Shown here: in pieces, positions 1 through 28,059 of the stretch
Position numbering within the stretch: the first letter of the stretch is position 1
How the letters are laid out: each line of letters starts with the position of its first letter
NCBI GenBank assembly: GCA_002793035.1
Contig: PFPL01000047.1
Location: 1-28,059, forward strand
Source of the DNA: Candidatus Magasanikbacteria bacterium CG_4_10_14_0_2_um_filter_33_14
GTDB taxonomy: Bacteria > Patescibacteriota > Patescibacteriia > Magasanikbacterales > UBA922
DNA length: 28,059 bases
Reading direction: 5' to 3'
The notes under the pieces: model-generated
Told to the model about the DNA's origin: nothing
The model's input: the letters and a program-made list of their open reading frames with translations, nothing else
The model's database searches: none
Program-made: the position numbers and the translations under genes

Positions 1-1368
1 CTGACAAGTTGTCAATCTCAAGAGATGCTTGAATTCCCAGGTGGTATCATGGGTGTAGCTTTGAATTTGGAAGAAGAAACTGTTGGTGCCATGATTCTTG
101 GTGAATATGAAAAAATCAAAGAAGGAGATACGGTCAAGAGAACAGGTAGAATTTTGTCAGTACCTGTTGGTGAAAAAGTAATTGGTCGTGTTGTAAATGC
201 TCTTGGACAAGCCATTGATGGAAAAGGCGAAATTGTAACAAAAGAATTTTATCCTATAGAAAAGACTGCTCCTGGTGTGATGAGTCGTCAACCTGTTGGT
301 GTTCCTGTTCAAACTGGTATCAAAGCTATTGATGCTATGATTCCAATCGGACGTGGACAACGTGAACTTATTATTGGTGATCGTCAGACTGGTAAGACTG
401 CTATTGCTATTGATGCTATCATCAACCAAAAAGGTCAAAACATGAAATGTATTTATGTAGCTATTGGACAAAAAGAATCAAAAGTAGCTCGTATTGTAGC
501 CAAACTTGAAGAAAATGGTGCTATGGAATACACAACTGTAGTAGTAGCTGGCGCATCTGATCCTGCTGCTATGTCTTTCATCGCTCCTTATGCTGGTGTT
601 ACTATGGCTGAATACTTCGCTGACAAAGGTGAAGATGTCTTAATCGTCTATGATGATCTTACCAAACAAGCTTGGGCTTATCGTGAAATTTCTTTGTTAC
701 TAAGACGCCCACCAGGACGTGAAGCTTATCCTGGAGACGTATTTTATCTTCATTCTCGTCTGCTAGAACGTGCTTGTAACTTGAACAAAGAACATGGTGG
801 TGGATCAATCACAGCTCTTCCTATTATCGAAACTCAAGCAAGTGACGTGACTGCTTATATCCCTACCAACGTTATTTCTATTACTGATGGTCAGATTTTC
901 TTGGAAACAGATTTGTTTTTCAAAGGTATTCGTCCTGCTGTAAACGTCGGTATCTCAGTTTCTCGTGTGGGTGGTGCAGCTCAAACAAAACCAATGAAAA
1001 AAGTTTCTGGTAAAATCAAGCTTGCTCTTGCTCAATATCGTGAACTTGAAGCTTTTGCTCAATTTGCTAGTGACTTGGACGTGGAAACTAAGAAACAATT
1101 GGATAGAGGTGCTAGAGTAGTAGAACTTATGAAACAACCTCAATATAGTCCTATGGATGTGGCTGATCAAGTTGCTTCTATTTACGCAGTTGATAATGGT
1201 TATTTCGATGATGTCGCTGTCGTAGATATTTTGAAAACAGAAGAAAAATTATTGGATTTTCTAAAAGGTAGTCATTCATCACTTTTAGAAAAAATTTCTA
1301 AAGGTGATTGGGAAGATAGTACTGTTGCAGATTTGAAGAGTGCTTGTGAAGAGTTCAAGAAACAATAA
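1..1368 (+). CDS. atpA: F1Fo ATP synthase alpha subunit (5'-truncated by window edge)
   Basis: The frame is open from base 1 ([15 protein letters not shown]...), so the true start lies upstream of the window. Walker A GDRQTGKT is present. Typical alpha-subunit stretches are [27 protein letters not shown] and [26 protein letters not shown]. The gene is followed by atpG, atpD and atpC. Confidence 0.97.
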
Positions 1369-1413
1369 ACAATTAACAATAAACAATTAACAATTAACAA
1401 CTATCATCATTCT

Positions 1414-1980
1414 ATGCCAGAAAAAACAGATCCAAAATTTATACCTGGAGTGGAGAAAATTCCGGGGGTTATTTCTGGGAGCGAAAGTGTAGTTGAACAA
1501 CCAAATAAAGAACAAAACGGTGCTGATATGGGGGATTCTCATTTGGATGTAAAAAAAACTACTGATAAAGATGAAATGACGGAGGCTGAAGTTAGAATTT
1601 TTTTGCAAGATTTTGGAGAAGCTTCTGAAATAGATGATTTGGAAAAATCTTTGAAAGAACATTTAGATAAAATAAAGGTTATTTGCACAAATATAATGAG
1701 TGATTTAGGTAAATTTTCAAGCCGTGTATTTAAAAGAAAAGCTTTAGACAGAAATTTAAAAAATATTAATAATTTAAATAGACGTGAACTTGTCTTTGTC
1801 AAAACTATTGAGGAGAGTAAGAGAACTGAAATGATCAAAAAGTATTATGAGATACAAGAGAGTATATGGAAATTTTTAGATAAAACCAGATCAAGTTCTT
1901 GGGAGTATAATAGTGATAAAGACAAATTAGAATCAATTAGAGTTACAATCAATTTTATTTTGTCAATAATAAACAAATAA
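1414..1980 (+). CDS. Hypothetical protein (188 aa) inserted between atpA and atpG; no recognisable family
   Basis: Long ORF on the operon strand that fills the atpA-atpG gap. The N-terminus is Lys/Glu/Asp-rich and low-complexity; the C-terminal half looks helical. There is no TM segment and no motif I recognise. It is visibly more A/T-rich than the flanking atp genes. Confidence 0.6.
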   Translation: MPEKTDPKFIPGVEKIPGVISGSESVVEQPNKEQNGADMGDSHLDVKKTTDKDEMTEAEVRIFLQDFGEASEIDDLEKSLKEHLDKIKVICTNIMSDLGKFSSRVFKRKALDRNLKNINNLNRRELVFVKTIEESKRTEMIKKYYEIQESIWKFLDKTRSSSWEYNSDKDKLESIRVTINFILSIINK

Positions 1981-2004
1981 ACCAATTAACTAATAAACTA
2001 ATAT

Positions 2005-2970
2005 ATGGCAGTGTCCGCTAAAGCAATCAAAACTAGAATAAAATCAGTTTCCAACACCAAGAAAATTACCAAGGCTATGGAAATGGTTTCTGCTGCAAAA
2101 ATGCGCAAAGCTGTGCAGGCTGCTTTGGATACTAGAGAGTATGCAACAACCGCTTGGGATTTGCTGATAAATTTGTCAAAAACTGAAAAAGAGGGTATGC
2201 CTCTCCTAGAAGTCAGACAAGTAAAAAGACTTTTGGTTGTACTTATTACTTCCAATCGTGGTCTTTGTGGTAGTTTCAATTCCAATATTATCAAAAAAAC
2301 AGCTGCTCAACTAAAAGATCCAAGAAATCTTAGTATGCAACGTGCTCGTAACGGTCATATCGAACCAAATGAGAATTTGGAAGTGGATGTAATTGGTATT
2401 GGACGCAAAGGTGCTGATTTTTGTAAAAAACATGGTTATAATCTTATTGCTTCTTTCAATACTATTTCTGATAAACCAGTTTTGGAAGATGTGATGGTCG
2501 CTTCTCAAATGATTATTGGAAATTATATTGAAAAGAAATATGATAAAGTTGTAGTATCTTATACCGATTATCGCTCAGCTGTTGCTCAAGAAGCAAAAAT
2601 TCGTCAAGTATTGCCAATTTCAGAATTTGATTTGGAAAAGACTATTACAGAATTGGGGCGTGATGAAGATTTGCAAGATAGAACTCTTAGTAAAGATAAA
2701 CAAGAACAATTGAATGAATATTTGTTTGAACCTGGTAAGAAAAAAGTATTGGAAACAATTTTGCCTAGACTTGTAGAAATGCAAATTTATCAATCACTTT
2801 TGGAAAGTTCTGCTAGTGAACACAGTGCTCGTATGCTTGCTATGAAAAATGCAGGGGACTCTGCCAATGATATGATAAAAGAATTGAATCTTACTTACAA
2901 CAAAACTAGACAAGCTGCTATTACTCAAGAAATTGCTGAAATCGCTGGTGGTGCTGCTGCGCTTAGTTAA
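2005..2970 (+). CDS. atpG: F1Fo ATP synthase gamma subunit
   Basis: N-terminus IKTRIKSVSNTKKITKAMEMVSAAKMRKA and C-terminus ARMLAMKNAGDSANDMIKELNLTYNKTRQAAITQEIAEIAGGAAAL are classic gamma-subunit termini. Position in the operon agrees. Confidence 0.93.
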   Translation: MAVSAKAIKTRIKSVSNTKKITKAMEMVSAAKMRKAVQAALDTREYATTAWDLLINLSKTEKEGMPLLEVRQVKRLLVVLITSNRGLCGSFNSNIIKKTAAQLKDPRNLSMQRARNGHIEPNENLEVDVIGIGRKGADFCKKHGYNLIASFNTISDKPVLEDVMVASQMIIGNYIEKKYDKVVVSYTDYRSAVAQEAKIRQVLPISEFDLEKTITELGRDEDLQDRTLSKDKQEQLNEYLFEPGKKKVLETILPRLVEMQIYQSLLESSASEHSARMLAMKNAGDSANDMIKELNLTYNKTRQAAITQEIAEIAGGAAALS

Positions 2971-2979
2971 GTTAATATT

Positions 2980-3540
2980 ATGGATATACTGGAAAGACAT
3001 GTTGATAATGAACCAAATAAAGTAAGAGATTTTAAAGATTTTAAATTATCTGAAGATTTGTTTGAGGATGCTGAAGGTAGAAATTTAAAATTTAAATATG
3101 CTTATGATAATAATCCTTCTGTAGAAATTGAATTGGAATTTAGAAAACAAATAAAAGAAGAAAAAGAAGATTATTTTATAAAAATAAAAAAAGATGGTGA
3201 AAATATAGTAGAATTGACCTTTGAATTTTATCAAGAAAATAATAGTTTATTAGTTACTGATAGTATAGATAAATCAAATAATTTGGATAATGAGGATAAG
3301 GATAGATTGAAAGAAATAGGTACTGAACTATATAAAAGGATGATTGAATTTTTTGAAAGTTTATCTGATGATAAAAAAGAAAAATTTGAACATCGTGTTA
3401 TACCTTATCCAAGTTCTGAAATGAGCTTATCTACATGGAATAAAATTTTTCTTGAAAATGTAGGTCTTAAATCAAAGGGTTACAAATTAAAATCTCCAAA
3501 GAAAAGGAATGATGTGTATTATTGGAGTAAAGTTTATTAG
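2980..3540 (+). CDS. Hypothetical protein (186 aa) inserted between atpG and atpD; no recognisable family
   Basis: ORF on the operon strand starting 10 nt after the atpG stop. It is very Lys/Glu/Asn/Asp-rich, has no TM segment and carries no recognisable motif. It is more A/T-rich than the atp genes. Confidence 0.55.
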   Translation: MDILERHVDNEPNKVRDFKDFKLSEDLFEDAEGRNLKFKYAYDNNPSVEIELEFRKQIKEEKEDYFIKIKKDGENIVELTFEFYQENNSLLVTDSIDKSNNLDNEDKDRLKEIGTELYKRMIEFFESLSDDKKEKFEHRVIPYPSSEMSLSTWNKIFLENVGLKSKGYKLKSPKKRNDVYYWSKVY

Positions 3541-3584
3541 AAAAAAATATTCAATTAAATTTTAAAAAATAAAAAGAATTTTAA

Positions 3585-4970
<1,386 letters not shown>

Positions 4971-5099
4971 GAAGGCCTGAAAGGCCAGAAAAGCCAAAAA
5001 GGCTTGAAAGGCTATTAAGGTTATAAGTTAGAAAATAAATAATTGAAAAGTACAAAGCTTTTTAGGCATTTCAAGCTTTTCAAGCATTTTAAGCCTTTA
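4971..5099. repeat. Two opposed arrays of a 9-bp unit in the atpD-atpC spacer
   Basis: Array A (4971-5023) reads gaaggcct/gaaaggcca/gaaaagcca/aaaaggctt/gaaaggcta/ttaaggtta. Array B (5055-5099) reads aagcttttt/aggcatttc/aagcttttc/aagcatttt/aagccttta. The B units are roughly the reverse complement of the A units (aagccttt pairs with aaaggctt). Confidence 0.8.
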
Positions 5100-5101
5100 A
5101 T

Positions 5102-5521
5102 ATGATGATCAAATTCAGCGTTATCACACCAGAAAAAAAAGTTTACGAAAACGAAGTTTTTCAAGTAAGTATTCCTACTACAACTGGTGAAATTACAGTA
5201 TTGCCAGGCCATATTCCTATGGTATCTGTTCTTCAAGCTGGAGAAATGAGAATAAAAGACAAAGATGGTGAACATCCTTATGCTGTCTCTGCTGGTTTCT
5301 TGGAAGTAAGAGCAAACAATGAACTTGTTATTTTGGCTGATAGAGCTGAAAGAGCTGACACTATTGATTTGGTTCGTGCTGAAGAATCTCGCAAGAGAGC
5401 AGAAGAAGAAATGAAAAAAGCCAAAGCTGGTCAAGATGTTGACTATGCTAGACTCCAAGCTTTGATTGACAAAGAGATGAACAGAATCAGAGTTGGTAAT
5501 AAATATAGAAAATTAAAGTAA
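5102..5521 (+). CDS. atpC: F1Fo ATP synthase epsilon subunit
   Basis: N-terminal beta-sandwich signature VITPEKKVYENEV...IPTTTGEITVLPGHIPMVSVLQAGEMRI, with a helical C-terminal domain. It is the last gene of the atp cluster. An alternative start is at 5105. Confidence 0.9.
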   Translation: MMIKFSVITPEKKVYENEVFQVSIPTTTGEITVLPGHIPMVSVLQAGEMRIKDKDGEHPYAVSAGFLEVRANNELVILADRAERADTIDLVRAEESRKRAEEEMKKAKAGQDVDYARLQALIDKEMNRIRVGNKYRKLK

Positions 5522-5528
5522 AAAATAG

Positions 5529-5553
5529 AACCACTTTTTAAAGGTGGTTTTTT
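5529..5553 (+). terminator. Rho-independent terminator after atpC
   Basis: aaccac(ttt) tta (aag)gtggtt stem followed by a T-run, 8 nt after the atpC stop. Confidence 0.7.
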
Positions 5554-5566
5554 AATATAAATTTAT

Positions 5567-6634
5567 ATGAATGAAAATGGATTATCTGTCGATCCAAACG
5601 ACATAGTAGAATCTCCAGAAAGGAAAGAAATGAGTAGAGGAGATCTACATCGAGATATTGAAAAAAATTTAAAAGAAAATAAAGTAAAACCTGTAGAAGC
5701 CAGAGAATTAATGGCAAAAATTTCAGAGACTTGTGTTGATGGTAGACGTGAAGAAGGTGCTATAGGTACTCCTGGTGGTAATGCTGGTGAATTTGTTTTG
5801 ATGCTCGCTGCTCAATTTGGTGAAAGGTCAGCTAAAATTACACGTGACAATATTAGTCGGTATCTTGAATATTTTTTAGAAGTTAATGGTAGTTTTTATT
5901 TTCATACAGATAGAAAAGCCCTAGGTAATATATCAGAGGAAACTATTAAAGATCCAGAAGTGGAAGGATATAAAGAATTATTAAGAAAGTTAACTTCAAT
6001 TGAACATGTTGGTTGTGGTCATTTGGCAAAACTTTTACAATTTCCTAAAGAATATGGTGTAAATGAAACTTTTATAAAGAATGTTATTGAGGCTATTTAT
6101 TTTAGAATGTGGACCGTAAACAATGCTTTATCTAAAGCTACAAACGAAGCTGAAAAAGAAAAAATAATGAAAAGAAAAAGAATTGACTTTGAAATTTTAT
6201 CTGGAACTCATGAGGAAAAGGCTGTAGTTGTAGTAAAAAGAGTAAAAAATAATGTGGAAACAGGAGAGAAAAAAGAATTAGATACTATAAGCTTAGATTC
6301 CAAAGTTCCTATGATTTCCCCAAAAGGTAATGGCGTTTCTTTTTTTGTTTCTCATCCTAAGGCTAAAGGTTTTTTGAGAGCTAGTTTAGCTGCTGAAGCT
6401 GAAAGAATTTTTCCAGATGAGGGAGTTAATAGTGAAGATTTATTGAAGAAGATTAATGATTTGGGTAAAATACAAAGTGCTCAAACTTTGGCTCGTTTAG
6501 CTGTCACAAGAAGAGAGGGGCAACCAGATCGAGGTTATCCTATTTTTCTGGCAGTTTATGATGAAGAAGGTATTTTTTTGAGGTTAGAAGATGATGGTAG
6601 TAATGTTGCTACTTTGGCTGAGTTACAATCTTAA
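5567..6634 (+). CDS. Hypothetical soluble protein (355 aa) with CxDxR ... HxxCG motif pair
   Basis: Long ORF with ordinary composition and no TM segment. CVDGR lies at residues 56-60 and HVGCGH at residues 147-152. I cannot assign a family. Confidence 0.7.
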   Translation: MNENGLSVDPNDIVESPERKEMSRGDLHRDIEKNLKENKVKPVEARELMAKISETCVDGRREEGAIGTPGGNAGEFVLMLAAQFGERSAKITRDNISRYLEYFLEVNGSFYFHTDRKALGNISEETIKDPEVEGYKELLRKLTSIEHVGCGHLAKLLQFPKEYGVNETFIKNVIEAIYFRMWTVNNALSKATNEAEKEKIMKRKRIDFEILSGTHEEKAVVVVKRVKNNVETGEKKELDTISLDSKVPMISPKGNGVSFFVSHPKAKGFLRASLAAEAERIFPDEGVNSEDLLKKINDLGKIQSAQTLARLAVTRREGQPDRGYPIFLAVYDEEGIFLRLEDDGSNVATLAELQS

Positions 6635-6660
6635 AAAGTTGTCTAAGCAATATTAGAATA

Positions 6661-7397
6661 GGCTCTAGACTAGCAGAAAGTATGATATACTATCAATACT
6701 ATGCTAGATACAGCCAAAATAAGTGAATATAAAATCAAAAAAATTATTACCCATTTTTGTTTAGATATTACCGCTGACAGAACGGCATATTTGCTGGGTA
6801 TAAATCGCAATACGATTAACCATTGGTATAAGATATTTCGACTTGCAGTTTATGCCTGGCAAATGAAAGAATGTAAAAAAATATTTGGTGAAGCAGAAGT
6901 GGATGAAAGTTACTTTGGTGCAAAACGGAAACGTGGCTATCGCGGAAAGCTGAAACGTGGTAGAGGAACTCAGAAACAACCGGCGTTTGGTTTGTTCAAA
7001 CGTAATGGAAGAGTGTATACTGAAATCATTCCCAATTGTACCAAAGCTGTATTACAAGGTATAATTAAAGGAAAAGTTGATCCATCTATGGTTATTTATT
7101 CAGATAAATGGCGTGGCTACGATGGGCTTGTTGACGTGGGATATGACAAACACTTTCGTGTGAATCATGGTGACAATGAATTTTCAAAGGGCAATGGTGT
7201 TCACATCAATGGTATTGAGAACTTCTGGAGCTTTACCAAACGACGTCTTACTAAATTCAATGGGGTGAAGAAAAATTTTGAACTTCATCTCAAAGAATCT
7301 GAATGGCGTTATGATAAAGATCCAAAAGTTCTTGAAAAAGAACTGTGGATTATTCTTAAAGGGCACTCTAAATTGTAAGTTTTGCTAGTCTAGAGCC
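6661..7397 (+). mobile_element. Intact IS1595-family insertion sequence
   Basis: Perfect terminal inverted repeats: ggctctagactagca (6661-6675) and tgctagtctagagcc (7383-7397). They are extendable to 17 bp if flanking bases are counted. The direct repeat tagaata sits immediately outside both ends (6654-6660 and 7398-7404). The element carries a single transposase ORF. Confidence 0.85.
6701..7378 (+). CDS. IS1595-family (ISXO2-like DDE) transposase
   Basis: N-terminal HTH-like segment (RTAYLLGINRNTINHWY). Catalytic-region pattern VDESYFG ... VIYSDKWRGYDGL ... HINGIENFWSFTKRRL is typical of the ISXO2-like transposase domain. Confidence 0.85.
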   Translation: MLDTAKISEYKIKKIITHFCLDITADRTAYLLGINRNTINHWYKIFRLAVYAWQMKECKKIFGEAEVDESYFGAKRKRGYRGKLKRGRGTQKQPAFGLFKRNGRVYTEIIPNCTKAVLQGIIKGKVDPSMVIYSDKWRGYDGLVDVGYDKHFRVNHGDNEFSKGNGVHINGIENFWSFTKRRLTKFNGVKKNFELHLKESEWRYDKDPKVLEKELWIILKGHSKL

Positions 7398-7412
7398 TAG
7401 AATAATATAAGG

Positions 7413-7444
7413 AATCATAGTCTTTATCAAAACTATGGTTTTTA
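7413..7444 (+). terminator. Rho-independent terminator, probably belonging to CDS 5567..6634 and displaced by the IS insertion
   Basis: Stem aatcatagt / actatggtt (one G-U pair) with a 10-nt loop, running into a short T-run (ttttt at 7439-7443). It lies just outside the right end of the IS1595 element. Confidence 0.5.
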
Positions 7445-7499
7445 TAAGATACAAAAAAAGTCAAAAAACTGTGCATATGTATTTTTTTAATACTTAACA

Positions 7500-8092
7500 A
7501 AATCCTCCAGCGAAGCTGGACGGTTACCATCCCATCAAAGATGGACTAGTTTACAACAAAGAGCCAGATAGTGTAGAATAATAACATATGACTAAGCCAA
7601 ACTACTACCGAAAAAGCAATCATACGACATACGATTGTCGCTACCATATTGTATTTATACCAAAATATAGATATCATGTACTCTCAGACGAAAAGGTAGC
7701 AACATTCGTGAAAACAGTATTTGAACAAGTATGTAATAATAATGAGGTAGTTATTATTGAAGGGAAGATACGTTCTAATCATGTCCACTTGTATCTATCC
7801 GTACCTCCTAAACATTCAATAGCAGACATAGTTAAATATCTCAAGGAAAAGAGTGCTTCACGTTCATTTAGACAATTTCCAGAACTCCTAAAACGCTACT
7901 GTGGCAGACACTTTTGGGCACGAGGATACTTTGTAAGTACTGTTGGCATAACAGATGATATAATAAAGGCTTACATACATAACCAAGAAGAGAAAGAACG
8001 GCAAGAGGAAGAACAACTACGTCAATTAAAACTTTGGAAATAGCACGACAAAGTCGGTGTCCCGTGAAACCGCCGACTATGTCGGCGGTAAT
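7500..8092 (+). mobile_element. IS200-type element (IS200/IS605 family, tnpA only); boundaries approximate
   Basis: A Y1 transposase ORF is flanked by locally GC-rich hairpins. Upstream hairpins are tccagc-gaa-gctgga (7506-7520) and ccatc-aaa-gatgg (7532-7544). The downstream hairpin is accgccgac-tat-gtcggcggt (8069-8089). There are no terminal inverted repeats, as expected for this family. Confidence 0.65.
7588..8043 (+). CDS. tnpA: IS200/IS605-family Y1 (HUH) transposase TnpA
   Basis: YDCRYHIVFIPKYRY, the HUH motif SNHVHLYLSVPP, and the catalytic-Tyr region HFWARGYFVSTVG. The size (151 aa) is typical. Confidence 0.92.
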   Translation: MTKPNYYRKSNHTTYDCRYHIVFIPKYRYHVLSDEKVATFVKTVFEQVCNNNEVVIIEGKIRSNHVHLYLSVPPKHSIADIVKYLKEKSASRSFRQFPELLKRYCGRHFWARGYFVSTVGITDDIIKAYIHNQEEKERQEEEQLRQLKLWK

Positions 8093-8231
8093 TCATTGAC
8101 ATTTAGTATGTTTAGTGAGAAAATATATCCTGTCATAAATCTATTAGTCTTAGATATGCCACTATTTTAGTAAAAAATGACTTTTCCTCGTTTTTTTGTA
8201 GATTATAACAAAACATTATTTTAGTACTTTT

Positions 8232-8774
8232 ATGTTAAAATTTTTTGTAAAAATATTTAAAACACCTGAAAATATAATTTCTTTTCCAAAAAACGATCTT
8301 AGCCAGATGGATTTTTTTGAAATTGGAGAAAAAATACAAGATAAAGTAAAAAAAATGTTTAGTGGTTCTTTGGCTATCAGACAAATTGACGCTGGATCAG
8401 ACAATGCCTGTGAACAAGAACTTGTGGCGTTGTCTAATAGTTTTTATGATATAGAACGTTTTGGTATTCATTTTGTGGCTTCACCAAGACATGCTGACAT
8501 GCTTTTGGTGACTGGTCCTGTGACACGAAATATGGTCAAGGCACTTAAAGATGCTTATGATGGTACTCCTGATCCTAAAATTGTGGTAGCAATAGGGGAT
8601 GATGCTATTGGTGGGGGAATATTTAAAGATTCTTATGCTGTATTAAATGGAGTAGATTCAGTAATACCTGTAGATTATCAAATTCCTGGAGATCCTCCTA
8701 CACCTACTTTTATTCTTCAATCTTTACTTAAGATTCTTGAAACAATAGAAAATAAACCTTCACAGAAAAAATAA
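8232..8774 (+). CDS. NuoB/HycG/HyfI-like hydrogenase small-subunit homologue with degenerate Fe-S ligands
   Basis: Family motifs ERFGIHFVASPRHADMLLVTGPVTR, PDPKIVVAIGDDAIGGGIF and VDYQIPGDPPTP are present. The positions normally holding the four cluster cysteines read D57, C60, D124 and D154. Confidence 0.85.
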   Translation: MLKFFVKIFKTPENIISFPKNDLSQMDFFEIGEKIQDKVKKMFSGSLAIRQIDAGSDNACEQELVALSNSFYDIERFGIHFVASPRHADMLLVTGPVTRNMVKALKDAYDGTPDPKIVVAIGDDAIGGGIFKDSYAVLNGVDSVIPVDYQIPGDPPTPTFILQSLLKILETIENKPSQKK

Positions 8775-8775
8775 T

Positions 8776-10827
8776 ATGTTAGAAATTATTACATCATCAA
8801 TTAGCTTTTTTACGTTACTTTCTTTTTTTGGAGTTGGTGCAGTAGGTTCTTTGTTAGTACATAAAAATAACAAAAATGCCAATGCTTGGAGTAGTTTTTT
8901 TGCTATTGTAGGTTCATTCTGGGGTGTGTTTTTTTCCATTATTATGATTTTAAGGAAGAAGAGTTTACTGTTTGATTTGAAAACATCAATTTTTTCACTT
9001 TTTAATATATCTTTTCATATTGATTTATTATCTAGTTTTTTTATTTTTGTTATTTCTTTGTTAGCATTATTTTGTTCTATTTATGGTATAGGATATATTA
9101 GACATTATTACAAAAAATATGATATTGGTGTTTTAGGATTTTTTTATAATTTATTTATTGGTAGTTTGTTTTTAGTTGTTACTTCTTCCAATGCTTTATT
9201 TTTTTTAATTTTTTGGGAAATCATGTCGATTGCTTCATACTTTTTAGTTGTCTATGATAGTAATGATGAAAGCAATGTAAAAGCAGGTTTATTGTATTTG
9301 GTAATGACTTACATAGGAACATCTTTTATTATTTTGTCTTTCTTACTTTTGTATAAGTATATTGGATCTTTTGATTTTTTGGTGATAAAAGATAGTATAG
9401 CTCTTGTGCCTGCAGTTATAAAAAATATTGTTTTTATCTCTGCGTTTATAGGTTTTGGTTTGAAGGCTGGTATTATTCCTTTACATATTTGGTTGCCAGC
9501 AGCTCACCCTGCTGCCCCTTCTCATGTTTCAGCTTTGATGTCAGGGGTGATGATTAAGACTGGTATTTACATGATGATAAGATTGTTTTTGGATATTCTA
9601 CAACCAATACCACTTTGGTGGGGTTTGGTAGTTTTGGTGGTTGGGTCTATTTCAGCTTTACTTGGAGTTTTGTATGCACTTACTGAACATGATATAAAAA
9701 GATTGTTGGCTTACCATAGTATAGAAAATATTGGTATTATTTTGCTTGGTTTGGGGAGTGCATTGACTTTTTATTCCCTCAACTTATCAGCTTTAGCTTT
9801 GCTTGGTTTGGTAGCTGCCTTATTTCATACAATAAATCATGCTATTTTCAAGGCTCTACTTTTTTTGAGTGCAGGATCTGTTATCAATGAAACACATACT
9901 CGTAATATGGAGGAATATGGTGGACTTATAAAGTATATGCCACAAACAGCCTTGTTTTTTCTTGTTGGATCCATTGCAATTTCTGCCTTGCCACCGTTTA
10001 ATGGTTTTTTTAGTGAGTGGTTGACTTACCAAGCTTTGTTTCAAGGAATAGCGCAAATGCATTTTTGGACACAGTGGATTTTTATTTTAGCTGCCGGTTC
10101 ATTAGCCTTTACTGGTGGCTTAGCTCTAGCTTGTTTTGTCAAAGCTTTTGGTGCTACATTTTTGGCACGTCCTCGAAGTAAGGAGGTAACTCATGCTAAA
10201 GAGTCTGCTTTATCTATGCGTTTAGGTATGGGTTCTTTGGCAGTATTAGCACTTTTGTTTGGTGTTTTTTCTGGTTATATAATTAGTTTACTTAAAACAA
10301 TTGGACAAGGTCTAAGTGTTTTTAAAGATTCAGCTTCGGCTGTAGATGTTTCATCTGCTCAAATTATAAACGTCTCTAATGGATTTTCTGTAATCTCTGG
10401 TTTTGGAATTTTTACTTTGTTGGTTGTTATTACTTTTTTGGTAATTTTTATCTTTAAAAAAATAATCAATAATAAACAAAAAGAATGTATCAGTAATACT
10501 TGGGATTGTGGTACAGATTTGAGTCCACGTGCGGAAATAACTGCAACAGGATTTTCAAGATCAATTGTTCAAATATTTAGTGGTTTGTTAAAACCAACTA
10601 TTCAACATCATATTGAATATTATGATGATGAAAATAGGTATTTACCAAAATCAAGGACAGTTACTCTAAATATTGGTAACATGTATCATACTTATTTTTA
10701 TCAGCCTTTACATTTAGTAATTAACAAATTATCAACTAGAGCTAGAGATATACAAAATGGAAATATTGATCTTTATATTTCTTATATTTTTATTGCACTT
10801 ATGTTAGCTCTATTAGTAATATTATAA
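8776..10827 (+). CDS. HyfB/NuoL/MrpA-like antiporter-type membrane subunit
   Basis: Polytopic protein of 683 aa with the signature WLPAAHPAAPSHVSALMSGVMIKTGIYMMIR plus HSIENIGIILLG and HAIFKALLFLSAG. Confidence 0.88.
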   Translation: MLEIITSSISFFTLLSFFGVGAVGSLLVHKNNKNANAWSSFFAIVGSFWGVFFSIIMILRKKSLLFDLKTSIFSLFNISFHIDLLSSFFIFVISLLALFCSIYGIGYIRHYYKKYDIGVLGFFYNLFIGSLFLVVTSSNALFFLIFWEIMSIASYFLVVYDSNDESNVKAGLLYLVMTYIGTSFIILSFLLLYKYIGSFDFLVIKDSIALVPAVIKNIVFISAFIGFGLKAGIIPLHIWLPAAHPAAPSHVSALMSGVMIKTGIYMMIRLFLDILQPIPLWWGLVVLVVGSISALLGVLYALTEHDIKRLLAYHSIENIGIILLGLGSALTFYSLNLSALALLGLVAALFHTINHAIFKALLFLSAGSVINETHTRNMEEYGGLIKYMPQTALFFLVGSIAISALPPFNGFFSEWLTYQALFQGIAQMHFWTQWIFILAAGSLAFTGGLALACFVKAFGATFLARPRSKEVTHAKESALSMRLGMGSLAVLALLFGVFSGYIISLLKTIGQGLSVFKDSASAVDVSSAQIINVSNGFSVISGFGIFTLLVVITFLVIFIFKKIINNKQKECISNTWDCGTDLSPRAEITATGFSRSIVQIFSGLLKPTIQHHIEYYDDENRYLPKSRTVTLNIGNMYHTYFYQPLHLVINKLSTRARDIQNGNIDLYISYIFIALMLALLVIL

Positions 10828-10831
10828 TTTT

Positions 10832-11758
10832 ATGTTAGTTTTTATTTGGATAATACAATTAATTTTTATACCATTTTTTTCACCATTGTGTATTGGTATC
10901 ATTAGAAAGATAAAAGCTAAATTGCAAAATCGTCAAGGTGCAAATATTTTTCAACCCTATAGGGATCTTTGGAAACTTTTACACAAAGATGAAGTAATAA
11001 GTAGTGATGCTTCTTGGATTTTTAAATTTACTCCTTATATTATTTTTGCTGTGACTTTGGTCGTTGGTCTTAGCGTCCCTCTTTTTTTACCACGTATTGT
11101 AGGTTTTGTTACTAGTGATATATTGTTTATTGTTTATGCTTTAGCTATTAGTACTTTCTTTATGGCTTTAGCTGGTATGGATACAGGAAGTGCTTTTGGT
11201 GGCTTTGGCTCAAGTCGTGAAATGACTATTGCAGCTTTAGCTGAAGGTGGTTTTATTTTTTCACTTTTGACTATGGCTTTGATAGCTGGTTCTAGTAATT
11301 TGTTTACCATAGCTGGTCTTACTAGATCAATTGATAGTCAATCATTTTTGCCAGCCATATTGGCTTTTGGAGGCTTTTTTATTATTTTATTGGCTGAGAC
11401 TTCCAGATTTCCTTTTGATAACCCTGCTACTCATTTGGAATTGACTATGGTTCATGAAGCTATGATTTTGGAATGTTCAGGTAAACGTTTAGCACTTATG
11501 GAATGGGCAGCTTCAAATAAGTTACTTATTTTTATGTCTCTTGGTGCTAATTTATTTTTTCCATTTGGACTTGATTTGAATGTTGGTTTGGGTACAATAG
11601 TCTTGGGTATGTTTTACTTTTTAATAAAAATATTTTTGTTTTGTGTGGTTGTAGCTCTTTTAGAATCAAGTATCGCTAAATTTAGATTTTTTCGCTTACC
11701 AGATTTATTGCTAGTTTCTTTTATTTTCAATGTGGTGGCCATTGGACTTATAAAGTGA
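10832..11758 (+). CDS. HyfC/HycD/NuoH-like membrane subunit
   Basis: Polytopic protein of 308 aa. It contains the ETSRFPFDNPATHLELTMVHEAMILECSG motif (the NuoH-type E..R.PFD..E.E.EL pattern). Size and position match HycD/HyfC. Confidence 0.82.
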   Translation: MLVFIWIIQLIFIPFFSPLCIGIIRKIKAKLQNRQGANIFQPYRDLWKLLHKDEVISSDASWIFKFTPYIIFAVTLVVGLSVPLFLPRIVGFVTSDILFIVYALAISTFFMALAGMDTGSAFGGFGSSREMTIAALAEGGFIFSLLTMALIAGSSNLFTIAGLTRSIDSQSFLPAILAFGGFFIILLAETSRFPFDNPATHLELTMVHEAMILECSGKRLALMEWAASNKLLIFMSLGANLFFPFGLDLNVGLGTIVLGMFYFLIKIFLFCVVVALLESSIAKFRFFRLPDLLLVSFIFNVVAIGLIK

Positions 11759-11796
11759 ACTTAAAATATTTTTTTGATTTTTTTATTTGATAATTT

Positions 11797-12444
11797 ATGA
11801 ATTTATTAACTTTACAGTTTTTATCACAGATACTCCTATTATCTATTGTTTTTTTACTTATCATGAAGAAAAATTTTTCGGCTGTTTCTGCTTATAGTTT
11901 GCAATCATTGGTAGTGGTTATCATATTGTTGAACTCATTTTTTGAAACCAAAGACATGTGGATGTTGCTAGTTATCTTGGTGATGTTGATTGTCAAAGTT
12001 ATTTTGGCTCCTGTATTTTTTATTCGTTTGATTAGAAAGTATGCTTTGGCTTTCTCGGTTAGTACTTATCTTAGCACACCTATAACATTAATCATTATTA
12101 CAATCTTAGTATTCATAGCTCACTCTCAAAAATTAATTCCTTTGACTAGGATCGTTCCTGATCACCAGGTCTTGTTATCACTGGCCTTGTCATCACTGTT
12201 TCTTTCTCTATTTTTGATAGTAAATCGTAAAGGTGCTTTGTCACAAATTATAGGTATTTTATCTTTTGAAAATAGTATTGTCGTGTTTGCTGTTTTTGCT
12301 AATTTGGAACAGTCAGCTGCTCTTCAATTAGGAATTGTTTTTGATATTTTCATTTGGATTATGATTGCCTCCGTTTTTATATCAATGCTTTATAAACATT
12401 TTGGAACATTGAATGTATCTTCTATGAAAAATCTAAAAGATTAA
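11797..12444 (+). CDS. HyfE-like small membrane subunit
   Basis: The 215-aa length matches HyfE. The C-terminal region LSQIIGILSFENSIVVFAV...MLYKHFGTLNVSSMKNLK parallels the E. coli HyfE C-terminus (ENG...THGTLDVNNLTALK), recalled from memory. Confidence 0.8.
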   Translation: MNLLTLQFLSQILLLSIVFLLIMKKNFSAVSAYSLQSLVVVIILLNSFFETKDMWMLLVILVMLIVKVILAPVFFIRLIRKYALAFSVSTYLSTPITLIIITILVFIAHSQKLIPLTRIVPDHQVLLSLALSSLFLSLFLIVNRKGALSQIIGILSFENSIVVFAVFANLEQSAALQLGIVFDIFIWIMIASVFISMLYKHFGTLNVSSMKNLKD

Positions 12445-12448
12445 AAAT

Positions 12449-13894
12449 ATGGAAATTCTTTTTATCATTACAACTTTGTTTATAGTCGCTGTTATAAATT
12501 TGATTACCAAAAGAAAAAGTATTATTGAAGTTGCTTCAATAATTGCTTCCTTAATTTATTTAGTATTATCTGTTGCTATAGCCCTACAGGTGTCTTCATC
12601 TGGCCTCTATGCCCCATGGTCTTGGCAATTTTTTGCAATTGATGATCTAGGAGCTATTATTGTACTGGTTCTTGGGTTGGTTGGTTTTACGACTACTATT
12701 TATTCTGTACAATACTTACGTCAGGAGATGTACAAAAATATCATTGGTTTCAAACGAATGAAACAATATTTTGTTTTATTAAACATATTTTTTGCAGCTA
12801 TGTTTTTGGCGATTACTTCTAGTAATCCCATTTTTGCTTGGATTTCTATTGAGGCTACAACTTTGTCTACAGCCTTTTTGATAAGTTTTTATAATAAACC
12901 ATCAGCTGTTGAAGGTGCTTGGAAATATTTAATCATTAACTCTGTTGGGTTACTTTTGGGATTTTTTGGAACTTTATTATTTTTTACTTCTATTGATTTG
13001 TCTAGTGCCGGTTTAATTAATTGGCAGTTACTGACTGCTAATGCTACACACCTCGACCCATTACTTGCAAAAATTGCCTTTGTTTTTGTACTTATTGGTT
13101 ATGGAACTAAAGTTGGTTTGGTACCAATGCATACCTGGAAACCTGATGCTTATAGCAAAGCACCTGCACCGATTGGTGCCTTATTGTCTAGTGCCTTATT
13201 ACCAATTGCCTTTGTAATAATACTTAGATACAAAGCCATTACAGATATTGTTGTTGGTCCTTTGTTTAGTCAGAGATTGTTTATTACTTTTGGTTTATTA
13301 TCTATTGTTGTGGCTGCTTTGATTATGTTTAACGCTAAAAATTACAAAAGACTTTTGGCTTATTCTAGTATTGAAAATGCCGGAGTGATGGTTCTTGGTT
13401 TTGCTTTTGGTGGCTTAGGTGTCTTTGCCGCTGTGCTTCATTTAATTTATCATTCTTGTGTTAAAGTTGTACTTTTTTTATCTTCGGGAAACTTGTTGCT
13501 TAAATACAATTCAGCCAAAATTTTTAATATCAAAGGTGCTTTAAAAATTATTCCAGTAACTAGTGTACTTTTTATTATAGGATTTTTGATTGTAACAGGT
13601 ATCCCGCCATTTGGTATGTTTATGACCAAACTTTATGTGTTGTCATCTGGTATGAAAGAGTATCCTATTGTTAGTTTAATTGCTTTGTTTTTTTTAGCAT
13701 TGGTTTTTGTAAGTTTTCTAAAATACATTACAACTATGTTTTTTGGAGACAAACCGGATAACATTGAGAAGGGCGAAAATAATATTTGGCTTTTGATACC
13801 ACAAATTTTTTTGGTAGTTGTTATTATTATTCTGAGTTTTTATTTACCACCTTTTTTACATACTTTAATCAACAATGTTGTTTTGCAATATTAA
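12449..13894 (+). CDS. HyfD/HyfF/NuoM-N-like antiporter-type membrane subunit
   Basis: Polytopic protein of 481 aa with VPMHTWKPDAYSKAPAPIGALLSSALLP and AYSSIENAGVMVLGF, typical of the NuoL/M/N-Mrp antiporter family. Confidence 0.85.
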   Translation: MEILFIITTLFIVAVINLITKRKSIIEVASIIASLIYLVLSVAIALQVSSSGLYAPWSWQFFAIDDLGAIIVLVLGLVGFTTTIYSVQYLRQEMYKNIIGFKRMKQYFVLLNIFFAAMFLAITSSNPIFAWISIEATTLSTAFLISFYNKPSAVEGAWKYLIINSVGLLLGFFGTLLFFTSIDLSSAGLINWQLLTANATHLDPLLAKIAFVFVLIGYGTKVGLVPMHTWKPDAYSKAPAPIGALLSSALLPIAFVIILRYKAITDIVVGPLFSQRLFITFGLLSIVVAALIMFNAKNYKRLLAYSSIENAGVMVLGFAFGGLGVFAAVLHLIYHSCVKVVLFLSSGNLLLKYNSAKIFNIKGALKIIPVTSVLFIIGFLIVTGIPPFGMFMTKLYVLSSGMKEYPIVSLIALFFLALVFVSFLKYITTMFFGDKPDNIEKGENNIWLLIPQIFLVVVIIILSFYLPPFLHTLINNVVLQY

Positions 13895-15470
13895 TATGAT
13901 AAAAGAAAAAATACAATTATATCTTCCAGAAAACGTAAATGTTGATTATCACGATAATTTGGCTATTTTTGAAGTGTCTTCTTCACAAATAGGGGATGTT
14001 GTTAATGATTTGCATAATCAAAAAAAACTTCCACTTAAGTTAGTTACTGTAACAGATGAAAGAAAAGAAAATGGGTCATTTAAAATTTGGTATTTATTTG
14101 GAGTGCCTGGTGATAATTTTTTTATGTGTCCTTTTGTTGTGTTGAAAAATACGATTGAATTTCCTTCATTGGCTAACATTGTACCTGAAATATTAAATTA
14201 TGAGAGAAAAATACAAACTTTTTTTGGTCTCAAAGCACTAGGCATACCAGATAATAGAGCTCTCATTTTACATGAAAATTATCCAAGTGATGTTTTTCCT
14301 CTTCGAAAAGATTTTGAGTGGAAAACTAAATTAAAAAAGTCTACTGGAAAATATGATTTTCAAGAAGTAAAAGGTGAAGGGATTTATGAGATTCCAGTTG
14401 GACCAATACATGCTGGTATTATTGAGCCTGGACATTTTCGTTTTAGTATGGTTGGAGAAAGTATTGTACAACTTGAACCACGCTTGGGTTATGTACACAA
14501 AGGTAGTGAAAAATTATTTGAAGTTCTTCCTCTTGAAGATAAAGTGCGCTTGTCAGAAAAAATTTCTGGTGATAGTTCTTTTAGTCATTCTTTAGCTTTT
14601 TGTCAGACAATAGAAAAACTAGCTGAAATTAATGTGACAAAACGTGCTTTATACTTGAGAACTATTTTTGCTGAATTGGAAAGACTGGCTAATCATTTTG
14701 GTGATATTGGAGCTATTATGATGGATACTGGTTTTAGTTTTGGTGGGGCTAATGGTTCACGTTTACGTGAGATGATTATGCAAATAAATGAAAAATTAAC
14801 AGGAAGCAGATTTTTGCGTCGAGTCAATACTATTGGCGGTGTAAAGAAAGACTTGAATAATGACAATAAAGATTATTTAAATAAGATATTAATAGATATT
14901 AGCAAAGATTTTGAAGAAGTTGTAGAAATTGCTGAAAATAGTGCTTCTGTATTGAATCGGCTCAAAGGTACAGGTATAATCTCTTTTGAGATAGCTAATA
15001 ATCTTGGTCTTGTAGGAGTAGCAGGTAGAGCAGTTGGTATAAAACGTGATACACGTATCGATCATCCTTATGCAGCTTATTTAGAAGTTTCTATGGGGCA
15101 AATACCTATCGAAGAAGAAGGGGACGTAAATGCTAGATTTCAAATTCGTCTTAAAGAAATTCGTAAATCATTAAATATAATACAAGAGTCTTTGCAAAAA
15201 ATGCCTGATGGTGAAATCGCTATTTCAAACAATGTCAATCTCATTATGAAAAAGAGTTCCTATGATGTTAGCATGGTTGAAGGTTGGCGTGGGGAAATAG
15301 TCTATTTTGTGGCTACAGATTCACAAGGAAACATTAGCAGAGTGTTCCCAAGAGATCCTTCATTTATCAACTGGTCAGCACTTGGAGAAGCTGGTTTGAA
15401 TAATATTGTACCTGATTTTCCTCTGATTAATAAGAGTTTTAATTTGTCTTATACAGGAAATGACCTATAA
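13875..15470 (+). CDS. HycE/HyfG-like fused NuoC-NuoD large-subunit homologue lacking all [NiFe] cysteine ligands
   Basis: The N-terminal part is NuoC-like. The NuoD/large-subunit core shows VGPIHAGIIEPGHFRF, EPRLGYVHKGSEKL and ELERLANHF. The N-terminal CxxC position reads S231-G-D-S234 and the C-terminal DPCxxC position reads N-L-S525-Y-T-G528. An alternative start at 13896 (MIKEK) would remove the overlap with the upstream gene. Confidence 0.88.
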   Translation: MLFCNINMIKEKIQLYLPENVNVDYHDNLAIFEVSSSQIGDVVNDLHNQKKLPLKLVTVTDERKENGSFKIWYLFGVPGDNFFMCPFVVLKNTIEFPSLANIVPEILNYERKIQTFFGLKALGIPDNRALILHENYPSDVFPLRKDFEWKTKLKKSTGKYDFQEVKGEGIYEIPVGPIHAGIIEPGHFRFSMVGESIVQLEPRLGYVHKGSEKLFEVLPLEDKVRLSEKISGDSSFSHSLAFCQTIEKLAEINVTKRALYLRTIFAELERLANHFGDIGAIMMDTGFSFGGANGSRLREMIMQINEKLTGSRFLRRVNTIGGVKKDLNNDNKDYLNKILIDISKDFEEVVEIAENSASVLNRLKGTGIISFEIANNLGLVGVAGRAVGIKRDTRIDHPYAAYLEVSMGQIPIEEEGDVNARFQIRLKEIRKSLNIIQESLQKMPDGEIAISNNVNLIMKKSSYDVSMVEGWRGEIVYFVATDSQGNISRVFPRDPSFINWSALGEAGLNNIVPDFPLINKSFNLSYTGNDL

Positions 15471-15493
15471 AATACTATAGTTTGTCTTAGTTT

Positions 15494-15527
15494 AAAAAAC
15501 ATCAACTATTACAGATTGATGTTTTTT
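15494..15527 (+). terminator. Rho-independent terminator ending the Hyf-like operon
   Basis: aaaaaacatcaa ... ttgatgtttttt: a 6-bp core stem (catcaa/ttgatg) with an A-run upstream and a T-run downstream, 24 nt after the stop. Confidence 0.7.
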
Positions 15528-15557
15528 GTTGTTTTAGGTATTTATCCACCGTTACTC

Positions 15558-15586
15558 TTGAAATTAATATGAAATTAGCGTATAAT
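15558..15586 (+). promoter_or_regulatory. Sigma70-type promoter for the CBS/permease pair
   Basis: TTGAAA (15558-15563), a 17-nt spacer, then a perfect TATAAT (15581-15586). It lies about 70 nt upstream of the ATG at 15655. Confidence 0.55.
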
Positions 15587-15654
15587 ATTGTCTGTTCTAA
15601 AAGTAAAATTAAGGCAAAAAGCAATTTTTAATTTATCTATAACATATACAATAT

Positions 15655-16125
15655 ATGACAGAACAAGAAAAATATCTTGTCAGAAACAACATGCAAAATG
15701 TTGTGACATCGGTAAATATTAATGCTACTTTTAGTGAAGCATTACAAAAAATGGTCGACGGACGTACCAATGGTTTGGTTGTCGTTGATGATGAAAATTA
15801 TGTAAAAGGTATTCTATCTAGTATAGACTTGATTAGTTATTTGGTACCTGACTATTTAGAGGAGGATAAACATTTAGCTGCTTTTGAAGTTGCTGAAGAA
15901 TTTACAACCAGAATTAAAGAAATTGAAAATGAACCAATTACCAAATTTATGACAAAAGATGTTCATACTATTAAAGAAGATCGTACTTTGATGGAAGCTG
16001 CTACTATTCTTTCAGAGTTCAAAATTCGTCAGATTCCTGTAGTAAATGAGGAAGAAAAATTGGTTGGCTATATCAATCGTACTGACATTAAAAAAGCTAT
16101 TGCCCATGTTTTGGGAATTCATTAA
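15655..16125 (+). CDS. CBS-domain pair protein
   Basis: 156 aa with two CBS-like repeats (VVTSVN...GLVVVDDENYVKGILSSIDL and VHTIKED...IRQIPVVNEEEKLVGYINRTDI). Confidence 0.8.
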   Translation: MTEQEKYLVRNNMQNVVTSVNINATFSEALQKMVDGRTNGLVVVDDENYVKGILSSIDLISYLVPDYLEEDKHLAAFEVAEEFTTRIKEIENEPITKFMTKDVHTIKEDRTLMEAATILSEFKIRQIPVVNEEEKLVGYINRTDIKKAIAHVLGIH

Positions 16126-16152
16126 TAAAAATAATAAAGATTTATAAATTAT

Positions 16153-17427
16153 ATGGGAATTTCTTTTTGGATTACGCTCATTGTCTTTGTTGTTACCTAT
16201 GCTATAATAATTTCTGAAAAAGTTCATCGTACAGTCATTGCTATGGCTGGTGCAGGTCTTATGGTTTTGCTTGGTATTGTTACACAAGTAAAAGCTATTG
16301 AAGGAATTGATTTCAATACACTTGGACTTCTTATTGGTATGATGATTATCGTAGGAATTGCCAAGCATAGTGGAATGTTTCAATACGTTGCTATCTGGGC
16401 TACAAAAGTTGGTAAAGGAAATCCAACAAAAATTTATATTTTGTTGTTATCTATTATAGCCGTGTTTTCTGCTTTGCTCGATAACGTTACGACTGTCCTT
16501 CTTATGGTACCTGTTACTTTCGTAGTTGCTCACAACTTGAAAGTAAATCCTAAACCATTTTTGATTGGTGCAATTTTACTTTCTAATATTGGTGGTACAG
16601 CTACTCTTATTGGAGATCCACCAAACATTTTGATTGGTAGTGCTAGTGGTCTTACTTTCAATGATTTTATTGTGAATCTTGCTCCTATTTCTGTGTTAAT
16701 TTCTATAGTGACTATTGCACTTCTGATTTTTATTTATCGCAAACAACTTGTTGCAGCTCCAGAATCAGCAGCTATTATCGCAAAATTTAATCCAAAAGAT
16801 GCTATTTCTGATGTAAAACTACTTAAGAAATCTTTGTTTGTTCTTGCTATAGTTTTGGTAGGTTTCTTCACTCATGGAACTACACATCTTGAAGGTGCTA
16901 CTATTGCTCTTGGTGGTGCTGCTCTTATGTTACTTTTGACAATGCACGATCCTGAAGAACATTTGAAAGAAGTAGAATGGACAACGATTTTCTTCTTTAT
17001 GGGACTTTTCATTCTTGTAGTAGCTTTGGAAGAAGTTGGCGCAATTCGTATGTTGGCTGAAGGATTACTAAAACTTACAGGTGGTAATATGATTGCTACA
17101 ACCATGAGTGTTTTGTGGGGTTCTGCTGTATTTTCTGCTATTGTTGACAATATTCCTTTTGTAGCTACAATGATCCCTCTTATAAAGGATTTAGGTGCAA
17201 TTTCAGGCTTACCATTAGCACCATTGTGGTGGGTATTGGCTCTTGGTGCTGATATTGGTGGTAATGCAACTCTTGTTGGTGCTTCTGCCAATGTAGTAGT
17301 GAGTGGTATAGCTGGTAGAGAAGGACATAAGATTGGTTTTGGTGAATATATGAAGATTGCTTTACCTTTGACTTTTATAGGATTGGTCATGTGTTCAATT
17401 TACGTTTTCTTCCGTTATCTTGTTTAA
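16153..17427 (+). CDS. ArsB/NhaD-superfamily (CitMHS-like) ion/anion permease
   Basis: Polytopic protein of 424 aa with duplicated hairpin motifs SALLDNVTTVLLMVPV and SAIVDNIPFVATMIPL, plus GGTATLIGDPPNILIG. Confidence 0.8.
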   Translation: MGISFWITLIVFVVTYAIIISEKVHRTVIAMAGAGLMVLLGIVTQVKAIEGIDFNTLGLLIGMMIIVGIAKHSGMFQYVAIWATKVGKGNPTKIYILLLSIIAVFSALLDNVTTVLLMVPVTFVVAHNLKVNPKPFLIGAILLSNIGGTATLIGDPPNILIGSASGLTFNDFIVNLAPISVLISIVTIALLIFIYRKQLVAAPESAAIIAKFNPKDAISDVKLLKKSLFVLAIVLVGFFTHGTTHLEGATIALGGAALMLLLTMHDPEEHLKEVEWTTIFFFMGLFILVVALEEVGAIRMLAEGLLKLTGGNMIATTMSVLWGSAVFSAIVDNIPFVATMIPLIKDLGAISGLPLAPLWWVLALGADIGGNATLVGASANVVVSGIAGREGHKIGFGEYMKIALPLTFIGLVMCSIYVFFRYLV

Positions 17428-17451
17428 AAATTGATACAAATTAAGAAAAAA

Positions 17452-17481
17452 ATACATCCAGAAAGTGGATATATTTTTTTG
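17452..17481 (+). terminator. Rho-independent terminator after the permease
   Basis: Stem atacatcca / tggatatat (one mismatch), loop gaaag, followed by a run of seven T. Confidence 0.65.
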
Positions 17482-17560
17482 TTAAAATTGTGTTATAATA
17501 TAAAAATAAAGATAAAATTTTAGCTAAATTGTAACGTTTTTATAATTTTTACGACTACTA

Positions 17561-17596
17561 ATACTGATTACATAGATTTAAATTAGTAATCAGTAT
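17561..17596. promoter_or_regulatory. 11-bp perfect inverted repeat just upstream of the ABC transporter start
   Basis: atactgattac (17561-17571) and gtaatcagtat (17586-17596) are separated by 14 nt and end 11 nt before the ATG at 17608. A third partial copy, aatcagt, follows. Confidence 0.5.
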
Positions 17597-17607
17597 AAAT
17601 CAGTGTC

Positions 17608-19356
17608 ATGAAATACAACACAAAATTAACATTCAAAATGTATTGGCAACAATCTTGGAAGTATAAGTGGATATTCATGTCCATGTTTTTACTTCTATTG
17701 ATTGGTGATACTTTTTCTATTCTTGCTCCTTATTGGTATAAGAAATTTTTTGATGCCCTTTCCTCTAATCCTGATGTTCAGATTCTTTATACCACATTAT
17801 TTATTATTTTAGCTATAAAATTATTGCATTGGTTTTTTATTCGTATCATGGCTTTTTTGTATATAAAATTTAATACAGACTGTCTGAAAGATTTGAATAA
17901 TATTTGTTTTTCCAAAGTTCATAGACATTCTTTTTCTTTTTTCAACAATAGTTTTGTAGGTTCTCTTGTCAAAAAAGTTGGTAGATTTCTGCAAGCTTTC
18001 GATAGAATCTCAGATAGAATTATTTGGGATGTTTTACCTATAATTGTCAATGTTACTCTTATCTCTGTTGTATTATTTAATCTTAACAAGTTTTTTGCTT
18101 TGATAATAATTTCTTGGATTTTTATTTTTGTTTTGACTAGTTACTTTTTTAGTAAATTCAAATTAAAATATGATTTTAAGAGAAGTCAGCTTGATTCCAA
18201 AGTGGGGGCATTTTTGGCTGATTCTTTTACCAATAATATAAATGTAAAATTATTAGTTGGTTATGATAGAGAATGTAAAGACTTCCAACAAAAAACAGAA
18301 GATTTAAGAAAAATAAGAAAATTTTCTTGGGATATTGCTACTTGGTTTGATGGTGCACAATGGATGCTCATGATTATGCTCGAGATTGTGATGATGTTTT
18401 ATGCTGTAAAAGTTTGGCAGACTGGAATTTTGACTGTAGGGGACTTTATTCTTATCCAATCTTATCTTATTATTATTTTTGAAAAGTTTTTTGGTTTTGG
18501 TCGTGTGATTAGAGATTTTTATGAGTCTCTCGCTGATGCCGAAGAAATGACTGAAGTATTAAATATGCCTTATGATGTACAAGATGTAAAGAATGCCAAA
18601 ACTTTGCAAGTTACGACAGGTAAGATAGAATTTGTAGATGTAAAATTTGCTTATAACAAAACAAGGCAAGTAATCAAAAAAATGAACTTGGTAATAAAAC
18701 CAAATGAAAAAATAGCTTTAGTAGGTTCATCTGGGGCAGGGAAGTCTACTATTGTAAAATTACTTTTACGTCAGCATGATATCTCTAGTGGAAAAATTTT
18801 GATTGATGGACAAAGTATTACCAAAGTTACTCAAGAAAGTTTGTGGCAAAATGTTAGTCTCGTTCCTCAAGATCCAATTCTTTTTCATAGAAGTATTATG
18901 GAAAATATTCGTTATGCCAAAGCTGAGGCAACTGACGAAGAAGTTATGGAAGCTGCTAAGCAAGCCAATGCTCACGAATTTATTTTGGGTTTGGCAGAAG
19001 GCTACAATACTCTTGTGGGTGAGAGAGGAATCAAACTTTCTGGTGGAGAAAGACAACGTGTAGCAATAGCTCGAGCAATACTAAAAAATTCACCAATTCT
19101 TATACTAGACGAAGCAACTTCTAGTCTTGATTCTAAATCGGAAAAGCTTATTCAAGGAGCCTTGGACAATTTGATGAAAGGTAAAACAGTGATTATTGTA
19201 GCTCACAGACTTTCTACTATTATGCATTCTGATAGAATCTTGGTAATAGAACAAGGAGGTATAGTAGAACAAGGTTCACACAAAGTACTTCTAAAAAAGA
19301 AAAAAGGTATTTATAGTAATTTGTGGAATATTCAAGTTGGAGGCTTTTTGTCTTGA
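17608..19356 (+). CDS. ABC exporter, fused TMD-NBD half-transporter (MsbA/ATM1-like type)
   Basis: N-terminal six-helix-type membrane domain. Walker A GSSGAGKST, signature LSGGERQRVAIARA, Walker B ILILDEATSSLD, H-loop VAHRLST. Confidence 0.92.
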   Translation: MKYNTKLTFKMYWQQSWKYKWIFMSMFLLLLIGDTFSILAPYWYKKFFDALSSNPDVQILYTTLFIILAIKLLHWFFIRIMAFLYIKFNTDCLKDLNNICFSKVHRHSFSFFNNSFVGSLVKKVGRFLQAFDRISDRIIWDVLPIIVNVTLISVVLFNLNKFFALIIISWIFIFVLTSYFFSKFKLKYDFKRSQLDSKVGAFLADSFTNNINVKLLVGYDRECKDFQQKTEDLRKIRKFSWDIATWFDGAQWMLMIMLEIVMMFYAVKVWQTGILTVGDFILIQSYLIIIFEKFFGFGRVIRDFYESLADAEEMTEVLNMPYDVQDVKNAKTLQVTTGKIEFVDVKFAYNKTRQVIKKMNLVIKPNEKIALVGSSGAGKSTIVKLLLRQHDISSGKILIDGQSITKVTQESLWQNVSLVPQDPILFHRSIMENIRYAKAEATDEEVMEAAKQANAHEFILGLAEGYNTLVGERGIKLSGGERQRVAIARAILKNSPILILDEATSSLDSKSEKLIQGALDNLMKGKTVIIVAHRLSTIMHSDRILVIEQGGIVEQGSHKVLLKKKKGIYSNLWNIQVGGFLS

Positions 19357-19381
19357 CATTTCGCTAATTTGGCTATATTAT
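19353..19381 (+). promoter_or_regulatory. Sigma70-type promoter for the small Cys-rich ORF, with a palindrome over the -10
   Basis: TTGACA (19353-19358, overlapping the ABC transporter stop codon), a 17-nt spacer, then TATTAT (19376-19381). The perfect palindrome gctatat-t-atatagc (19372-19386) covers the -10 element. Confidence 0.5.
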
Positions 19382-19409
19382 ATAGCGATATTAACTTAAT
19401 TATAAAATT

Positions 19410-19541
19410 ATGTCAGAAGAAACAAACAAATCAGAAGAAGAACTAGAAGAAGATTCTTGTTGTGGTGAAGGAAACTGCTCTACAGAAGATAAAGAAGAAT
19501 CTGAGGAAAGTTGTTGTGGTGGCTGTAATTGTTGTGTTTAA
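19410..19541 (+). CDS. Unannotated 43-aa acidic, cysteine-rich peptide (MSEETNKSEEELEEDSCCGEGNCSTEDKEESEESCCGGCNCCV)
   Basis: My own translation; the ORF is shorter than any entry in the supplied track. It contains 8 Cys arranged CC-x4-C and CC-x2-C-x-CC, 14 Glu/Asp and a single basic residue (Lys7... Lys28 is the second). It is bracketed by a promoter-like element (19353-19381) and a terminator (19583-19616). Confidence 0.55.
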   Translation: MSEETNKSEEELEEDSCCGEGNCSTEDKEESEESCCGGCNCCV

Positions 19542-19582
19542 AAACGCAGATATTTAGATATTTATGCGGATAAACGCGGAAT

Positions 19583-19616
19583 AAAATCTCTCTATTTAGG
19601 GAGATTTTGTTTTTAT
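19583..19616 (+). terminator. Rho-independent terminator after the Cys-rich ORF
   Basis: aaaatctc (19583-19590) pairs with gagatttt (19601-19608) around a 10-nt loop, followed by gttttt. Confidence 0.6.
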
Positions 19617-19665
19617 GAGTATTTGTAGTAGAATATTAGTATCTTAAATAAACATTGACTAACTT

Positions 19666-22614
19666 ATGTCCAAAACATTCAACAAAGCCCAAAAAGAAGC
19701 TATCGAATACAACGATGGTAATTTGCTGATTATAGCTGGAGCGGGGACTGGTAAAACGACTGTGATTACTGAAAAGATTTCTTATATTGTAAAAAATGAA
19801 TTGGCATTACCAGAGGAAGTCTTGGCGCTTACTTTTACCGACAAAGCTGCACAAGAAATGCAAGAGCGTGTGGACGATCTGATTGAAACACCTTATACCG
19901 AAATGCAAATTTCTACGTTCCATAGTTTTTGTCAAAAAGTCTTGGAAGAGTACGGATTAGAAATTGGTTTACCAACCAATTTTAGATTATTGAATGAGAC
20001 TGACGCTTGGCTACTTTTGCGTGAACATATTTATGATTTCAATTTTGAGTATTATCGTCCGATGGGAAGTCCAAATCGTTATATTCACGAACTGCTTACA
20101 CACTTTTCCAAAGCAAAAGATGAGATGATTACTTCAGAAAATTATTTGGATTATGTAAAAGGACTTATACTAGATAAAGATGAAGCAGAAATACAAGAAA
20201 AAAATAGATTGATTGAATTAGCTGATGCTTATCACAAATATCAAAAATTATTACTTGACAATGAAGCCCTCGACTTTGGCGACATTATTTTTTATGCTGT
20301 CAAACTTTTGCAAGATAGACCAAACGTGCTCAAAAAATTACAAAAGAGATTTAAATATATAATGGTTGATGAATTCCAAGATGTAAACTGGGCGCAATAC
20401 CAACTGGTAAAATTATTGGCAGGTGAAGAAAATAAACTAACTGTAGTAGGGGATGATGATCAAGCGATTTATTCTTTTCGTGGATCCAACGTAGCTATCA
20501 TCATGAATTTCAAGACAGATTATCCTGATGCCAAAAATATTGTGCTGACGGACAACTATCGCTCTGGACAAGAAATTCTAGATTTAGCTTACGAATCTAT
20601 CAAAAATAACAATCCTCATCGTCTAGAAGAGAAATTACAAATTAGCAAAAGATTAGAAAGTGGGCTAAAAGATTTGCAAGCCGAGATTAGTCACTTGCAT
20701 TATGAAACAATAGATGAAGAGGTGGTTGGAGTGATAAATAAAATAGTTGAGATAAAAGAAAGCGAAAAAGATAGTAATTGGGATGATTTCGCGATTCTAG
20801 TCCGTGCCAACTCTCACGTAGAGCCCTTTAGTAACGCACTAGAGAGCTTTGGAATTCCTTTTGAGTATCTTGCCTCAGCTGGGCTTTATCGTCAAGATAT
20901 TGTGATTGACGCTTTCAATTTTCTCACACTTTTGACCAATATTTATGATGATAAAGCATTCTTCCGTCTGCTCAAAATGCCGTTTCTAGAATTTAGCCAA
21001 AATGATTTGCAAAAAGTAACTAGCACTGCCAAAAGAAAAAGTATGTCATATTACGAGATGTTGAAACGTGCTCGTGAATTCTTTTTGTCTGATCACGCTG
21101 TAGCCGTAGCTGAAAAATTACTCAATGCTTGTCATGAAGGAATAAAACAAAGTAAGGAAGAAAAACCAACGACAATACTTTATCAATTTATGGAAAGTAT
21201 TGGTTATCTGTCATATTTAACTATTGAAGAAAATAAAGATAACAAAAATGTTATTAGACAAATCTATCATCTGAAACAATTTTTTGATCTTATTCGTACT
21301 TACGAAGAAAATGTGCCGGGAGCACACGTGGCTGGTTTTGTAGAAAATTATGAATTCATTATTGAGTCAGGTGATGGTGGCAAAATAAATCAAATCAAAG
21401 ACACACCAGACTCAGTCAATATCATCACTGTCCATGGTTCAAAAGGTCTTGAATACAAAAATGTTTTCATTGTAAATTTGGTAGAAGAGAGATTTCCAAC
21501 ACGAAGAAAAAGTGAGGGGATTGCGTTGCCAGATGATTTGATAAGAGAAAAATTTTTAGAAAAAAATGATTTGCACTATCAAGAGGAACGTCGTCTTTTT
21601 TATGTAGCAGTCACTCGTGCCAAACAAAGATTATTTCTGACAAGTGCCAGTAGTTATGGTGGTACTAGAGCTAAGAAAATTAGTCGCTTTCTCGCCGAGC
21701 TTGATTTCAATAACAAAGAAAAAAAACTAGCAGAAAAAGAACAAAGCCTAATGGAAGAAATCAAAAAATTAAACACTCAAGTAGAAAATAATCAAGAAGA
21801 AATAGAATATATTCCACCAAAGATATTTTCTTATTCTCGTATTAGTACTTATCAAAAATGCCCTTACAATTATAAGCTTGCTTACGTCTTGAATTTGCCA
21901 AGTAAAGGAAGTCCGCATTTTAGTTTTGGTAATACTGTTCACGGTACTTTGCAAGAATTCTATGAAAAAGTGCAAGATATGAATAGTGCCAAACAAGTAT
22001 CTTTGTTTGAGACTGTTGTGGAAGATACTAGTGACGGTAAAATAAAAGTACCTAGTCAAGAAGAGTTACTCGCCATATACAAAAGAAAATGGATTCCAGA
22101 TTGGTACAAGAGTAAAAACCAAAGAGAAGAATATTTTGCCAAAGGTGAAGATTTGCTCAAAGAATTTTATAGATCTCAAAAAGATTCTTGGACTATCCCA
22201 GTTTCTATCGAAGGTGGTTTCAAAATTAAAATTGGAGAATATTTCATCAAAGGTCGCATCGATAGAATAGATCCTGTTGGCGAAGATAAATTGGAAATTA
22301 TAGATTATAAGACTGGTCAACCAAAAGACAAATTGACTATTGACGACAAACAACAACTTCTTATTTATCAGATTGCTGTCGAGACTTTGCCTCAATATCA
22401 GAATATGGGCAAAATTGATAAGTTGACATTTTTTTATTTGAATGAAAACAAGAGAATGTCTTTTGTCGGCACTGACAAAGATAAAGAAAAACTAGAAGCA
22501 AAACTTTTTGACGCGATGGAGAGGATTCAAAAAGGGGATTTCAAAGCGACACCAAACAAGCATGTTTGTCAGTATTGTGATTTCAAAGAGATTTGTGAGT
22601 TTCGTCAGCTTTGA
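19666..22614 (+). CDS. UvrD/PcrA-type SF1 helicase fused to a C-terminal PD-(D/E)XK (Cas4/AddB-like) nuclease with a 4-Cys cluster
   Basis: Helicase motifs AGAGTGKT, MVDEFQDVN, VVGDDDQAIYSFRGS, TVHGSKGLEYKNVFI and ERRLFYVAVTRAKQRLF. The C-terminal domain carries YQKCPYNY ... GRIDRID ... EIIDYKTG ... QLLIYQIA ... CQYCDFKEIC (C-x2-C-x5-C). Confidence 0.9.
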   Translation: MSKTFNKAQKEAIEYNDGNLLIIAGAGTGKTTVITEKISYIVKNELALPEEVLALTFTDKAAQEMQERVDDLIETPYTEMQISTFHSFCQKVLEEYGLEIGLPTNFRLLNETDAWLLLREHIYDFNFEYYRPMGSPNRYIHELLTHFSKAKDEMITSENYLDYVKGLILDKDEAEIQEKNRLIELADAYHKYQKLLLDNEALDFGDIIFYAVKLLQDRPNVLKKLQKRFKYIMVDEFQDVNWAQYQLVKLLAGEENKLTVVGDDDQAIYSFRGSNVAIIMNFKTDYPDAKNIVLTDNYRSGQEILDLAYESIKNNNPHRLEEKLQISKRLESGLKDLQAEISHLHYETIDEEVVGVINKIVEIKESEKDSNWDDFAILVRANSHVEPFSNALESFGIPFEYLASAGLYRQDIVIDAFNFLTLLTNIYDDKAFFRLLKMPFLEFSQNDLQKVTSTAKRKSMSYYEMLKRAREFFLSDHAVAVAEKLLNACHEGIKQSKEEKPTTILYQFMESIGYLSYLTIEENKDNKNVIRQIYHLKQFFDLIRTYEENVPGAHVAGFVENYEFIIESGDGGKINQIKDTPDSVNIITVHGSKGLEYKNVFIVNLVEERFPTRRKSEGIALPDDLIREKFLEKNDLHYQEERRLFYVAVTRAKQRLFLTSASSYGGTRAKKISRFLAELDFNNKEKKLAEKEQSLMEEIKKLNTQVENNQEEIEYIPPKIFSYSRISTYQKCPYNYKLAYVLNLPSKGSPHFSFGNTVHGTLQEFYEKVQDMNSAKQVSLFETVVEDTSDGKIKVPSQEELLAIYKRKWIPDWYKSKNQREEYFAKGEDLLKEFYRSQKDSWTIPVSIEGGFKIKIGEYFIKGRIDRIDPVGEDKLEIIDYKTGQPKDKLTIDDKQQLLIYQIAVETLPQYQNMGKIDKLTFFYLNENKRMSFVGTDKDKEKLEAKLFDAMERIQKGDFKATPNKHVCQYCDFKEICEFRQL

Positions 22615-22675
22615 TTCTAAGATGATTTTGGATTTGAGATTATATATGGTAAGATAAAGTAAAGAAAATAAAATT

Positions 22676-22761
22676 GAGATAAATAGAGATAAGGAGATAA
22701 TCATAAATAAAAGTTATAATCAGTATTTGTAGTTATCTCAATATTATCTCTATTGTATCTC
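22676..22761. repeat. GAGATA hexamer iterons: three direct copies facing three inverted copies
   Basis: gagata occurs at 22676, 22686 and 22694. tatctc occurs at 22734, 22745 and 22756 (11-bp spacing). A related gagatt is at 22636. The array lies in the intergenic region upstream of the DUF721-like gene. Confidence 0.75.
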
Positions 22762-22784
22762 TACTTATTTTAAATTGTAAAATT

Positions 22785-23084
22785 ATGTCCTTTTCCTCCC
22801 TTGGAGACACACTAAACAGTAGGTTCAATCAAAAAGGACCTCTCAAAAAACAATTGGATGATTCTCAAGTAGTTGAAGAATCCAAAGTTGTGTTGCTCGA
22901 GATGTTTGGTGAAGAGTTAGTAAAGACTGCTATTCCACTTTTTCTAAAAAATCGTACTCTTACTATTAGTTGTAGTAGCTCAGCCATGGCGCAAGAAATC
23001 AGACTAAATCAAACGCAAATTGTGGAGAAATTGAATGAAAAATTGGGAAGAAATGAAGTGGATAGGATTAGGTATTTGACTTAA
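22785..23084 (+). CDS. DUF721 / DciA-like small protein
   Basis: 99 aa. The pattern AIPLFLKNRTLTISCSSSAMAQEIRLNQTQIVEKLNEKLGRNEVDRIRY matches the DUF721 profile as I recall it (L.V.V.S..WA.EL......I...LN..LG...V..IRF). Confidence 0.6.
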   Translation: MSFSSLGDTLNSRFNQKGPLKKQLDDSQVVEESKVVLLEMFGEELVKTAIPLFLKNRTLTISCSSSAMAQEIRLNQTQIVEKLNEKLGRNEVDRIRYLT

Positions 23085-23113
23085 GTAAATATAAATTATT
23101 TATTTTTAAAAAT

Positions 23114-23902
23114 ATGGGAGAAAAACAAGGTAAAACACCAAAGGGTTTTGATCATATTAGACAAGAAGTAGATCCATCATCTGTAGATAATTTTAGTTTA
23201 CAAGAAGAGGCAGTATTTAGACTTTTAGAAGATAATCCTAGAAAGTGGTTATATTTAGTAAGGGATACAATCCAAGAAGGTCATCAAATTCCAAAAGAAA
23301 GAATGAAAAAATTGTTGAGAGCTGTCGCAAAAGATAAAACTGCTACAGCTGCACAGGAACTTTATGTTTTTTTGATTATGCAAGATTATGCTGATGAAAC
23401 TAATTTAAATATTTTATGGAGTAGGATTTTGAAACAACCACGTGTAGCATCAGCTTTGTTAATTTCATTAGGTAAAGAAAATAAATTATCAAATGAAAAA
23501 ATTATTGATTTACTTAAGTGTATTTATGAATCAGATGGGGCTACTGCAAATATTTTGAATTTTTTTTATAACTCAAATATAGAATTTTTAAAAGAGATTA
23601 TACCAATTTTTCCTCCAGCAAGGAGTGAAAGATGGTCAAATATAAGAAGTACAGTTATTAAGGAATTAAGGGCTGTTGGTAAAGAAGATATTGTTGAATT
23701 GCTAAAAGAGGATGGTAAATTATCTCTTGTTAATAGGAATTTGGAAGATACACAAGGTGGCTTAGCTATTTCAGATTTAGATCAACAAGTAACACCGATT
23801 GAAGAATTGATGCAATTAGAACAACAAGAAGCAGATAAAATAGAGGAATCTAAACCATCTGGATTTTTTAGAAGATTATTCACAAGAAAATCTAAAAATT
23901 AG
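23114..23902 (+). CDS. Hypothetical protein (262 aa), predicted helical, no recognisable family
   Basis: Long ORF on the same strand as its neighbours with ordinary coding composition and no motif I recognise. Confidence 0.6.
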   Translation: MGEKQGKTPKGFDHIRQEVDPSSVDNFSLQEEAVFRLLEDNPRKWLYLVRDTIQEGHQIPKERMKKLLRAVAKDKTATAAQELYVFLIMQDYADETNLNILWSRILKQPRVASALLISLGKENKLSNEKIIDLLKCIYESDGATANILNFFYNSNIEFLKEIIPIFPPARSERWSNIRSTVIKELRAVGKEDIVELLKEDGKLSLVNRNLEDTQGGLAISDLDQQVTPIEELMQLEQQEADKIEESKPSGFFRRLFTRKSKN

Positions 23903-23946
23903 CCCCAAAATCACTCTTGCCAAAGGCTTAAAAAACGTGTAATATA

Positions 23947-23970
23947 AATATAGCTACAAATAGCTATATT
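23947..23970. terminator. 10-bp perfect AT-rich hairpin (possible terminator or operator)
   Basis: aatatagcta-caaa-tagctatatt, followed by ttg ttatattt. It lies between CDS 23114..23902 and the ATG at 23982. Confidence 0.4.
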
Positions 23971-23981
23971 TTGTTATATTT

Positions 23982-24380
23982 ATGAATTTACGCCAATATA
24001 TCGCCACAATGATCTTTGCTACCATGCTTTGCTGGGTATCATGGGCTTTTGTTATTTTAAATATTGATCCTTTTACTGCACCACTTTCAGGCTTTCTTTT
24101 CTTTTATGGAAGTCTTTTTTTGTCTATTCTTGGTACTTTATCAATTATATTCTTTTTCTTTTATAGATTTTTTGGAGCCAAAGATTTGCCGCTATTCCGC
24201 TATGTACAGATAAGCTTCCGTCAATCTTTGTTTTTGTCTATCTTTGCTGTTATTGCTTTGTTTTTACAAGCGCAAGATTATCTAAACATTATTACAGGGA
24301 GTTTACTTCTGATTATGTTTGTCTTGATAATATCTTTTAATATTTCTATCAAGCACAAACCGAAAGCAACTAACTATTAA
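23982..24380 (+). CDS. Small integral membrane protein (132 aa, about 4 TM segments)
   Basis: Four long hydrophobic stretches (e.g. IATMIFATMLCWVSWAFVILNI and LSGFLFFYGSLFLSILGTLSIIFFFFY). No family recognised. Confidence 0.65.
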   Translation: MNLRQYIATMIFATMLCWVSWAFVILNIDPFTAPLSGFLFFYGSLFLSILGTLSIIFFFFYRFFGAKDLPLFRYVQISFRQSLFLSIFAVIALFLQAQDYLNIITGSLLLIMFVLIISFNISIKHKPKATNY

Positions 24381-24394
24381 AAATAAAAATTTAT

Positions 24395-25636
24395 ATGAAA
24401 CAAAGTCAATTATTCACTAAAACTAGAAAAGAAGCACCTGCTGATGAAGTGTCTAAAAATGCGCAACTATTAATTCGTGCAGGATTTTTGCACAAAGAAA
24501 TGGCAGGGGTATATAGCTATTTACCATTTGGTTTGCGTGTCATGAAAAAAATTGAAGAAATTATAAGAGAAGAAATGAATTCAATTGGTGGTGTAGAAAT
24601 GAAGACATCAGTATTACAAAATAAAGAAATTTGGGAAAAATCTAATCGCTGGGATGATACTATTGTAGATAATTGGTTCAAAACAAGTTTAAAAAATGGT
24701 ACAGAAATTGGATTGTCTTTTACCAATGAAGAAGCATACTCAAATATTTTGAAACAATATATTCACTCTTACAAAGATTTGCCAGTATATCCATATGATT
24801 TTAAGGATATTTTTCGTAATGAGACAAGAAGTAAGTCCGGAATAATGAGAGGACGTGAATTCTTTTGGAAAGCATTATATTCTTTTTCAAAAGATGAAGC
24901 TCAACATAACGATTTTTATGAAAAATCAAAAGTAGCTTACAAAAATATATTTGAACGTGTTGGTATTGGAAGTCTTACACATATTACCTTCGCATCAGGT
25001 GGAACCTTTTCAAGATTTTCTCATGAATTTCAAGCTATCACAGAAGCTGGTGAAGATATAATCTATGTAGATGAAAAAAGTGGAATGGCTGTCAACAAAG
25101 AGGTATATACTGACGAAGTTTTATCTGAACTTGGACTAGACAAAGAAAAACTTGTAGAGAAAAAAGCCATAGAAGTGGGTAATATTTTTACTTTGGGGAC
25201 CAAATTTTCAGAACCATTTGATCTTAGCTATACAGATGAAGACGGAAAAAATAAGCATGTCTTTATGGGTTCTTATGGTATTGGTTTAGGAAGATTAATG
25301 GGATCTATCGTTGAGATATTATCTGACGACAAGGGTATTGTCTGGCCAGAAACTGTTGCACCTTTTCAAATTCATTTAGTTTCACTTTGTACAGAGGAGT
25401 CAGACGTAAAAAAAGCTGATGAAATTTATGAAAGTTTGCAAAAACAAAACAAAGAAGTATTATATGATGATAGACAAGGTGTTAGAGCAGGGGAGAAGTT
25501 TGCAGATAGTGATCTTATCGGTATTCCTCTTCGTGTTATTATCAGTCCAAAAACTTTGGTTAGTGATAGTGTGGAAGTGAAAAAACGTAATGAAAAAGAA
25601 GCTAAGATTATTTCAATCTCTGAATTGCTAAAATAG
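24395..25636 (+). CDS. proS: Prolyl-tRNA synthetase, bacterial type, lacking the INS editing domain
   Basis: The N-terminus MKQSQLFTKTRKEAPADEVSKNAQLLIRAGF...GVYSYLPFGLRVMKKIEEIIREEMN parallels E. coli ProRS. Motif 2 is FRNETRSKSGIMRGREF and motif 3 is GSYGIGLGRLMG. Only a short linker lies between HEFQAITEAGED and IEVGNIFTLGTKFSE, where the roughly 180-aa INS domain sits in E. coli. Confidence 0.9.
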   Translation: MKQSQLFTKTRKEAPADEVSKNAQLLIRAGFLHKEMAGVYSYLPFGLRVMKKIEEIIREEMNSIGGVEMKTSVLQNKEIWEKSNRWDDTIVDNWFKTSLKNGTEIGLSFTNEEAYSNILKQYIHSYKDLPVYPYDFKDIFRNETRSKSGIMRGREFFWKALYSFSKDEAQHNDFYEKSKVAYKNIFERVGIGSLTHITFASGGTFSRFSHEFQAITEAGEDIIYVDEKSGMAVNKEVYTDEVLSELGLDKEKLVEKKAIEVGNIFTLGTKFSEPFDLSYTDEDGKNKHVFMGSYGIGLGRLMGSIVEILSDDKGIVWPETVAPFQIHLVSLCTEESDVKKADEIYESLQKQNKEVLYDDRQGVRAGEKFADSDLIGIPLRVIISPKTLVSDSVEVKKRNEKEAKIISISELLK

Positions 25637-25693
25637 TAAGAATTATTTAATAAATGAAGATAAAGAGATACATTGAAATAATAAAATGAAAAT

Positions 25694-26740
25694 ATGTTTA
25701 ATAATTTTTTTAGAAAAATAGGAAAAGATATTGCAATAGACTTGGGTACCGCAAATACCCTTGTTTATACTCCAGACAAAGGTATTGTTATAGATGAACC
25801 TTCTGTAGTAGCTATCAATACAAAGACTGAACAAATACTGGCAGTAGGACAAGAAGCAAAACAAATGCTTGGTAAAACTCCGGCGCATATTCAAGTTACC
25901 AAACCTCTGACAGCAGGTGTAATTTCTGATTATGAAGTTACCGAAAAAATGCTGAAATATTTTATTGATAAAGTTCAAAAAGATGGTTTTTCTTTGTCTA
26001 GTCGTCCTCGTGTTGTTATTGCTGTACCACTGGATGTAACTGAAGTCGAGATAAAAGCTGTAGAAGACGCTGTTACCTCAGCAGGTGCTCGTGAAGCTAT
26101 CGTAGTTCAAGGACCAATGGCCGCGGCTATTGGTGCTCGTCTGCCAATACAAGAAGCTATTGGAAATATGGTGGTAGATATTGGAGCAGGGAACACAGAA
26201 ATTGCAGTGCTTTCACTTAATGGTGTAGTAACTTGGAAGTCTACTCAGATTGCAGGAGATGAATTGAATAGAAACATTACTCAATATGCTAGAGAAGTTT
26301 TCAATCTTTTGGTTGGTGAAAGTCATGCAGAACAAATAAAACTAAAAGTAGGTTCTGCTTTGCCAGGTAATGAACCAATTGAATTCACGATGAAAGGTCG
26401 TGATGTAGTAACAGGCTTACCAAAAGAAATATTAGTTAGCGATGGTCAAATTCGTGAAGCTATTGCTCGTAGTGTGAAAACAATTGTGGATCATATTAAG
26501 ATGACATTAGAAACAACACCCCCTGAATTAATTGCTGATATTCATGAAAGAGGATTGTTATTGGTAGGGGGTGGTTCTTTACTTCGTGGTATAGACAAAG
26601 TGATATCTCGTGCTACTGAAATTGCGGTCAGAATTGCTGACGATCCTCTTACAACTACAGTACGTGGAGCTGGTATATTATTAGAAGAAGATGAATTGCT
26701 AAATTTGGTGGCTTTACCATCGTCTAAACATACAAAATAA
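25694..26740 (+). CDS. mreB: Rod-shape-determining actin homologue MreB
   Basis: DIAIDLGTANTLVY, VVIAVPLDVTEVE, MVVDIGAGNTEIAVLSLNG and GLLLVGGGSLLRGID (actin-fold phosphate and adenosine motifs). Confidence 0.95.
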   Translation: MFNNFFRKIGKDIAIDLGTANTLVYTPDKGIVIDEPSVVAINTKTEQILAVGQEAKQMLGKTPAHIQVTKPLTAGVISDYEVTEKMLKYFIDKVQKDGFSLSSRPRVVIAVPLDVTEVEIKAVEDAVTSAGAREAIVVQGPMAAAIGARLPIQEAIGNMVVDIGAGNTEIAVLSLNGVVTWKSTQIAGDELNRNITQYAREVFNLLVGESHAEQIKLKVGSALPGNEPIEFTMKGRDVVTGLPKEILVSDGQIREAIARSVKTIVDHIKMTLETTPPELIADIHERGLLLVGGGSLLRGIDKVISRATEIAVRIADDPLTTTVRGAGILLEEDELLNLVALPSSKHTK

Positions 26741-26763
26741 AAAGTTTATAACACAGTTGTTCT

Positions 26764-27552
26764 ATGGTCAAAAAAACTAAGACTGCAACTTTTGTAACTA
26801 TTTTTGTTGTAGTTATTTTTGTACTTGGTTTGCGTTATTTGCATTGGATAAATTTCATAGAAAAACCAGTTGTCGCTATCGTTGATTGGAGTTTAAAACC
26901 AATTAATAATGTAAAATCATTTTTTATAAAAAGAGAAAAAAATTTTACTATCGATGAATTAAATACTATAGAAGATAGTAAAAAAGAAAATGAAGTATTG
27001 AAAACACAAGTACAACTTCTTTCAGAAGACAATGAAGAATTAAAAAAACAGCTAAATTTTTTTGTAAATAAAAATTTTCAACATATTGGTGCTAAAGTTT
27101 TGAGTAGGACTGTCAATCCATTGGGGACTACAATTGTAATTGACAAAGGTAGTAAAGAAAATATTATGATTGATAATCCTGTTGTTGTAAATGAGGGTAT
27201 CCTTATTGGTAAAATTATTAAAGTAGAAGAAAATAGATCTGTAGTTAGACTAATAAATGATAATAGTAGTGCTATCGGAGCTACTGTATTAAATATTGAT
27301 AGAAGTATTGGCTTGGTAGAAGGTGGTTATGGATTAGGTGTACGTATGAATTATATACCTCAAAATGAGATAGTCACTCCTGGTGATACTGTAATTACGT
27401 CTGGTTTAACAGAAGGATTACCAAAAGGTCTAGTAATTGGCAAAATAGAATTGGTAGACAAACAACCTCACGAACCTTTTCAACAAGCAGTAATCACTCC
27501 TGCGACTGATCTTACATACATCAATTTTGTTTCTATTATTATTGGTAGTTAA
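26764..27552 (+). CDS. mreC: Rod-shape-determining protein MreC
   Basis: N-terminal TM segment, a coiled-coil region (ENEVLKTQVQLLSEDNEELKKQL), and a C-terminal beta-domain with GDTVITSGLTEGLPKGLVIGKI. It lies directly downstream of mreB. Confidence 0.85.
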   Translation: MVKKTKTATFVTIFVVVIFVLGLRYLHWINFIEKPVVAIVDWSLKPINNVKSFFIKREKNFTIDELNTIEDSKKENEVLKTQVQLLSEDNEELKKQLNFFVNKNFQHIGAKVLSRTVNPLGTTIVIDKGSKENIMIDNPVVVNEGILIGKIIKVEENRSVVRLINDNSSAIGATVLNIDRSIGLVEGGYGLGVRMNYIPQNEIVTPGDTVITSGLTEGLPKGLVIGKIELVDKQPHEPFQQAVITPATDLTYINFVSIIIGS

Positions 27553-27570
27553 TTGTATAATTTTTTAGAT

Positions 27571-28059
27571 ATGTTGAGAACTGTTTTAAAAACAATATTG
27601 ACTATAATTTTGCTTATACTCTTTTTTATAGCAAATTTATATATTTCTTATGTTCTTCCTTATCCTTGGTCAAATATAAACTTGCTTATAAGTTTTTTAC
27701 TTATTTTTTTATCTTTCTGGGGTTCAGGAAGTATTGTTTGGTTGGCTTTTTTTGCTGGTTTTCTTTCTGATCTGTATAGTGATGTATATTTTGGTGTTTT
27801 TTCAATCACTTTTACAATCACTTTTTTAATTATTTATTGGCTATATTATGAGATATTTACGAATAGATCTATTTGGTCATTGACTATAATGTCTTTGGTA
27901 ACTTTCCTAATATTTCATTTTACATATAGTGTATTAACAGTTATAAATGGTATATTACCAAAAGTTACATTACTCAAATATTATGCTTGGGAAATATCAC
28001 TTACAACTATTTTTGTGTTTATTGTTTATTTTATATTAGAAAAAGTTTTTGTTAGATTT
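27571..28059 (+). CDS. mreD: MreD-like polytopic membrane protein (3'-truncated by window edge)
   Basis: My own translation from the ATG at 27571 is open to the end of the window (MLRTVLKTILTIILLILFF...AGFLSDLYSD...). It is very hydrophobic and sits immediately after mreC. It is absent from the ORF track because no stop codon falls inside the window. Confidence 0.6.
   Translation, partial: MLRTVLKTILTIILLILFFIANLYISYVLPYPWSNINLLISFLLIFLSFWGSGSIVWLAFFAGFLSDLYSDVYFGVFSITFTITFLIIYWLYYEIFTNRSIWSLTIMSLVTFLIFHFTYSVLTVINGILPKVTLLKYYAWEISLTTIFVFIVYFILEKVFVRF

Follow-up and report, generated by a model that had tools for sequence, protein, structure and literature searches.

A complex-I-like Ehr operon without redox-metal ligands downstream of the ATP synthase genes in a Magasanikbacteria genome

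Results

A six-gene operon of hydrogenase ancestry

The window analysed here is a stretch of 28,059 nucleotides from Candidatus Magasanikbacteria bacterium CG_4_10_14_0_2_um_filter_33_14 (contig PFPL01000047.1). Six plus-strand open reading frames lie at 8232-15470, with intergenic gaps of 1–38 bp, in the order S-A-B-C-D-L. The first, ehrS (8232..8774, 180 aa), encodes a NuoB/HycG/MbhJ-like small subunit (Pfam PF01058, Oxidored_q6/NuoB, E 6e-25). It is followed by ehrA (8776..10827, 683 aa), a HyfB/HycC/MbhH-like antiporter-type subunit with a C-terminal extension, which matches HycC (E 9e-83), MbhH (E 8e-67) and the NCBIfam hydrogenase-4 subunit B model (657 bits, below the cut-off of 667). 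The product of ehrB (10832..11758, 308 aa) is a HyfC/HycD/NuoH-like subunit that anchors the peripheral arm in the membrane (PF00146, NADHdh, E 5e-44; HycD, E 2e-39). The small HyfE-like membrane subunit encoded by ehrC (11797..12444, 215 aa) had no match in Pfam or the PDB; its match to NCBIfam NF008556 (E 2e-16) spans the full model length and scores below the cut-off. A second antiporter-type subunit, HyfF/NuoN-M-like, is encoded by ehrD (12449..13894, 481 aa; NCBIfam hydrogenase-4 subunit F, 406 bits), and ehrL (13896..15470, 524 aa) specifies a fused NuoC+NuoD, HycE-like large subunit (PF00329, Complex1_30kDa, and PF00346, Complex1_49kDa). A start of ehrL at 13875 was set aside, as homologues are 523–524 aa long and begin MIKEKIQ; judged by these, the start is most likely 13896, 2 bp past the stop of the HyfF-like gene.

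The profile matches to all six subunit types and the tight spacing bear out the preliminary description of a six-gene Hyf/Ech-type operon, and its descent from a group-4 hydrogenase is likewise supported. The nearest solved structures are HycE, HycG, HycC and HycD of Escherichia coli formate hydrogenlyase (7z0s) and MbhJ/H/L (6cfw); for S, A, B and L, the nearest homologues with known structures belong to the group 4f/Hyf-type hydrogenases and formate hydrogenlyase.

Loss of the cofactor ligands

Residue-level alignments with these structural homologues, together with cysteine counts, agree with the proposal that the metal ligands, and with them the canonical redox-cofactor sites, have been lost from both peripheral subunits (four of four cysteines in L, three of four in S). 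Where MbhJ has GSCNGCDIE, GACPTGG and PGCPP, ehrS has GSDNACEQE (8394-8420), GDDAIGG (within GDDAIGGG, 8595-8618) and PGDPP (8685-8699). Relative to MbhJ and HycG, the first, third and fourth [4Fe-4S] cysteines are now Asp and the second is kept, in a protein with a single Cys in all. Against HycE (E 3e-67), ehrL reads KISGDSSFSHS for RVCGICGFAHS and NLSYTG for DPCYSC; three of the four NiFe cysteines have become Ser and the last Gly, and the entire protein has two Cys. The former L1 motif is LSEKISGDSSFSHS (14550-14591), and the former L2 motif with the C-terminus is DFPLINKSFNLSYTGNDL (15414-15467). Relatives share these substitutions: the ehrL replacement motifs hardly vary among 120 homologues, and the 120 closest homologues of ehrS all have D57, C60, D123 and D124, with either D or N at position 154. 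The top Foldseek match of ehrL was 7z0s_E (TM 0.84); the monomer structure models are of low confidence right at the L pocket.

The missing partners noted previously are also missing in our searches. The window contains no NuoI/HyfH-like gene, none of its six frames holds the ferredoxin-type motif CxxCxxCxxxC, and hyp, hycI, formate dehydrogenase, CO dehydrogenase and ferredoxin genes were not found within it. The sequence shows a complex with no NiFe site, no [4Fe-4S] cluster in the small subunit and no ferredoxin-type domain.

An intact membrane arm under purifying selection

The membrane subunits retain their charged residues. Of 63 ehrA family members, at least 97% share E148, K230, H244, K261, H351, H355, K359 and E414; ehrB has conserved Glu at E130, E138, E189, E203, E209 and E214; and K67 and E158 of ehrC and E135, K221, H228, H335 and K339 of ehrD are invariant. 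The ion-translocation apparatus is complete: both antiporter-like subunits have their Glu/Lys/His chains, the NuoH-like subunit has its Glu chain, and a HyfE-like subunit is present. There is likewise no variation in the coupling loops, GPIHAGIIEPGHFRF and the one of the NuoH-like subunit.

Against an 85%-identical relative, dN/dS of the six genes is 0.09–0.18, a purifying range throughout and the same as that of housekeeping neighbours. Conservation is highest in S and L, whether or not a locus has the cluster, and the large subunit is 60–65% identical between different candidate phyla; by these measures the peripheral arm is shown to be constrained as much as the membrane arm. The dN/dS values, the near-invariant replacement motifs and the six intact reading frames uphold the earlier view that the operon is maintained rather than pseudogenized.

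A cluster-less clade within the Ehr family

The pattern of substitutions places the operon in the known Ehr (Ech-hydrogenase-related) family. It belongs to the branch found in CPR bacteria, which are tiny symbionts. C224S, D226, D277, C518S and C521G are common to the window L and to Ehr of Nitrospira, ammonia-oxidizing archaea, Acidobacteria and Firmicutes, among which the window clade nests in a neighbour-joining tree. Ehr large subunits have gained two invariant Asp (D226 and D277) exactly at former metal positions, and retain the Glu of the β1-β2 loop, H231, K513 and Y519.

The preliminary description held that this operon goes further than ordinary Ehr, and the small subunit sustains this. 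The four-cysteine set is kept in all 105 other Ehr and group-4f loci and absent from 54 cluster-less loci, of which the 14 placed in the tree form one clade. A Fer4 (2x[4Fe-4S]) domain or open reading frame, often fused, was found frequently, and exclusively, in scanned cluster-bearing loci; none was found in the cluster-less clade. By this survey, loss of the small-subunit cluster is a trait of the clade, which has kept all six genes down to ~42% L identity. Within it the former ligand set of S varies (TCDD, DADD, DCGD, SEGD, TEGD, NEGD and DVEN). Some cluster-less loci come from records labelled Firestonebacteria, Fibrobacteria, Endomicrobiales, Thermoleophilia and Bdellovibrionales; these labels may reflect lateral transfer or binning error.

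Linkage to the ATP synthase operon

The 3′ part of an F1Fo ATP synthase operon, a recurrent neighbour of the cluster-less clade, lies upstream on the same strand (25..5521, Pfam), with atpA (to 1368, cut by the window start), atpG (2005-2970), atpD (3594-4970) and atpC (5102-5521). Two orphan open reading frames specific to the window (1414-1980 and 2980-3540, both plus strand) are inserted among these genes. As described earlier, one orphan gene and two IS elements separate atpC from the operon. They occupy a window-specific insertion (5557..8095) that is missing from the 85%-identical relative and contains, all on the plus strand, a 355-aa orphan open reading frame (5567-6634), an IS1595-family transposase (6701-7378, PF12762) and an IS200 Y1 transposase (7588-8043, PF01797). 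In that relative the tblastn match of ehrS begins 188 bp past the match of atpC. Homology with the relative L082 resumes exactly at 8096, and by this comparison the conserved plus-strand region 8096..8231 is a remnant of the ancestral atpC-ehrS spacer, the junction having been split in the window by three insertions. A promoter-like TTGACA-17-GAAAAT lies at 8096-8124; such sites occur there at chance frequency.

The suggested partnership with ATP synthase finds support in synteny far beyond the window. Of the 42 cluster-less loci that are informative, 13 have atpC as the gene immediately before ehrS, a count inflated by shared ancestry of the loci, and no atp gene occurs in any of 105 cluster-bearing loci. 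The 13 loci span all sub-branches, with S identities of 50–100%; their atpC-ehrS tblastn gaps go down to 25–31 bp, and in locus L100 the gap by open reading frame coordinates is 9 bp. The atp genes are the sole recurrent neighbours of the clade. This gene-order evidence shows that, ancestrally, the Ehr operon continued from the 3′ end of the F1Fo ATP synthase genes. In a close relative, subunit c is without the Na+-binding Q/S/T signature, an absence that makes H+ coupling likely.

Downstream of ehrL, a CBS-pair protein (15655-16125) and an ArsB/NhaD/MamN-like permease of the ion-transporter superfamily (16153-17427), both plus strand and identified by Pfam/NCBIfam, are conserved among close Magasanikbacteria relatives and not beyond. 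The pair (15655..17427), preceded by a promoter-like site at 15558-15586 (score 11/12), is probably a transcription unit of its own.

Discussion

Jaffe et al. (2020) reported that CPR Ehr large subunits are monophyletic, stand apart from other Ehr and are missing the NiFe cysteines, and that they ‘likely cannot interact with H2' (PMC7304191); their clade is almost certainly that of the window. The absence of NiFe cysteines from CPR Ehr large subunits was therefore already known. That study addressed the large subunit only; we found no statement in it on the small-subunit cluster, antiporter function or ATP synthase. Ordinary Ehr, exemplified by Geobacter sulfurreducens GSU0739-0745, Nitrospira and ammonia-oxidizing archaea in the passages of PMC7894505, PMC4758237, PMC10284858 and PMC10432482 that cite Coppi (2005) and Marreiros (2013), shares with the window the six subunit types, the conserved membrane residues and the loss of the NiFe cysteines under the signatures SGD[ST][ST]...H and NKSFNLSYSGNDL. 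It differs in keeping the S cluster cysteines, often with a Fer4 dicluster domain, in a gene order that is mostly A-B-C-D-L-S rather than S-A-B-C-D-L, and in never adjoining the atp genes to which the window clade is frequently fused. The same layout of six genes, with the motifs GPIHAGIIEPGHFRF and DFPLINKSF, is found in sister loci whose NiFe cysteines are intact (Thermincola, Desulfotomaculum, Ectobacillus and others). Hydrogenases proper possess what the window is without: CxxC pairs in L, a full set of four Cys in S, a relay of the HycF/HyfH or Fer4 type, and maturation by Hyp proteins. The operon encodes a complex-I-like six-subunit machine, a CPR-type cluster-less Ehr descended from a group-4f-like [NiFe] hydrogenase.

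The Mrp Na+/H+ antiporters (6z16, 7qru and 7d3u) and MBH, through its Mrp-like module (6cfw), offer a comparison. Like the window complex, they have two MrpA/MrpD-type subunits with TM5 Glu, TM7 Lys, TM8 Lys/His and TM12 Lys, and Mrp works without redox input, as we propose here. Mrp is without a peripheral arm and a NuoH-like subunit. Because the redox-metal sites are lost, conservation is strong and fusion to the atp operon is frequent, ions are probably moved without electrons. The reading that we favour, short of even confidence, is a redox-independent H+/cation translocator that works with the ATPase and is functionally Mrp-like. Several observations count against it. MrpB, C, E, F and G, the Na+ path in Mrp and MBH, have no homologues in the window, so that homology does not demonstrate antiport. 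Six subunits of ~2,400 residues with a conserved peripheral arm make a costly antiporter for a ~1 Mb genome, and an expense beyond that of a plain antiporter argues for a more specific role of the arm. Ehr forms with the cluster and ferredoxin domain still in place have exactly the same pocket residues, which suggests that pocket function is electron-linked there and would have to be lost or changed in the window clade. Lastly, only about a third of informative loci adjoin atp genes.

The cost of the complex is among the points that lend some weight to an alternative we consider rather unlikely, in which the pocket that once carried NiFe hosts non-redox chemistry, or simply binds something, and ion flow is coupled to that event. 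ATP synthase could be fed by ion export powered by an exergonic scalar reaction such as decarboxylation or hydrolysis, which consume a proton; conversely, proton-motive force made by the ATPase could power something uphill, for instance the vectorial hydration of CO2 or the capture of a substrate. Cyanobacterial NDH-1MS (CupA) and the DAB CO2-hydration systems are precedents for complex-I-type membrane modules with non-redox chemistry, though NDH-1MS remains dependent on redox turnover. L and S being the most conserved subunits even without cofactors, the gained D226 and D277, the retained β1-β2 Glu, H231, K513 and Y519, the invariant coupling loops and the fusion with an operon suited to an energy-conserving partner all favour such coupling. 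However, a candidate substrate is lacking, the recurrent neighbours include no enzyme or transporter except the atp genes, and carbonic-anhydrase-like, CupA-like and DabA-like proteins are absent. The same pocket occurs in Ehr with electron input, making non-redox catalysis not the simplest reading for the family, and the monomer models are of low confidence at the pocket.

Two further readings seem to us doubtful. The complex might still be a redox enzyme, receiving electrons through an unrecognized cofactor or partner, for example a metal site with carboxylate ligands in S or a soluble protein whose gene lies elsewhere, a route of the kind suggested for the formate dehydrogenase-Ehr complexes of Margulisbacteria. 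Ordinary Ehr is regarded as redox-coupled (PMC6349859); the S residues D57, C60, D123 and D124 (with D/N at 154), invariant in the core subclade, could form a metal site. Yet one Cys and three Asp are not a combination known to ligate [4Fe-4S], these residues vary across the clade, L has no metal-binding Cys, neither a Fer4 domain nor a redox gene recurs nearby, and CPR bacteria are generally without electron-transport chains and quinones, a literature statement echoed in a passage of PMC11974145. Equally improbable is that, instead of being an independent transporter, the complex assists or regulates the F1Fo ATPase, perhaps as a local proton conduit or as a brake that senses pH or ions. The co-operonic arrangement, as tight as in L100, and the protonatable residues of the peripheral arm would suit this role, which is without precedent and is opposed by the roughly two thirds of informative loci not beside atp genes and by Lys/Glu chains indicative of genuine ion translocation. 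A decaying, functionless hydrogenase remnant, to which the loss of all cofactor ligands and the adjoining IS elements might point, is effectively refuted by intact reading frames, purifying dN/dS, conservation across candidate phyla and persistence of all six genes through the clade, the IS elements lying outside the genes and being absent in the relative.

For the favoured translocator, a Methylocystis complex assigned by its authors to group 4f and induced 16–20-fold at pH 5 offers a parallel (bioRxiv 10.1101/2025.08.29.672306); from its reported AARVS motif, our own reading is that it is Ehr-like. The window complex would no longer perform electron transfer, acting instead as a secondary H+/cation translocator independent of redox. 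Its former active-site pocket, predicted to be lined by E177, S224, D226, S227, S228, H231, D277, K513 and Y519, may form, with the acidic patch that replaces the S cluster, a protonatable entry or gate for the NuoH-like channel rather than a catalytic centre. An H+-type F1Fo ATPase would build a proton gradient from fermentative ATP, the complex would use or shape that gradient, and translocation may thereby serve Na+/K+ and pH homeostasis.

Results

Six ORFs separated by gaps of 1–38 bp occupy 8232–15470 on the plus strand, which carries all substantial genes of the window (~31% G+C). Profile searches assign ehrS (8232–8774, +) to the NuoB/Oxidored_q6 small subunits, ehrB (10832–11758, +) to the NuoH/HyfC-like proteins, ehrD (12449–13894, +) to the HyfF-type antiporter-like subunits and ehrL (13896–15470, +) to large subunits in which NuoC and NuoD are fused. 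The product of ehrA (8776–10827, +) is a HyfB-type antiporter-like protein scoring 657 bits against the hydrogenase-4 subunit B model (cut-off 667), and that of ehrC (11797–12444, +) is HyfE-like over the full model length (E 2e-16), with no match in the PDB or Pfam. The closest solved structures are the E. coli formate hydrogenlyase subunits (7z0s) and P. furiosus MBH (6cfw), and HycE gives the best superposition with a predicted large-subunit model (TM 0.84). Since homologues measure 523–524 residues, 13896 is the most likely start of ehrL, in preference to the ATG further upstream at 13875. A promoter and terminator scan of the window gave results at chance level, so transcription units are read from gene spacing only.

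The other genes of the window encode ATP synthase subunits, three orphan ORFs, two transposases, a CBS-pair protein, an ArsB/NhaD/MamN-like permease, an ABC exporter, a UvrD-PD-(D/E)XK helicase-nuclease, DciA, a class II tRNA synthetase, MreB and MreC. A 262-amino-acid ORF at 23114–23902 has no family match and is fast-evolving, as it is 46% identical in an 85%-identical Magasanikbacteria relative (locus L082), where its flanking genes are 80–92% identical. The window start truncates atpA; the ATG at 25 is internal to the gene because the Pfam N-terminal barrel matches from profile position 30 and the relative's product has 495 amino acids.

Residue-level alignment of the large subunit with HycE places KISGDSSFSHS opposite RVCGICGFAHS and NLSYTG opposite DPCYSC. 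Relative to HycE and MbhL, all four NiFe ligands are lost (Cys to Ser at three positions, Cys to Gly at the fourth), a loss common to 120 homologues. In the small subunit, the MbhJ stretches GSCNGCDIE, GACPTGG and PGCPP read GSDNACEQE, GDDAIGG and PGDPP, so that the proximal [4Fe-4S] ligands of MbhJ and HycG become D-C-D-D, with three of four lost; the small subunit retains one cysteine in total and the large subunit two. Neither CxxCxxCxxxC (Fer4) nor paired CxxC motifs occur in any of the six frames across the whole window, and no hyp, hycI, formate dehydrogenase, CO dehydrogenase or ferredoxin gene lies within its 28 kb. Group 4 [NiFe] hydrogenases (Hyf/Hyc/Ech/Mbh), in contrast, have two CxxC pairs in the large subunit, a proximal [4Fe-4S] cluster held by four Cys of the small subunit and a 2x[4Fe-4S] relay subunit or domain of the HycF/HyfH/NuoI type, together with Hyp/HycI maturation genes. 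The preliminary description had presented 8232–15470 as a redox-dead hydrogenase-like operon, with the metal-ligand cysteines of both peripheral subunits substituted and no ferredoxin-type subunit, electron-input partner or maturation gene in the window; the alignments, motif scan and gene inventory bear it out in every particular. The lining of the former pocket is not readable from monomer AlphaFold2 models, as the large-subunit model (pLDDT 79) is of low confidence at the β1–β2 loop (145–201) and the C-terminal pocket strand (508–524), and the small-subunit model (pLDDT 54) falls below 50 in the former cluster loops.

We compared the operon with the Ehr complexes (Ech-hydrogenase-related or energy-converting hydrogenase-related), whose definition we take from papers citing Marreiros 2013 (BBA). 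Ehr is a six-gene cluster of NuoL-, NuoH-, HyfE-, NuoM/N-, NuoD- and NuoB-like subunits with a group-4-related large subunit devoid of NiFe cysteines, and the window operon is likewise. Homologues of the large subunit number in the thousands; the 120 best matches show 60–100% identity and derive mostly from CPR bacteria (Magasanikbacteria at 80–85%, then Paceibacterota, Peregrinibacteria, Gracilibacteria and others). Among these 120, LSEKISGDSSFSH and DFPLINKSFNLSYSGNDL, the motifs that replace the ligand sites, hardly vary, which answers the suggestion of the preliminary description that relatives be surveyed for fixed substitutions. With one genome scanned per species, a relative turned up in at least 591 genomes, and the 80 loci retained come from Nitrospira, ammonia-oxidising archaea, Acidobacteria, Verrucomicrobia, Rokubacteria, Firmicutes and CPR, organism groups from which Ehr complexes are described in four papers (PMC10284858, PMC10432482, PMC6349859, PMC7894505). 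Every retained locus has these same six genes, ordered A-B-C-D-L-S or S-A-B-C-D-L. Five relatives (Thermincola, Desulfotomaculum, Ectobacillus, a Negativicutes and a Myxococcales genome) are true group-4f-like hydrogenases that keep the NiFe cysteines (ICGxCS ... ELCYxCxDR). Only six strongly conserved differences separate Ehr large subunits from these five: C224S, x226D, G277D, A488P, C518S and C521G, meaning that metal-binding thiols were swapped for Ser or Gly and two new Asp residues gained. The window protein has all six, sharing C224S, D226, D277, C518S and C521G with the Ehr of Nitrospira, ammonia-oxidising archaea and others, and it is nested inside Ehr in a neighbour-joining tree (distance-based only and without support values). 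By these sequence features, the window operon is an Ehr complex. An intact small-subunit [4Fe-4S] site, which the window protein lacks, is typical of Ehr.

Other assignments fit less well. Complex I (Nuo/Nqo) has NuoI, NuoA, NuoJ, NuoK and an N-module or other electron input, whereas the operon has six subunits only; the cluster N2 ligands are lost from its small subunit, the DY of RMDYLHS in Nqo4, at the quinone-ligating Tyr/His of NuoD, aligns with SG, and NCBIfam Nuo models score far under their cut-offs against its subunits. With Mrp antiporters the operon shares MrpA-/MrpD-type subunits bearing conserved Glu/Lys/His transport residues, but ORFs for the small subunits MrpB, C, E, F and G are found neither within nor beside it. 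SGDSS and SGND resemble the SGNH-hydrolase blocks GDS and GxND, a likeness rejected as evidence: the fold is unrelated and most of the residues are common to the true hydrogenase sisters.

Tandem arrangements also occur: five loci (L033 and L069 of Nitrospirota, L004 of Fibrobacteria, L018 of Methanomassiliicoccus, and L108) carry two Ehr-type clusters, or Ehr beside another group-4-like cluster, and in L033 and L069 the two Ehr copies belong to different branches of the Ehr tree.

The small-subunit survey combined the loci of the genome scan with those of a metagenome search seeded by the window-type small subunit. All four cluster cysteines are present in 105 loci, all outside the window's clade; 54 loci without them fall within it, their four ligand positions ranging over D/T/S/N, C/E/A/V, D/G/E and D/N. 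The 14 cluster-less loci included in the neighbour-joining tree of large subunits form one clade, indicating a single loss of the cluster. Many cluster-bearing relatives have a Fer4 2x[4Fe-4S] domain fused at the small-subunit N terminus, or a ferredoxin ORF of ~110 amino acids between the large- and small-subunit genes, and neither was found in any scanned cluster-less locus of the genome-contig set. Hyp/HycI maturation genes are absent also from the recurrent neighbours of cluster-less loci. The earlier proposal that this operon goes beyond ordinary Ehr in losing both small-subunit cluster and ferredoxin relay is thereby extended from one operon to a whole clade.

D57, C60, D123 and D124 never vary within the core subclade, where position 154 is either D or N. 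At the four former ligand positions, deeper branches carry TCDD, DADD, DCGD, SEGD, TEGD or NEGD, so the cluster gave way to an acidic patch and not to any single shared set of substitute ligands. A conserved alternative metal site is not claimed, because D-C-D-D/N, although invariant in the core subclade, is not conserved clade-wide. Some clade members carry the labels Firestonebacteria, Fibrobacteria, Endomicrobiales, Thermoleophilia and Bdellovibrionales (loci L001, L004, L008, L009 and L010; locus G+C ≤0.57), which could reflect lateral transfer out of CPR or mis-binning.

Against the 85%-identical relative, dN/dS is 0.10 for ehrS, 0.14 for ehrA, 0.18 for ehrB, 0.09 for ehrC, 0.11 for ehrD and 0.11 for ehrL, beside 0.03–0.17 for adjacent housekeeping genes in the same comparison. 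Mean pairwise identity within the cluster-less clade is 0.56 for the small and 0.50 for the large subunit, at least matching the membrane subunits, and subunits rank in conservation as they do in cluster-bearing Ehr; the peripheral arm was thus not relaxed after cofactor loss. Across all Ehr types, the charged ion-pathway residues are each kept by 92% or more of members, and most are kept by all: E148, K230, H244, K261, H351, H355, K359 and E414 in subunit A; E135, K221, H228, H335 and K339 in D; the Glu chain of B; and K67 and E158 of C. Also intact are the coupling elements: the β1–β2 loop GPIHAGIIEPGHFRF, and the NuoH-like loop, whose Glu and His are conserved. Pseudogenisation is rejected on dN/dS and conservation, and the operon is maintained, as had been supposed. 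In the relative's NCBI assembly the HyfB-like gene (locus L081, 4878–6928) is broken into products of 415 and 263 amino acids; in an ENA assembly with an identical large subunit (L082, 4877–6928) it is unbroken (683 amino acids), and the split is probably an assembly or frameshift error, not decay.

All-against-all clustering of the flanking ORFs of 40 cluster-less loci showed no recurrent neighbours other than atp genes (atpA/D in 13, atpC in 12, atpG in 11); redox partners, carbonic anhydrase, decarboxylases and transporters did not recur in these flanks. A bioenergetic tie to the ATP synthase had been put forward as worth testing, and atpC lies directly upstream on the same strand in 13 of the 42 cluster-less loci with enough upstream sequence, a count that includes near-duplicates and is inflated by shared ancestry. 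By comparison, the 1.39 Mb of sequence flanking the 105 cluster-bearing loci contains no atp gene. The 13 loci take in the most divergent branches, SEGD (L047) and NEGD (L153), and a further two informative loci lie close to atp genes. Where no insertion intervenes, tblastn gaps between atpC and ehrS measure 25–312 bp, and ORF coordinates give 9 bp in locus L100. Adjacency kept over 50–100% small-subunit identity, at operon-like spacing, argues for a functional link between ehr and the ATP synthase.

In the relative, the ehrS tblastn match begins 188 bp past that of atpC. The window is collinear with this relative except for three insertions (1366–2001, 2980–3555 and 5557–8095), so the atp–ehr junction was split only recently. 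The insertion at 5557–8095, between atpC and ehrS relative to L082, holds an orphan 355-amino-acid ORF without a family match, a short IS1595-type transposase (225 amino acids) and an IS200 Y1 transposase, followed by a GC-rich hairpin-like sequence at 8040–8095. Two further orphan ORFs lie inside the ATP synthase operon, at 1414–1980 (188 amino acids, atpA–atpG gap) and 2980–3540 (186 amino acids, atpG–atpD gap); their Lys/Glu/Asp-rich products match nothing in Pfam, NCBIfam or PHROG, and as the relative has neither, they are recent insertions into an essential operon. Just 3′ of ehrL, at 15655–17427, a CBS-pair protein is followed by the ArsB/NhaD/MamN-like permease (best NCBIfam model MamN, 199 bits, below cut-off). 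This pair is lineage-specific, being kept in close Magasanikbacteria relatives only, and may be a second, regulated ion transporter.

Na+-binding c-rings carry a Gln and Ser/Thr signature. The c subunit of a close relative (...GRNPE...AFAEAIAIYALV...) is without it, and from this motif we take its ATPase to be H+-coupled.

Discussion

Lacking an energy-releasing reaction, the complex would not be a primary pump. The simplest role is secondary H+/cation exchange, and our leading, still tentative, reading of the sequences is a putative exchanger, functionally Mrp-like, in which the former active-site pocket and the acidic patch of the small subunit serve as a protonatable entry or gate. The hydrophilic pocket and the patch would lead into the NuoH-like channel; an ungated proton conduit would be harmful; and the exchanger would work on a proton gradient built by the F1Fo ATPase from fermentative ATP. 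A Methylocystis complex classed as group 4f by its authors is induced 16–20-fold at pH 5 (bioRxiv 10.1101/2025.08.29.672306). We read it as Ehr-like from its reported AARVS motif, and by analogy its induction is compatible with, and gives some support to, the idea that the family at large serves pH or ion homeostasis.

The main rival to secondary exchange holds that the pocket still catalyses a reaction or binds a substrate, in a step coupled to ion flow. High conservation of both peripheral subunits and the cost of the machine speak for it, but no substrate is pointed to, and we consider it unlikely. Less likely again is a specific form for cluster-less Ehr, in which a small substrate or metal ion would occupy the pocket, a non-redox reaction or binding event at that site would be tied to movement of protons or cations and, with the co-transcribed F1Fo, a minimal chemiosmotic circuit would operate in CPR bacteria without electron-transport chains. 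We give little credence to a residual redox function through an unrecognised cofactor, given the lost ligands, and equally little to the complex being an accessory to the ATPase, despite their adjacency. Decay of the operon, given its purifying selection, is scarcely credible.

Ehr complexes have been termed a missing link between hydrogenases and complex I. To our knowledge, no function has been assigned to them in the twenty years since they were named. The family and its CPR occurrence without NiFe ligands are already known: Jaffe et al. 2020 (PMC7304191) found CPR Ehr large subunits to be monophyletic, apart from other Ehr and without metal-binding cysteines. Loss of the small-subunit cluster and ferredoxin relay found no mention in the literature searched, a search that did not take in the founding 2013 Ehr description. 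As far as we have established, what is new is that loss of this cluster and of the ferredoxin domain is a whole-clade trait, that constraint on the peripheral arm is undiminished after cofactor loss, and that the ehr operon is recurrently fused with the ATP synthase operon.

The cluster-less clade is a natural knock-out of all electron-carrying sites in which pocket, coupling-loop and ion-translocation residues are still under strong selection. It makes testable whether a complex-I-type peripheral arm can drive or gate ion translocation without redox chemistry, and is thus a natural experiment on the need for electrons in Ehr function and in complex-I-type coupling generally. Were the non-redox circuit real, this would be the first member of the complex I/membrane-bound hydrogenase superfamily with a complete peripheral arm to conserve energy without a redox cofactor, and the conserved function of the Ehr family would be independent of electron transfer. 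CPR bacteria have an ATP synthase, and we know of no means by which they make or manage an ion gradient; the recurrent fusion with the atp operon hints at a missing component of their membrane energetics.

Follow-up and report, generated by a model that had tools for sequence, protein, structure and literature searches.

In complex I and the Group 4 hydrogenases, coupling is thought to start with redox chemistry at the NuoB/NuoD/NuoH junction. A related set of complexes, Ehr, was reportedly defined by Marreiros et al. 2013. The function of Ehr has been called unknown (PMC10284858, PMC10432482). In the Azorhizobium caulinodans Hyq 'endo-hydrogenase' (hyqBCEFGI), the large subunit lacks both CxxC motifs and HyqI keeps Cys55, Cys58, Cys112 and Cys152 for an N2-type cluster; rhizobial Hyq is genetically linked to hydrogenase activity despite its CxxC-less large subunit (Sprecher et al. 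2012, PMC3357923). The EhrS and EhrL proteins of Geobacter sulfurreducens belong to another proteobacterial Ehr (PMC7894505). CPR bacteria also carry Ehr: among Group 4 large subunits, their sequences form a monophyletic clade within the Ehr branch, lack the metal-binding cysteines and were considered unlikely to interact with H2 (Jaffe et al. 2020, BMC Biol, PMC7304191). In its account of this clade, which describes the same complex as the one analyzed here, the main text of PMC7304191 treats the large subunit only, with no mention there of a loss of small-subunit ligands, of an aspartate signature or of the absence of a ferredoxin.

The window, i.e. the whole stretch of 28,059 nucleotides that we analyzed, contains a six-gene operon of the Ehr/Hyq type (8232-15470, forward strand), opened by ehrS (Table 1). 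All six genes are intact and contiguous, with gaps of 2-39 nt or overlaps, and their order S-B-H-E-F-L is kept in 20 or more CPR loci. Two transposase genes lie immediately upstream of the operon. ATP synthase genes adjoin it in five CPR loci and in two arrangements, upstream in L001, L003 and L006 and downstream on the opposite strand in L005 and L017, that is, in about 5 of the 13 CPR loci with enough flanking sequence. Promoter and terminator scans around the operon gave chance-level results only.

Table 1. Features of the ehr operon and its surroundings in the window
Feature	Coordinates	Strand	Description
atpA, atpG, atpD, atpC	25..5521	+	F-type ATP synthase genes, directly upstream; context, outside the complex
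Possible ehr promoter (weak)	8096..8124	+	TTGACA-17-GAAAAT with TG; one site found versus 1.5 expected by chance
ehrS	8232..8774	+	NuoB/HycG/MbhJ-type small subunit, 180 aa; ligand columns D57-C60-D124-D154
EhrS D57 and C60 codons	D57 8400-8402; C60 8409-8411	+	GAC and TGT; G-S-D-N-A-C-E in place of G-S-C-N-G-C-E
EhrS D123 and D124 codons	8598..8603 (D124 8601-8603)	+	D124 GAT; G-D-D-A versus G-D-C-A in proteobacterial Ehr
EhrS D154 codon	8691-8693	+	GAT; fourth Cys column, P-G-D-P-P versus P-G-C-P-P; homologues have Asp or Asn
ehrB	8776..10827	+	HyfB/NuoL-like antiporter-like subunit, 683 aa; PF00361; NCBIfam 'hydrogenase 4 subunit B', 656.6 bits
ehrH	10832..11758	+	HycD/HyfC/NuoH-like subunit, 308 aa; PF00146
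ehrE	11797..12444	+	HyfE-like membrane subunit, 215 aa; NCBIfam NF008556 'hydrogenase 4 membrane subunit'
ehrF	12449..13894	+	HyfF/NuoN-like antiporter-like subunit, 481 aa; PF00361; NCBIfam 'hydrogenase 4 subunit F'
ehrL	13875..15470	+	Fused NuoC-NuoD / HycE-like large subunit, 531 aa

EhrS belongs, as the small subunit, to a Hyq-like membrane complex of the energy-converting-hydrogenase-related (Ehr) family in a CPR bacterium of the Candidatus Magasanikbacteria type. Residues 58-167 match PF01058 (NADH ubiquinone oxidoreductase 20 kDa subunit, Oxidored_q6) with 87.8 bits against a cut-off of 27, and the protein also scores above the cut-off of the NCBIfam 'NuoB' subfamily NF005012 (127 versus 116 bits). 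Its best sequence matches among solved structures are MbhJ (4.7e-32) and HycG (6.9e-31), while its nearest homologues are found in Magasanikbacteria and other Patescibacteria. Proteins of this type are now labelled 'NADH-quinone oxidoreductase subunit B', 'formate hydrogenlyase' or 'Ni,Fe-hydrogenase III small subunit'. The flavodoxin-like fold predicted by AlphaFold2 (pLDDT 84.3, pTM 0.80; core pLDDT 87-96) superposes on solved small subunits: the best Foldseek matches of the model are NDUFS7, NuoB and MbhJ, with a target-normalized TM-score of 0.87 and an rmsd of 2.0 A over 135 columns against 6cfw_J, and an rmsd of 1.7 A against 7q5y_F.

Alignment to solved structures places D57, C60, D124 and D154 on the four cysteine columns that ligate the proximal (N2-type) [4Fe-4S] cluster. 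The segment AGS-D57-NA-C60-EQE corresponds to GS-C-NG-C-DIE in Pyrococcus furiosus MbhJ (6cfw_J) and GG-C-NG-C-EIE in Escherichia coli HycG (7z0s_G), AIGD-D124-AIGGG to AIGA-C-PTGGS and YGA-C-GNSGG, and IPG-D154-PPTP to VPG-C-PPRP and IPG-C-PPTP, respectively. In proteobacterial Ehr small subunits the third segment reads GD-C-ARDGG, so that D124 rather than D123 occupies the third ligand column. A misalignment of the aspartates was ruled out by three independent PDB alignments (MbhJ, HycG and NDUFS7) together with the proteobacterial Ehr sequences. Three of the four cysteines of the proximal/N2 ligand set are thus replaced in EhrS, where C60 is the only cysteine; among 150 representative relatives, 102 have C-C-C-C. 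The initial annotation had recognized in this ORF a small-subunit homologue with three ligand cysteines turned into aspartates, and had considered that a pocket left with one thiolate could not hold a standard four-cysteine cubane; the family match and the structural alignments uphold both the assignment and the ligand positions, and the loss of three cysteines out of four supports the latter view.

The pattern is a property of the clade rather than of one sequence. In an alignment of EhrS with its 120 best homologues, all from Patescibacteria/CPR and 67-98% identical to it across CPR classes, 79 sequences read D-C-D-D and 42 D-C-D-N; D57, C60, D123 and D124 are invariant and belong to a set of 43 invariant columns out of 180. 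The D-C-D-D clade whose existence the initial annotation had left as a question is therefore real, with 121 of 121 sequences either DCDD or DCDN. In 23 CPR loci the ligand codons vary only synonymously (GAT/GAC, TGT/TGC). As the passage from Cys (TGY) to Asp (GAY) takes two nucleotide changes, Asp is not a mutational neighbour of Cys. Sequence comparison thus places the DCD[D/N] clade under purifying selection, and the earlier impression that the Cys-to-Asp pattern was not random is borne out by its uniformity and by the synonymous variation of its codons. Inside this clade the fourth ligand column has repeatedly switched between Asp and Asn. Charge compensation between positions 154 and 127, both Asp or Asn, was tested and none was found, which lends no support to a fixed net charge in the pocket. 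Elsewhere in CPR, ligand 1 is Thr in some lineages (e.g. TCDD), and a second clade reads T-E-G-D, with the carboxylate moved to ligand 2 and Gly at ligand 3.

The large subunit is equally devoid of recognizable redox ligands. EhrL aligns with HycE (7z0s_E) at an E-value of 2.6e-67, and all four [NiFe] cysteines are gone, with S/S/S/G at their columns in all CPR loci: K-I-S231-G-D233-S234 stands in place of R-V-C-G-I-C (14565-14576), and K-S-F-N-L-S525-Y-T-G528-N-D-L in place of the C-terminal D-P-C-x-x-C motif (15432-15467). Against HycE these segments read ISGDSSFSH versus VCGICGFAH and SFNLSYTG versus SLDPCYSC; E. coli HyfG, used as a positive control for the [NiFe] motif, gave RVCGICGFAH. 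These replacement motifs are shared by CPR, rhizobial, Methylobacter, Desulfobulbaceae, Niastella and Methanoregula loci, where D233 is invariant and N523, S525, Y526, G528 and D530 are invariant or nearly so. Only two conserved cysteines remain in the whole peripheral arm, one in EhrS and one in EhrL. Of the quinone head-group ligands of complex I (Thermus thermophilus Nqo4 numbering), Tyr87 is not conserved, since in an ungapped HMMER alignment its column holds EhrL Gly232, and the His38 loop is two residues longer in EhrL, with H179 and H187 on either side of it. The column of Arg84, a neighbour of N2, was considered as the site of a basic partner and rejected: it holds Lys or Arg in CPR, Asn in Niastella and Ala in a Methanoregula metagenome-assembled genome (MAG), and because it varies among Ehr groups it does not provide a general salt-bridge partner. 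No HycF/NuoI ferredoxin-type gene was detected by Pfam search within the window, and no ORF with a C..C..C...C ferredoxin pattern was found in or beside the operon in 80 related loci.

The membrane arm, by comparison, has kept its charged residues: most of the key Glu, Lys, His and Arg residues that we checked in EhrB, EhrF and EhrH, as well as in EhrL, are invariant across CPR and proteobacterial Ehr. This applies to E148, K230, K261, H351, H355, K359 and E414 of EhrB in all Ehr groups sampled, and likewise to R129, E130, E189, R192, D196, H201, E203, H208 and E209 of EhrH, in which E214 and E224 are also conserved except in Niastella (D and L, respectively), E224 being D in three proteobacterial sequences as well. 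EhrF shows no variation at E135, K221 and H335 and hardly any at K339 (a single Arg and a single Asn); its position 394 is occupied by either Lys or Glu, and the TM8 Lys column holds Asn or Pro. The NF008556 match of EhrE (E 2.4e-16) lies below the curated cut-off, and ehrE occupies the same operon position in all CPR loci.

Set against described systems, the operon has the features of Ehr/Hyq: a CxxC-less large subunit, the motifs R/K-x-S-G-D-S/T and K-S-x-N-x-S-Y-x-G-x-D-L, and a HyfB/HycD/HyfE/HyfF-like membrane set. Proteobacterial Ehr/Hyq shares with CPR Ehr its six subunit types, the lack of HycF/NuoI, the CxxC-less large subunit and the large-subunit motifs SGD[ST] and KSxNxSYxGxDL. The two differ in gene order, B-H-E-F-L-S in proteobacteria versus S-B-H-E-F-L in CPR, and in the small subunit, whose four cysteines are kept by proteobacteria (CCCC, in all of the 50 or more Ehr/Hyq sequences sampled) and not by CPR (DCDD, DCDN or TCDD). 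The hosts of the proteobacterial complexes respire with quinones, which are generally absent from CPR bacteria. The membrane subunits are also homologous to those of E. coli hydrogenase 4 and formate hydrogenlyase (Hyf, Hyc; 7z0s) and of P. furiosus MBH (6cfw). These enzymes possess a [NiFe] site, a small subunit with the full C-C-C-C set (HyfI), and HyfH/HycF and HyfA/HycB as ferredoxin subunits, all of which CPR Ehr lacks; neither the two CxxC pairs nor the 2x[4Fe-4S] ferredoxin-type subunit typical of a Group 4 [NiFe]-hydrogenase is present in the window operon. With the complex I Q-module, Ehr shares the fold of EhrS, which superposes on NuoB/NDUFS7, a NuoC-NuoD fusion and a NuoH homologue, whereas the ligands of cluster N2, NuoI, NuoA/J/K and NuoE/F/G are absent from the six-gene CPR operon. 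The Mrp antiporter, a multi-subunit, redox-free ion translocator with MrpA/MrpD-type subunits, is a functional analogue only. Its TM5 Glu, TM7 Lys and TM12 Glu/Lys have counterparts in EhrB (E148, K230, K261, E414) and EhrF (E135, K221, K/E394), and NCBIfam matches of the Ehr antiporter-like subunits to Mrp subunits A and D are below the cut-offs; conversely, Mrp has MrpB, C, E, F and G, Pfam families not found in the ehr operon, and no NuoB/NuoD/NuoH module.

The aspartate signature extends beyond CPR. A Bacteroidota small-subunit family, a member of which belongs to the Ehr operon of Niastella vici, reads DCDN in 120 of 120 sequences, and an actinobacterial-type family, paired with a differently degenerated large subunit, reads D[V/I]DD in 120 of 120 (90 DVDD, 30 DIDD). 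The small subunit of the Methanoregula MAG is DTDN. Over all relatives, ligand 1 can be D, T, S or N and ligand 2 Cys, Val, Ile, Ala, Thr or Glu, and certain clusterless relatives show just a single carboxylate, or no carboxylate at all, in the ligand columns (NEGN, TCGN). In both the Bacteroidota and the actinobacterial-type relatives an N-terminal ferredoxin-like domain with one cluster is present, and these families may therefore retain a redox link of some kind. A neighbour-joining (NJ) tree of four concatenated subunits, rooted on E. coli Hyf, grouped all clusterless lineages together in only 2 of 300 bootstraps, which suggests that the cluster was probably lost at least twice; we claim no more than this because deep nodes are weak (46-53% bootstrap). 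NJ trees of the small subunit alone were discarded for counting losses, being too poorly resolved, and one alignment split PGCPP and PGDPP into different columns.

These comparisons lead us to think it rather probable, though by no means settled, that the cluster is gone, that its place in the pocket is taken by polar and acidic side chains, and that the complex operates without transferring electrons and probably translocates ions. The pocket would lie at the C-terminal edge of the beta-sheet, in the place where an anionic cluster is normally held by helix N-termini and backbone NH groups. In EhrS no cubane would be bound at the proximal site; the pocket would be filled by Asp at ligands 1 and 3 and by Asp or Asn at ligand 4, whose side chains may replace the bulk, the negative charge and the hydrogen-bond acceptors of the cluster and thus preserve the EhrS/EhrL/EhrH junction. 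With such a pocket, no [NiFe] site and no ferredoxin subunit, the complex would be unable to pass electrons. Ehr would then most likely be a redox-independent ion-translocating machine carrying out secondary H+/cation exchange, or else driven by a non-redox event coupled at the conserved polar site of EhrL, and might support ion homeostasis alongside the neighbouring F-type ATPase. Observations that sit uneasily with this reading include the link of rhizobial Hyq to hydrogenase and the limited share of loci in which the ATP synthase is adjacent. A pseudogene, or the decaying remnant of what was once a hydrogenase operon, with neutral substitutions, might be expected in reduced CPR genomes and next to transposase genes, but this is extremely improbable: six tightly packed intact ORFs, EhrS conservation across CPR classes at columns that include the substituted ones, invariance of most functional residues checked in all subunits, synonymous-only change at ligand codons and the two-step codon path effectively refute neutral decay of ehrS.

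An alternative that the initial annotation had raised in outline, and that we regard as unlikely, yet worth keeping in view, is that D57, D124 and D154, with C60, form a hard or borderline cation site (Na+, K+, Ca2+, Mg2+, Mn2+, or mononuclear Fe/Zn through C60) or proton-loading carboxylates with a part in coupling where EhrS, EhrL and EhrH meet. In its favour, the pocket that once held the cluster brings together three carboxylates and a thiol, neither D124 nor C60 varies in CPR or in Bacteroidota, three large families or more have the signature fixed, most of the coupling residues that we checked in EhrH and EhrL do not vary, and from general coordination chemistry the Asn, Thr and Ser variants could still ligate cations through oxygen. 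True metal sites, however, usually have invariant ligands, and here ligand 4 alternates between Asp and Asn with no compensating change, ligand 1 may be Thr, Ser or Asn, ligand 2 accepts six different residues, and clusterless relatives exist with a single carboxylate or none. The toggling of D/N154 and the variable ligand 1 would fit a metal site with three strictly required carboxylates no better than they fit a polar filler or hydrogen-bond network. A pure filler, for its part, does not explain why C60 is invariant in both the CPR and the Bacteroidota clade. More speculative, and in our opinion doubtful, is a version in which the Asp-x-Asp-Asp/Asn pocket would be a purpose-built fixed negative charge or cation/proton site that supplies, at the NuoB/NuoD/NuoH-type junction, the electrostatics of reduced N2. 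In that case CPR Ehr would be a natural and entirely redox-free complex-I-type machine, in which the binding of ions or protons, or else a non-redox reaction at the conserved Asp/His/Tyr site of EhrL, would gate or drive translocation, with the same solution reached independently in the actinobacterial-type and possibly the Bacteroidota families. It is very improbable, finally, that an unconventional redox centre, either an Asp/Cys-ligated Fe-S cluster or a mononuclear iron, keeps the complex an oxidoreductase. Single Asp ligands to [4Fe-4S] clusters do occur elsewhere, as in P. furiosus ferredoxin and DPOR, C60 is invariant, and Hyq relatives without NiFe cysteines are reported to have hydrogenase-linked phenotypes (PMC3357923); against this, a single thiolate is left, Asp gives way to Asn or Thr in many members, the operon has no electron donor subunit and EhrL no acceptor site. 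A cubane ligated by three carboxylates is, to our knowledge, without precedent.

The Ehr family and its CPR clade were already known, and the aspartate signature of the small subunit is not described in the papers found: literature searches on Patescibacteria with Ehr and on NuoB cysteine loss to Asp, which did not reach Marreiros et al. 2013, returned none describing it. In genome annotation, D-x-D-D/N provides a simple sequence marker that separates cluster-free from cluster-bearing Ehr. Respiratory chains are absent from CPR bacteria, in which the ehr operon is widespread and encodes the junction and membrane arm known from complex I and the Group 4 hydrogenases, maintained by strong purifying selection yet with no recognizable redox cofactor. 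If the complex is active, it would be a natural experiment on the 'Q-module + antiporter' architecture without electrons and would show which features of the N2 pocket, be it charge, bulk or hydrogen bonding, matter for assembly or coupling, while CPR bacteria would gain a means of managing ion gradients beside their F-type ATPase.

EhrS, encoded by an intact reading frame, belongs to the NuoB/20-kDa subunit family (Pfam PF01058, 87.8 bits), and among solved structures it is closest to P. furiosus MbhJ (6cfw_J, E 4.7e-32), E. coli HycG (7z0s_G, 6.9e-31) and mitochondrial NDUFS7. Alignments to these three proteins place D57 and C60 beneath the two cysteines of G-S-C-N-G-C-E, D124 beneath that of the G-A/D-C motif and D154 beneath that of P-G-C-P-P. 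The initial annotation, according to which aspartate replaces three of the four [4Fe-4S] ligands while C60 is kept, was therefore exact. Proteobacterial relatives agree, and because they read G-D-C-A-R-D-G-G, the third ligand column is D124 and not D123. C60 is the only cysteine of the protein, and the site very probably holds no standard [4Fe-4S] cluster. A confident AlphaFold2 model built from 94 sequences, with no cofactor included (pLDDT 84.3, pTM 0.80, core blocks 87-96), fits MbhJ with an rmsd of 2.0 Å and Aquifex NuoB with one of 1.7 Å; in this model the former cluster pocket would lie at the C-terminal edge of the sheet, beside the points where helices 59-68, 123-127 and 158-174 begin.

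All of the 120 best database matches to EhrS (67-98% identity) belong to Patescibacteria/CPR, with Magasanikbacteria nearest, followed by Staskawicz-, Moran-, Nomura- and Paceibacteria and others. The aspartate clade that the annotation proposed to look for does exist: EhrS and these homologues carry DCDD (79) or DCDN (42) at ligand columns 1-4, and D57, C60, D123 and D124 are invariant in a set where just 43 of 180 columns are. Among 23 CPR genomic loci, the changes seen in the ligand codons are synonymous (GAT/GAC, TGT/TGC). Passing from cysteine (TGY) to aspartate (GAY) takes two substitutions, and neutral decay of cysteine is expected to yield Ser, Gly, Arg, Tyr or Phe. The suspicion that the replacement is non-random is borne out by the invariance of D57 and D124, the synonymous ligand codons and this two-substitution distance.

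The ehrS gene opens six tightly packed genes. In an alignment of EhrL with HycE (E 2.6e-67), K-I-S-G-D-S-S-F-S-H stands opposite R-V-C-G-I-C-G-F-A-H and S-F-N-L-S-Y-T-G opposite S-L-D-P-C-Y-S-C; all four [NiFe] cysteines are lost, and C243 is the single conserved cysteine of EhrL. No HycF/NuoI-type ferredoxin gene was found in the operon or the window.

Features of the ehr operon and its surroundings in the window
Feature	Position	Length	Remark
F-type ATP synthase genes	25-5521		atpA-orf-atpG-orf-atpD-atpC; adjoin ehr operon
Highly charged ORF	1414-1980	188 aa	no family match; inside ATP synthase operon
Highly charged ORF	2980-3540	186 aa	no family match; inside ATP synthase operon
ORF	5567-6634	355 aa	no family match; between atpC and ehrS
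IS1595-family DDE transposase	6701-7378		between atpC and ehrS
IS200-type Y1 transposase	7588-8043		between atpC and ehrS
ehr operon	8232-15470 (+)		six genes
EhrS, small subunit	8232-8774 (+)	180 aa	gene 1
EhrB, HyfB/NuoL-like		683 aa	gene 2
EhrH, HycD/NuoH-like		308 aa	gene 3
EhrE, HyfE-like		215 aa	gene 4
EhrF, HyfF/NuoN-like	12449-13894	481 aa	gene 5
EhrL, fused NuoC-NuoD/HycE-like large subunit		531 aa	gene 6
Former [NiFe] site of EhrL	14565-14576, 15432-15467
Tandem-CBS-domain protein; CitMHS/ArsB-family anion transporter	15655-17427		after ehr operon

EhrSBHEFL is by definition an Ehr complex. The name stands for 'Ech-hydrogenase-related' in Geobacter usage and, as later papers cite Marreiros et al. 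2013, for 'energy-converting hydrogenase-related'; function has repeatedly been termed unknown (PMC10284858, PMC10432482). The Ehr/Hyq family and its CPR clade are already known: the main text of Jaffe et al. 2020 (PMC7304191) describes a CPR-specific clade whose large subunit lacks metal-binding cysteines, and makes no mention of the small subunit. In the searchable literature there is no description of small-subunit cluster loss in Ehr, of the D-x-D-D/N signature replacing it, of its recurrence in Bacteroidota and actinobacterial-type families, or of the cofactor-free peripheral arm that we predict from this loss; an earlier mention of each in Marreiros et al. 2013 is possible.

A scan of related loci, with one genome per species, yielded 80 loci. 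Every sampled large subunit lacks the NiFe cysteines and carries the motifs R/K-x-S-G-D-S/T and K-S-x-N-x-S-Y-x-G-x-D-L, and none of the 80 loci has a ferredoxin-like ORF in or beside the operon. CPR loci share the order S-B-H-E-F-L, and proteobacterial loci (Rhizobium, Mesorhizobium, Ensifer, Methylobacter, Desulfobulbaceae, Desulfuromonas) show B-H-E-F-L-S. Small subunits read CCCC in all sampled proteobacterial loci, DCDD, DCDN or TCDD in the main CPR clade, TEGD in a second CPR clade and DTDN in a Methanoregula MAG. The proteobacterial combination agrees with the report that rhizobial HyqI conserves Cys55/58/112/152 and that HyqG lacks both CxxC motifs (Sprecher et al. 2012, PMC3357923); in this HyqG resembles EhrL, and HyqI, unlike EhrS, keeps four cysteines. 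Four CPR-type operons (61-69% identical, S-B-H-E-F-L, DCDD/TCDD; L008, L015, L016, L020) lie on contigs labelled Fibrobacteria, Endomicrobiales, Rikenella microfusus and Gammaproteobacteria, reflecting either mis-binning or lateral transfer.

When the nearest EhrS relatives were clustered at 50% identity, 102 of 150 representatives read CCCC and about 25 full-length ones lacked the cluster, with patterns including SEGD, NEGD, DADN, DAAD, ECED, DVDD, DIDD, DDDS and DCDN. DCDN occurs in 120/120 members of the Bacteroidota/Chitinophagaceae family to which one of these, P0233, belongs, and whose Niastella vici gene lies within an Ehr operon with large-subunit motifs I-A-G-D-S and K-S-F-D-L-S-Y-C-G-H-D-L. 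Another representative, P0199 (DVDD), falls in an actinobacterial-type family (Solirubrobacteraceae labels) of 90 DVDD and 30 DIDD sequences; the P0199 operon is ordered H-E-F-L-S-B and encodes a large subunit with a differently degenerated site (S-G-T-S and ...L-S-P-A-G-C-D-R). In both families the N-terminus consists of a ferredoxin-like domain that has a single cluster motif, and CPR EhrS lacks this domain; the CP...CxxCxxC domain is fused to the clusterless NuoB-like domain at 10001-10753 of the Niastella locus (L082, DCDN) and 10001-10804 of an actinobacterial-type one (L083, DVDD). Such a putative cluster would stand alone, with no neighbour for electron relay.

From an L+B+H+F concatenate of 1,926 columns we built a neighbour-joining tree with E. 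coli Hyf as its root; deep nodes are weak and branches long (24-36% identity). It showed the proteobacterial CCCC group as monophyletic in 200/200 replicates, the main CPR clade with Niastella in 250/300 and all clusterless lineages together in just 2/300. We conclude that the cluster probably disappeared on two or more occasions, or disappeared once and was reacquired in Proteobacteria. Each loss ended in the same state: Asp at the first and third ligands, with Asp, Asn or Ser at the fourth.

Most of the Glu, Lys, His and Arg residues compared are invariant across cluster-bearing and cluster-free Ehr in EhrB (E148, K230, K261, H351, H355, K359, E414), EhrF (E135, K221, H335; K339 nearly so) and EhrH (R129, E130, E189, R192, D196, H201, E203, H208, E209), where the exceptions at E214 and E224 are confined to Niastella and to a small number of proteobacterial sequences. 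The conserved polar set of EhrL (H179, E184, H187, R189, D233, E267, E269, R270, H274, K520, N523, S525, Y526, D530) is likewise mostly invariant in the same comparison, isolated substitutions occurring at a few columns. Its former [NiFe] site carries the cross-phylum motifs S-G-D-S/T and K-S-x-N-x-S-Y-x-G-x-D-L (loci L001-L082), and their conservation regardless of the small-subunit cluster suggests a conserved polar or metal site. Antiporter-like subunits have a central lysine in TM8, as in MbhH and MbsH; all sampled Ehr HyfF-like subunits have Asn or Pro in its place (Pro252 in EhrF), and EhrB retains it as K261.

ATP synthase genes also adjoin ehr in four to five other CPR loci, in two arrangements: they precede the operon in the same orientation in L001, L003 and L006, and follow it in the opposite orientation in L005 and L017. 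They are missing in about eight others with enough flank. The stretch 5567-8043 looks like a recent insertion, since ehrS almost directly follows atpC in the close relatives L001 and L003. In these two, whose proteins are 84-97% identical, the atp genes are spaced too closely to accommodate the two charged ORFs, for which no homologue was found in any related locus compared. L001, the closest relative, is the sole locus that shares the gene pair downstream of ehr.

Where the cluster is present, its pocket would be an electropositive cradle for an anionic cubane; upon cluster loss, small polar or acidic residues probably substitute for the cubane's bulk, charge and hydrogen-bond acceptors and would keep the EhrS interface with EhrL and EhrH. 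Pocket filling fits because, across clusterless small subunits, ligand 1 varies (D, T, S or N), ligand 4 (D, N or S) toggles between D and N without compensating change, and the carboxylate is found at ligand 2 instead in the T/S/N-E-G-D clades, which have Gly at ligand 3. A rival view is that the D57/C60/D124/D154 pocket truly binds a cation, as the annotation had suggested it could, or a proton. In its favour, C60 and D124 never vary and the Asp signature has become fixed repeatedly; against a strict metal site, ligands 1, 2 and 4 are variable, and we consider this proposal unlikely. An unconventional redox centre in the pocket is more improbable still. That EhrS is a decaying relic is essentially refuted: its conservation, synonymous-only ligand codons and two-step Cys-Asp path count against neutral decay.

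Proximal-cluster ligand set, NiFe ligands and ferredoxin subunit are all absent, and fold and operon are conserved. We moderately favour the overall reading of a lost cluster, a pocket refilled by polar or acidic residues and a redox-independent ion translocator. With no electron route, such a translocator would be the most plausible role of the CPR complex, and it fits a host without respiratory chain whose F-type ATPase genes lie beside the ehr operon; that CPR Ehr translocates ions without redox chemistry is an evenly balanced proposition.

Follow-up and report, generated by a model that had tools for sequence, protein, structure and literature searches.

Ehr complexes (Ech- or energy-converting-hydrogenase-related membrane complexes) form a class that was already named in 2005 and 2013, and passages of PMC6349859 and PMC10284858 quote its definition (Coppi 2005; Marreiros 2013). 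In Geobacter sulfurreducens the complex is encoded by ehrA-D, L and S (GSU0739-0745; Coppi 2005), with the subunit names listed in a passage of PMC7894505. Ehr have been stated to be close to group 4f hydrogenases (PMC10284858), and papers from 2020 to 2023 give their function as unknown. In the portions considered here, Jaffe et al. 2020 (BMC Biol 18:69, PMC7304191) placed the CPR (Patescibacteria) sequences in a monophyletic clade within Ehr, reported that they are without the L1/L2 metal-binding cysteines (legend to Fig. S6b) and concluded that the CPR proteins 'likely cannot interact with H2'. Those portions mention neither the small subunit and the loss of its [4Fe-4S] ligands nor the six-gene unit or an ATP synthase neighbourhood.

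Here we analyse an Ehr locus in a 28,059-nucleotide stretch of a contig from a Magasanikbacteria genome (the window, meaning the whole of this stretch). Its large subunit belongs to the same protein family and taxonomic group as the CPR Ehr clade of Jaffe et al., and the loss of its Ni-Fe cysteines, the main claim of a sequence-only reading of this DNA, is correct but already published. The loss of the [4Fe-4S] ligands of the small subunit is a new point that goes beyond it, and we found no description of a cluster-less Ehr small subunit in the searchable literature.

Results

By homology and gene content, the open reading frame at 13875-15470 is identified as EhrL, the large subunit of a CPR-type six-subunit Ehr complex whose genes occupy 8232-15470 of the + strand in the order S-A-B-C-D-L. 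The ehrS-like gene (8232-8774, 180 aa) encodes a small subunit homologous to NuoB, HycG and MbhJ (Pfam Oxidored_q6, 6.4e-25). It is followed by an ehrA-like gene (8776-10827, 683 aa) for an antiporter-type subunit like HyfB, HycC and NuoL, which matched NCBIfam hydrogenase-4 subunit B (4.5e-197; score 656.6, slightly below the cutoff of 667), HycC (7z0s_C, 8.6e-83) and the Mrp chains MrpA (7e-43) and MrpD (2.6e-34). The ehrB-like product (10832-11758, 308 aa) resembles HycD, MbhM and NuoH (Pfam NADHdh 5e-44; HycD 7z0s_D 1.6e-39). The HyfE-like product of the ehrC-like gene (11797-12444, 215 aa) matched the NCBIfam hydrogenase-4 membrane subunit below cutoff (2.4e-16) and had no sequence match among PDB chains; an orthologue gave a weak PF00420 (NuoK) match. 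The ehrD-like gene (12449-13894, 481 aa) encodes a second antiporter-type subunit, like HyfF and NuoN, which matched NCBIfam hydrogenase-4 subunit F (2.8e-121, below cutoff) and antiporter-like chains of MBS, MBH and NDH. The last gene, ehrL-like, encodes a HycE-like NuoC-NuoD fusion.

This combination of NuoL-like A, NuoH-like B, HyfE-like C, NuoN-like D, L and S, with a large subunit that has group-4 hydrogenase homology and is without the Ni-Fe cysteine motifs, is that of an Ehr complex. The Ehr of Geobacter and of Marreiros, compared by description, has the same subunit set and a large subunit likewise without Ni-Fe cysteines. The gene set recurs in 80 related loci, and the S-A-B-C-D-L unit was seen in every related CPR locus; its S-first order differs from that of most other Ehr, in which S is last. 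The nearest EhrL homologues are MAG proteins from Magasanikbacteria, Paceibacteria, Peregrinibacteria and Gracilibacteria, pointing to a CPR origin.

The longest EhrL frame translates to 531 aa, contains LSEKISGDSSFSHSLAFCQTIE and ends in INKSFNLSYTGNDL. Because its homologues have 520-524 aa and begin with MIKEK, and because ehrD stops at 13894, the true start is most likely the ATG at 13896 (gene 13896-15470), in which case the residue numbers used here shift by -7. The protein carries the Pfam domains Complex1_30kDa and Complex1_49kDa, and its AF2 model, in which confidence is low over the beta1-beta2 loop (residues 145-201) and the C-terminus (residues 501-524, both in the 524-aa numbering), has HycE as its best structural match (TM 0.85), bearing out the conserved NuoD fold that had been read from the sequence. 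E. coli HycE (7z0s_E) was also the top match among PDB chains (phmmer, E = 2.6e-67). In this alignment EhrL LSEKISGDSSFSHS pairs with HycE LSDRVCGICGFAHS, and KSFNLSYTG pairs with GSLDPCYSC. The four HycE Ni-Fe cysteines correspond to S231 (TCT, 14565-14567), S234 (AGT, 14574-14576), S525 (TCT, 15447-15449) and G528 (GGA, 15456-15458), the four substitutions that the sequence-only reading had named, and no Cys falls at the L1 or L2 ligand positions. Where the group-4 L1 motif is R-x-C-G-x-C-x3-H, EhrL reads EKI-S-GD-S-SFSH (14556-14588), and where the L2 motif is D/E-P/L-C-x-x-C-x-x-H/R, it reads N-L-S-Y-T-G-N-D-L (15441-15467) followed by a TAA stop (15468-15470); both remnants were delimited from the HycE alignment, column conservation and the family consensus. 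N529-D530-L531 align on T-D-R, which we take to be the last residues of mature HycE, in agreement with the earlier proposal that the protein ends where a mature hydrogenase would.

The substituted positions are nearly fixed. Across EhrL and 120 homologues with an identity of 60% or more, S231, G232, D233 and G528 are each present in 121/121 sequences, S525 in 120/121 and S234 in 119/121, and the C-terminus SFNLSY[ST]GNDL is almost without variation. In the wider family the L1 remnant has the consensus E-x-x-S-G-D-[STE] and the L2 remnant N-[LQ]-S-Y-[SA]-G-x-D-[LR] followed by the stop; the motif S-G-D...N-L-S-Y-S-G is common to bacterial and archaeal Ehr, and C243 is an invariant cysteine specific to Ehr.

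Five hydrogenases of the six-gene family that retain their cysteines (L021, L069, L077, L078 and L080) have ~40% identity to the EhrL query and share with the window's complex the A-B-C-D-L-S architecture, the GPIHAGIIEPGHFRF and PDFPLINKSF motifs, the NuoH-type loop and a tailless C-terminus. Unlike EhrL they have E-C-G-x-C-x-H and E-L-C-Y-x-C-x-D-R, with all four Cys, together with a four-Cys small subunit; the small subunits of L021, L069 and L077 also bear one or two CxxCxxCxxxC ferredoxin-type motifs. HycE also differs from EhrL in having four Cys, and in addition has a cleaved C-terminal tail. The absence of such a tail from EhrL, also noted from the sequence, was upheld, with no C-terminal extension in 84/84 large-subunit sequences of the family, but its proposed tie to the loss of Ni was not: because the five Cys-containing large subunits terminate in ELCYxCxDR followed directly by the stop, the missing tail is not a consequence of Ni loss and, on this comparison, is ancestral.

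The small subunit has lost its metal ligands as well. Instead of the four cysteines that hold the proximal [4Fe-4S] cluster in group-4 hydrogenase complexes, EhrS has D57, C60, D124 and D154, of which the three Asp align on cluster cysteines of MbhJ and HycG and C60 alone is kept. This is the only Cys in the protein, and no CxxC motif occurs in EhrS or in any of the other five proteins of the cluster. In EhrS and its 120 closest homologues the ligand set is DCDD in 79 and DCDN in 42, D154 being replaced by Asn in the latter, and in deeper members of the clade C60 becomes Glu and D124 becomes Gly. In contrast, all four cluster Cys persist in ~61 other Ehr operons. Most sampled non-CPR Ehr operons have these four Cys in S and some have a fused 2x[4Fe-4S] ferredoxin-like domain, whereas the window's complex has neither; small subunits of the cluster-less (noFeS) clade are without CxxCxxCxxxC, two copies of which are fused to S in hydrogenase relatives and some of the cluster-retaining (FeS-)Ehr. 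These alignments show that the subclade has lost not only the Ni-Fe ligands, now S, S, S and G, but also those of the proximal [4Fe-4S] cluster, now D, C, D and D.

In a rough neighbour-joining (NJ) tree without bootstrap, the noFeS clade is monophyletic and lies inside FeS-Ehr, and the true, Cys-containing six-subunit hydrogenases form the outgroup to Ehr as a whole. As far as such a tree goes, it shows CPR-type Ehr as the descendant of a group-4 [NiFe] hydrogenase that had the same set of subunits, and it is compatible with the stated proximity of Ehr to group 4f. CPR sequences dominate the noFeS clade, which also contains a small number of MAGs from outside CPR (Firestonebacteria, Endomicrobiales, Thermoleophilia and Bdellovibrionales). 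Each of the six ehr genes has a dN/dS of 0.09-0.19 against the related locus L002, and the large subunit has ~0.1 against an orthologue that is 85% identical.

The membrane subunits keep their functional motifs. EhrA E148, K230, H351/H355/K359 and E412 lie in motifs common to true hydrogenases, FeS-Ehr and noFeS-Ehr, as do the EhrB loop AETSRFPFDNPATHLELTMVHEAMILECSG, a NuoH-type coupling loop, and the membrane 'EN' motif of EhrC. In EhrD, E135, K221 and H331/H335/K339 are conserved, and the TM12 residue is K394, at which place FeS-Ehr and true hydrogenases have Glu. Among the motifs checked, all three classes therefore keep the TM5 Glu, the TM7 Lys, the TM8 His/Lys and the TM12 Glu/Lys as well as the NuoH-type loop.

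Genes for an F-type ATP synthase (atp) lie immediately upstream of the Ehr operon and in the same direction in L001/L002, L005, L013 and L049, and near it in L009; in the window only inserted transposase genes stand between the two. No atp match was found in scanned loci outside the noFeS clade (rough Fisher p ~1e-6, assuming 60 comparable loci and ignoring phylogeny). The adjacency is not universal, since the flanks of four other CPR loci (L083-L086) are unrelated. The precomputed Pfam annotation on either side of L001/L002 and L083-L086 contained no Hyp, NuoE/F/I or Fdh neighbours. Within the window we found no ferredoxin-like 2x[4Fe-4S] subunit or domain of the HycF/EchF/NuoI type, no Hyp genes and no NuoA/E/F/G/I/J genes. 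The complex resembles FHL/Hyf in its NuoC-NuoD fusion and in partners like HyfB, C, E, F and I, but FHL/Hyf have the ferredoxin subunits HycF/HyfH and HycB/HyfA and a formate dehydrogenase, all of which are missing here.

Discussion

Since neither a redox cofactor site nor an FeS path built on Cys motifs is recognisable in it, the CPR-type Ehr should be unable to act as a hydrogenase or to transfer electrons through FeS clusters, although it may hold a non-protein-ligated or otherwise unconventional cofactor. We lean towards a redox-independent ion translocator or antiporter, derived from the hydrogenase-related Ehr complex, as the best explanation of the sequences. The two antiporter-like subunits and the NuoH-like subunit with its coupling loop would still move ions in an Mrp-type manner, as suggested by the strong purifying selection and by the canonical Glu, Lys and His of the membrane subunits. 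The peripheral S and L subunits would form a cap and gate over the NuoH-like ion cavity, which the conserved polar and acidic residues that replace the metal ligands might line. The Mrp Na+/H+ antiporter, which is redox-independent, shares these conserved charged residues in antiporter-like subunits that are homologous to those of Ehr. However it is an MrpA-G set with no peripheral arm, having MrpB/E/F/G and no NuoH-, NuoB-, NuoC- or NuoD-like subunits. The overlap is limited to the antiporter-like subunits, and the likeness is a functional analogy and not membership. To our knowledge, CPR bacteria are generally described as being without respiratory chains and quinones. In such fermentative cells, in several lineages of which the Ehr operon directly follows an F-type ATP synthase operon, Ehr would probably use the proton gradient that ATP hydrolysis builds up, or convert it, for instance to expel Na+ or to keep the pH stable.

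An antiporter leaves the near-invariance of S-G-D-S-S, N-L-S-Y-S-G-N-D-L and D/C/D/D unexplained, and there could instead be a specific ligand or metal site. We think it rather unlikely, but worth weighing, that the polar and acidic pocket is a new site for a metal cation or small molecule whose binding or non-redox reaction drives or gates ion translocation, which would make the complex a chemically driven pump or ligand-gated channel and not a plain antiporter. Its putative residues (S, G-D, S, S, H and N, S, Y, G, N-D of L; D57, C60, D124 and D154 of S with E61, E63 and D123) are exactly those that are near-invariant in 120 homologues each of L and S, the S-G-D...N-L-S-Y-S-G motif persists in bacteria and archaea, the NuoH-like subunit still has its coupling loop, and C243 of L and the single invariant C60 of S are otherwise unaccounted for. 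Against this, there is no candidate ligand and no conserved enzyme neighbour in the flanks of L083-L086, and the change of D154 to Asn in 42/121 and, deeper in the clade, of C60 to Glu and D124 to Gly does not fit a fixed metal-coordination sphere. A redox-driven pump, the usual speculation for Ehr in published papers, would take electrons from a separately encoded partner (compare the formate dehydrogenase that has been proposed to form a complex with Ehr) and pass them to an acceptor in the altered pocket. The ~61 operons with four proximal-cluster Cys, some with two ferredoxin-type motifs on S, lend it some weight, but we consider it improbable here given the single Cys of S, the lack of any cluster motif or CxxC, the lack of electron-input genes in the annotated flanks (L001/L002 and L083-L086), the missing quinone His/Tyr pair, and the respiratory chains and quinones that CPR are generally described as lacking.

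That pair also bears on whether EhrL is a NuoD-like quinone reductase subunit of complex I. NCBI names homologues 'NADH-quinone oxidoreductase subunit C' and NuoD models match EhrL at E = 6.5e-67, yet all NuoD, NuoCD and FpoD models score far below their curated cutoffs (NF004739 226 vs 360; TIGR01962 197.9 vs 459; NF008728 (NuoCD) 145 vs 840). In an ungapped phmmer alignment to T. thermophilus Nqo4 (2fug_4), His38 (beta1-beta2 loop) and Tyr87 correspond to I183 and G232. The check proposed in the sequence-only reading, whether the quinone ligands are there in place of the Ni site, thus comes out negative, and the EhrL pocket is therefore neither hydrogenase-like nor complex-I-like. With cluster N2 also missing, and no NuoA/E/F/G/I/J genes in the window, we give this reading very little credence. 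NuoCD/Nqo4 and MBS/Mbx of Thermococcales share the fold and C-terminal end position of EhrL and are likewise non-hydrogenase descendants of group-4 hydrogenases, but complex I has the quinone-binding His/Tyr and N2, of which the window's Ehr has neither, and MBS reportedly uses its proximal cluster. Equally hard to credit is a decaying relic or pseudogene, or sequencing or assembly error, all of which the observed conservation already refutes. The loss of every metal ligand looks like decay at first sight, and there are two transposase genes just upstream of the cluster. However all six ORFs are intact with dN/dS ~0.1, the replaced residues do not vary among hundreds of sequences that come from independent assemblies, and an error would have to affect four independent codons.

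More tentatively, the antiporter-type translocator could be extended to a complex that has shed all its redox centres and turned the former cluster site and Ni-Fe pocket into a new ion or ligand coupling site, working with the adjacent H+-type F1Fo ATPase. The former cluster site would now be an invariant Asp/Cys/Asp/Asp(Asn), and the coupling interface between peripheral arm and NuoH-like subunit would be fully kept under strong selection. If this is true, it would be a member of the complex I/group-4 hydrogenase superfamily without Ni-Fe, proximal or ferredoxin clusters that energises or balances the membrane. The question of Ehr function dates from 2005, and the noFeS subclade narrows the options: without an FeS cluster or electron-input module, redox chemistry in CPR Ehr is very unlikely. 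The CPR complexes offer a natural test of how coupling machinery of the complex-I type can be driven, or put to use, when no electrons are transferred, and they are a concrete candidate for managing the membrane ion gradients of CPR cells, which possess an ATP synthase and lack a respiratory chain.

Loss of the Ni-Fe ligands in the large subunit

The open reading frame of the large subunit, L (13875-15470, forward strand), is an uninterrupted 531 codons whose translation includes LSEKISGDSSFSHSLAFCQTIE and ends in INKSFNLSYTGNDL, followed by a TAA stop codon (15468-15470). The true start is probably the ATG at 13896, because homologues are 520-524 residues long and begin with MIKEK and because the upstream gene stops at 13894; this would shift the numbering used here by -7. 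L contains a NuoC-like Complex1_30kDa and a NuoD-like Complex1_49kDa Pfam domain. When all PDB chains were searched with phmmer, the top match was E. coli HycE (7z0s_E, E = 2.6e-67), and an AlphaFold2 model of L (pLDDT 79.6, pTM 0.85) also matched HycE best (TM 0.85), with E. coli NuoCD next; confidence in this model drops under 50 for residues 145-201 and 501-524, stretches that include the beta1-beta2 loop and the remnant of the L2 motif.

In the phmmer alignment, LSEKISGDSSFSHS of L lies opposite LSDRVCGICGFAHS of HycE, and KSFNLSYTG lies opposite GSLDPCYSC, placing S231, S234, S525 and G528 (codons TCT, AGT, TCT and GGA) at the four Ni-Fe cysteine positions. The alignment to this group-4 large subunit, the codons themselves and the conservation of the substitutions all bear out the claim of the sequence-only reading that the four [NiFe] cysteines have been replaced. 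Among L and 120 database homologues that share 60% identity or more, S231, G232, D233 and G528 are each found in 121/121 sequences, S525 in 120 and S234 in 119, and the C-terminus SFNLSY[ST]GNDL is nearly invariant. Such near-invariance at the ligand positions led us to reject chance, and a sequencing or assembly error was likewise rejected, since it would take mistakes in four codons and the same residues recur in hundreds of homologues. Decay to a pseudogene was rejected on a dN/dS of 0.11 for L against its orthologue in the 85%-identical relative (L002); together with values of 0.09-0.19 for the five operon partners, this indicates purifying selection on all six genes. Separately, C243 of L (14601-14603; AFCQ) is an Ehr-specific cysteine found in 121/121 close homologues and absent from the hydrogenase relatives.

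The sequence-only reading had also raised the possibility that the conserved His/Tyr pair of the NuoD quinone pocket might be present in place of the cysteines. It is absent: in an ungapped alignment, the quinone ligands His38 and Tyr87 of T. thermophilus Nqo4 fall opposite I183 and G232 of L. Scores of L against the NuoD, NuoCD and FpoD models are all far under the curated cutoffs, the EPGHFRF loop of L is shared with true hydrogenase relatives, and no NuoA, E, F, G, I or J gene lies within the window. We therefore rejected a complex-I-like quinone reductase.

The six-gene cluster and its membrane subunits

L is the last of six tightly packed genes. It (13896-15470 from the probable start) resembles HycE/NuoCD and is preceded by S (8232-8774), resembling NuoB/HycG/MbhJ; A (8776-10827), resembling HyfB/HycC; B (10832-11758), resembling HycD/NuoH; C (11797-12444), resembling HyfE but with no sequence match in the PDB; and D (12449-13894), resembling HyfF/NuoN. 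This is the Ehr subunit set as listed for Geobacter sulfurreducens (PMC7894505), and the Ehr class is defined by its missing Ni-Fe cysteine motifs (PMC6349859, PMC10284858). L has its nearest relatives among proteins of Candidatus Magasanikbacteria (85%) and of other CPR/Patescibacteria MAGs, and Jaffe et al. 2020 (PMC7304191) had already placed CPR sequences in their own monophyletic clade within Ehr. The cysteine-less L was thus read correctly from the sequence, and it has already been published both for Ehr as a class and for its CPR clade. Possibly new are that the cluster ligands of S have been lost entirely in a subclade that is monophyletic and dominated by CPR members, and that this subclade is linked to an ATP synthase operon.

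The canonical charged residues and motifs that we checked in the membrane subunits are conserved. Subunit A retains E148 (TM5), K230 (TM7), H351/H355/K359 (TM8) and E412 (TM12), and subunit D retains E135, K221 and H331/H335/K339. The NuoH-like subunit B retains the loop AET-R-PFDNPATHLELTM-HEAM-LE-SG, which is equally conserved in hydrogenases, in Ehr complexes with a four-cysteine S (FeS-Ehr) and in the clade in which both L and S are cysteine-less (noFeS-Ehr), to which the window belongs. TM12 of subunit D carries a lysine (K394) in the noFeS clade and a glutamate in FeS-Ehr and true hydrogenases, so that the charge at a canonical position for ion translocation is switched specifically in this clade.

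Loss of the [4Fe-4S] ligands in the small subunit

Alignment to P. furiosus MbhJ and E. coli HycG places D57, C60, D124 and D154 of S on the four cluster cysteines. C60 (8409-8411) is the only cysteine in S, and none of the six cluster proteins contains a CxxC motif. Comparison with the 120 closest homologues gave the ligand pattern DCDD 79 times and DCDN 42 times, with a single cysteine in 81 cases; in deeper members of the noFeS clade the first ligand position is T or S, the second E and the third G. S is therefore not expected to bind a conventional [4Fe-4S] cluster with cysteine ligands. We found no description of a cluster-less S in the searchable literature, a scope without Marreiros 2013 and Coppi 2005. 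Both C60 of S and C243 of L are invariant across the core CPR clade.

Three classes of related complexes

Scanning GTDB at one genome per species returned at least 591 relatives, the best 80 loci of which were examined, with ORFs called by script from the first start codon and annotated by ORF and phmmer. The six-gene unit is present throughout these best 80 of at least 591 loci, in many bacterial phyla as well as Thaumarchaeota, Methanomassiliicoccus and Methanosarcinales, and is ordered either A-B-C-D-L-S or S-A-B-C-D-L, the latter in the CPR-type clade, Rokubacteria and a few others. A single contig carries two Ehr-type clusters, in tandem or near each other, in L035 and L071 (both Nitrospirota), L020 (Methanomassiliicoccus) and L006 (Fibrobacteria).

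The 84 large subunits fall into three classes. Five are true hydrogenases with all four cysteines in both L and S (from Thermincola, Desulfotomaculum, Ectobacillus, a Negativicutes MAG and a Myxococcales MAG). About 61 are FeS-Ehr, with a four-cysteine S and a cysteine-less L of consensus E-x-x-S-G-D-[S/T/E]...N-[L/Q]-S-Y-[S/A]-G-x-D-[L/R]. In the remaining class of about 11-12 operons, including that of the window, S is cysteine-less as well as L. A rough neighbor-joining tree (no bootstrap) places this noFeS group as a single clade nested in FeS-containing Ehr, with the hydrogenases outside. The sequence-only reading was right that L has no C-terminal extension, its last three residues occupying the place of the T-D-R with which processed HycE ends. 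None of the 84 large subunits, the five cysteine-containing hydrogenases included, has an extension, so the missing tail is ancestral to the lineage and does not stem from nickel loss.

Ferredoxin-type CxxCxxCxxxC motifs are fused to S in 3/5 hydrogenases (two motifs in loci L021 and L069, one in L077) and, as pairs, in several FeS-Ehr (loci L053, L055, L059, L062, L064, L065, L067, L070, L073 and L074); other FeS-Ehr have the proximal cluster only, and no such motif is found on S in the noFeS clade. The motif-bearing small subunits are 236-354 residues long by script-called starts. The fused domain would be an electron input replacing a separate HycF/NuoI subunit. The resulting picture is one of stepwise loss, in which the Ni-Fe site went first, many lineages next lost the ferredoxin domain, and the last cluster disappeared at the end.

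Association with the ATP synthase operon

The window begins within an F-type ATP synthase operon (25-5521), of which it holds the alpha, gamma, beta and epsilon genes, and the 110.9-kb contig to which the window belongs (L087) has the full atpI-B-E-F-H-A-G-D-C operon (L087:4819-13517). In the 85%-identical relative (L001/L002) only 185 bp separate atpC from ehrS. The gap in the window (5567-8043) holds a 355-residue ORF with no family match and two transposase genes, of the IS1595-type DDE (6701-7378) and IS200/IS605 Y1 (7588-8043) kinds. ORFs of 188 residues between atpA and atpG (1414-1980) and 186 residues between atpG and atpD (2980-3540), neither with a family match, are absent from L001/L002; they are not similar to each other and were rejected as paralogues.

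ATP synthase adjacency is recurrent: atp genes directly precede the Ehr cluster in L001/L002, L005, L013 and the distant locus L049, and lie nearby in L009. None were seen beside non-noFeS loci among the best 80 of at least 591, giving a rough Fisher p of ~1e-6 that takes 60 non-noFeS loci as comparable and leaves phylogenetic non-independence out of account. The flanks of other CPR loci are unrelated. By established work on c-rings, Na+-coupled c subunits carry a Gln / Glu-Ser/Thr signature; the c subunit here (L087:6265-6498; ...AFAEAIAIYALV) is without it, and the ATPase is thus probably H+-coupled.

Promoter and terminator sites were no more numerous than in shuffled sequence, and promoter-like sites before ehrS (8096-8124) and before the downstream CBS gene (15558-15586) are at most suggestive. 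We therefore do not count in the ehr operon the CBS-pair protein and CitMHS/ArsB/NhaD-superfamily transporter that follow it (15655-17427), which adjoin the cluster in the closest relatives only; the operon is a self-contained unit. Further downstream (17608-27552) are housekeeping genes for an MsbA-like ABC exporter, a 982-residue AddA-like helicase-nuclease, DciA, a class II aminoacyl-tRNA synthetase, MreB and MreC, and ORFs with no family match at 23114-23902 and 23982-24380.

Possible function of a complex with no recognizable redox cofactor site

The complex retains no recognizable redox cofactor site, be it Ni-Fe ligands, Cys-motif FeS sites or quinone ligands. The usual speculation for Ehr, a redox pump fed by a partner, is unlikely for the noFeS clade, and we rejected an FDH-Ehr redox complex for it since there is no FeS cluster and since the annotated flanks of the noFeS loci L001/L002 and L083-L086 hold no Hyp, Fdh or NuoE/F/I partner genes. 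We infer instead that the complex is probably a redox-independent ion translocator acting in the mode of an Mrp-type cation/proton antiporter. S and L would have been kept to close the NuoH-like cavity and act as its gate, and in CPR cells, which have no respiratory chain, the complex probably uses or converts the proton gradient generated by ATP hydrolysis.

The main rival holds that S-G-D-S-S, N-L-S-Y-S-G-N-D-L and D-C-D-D make up a new site for a ligand or cation, by which transport is driven or gated. In favor of such a site is that the replaced positions hardly vary; against a fixed metal site is the D/N, C/E and D/G variability among deeper members of the clade. We consider this explanation rather unlikely. 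Also less likely than not, and put forward tentatively, is a CPR-type Ehr free of all redox centers in which the former cluster and Ni-Fe sites would serve as a new coupling site, working with the adjacent F1Fo ATPase. For the noFeS group, loss of the small-subunit cluster changes the question from which redox reaction is catalyzed to what a redox-dead, complex-I-like machine does.
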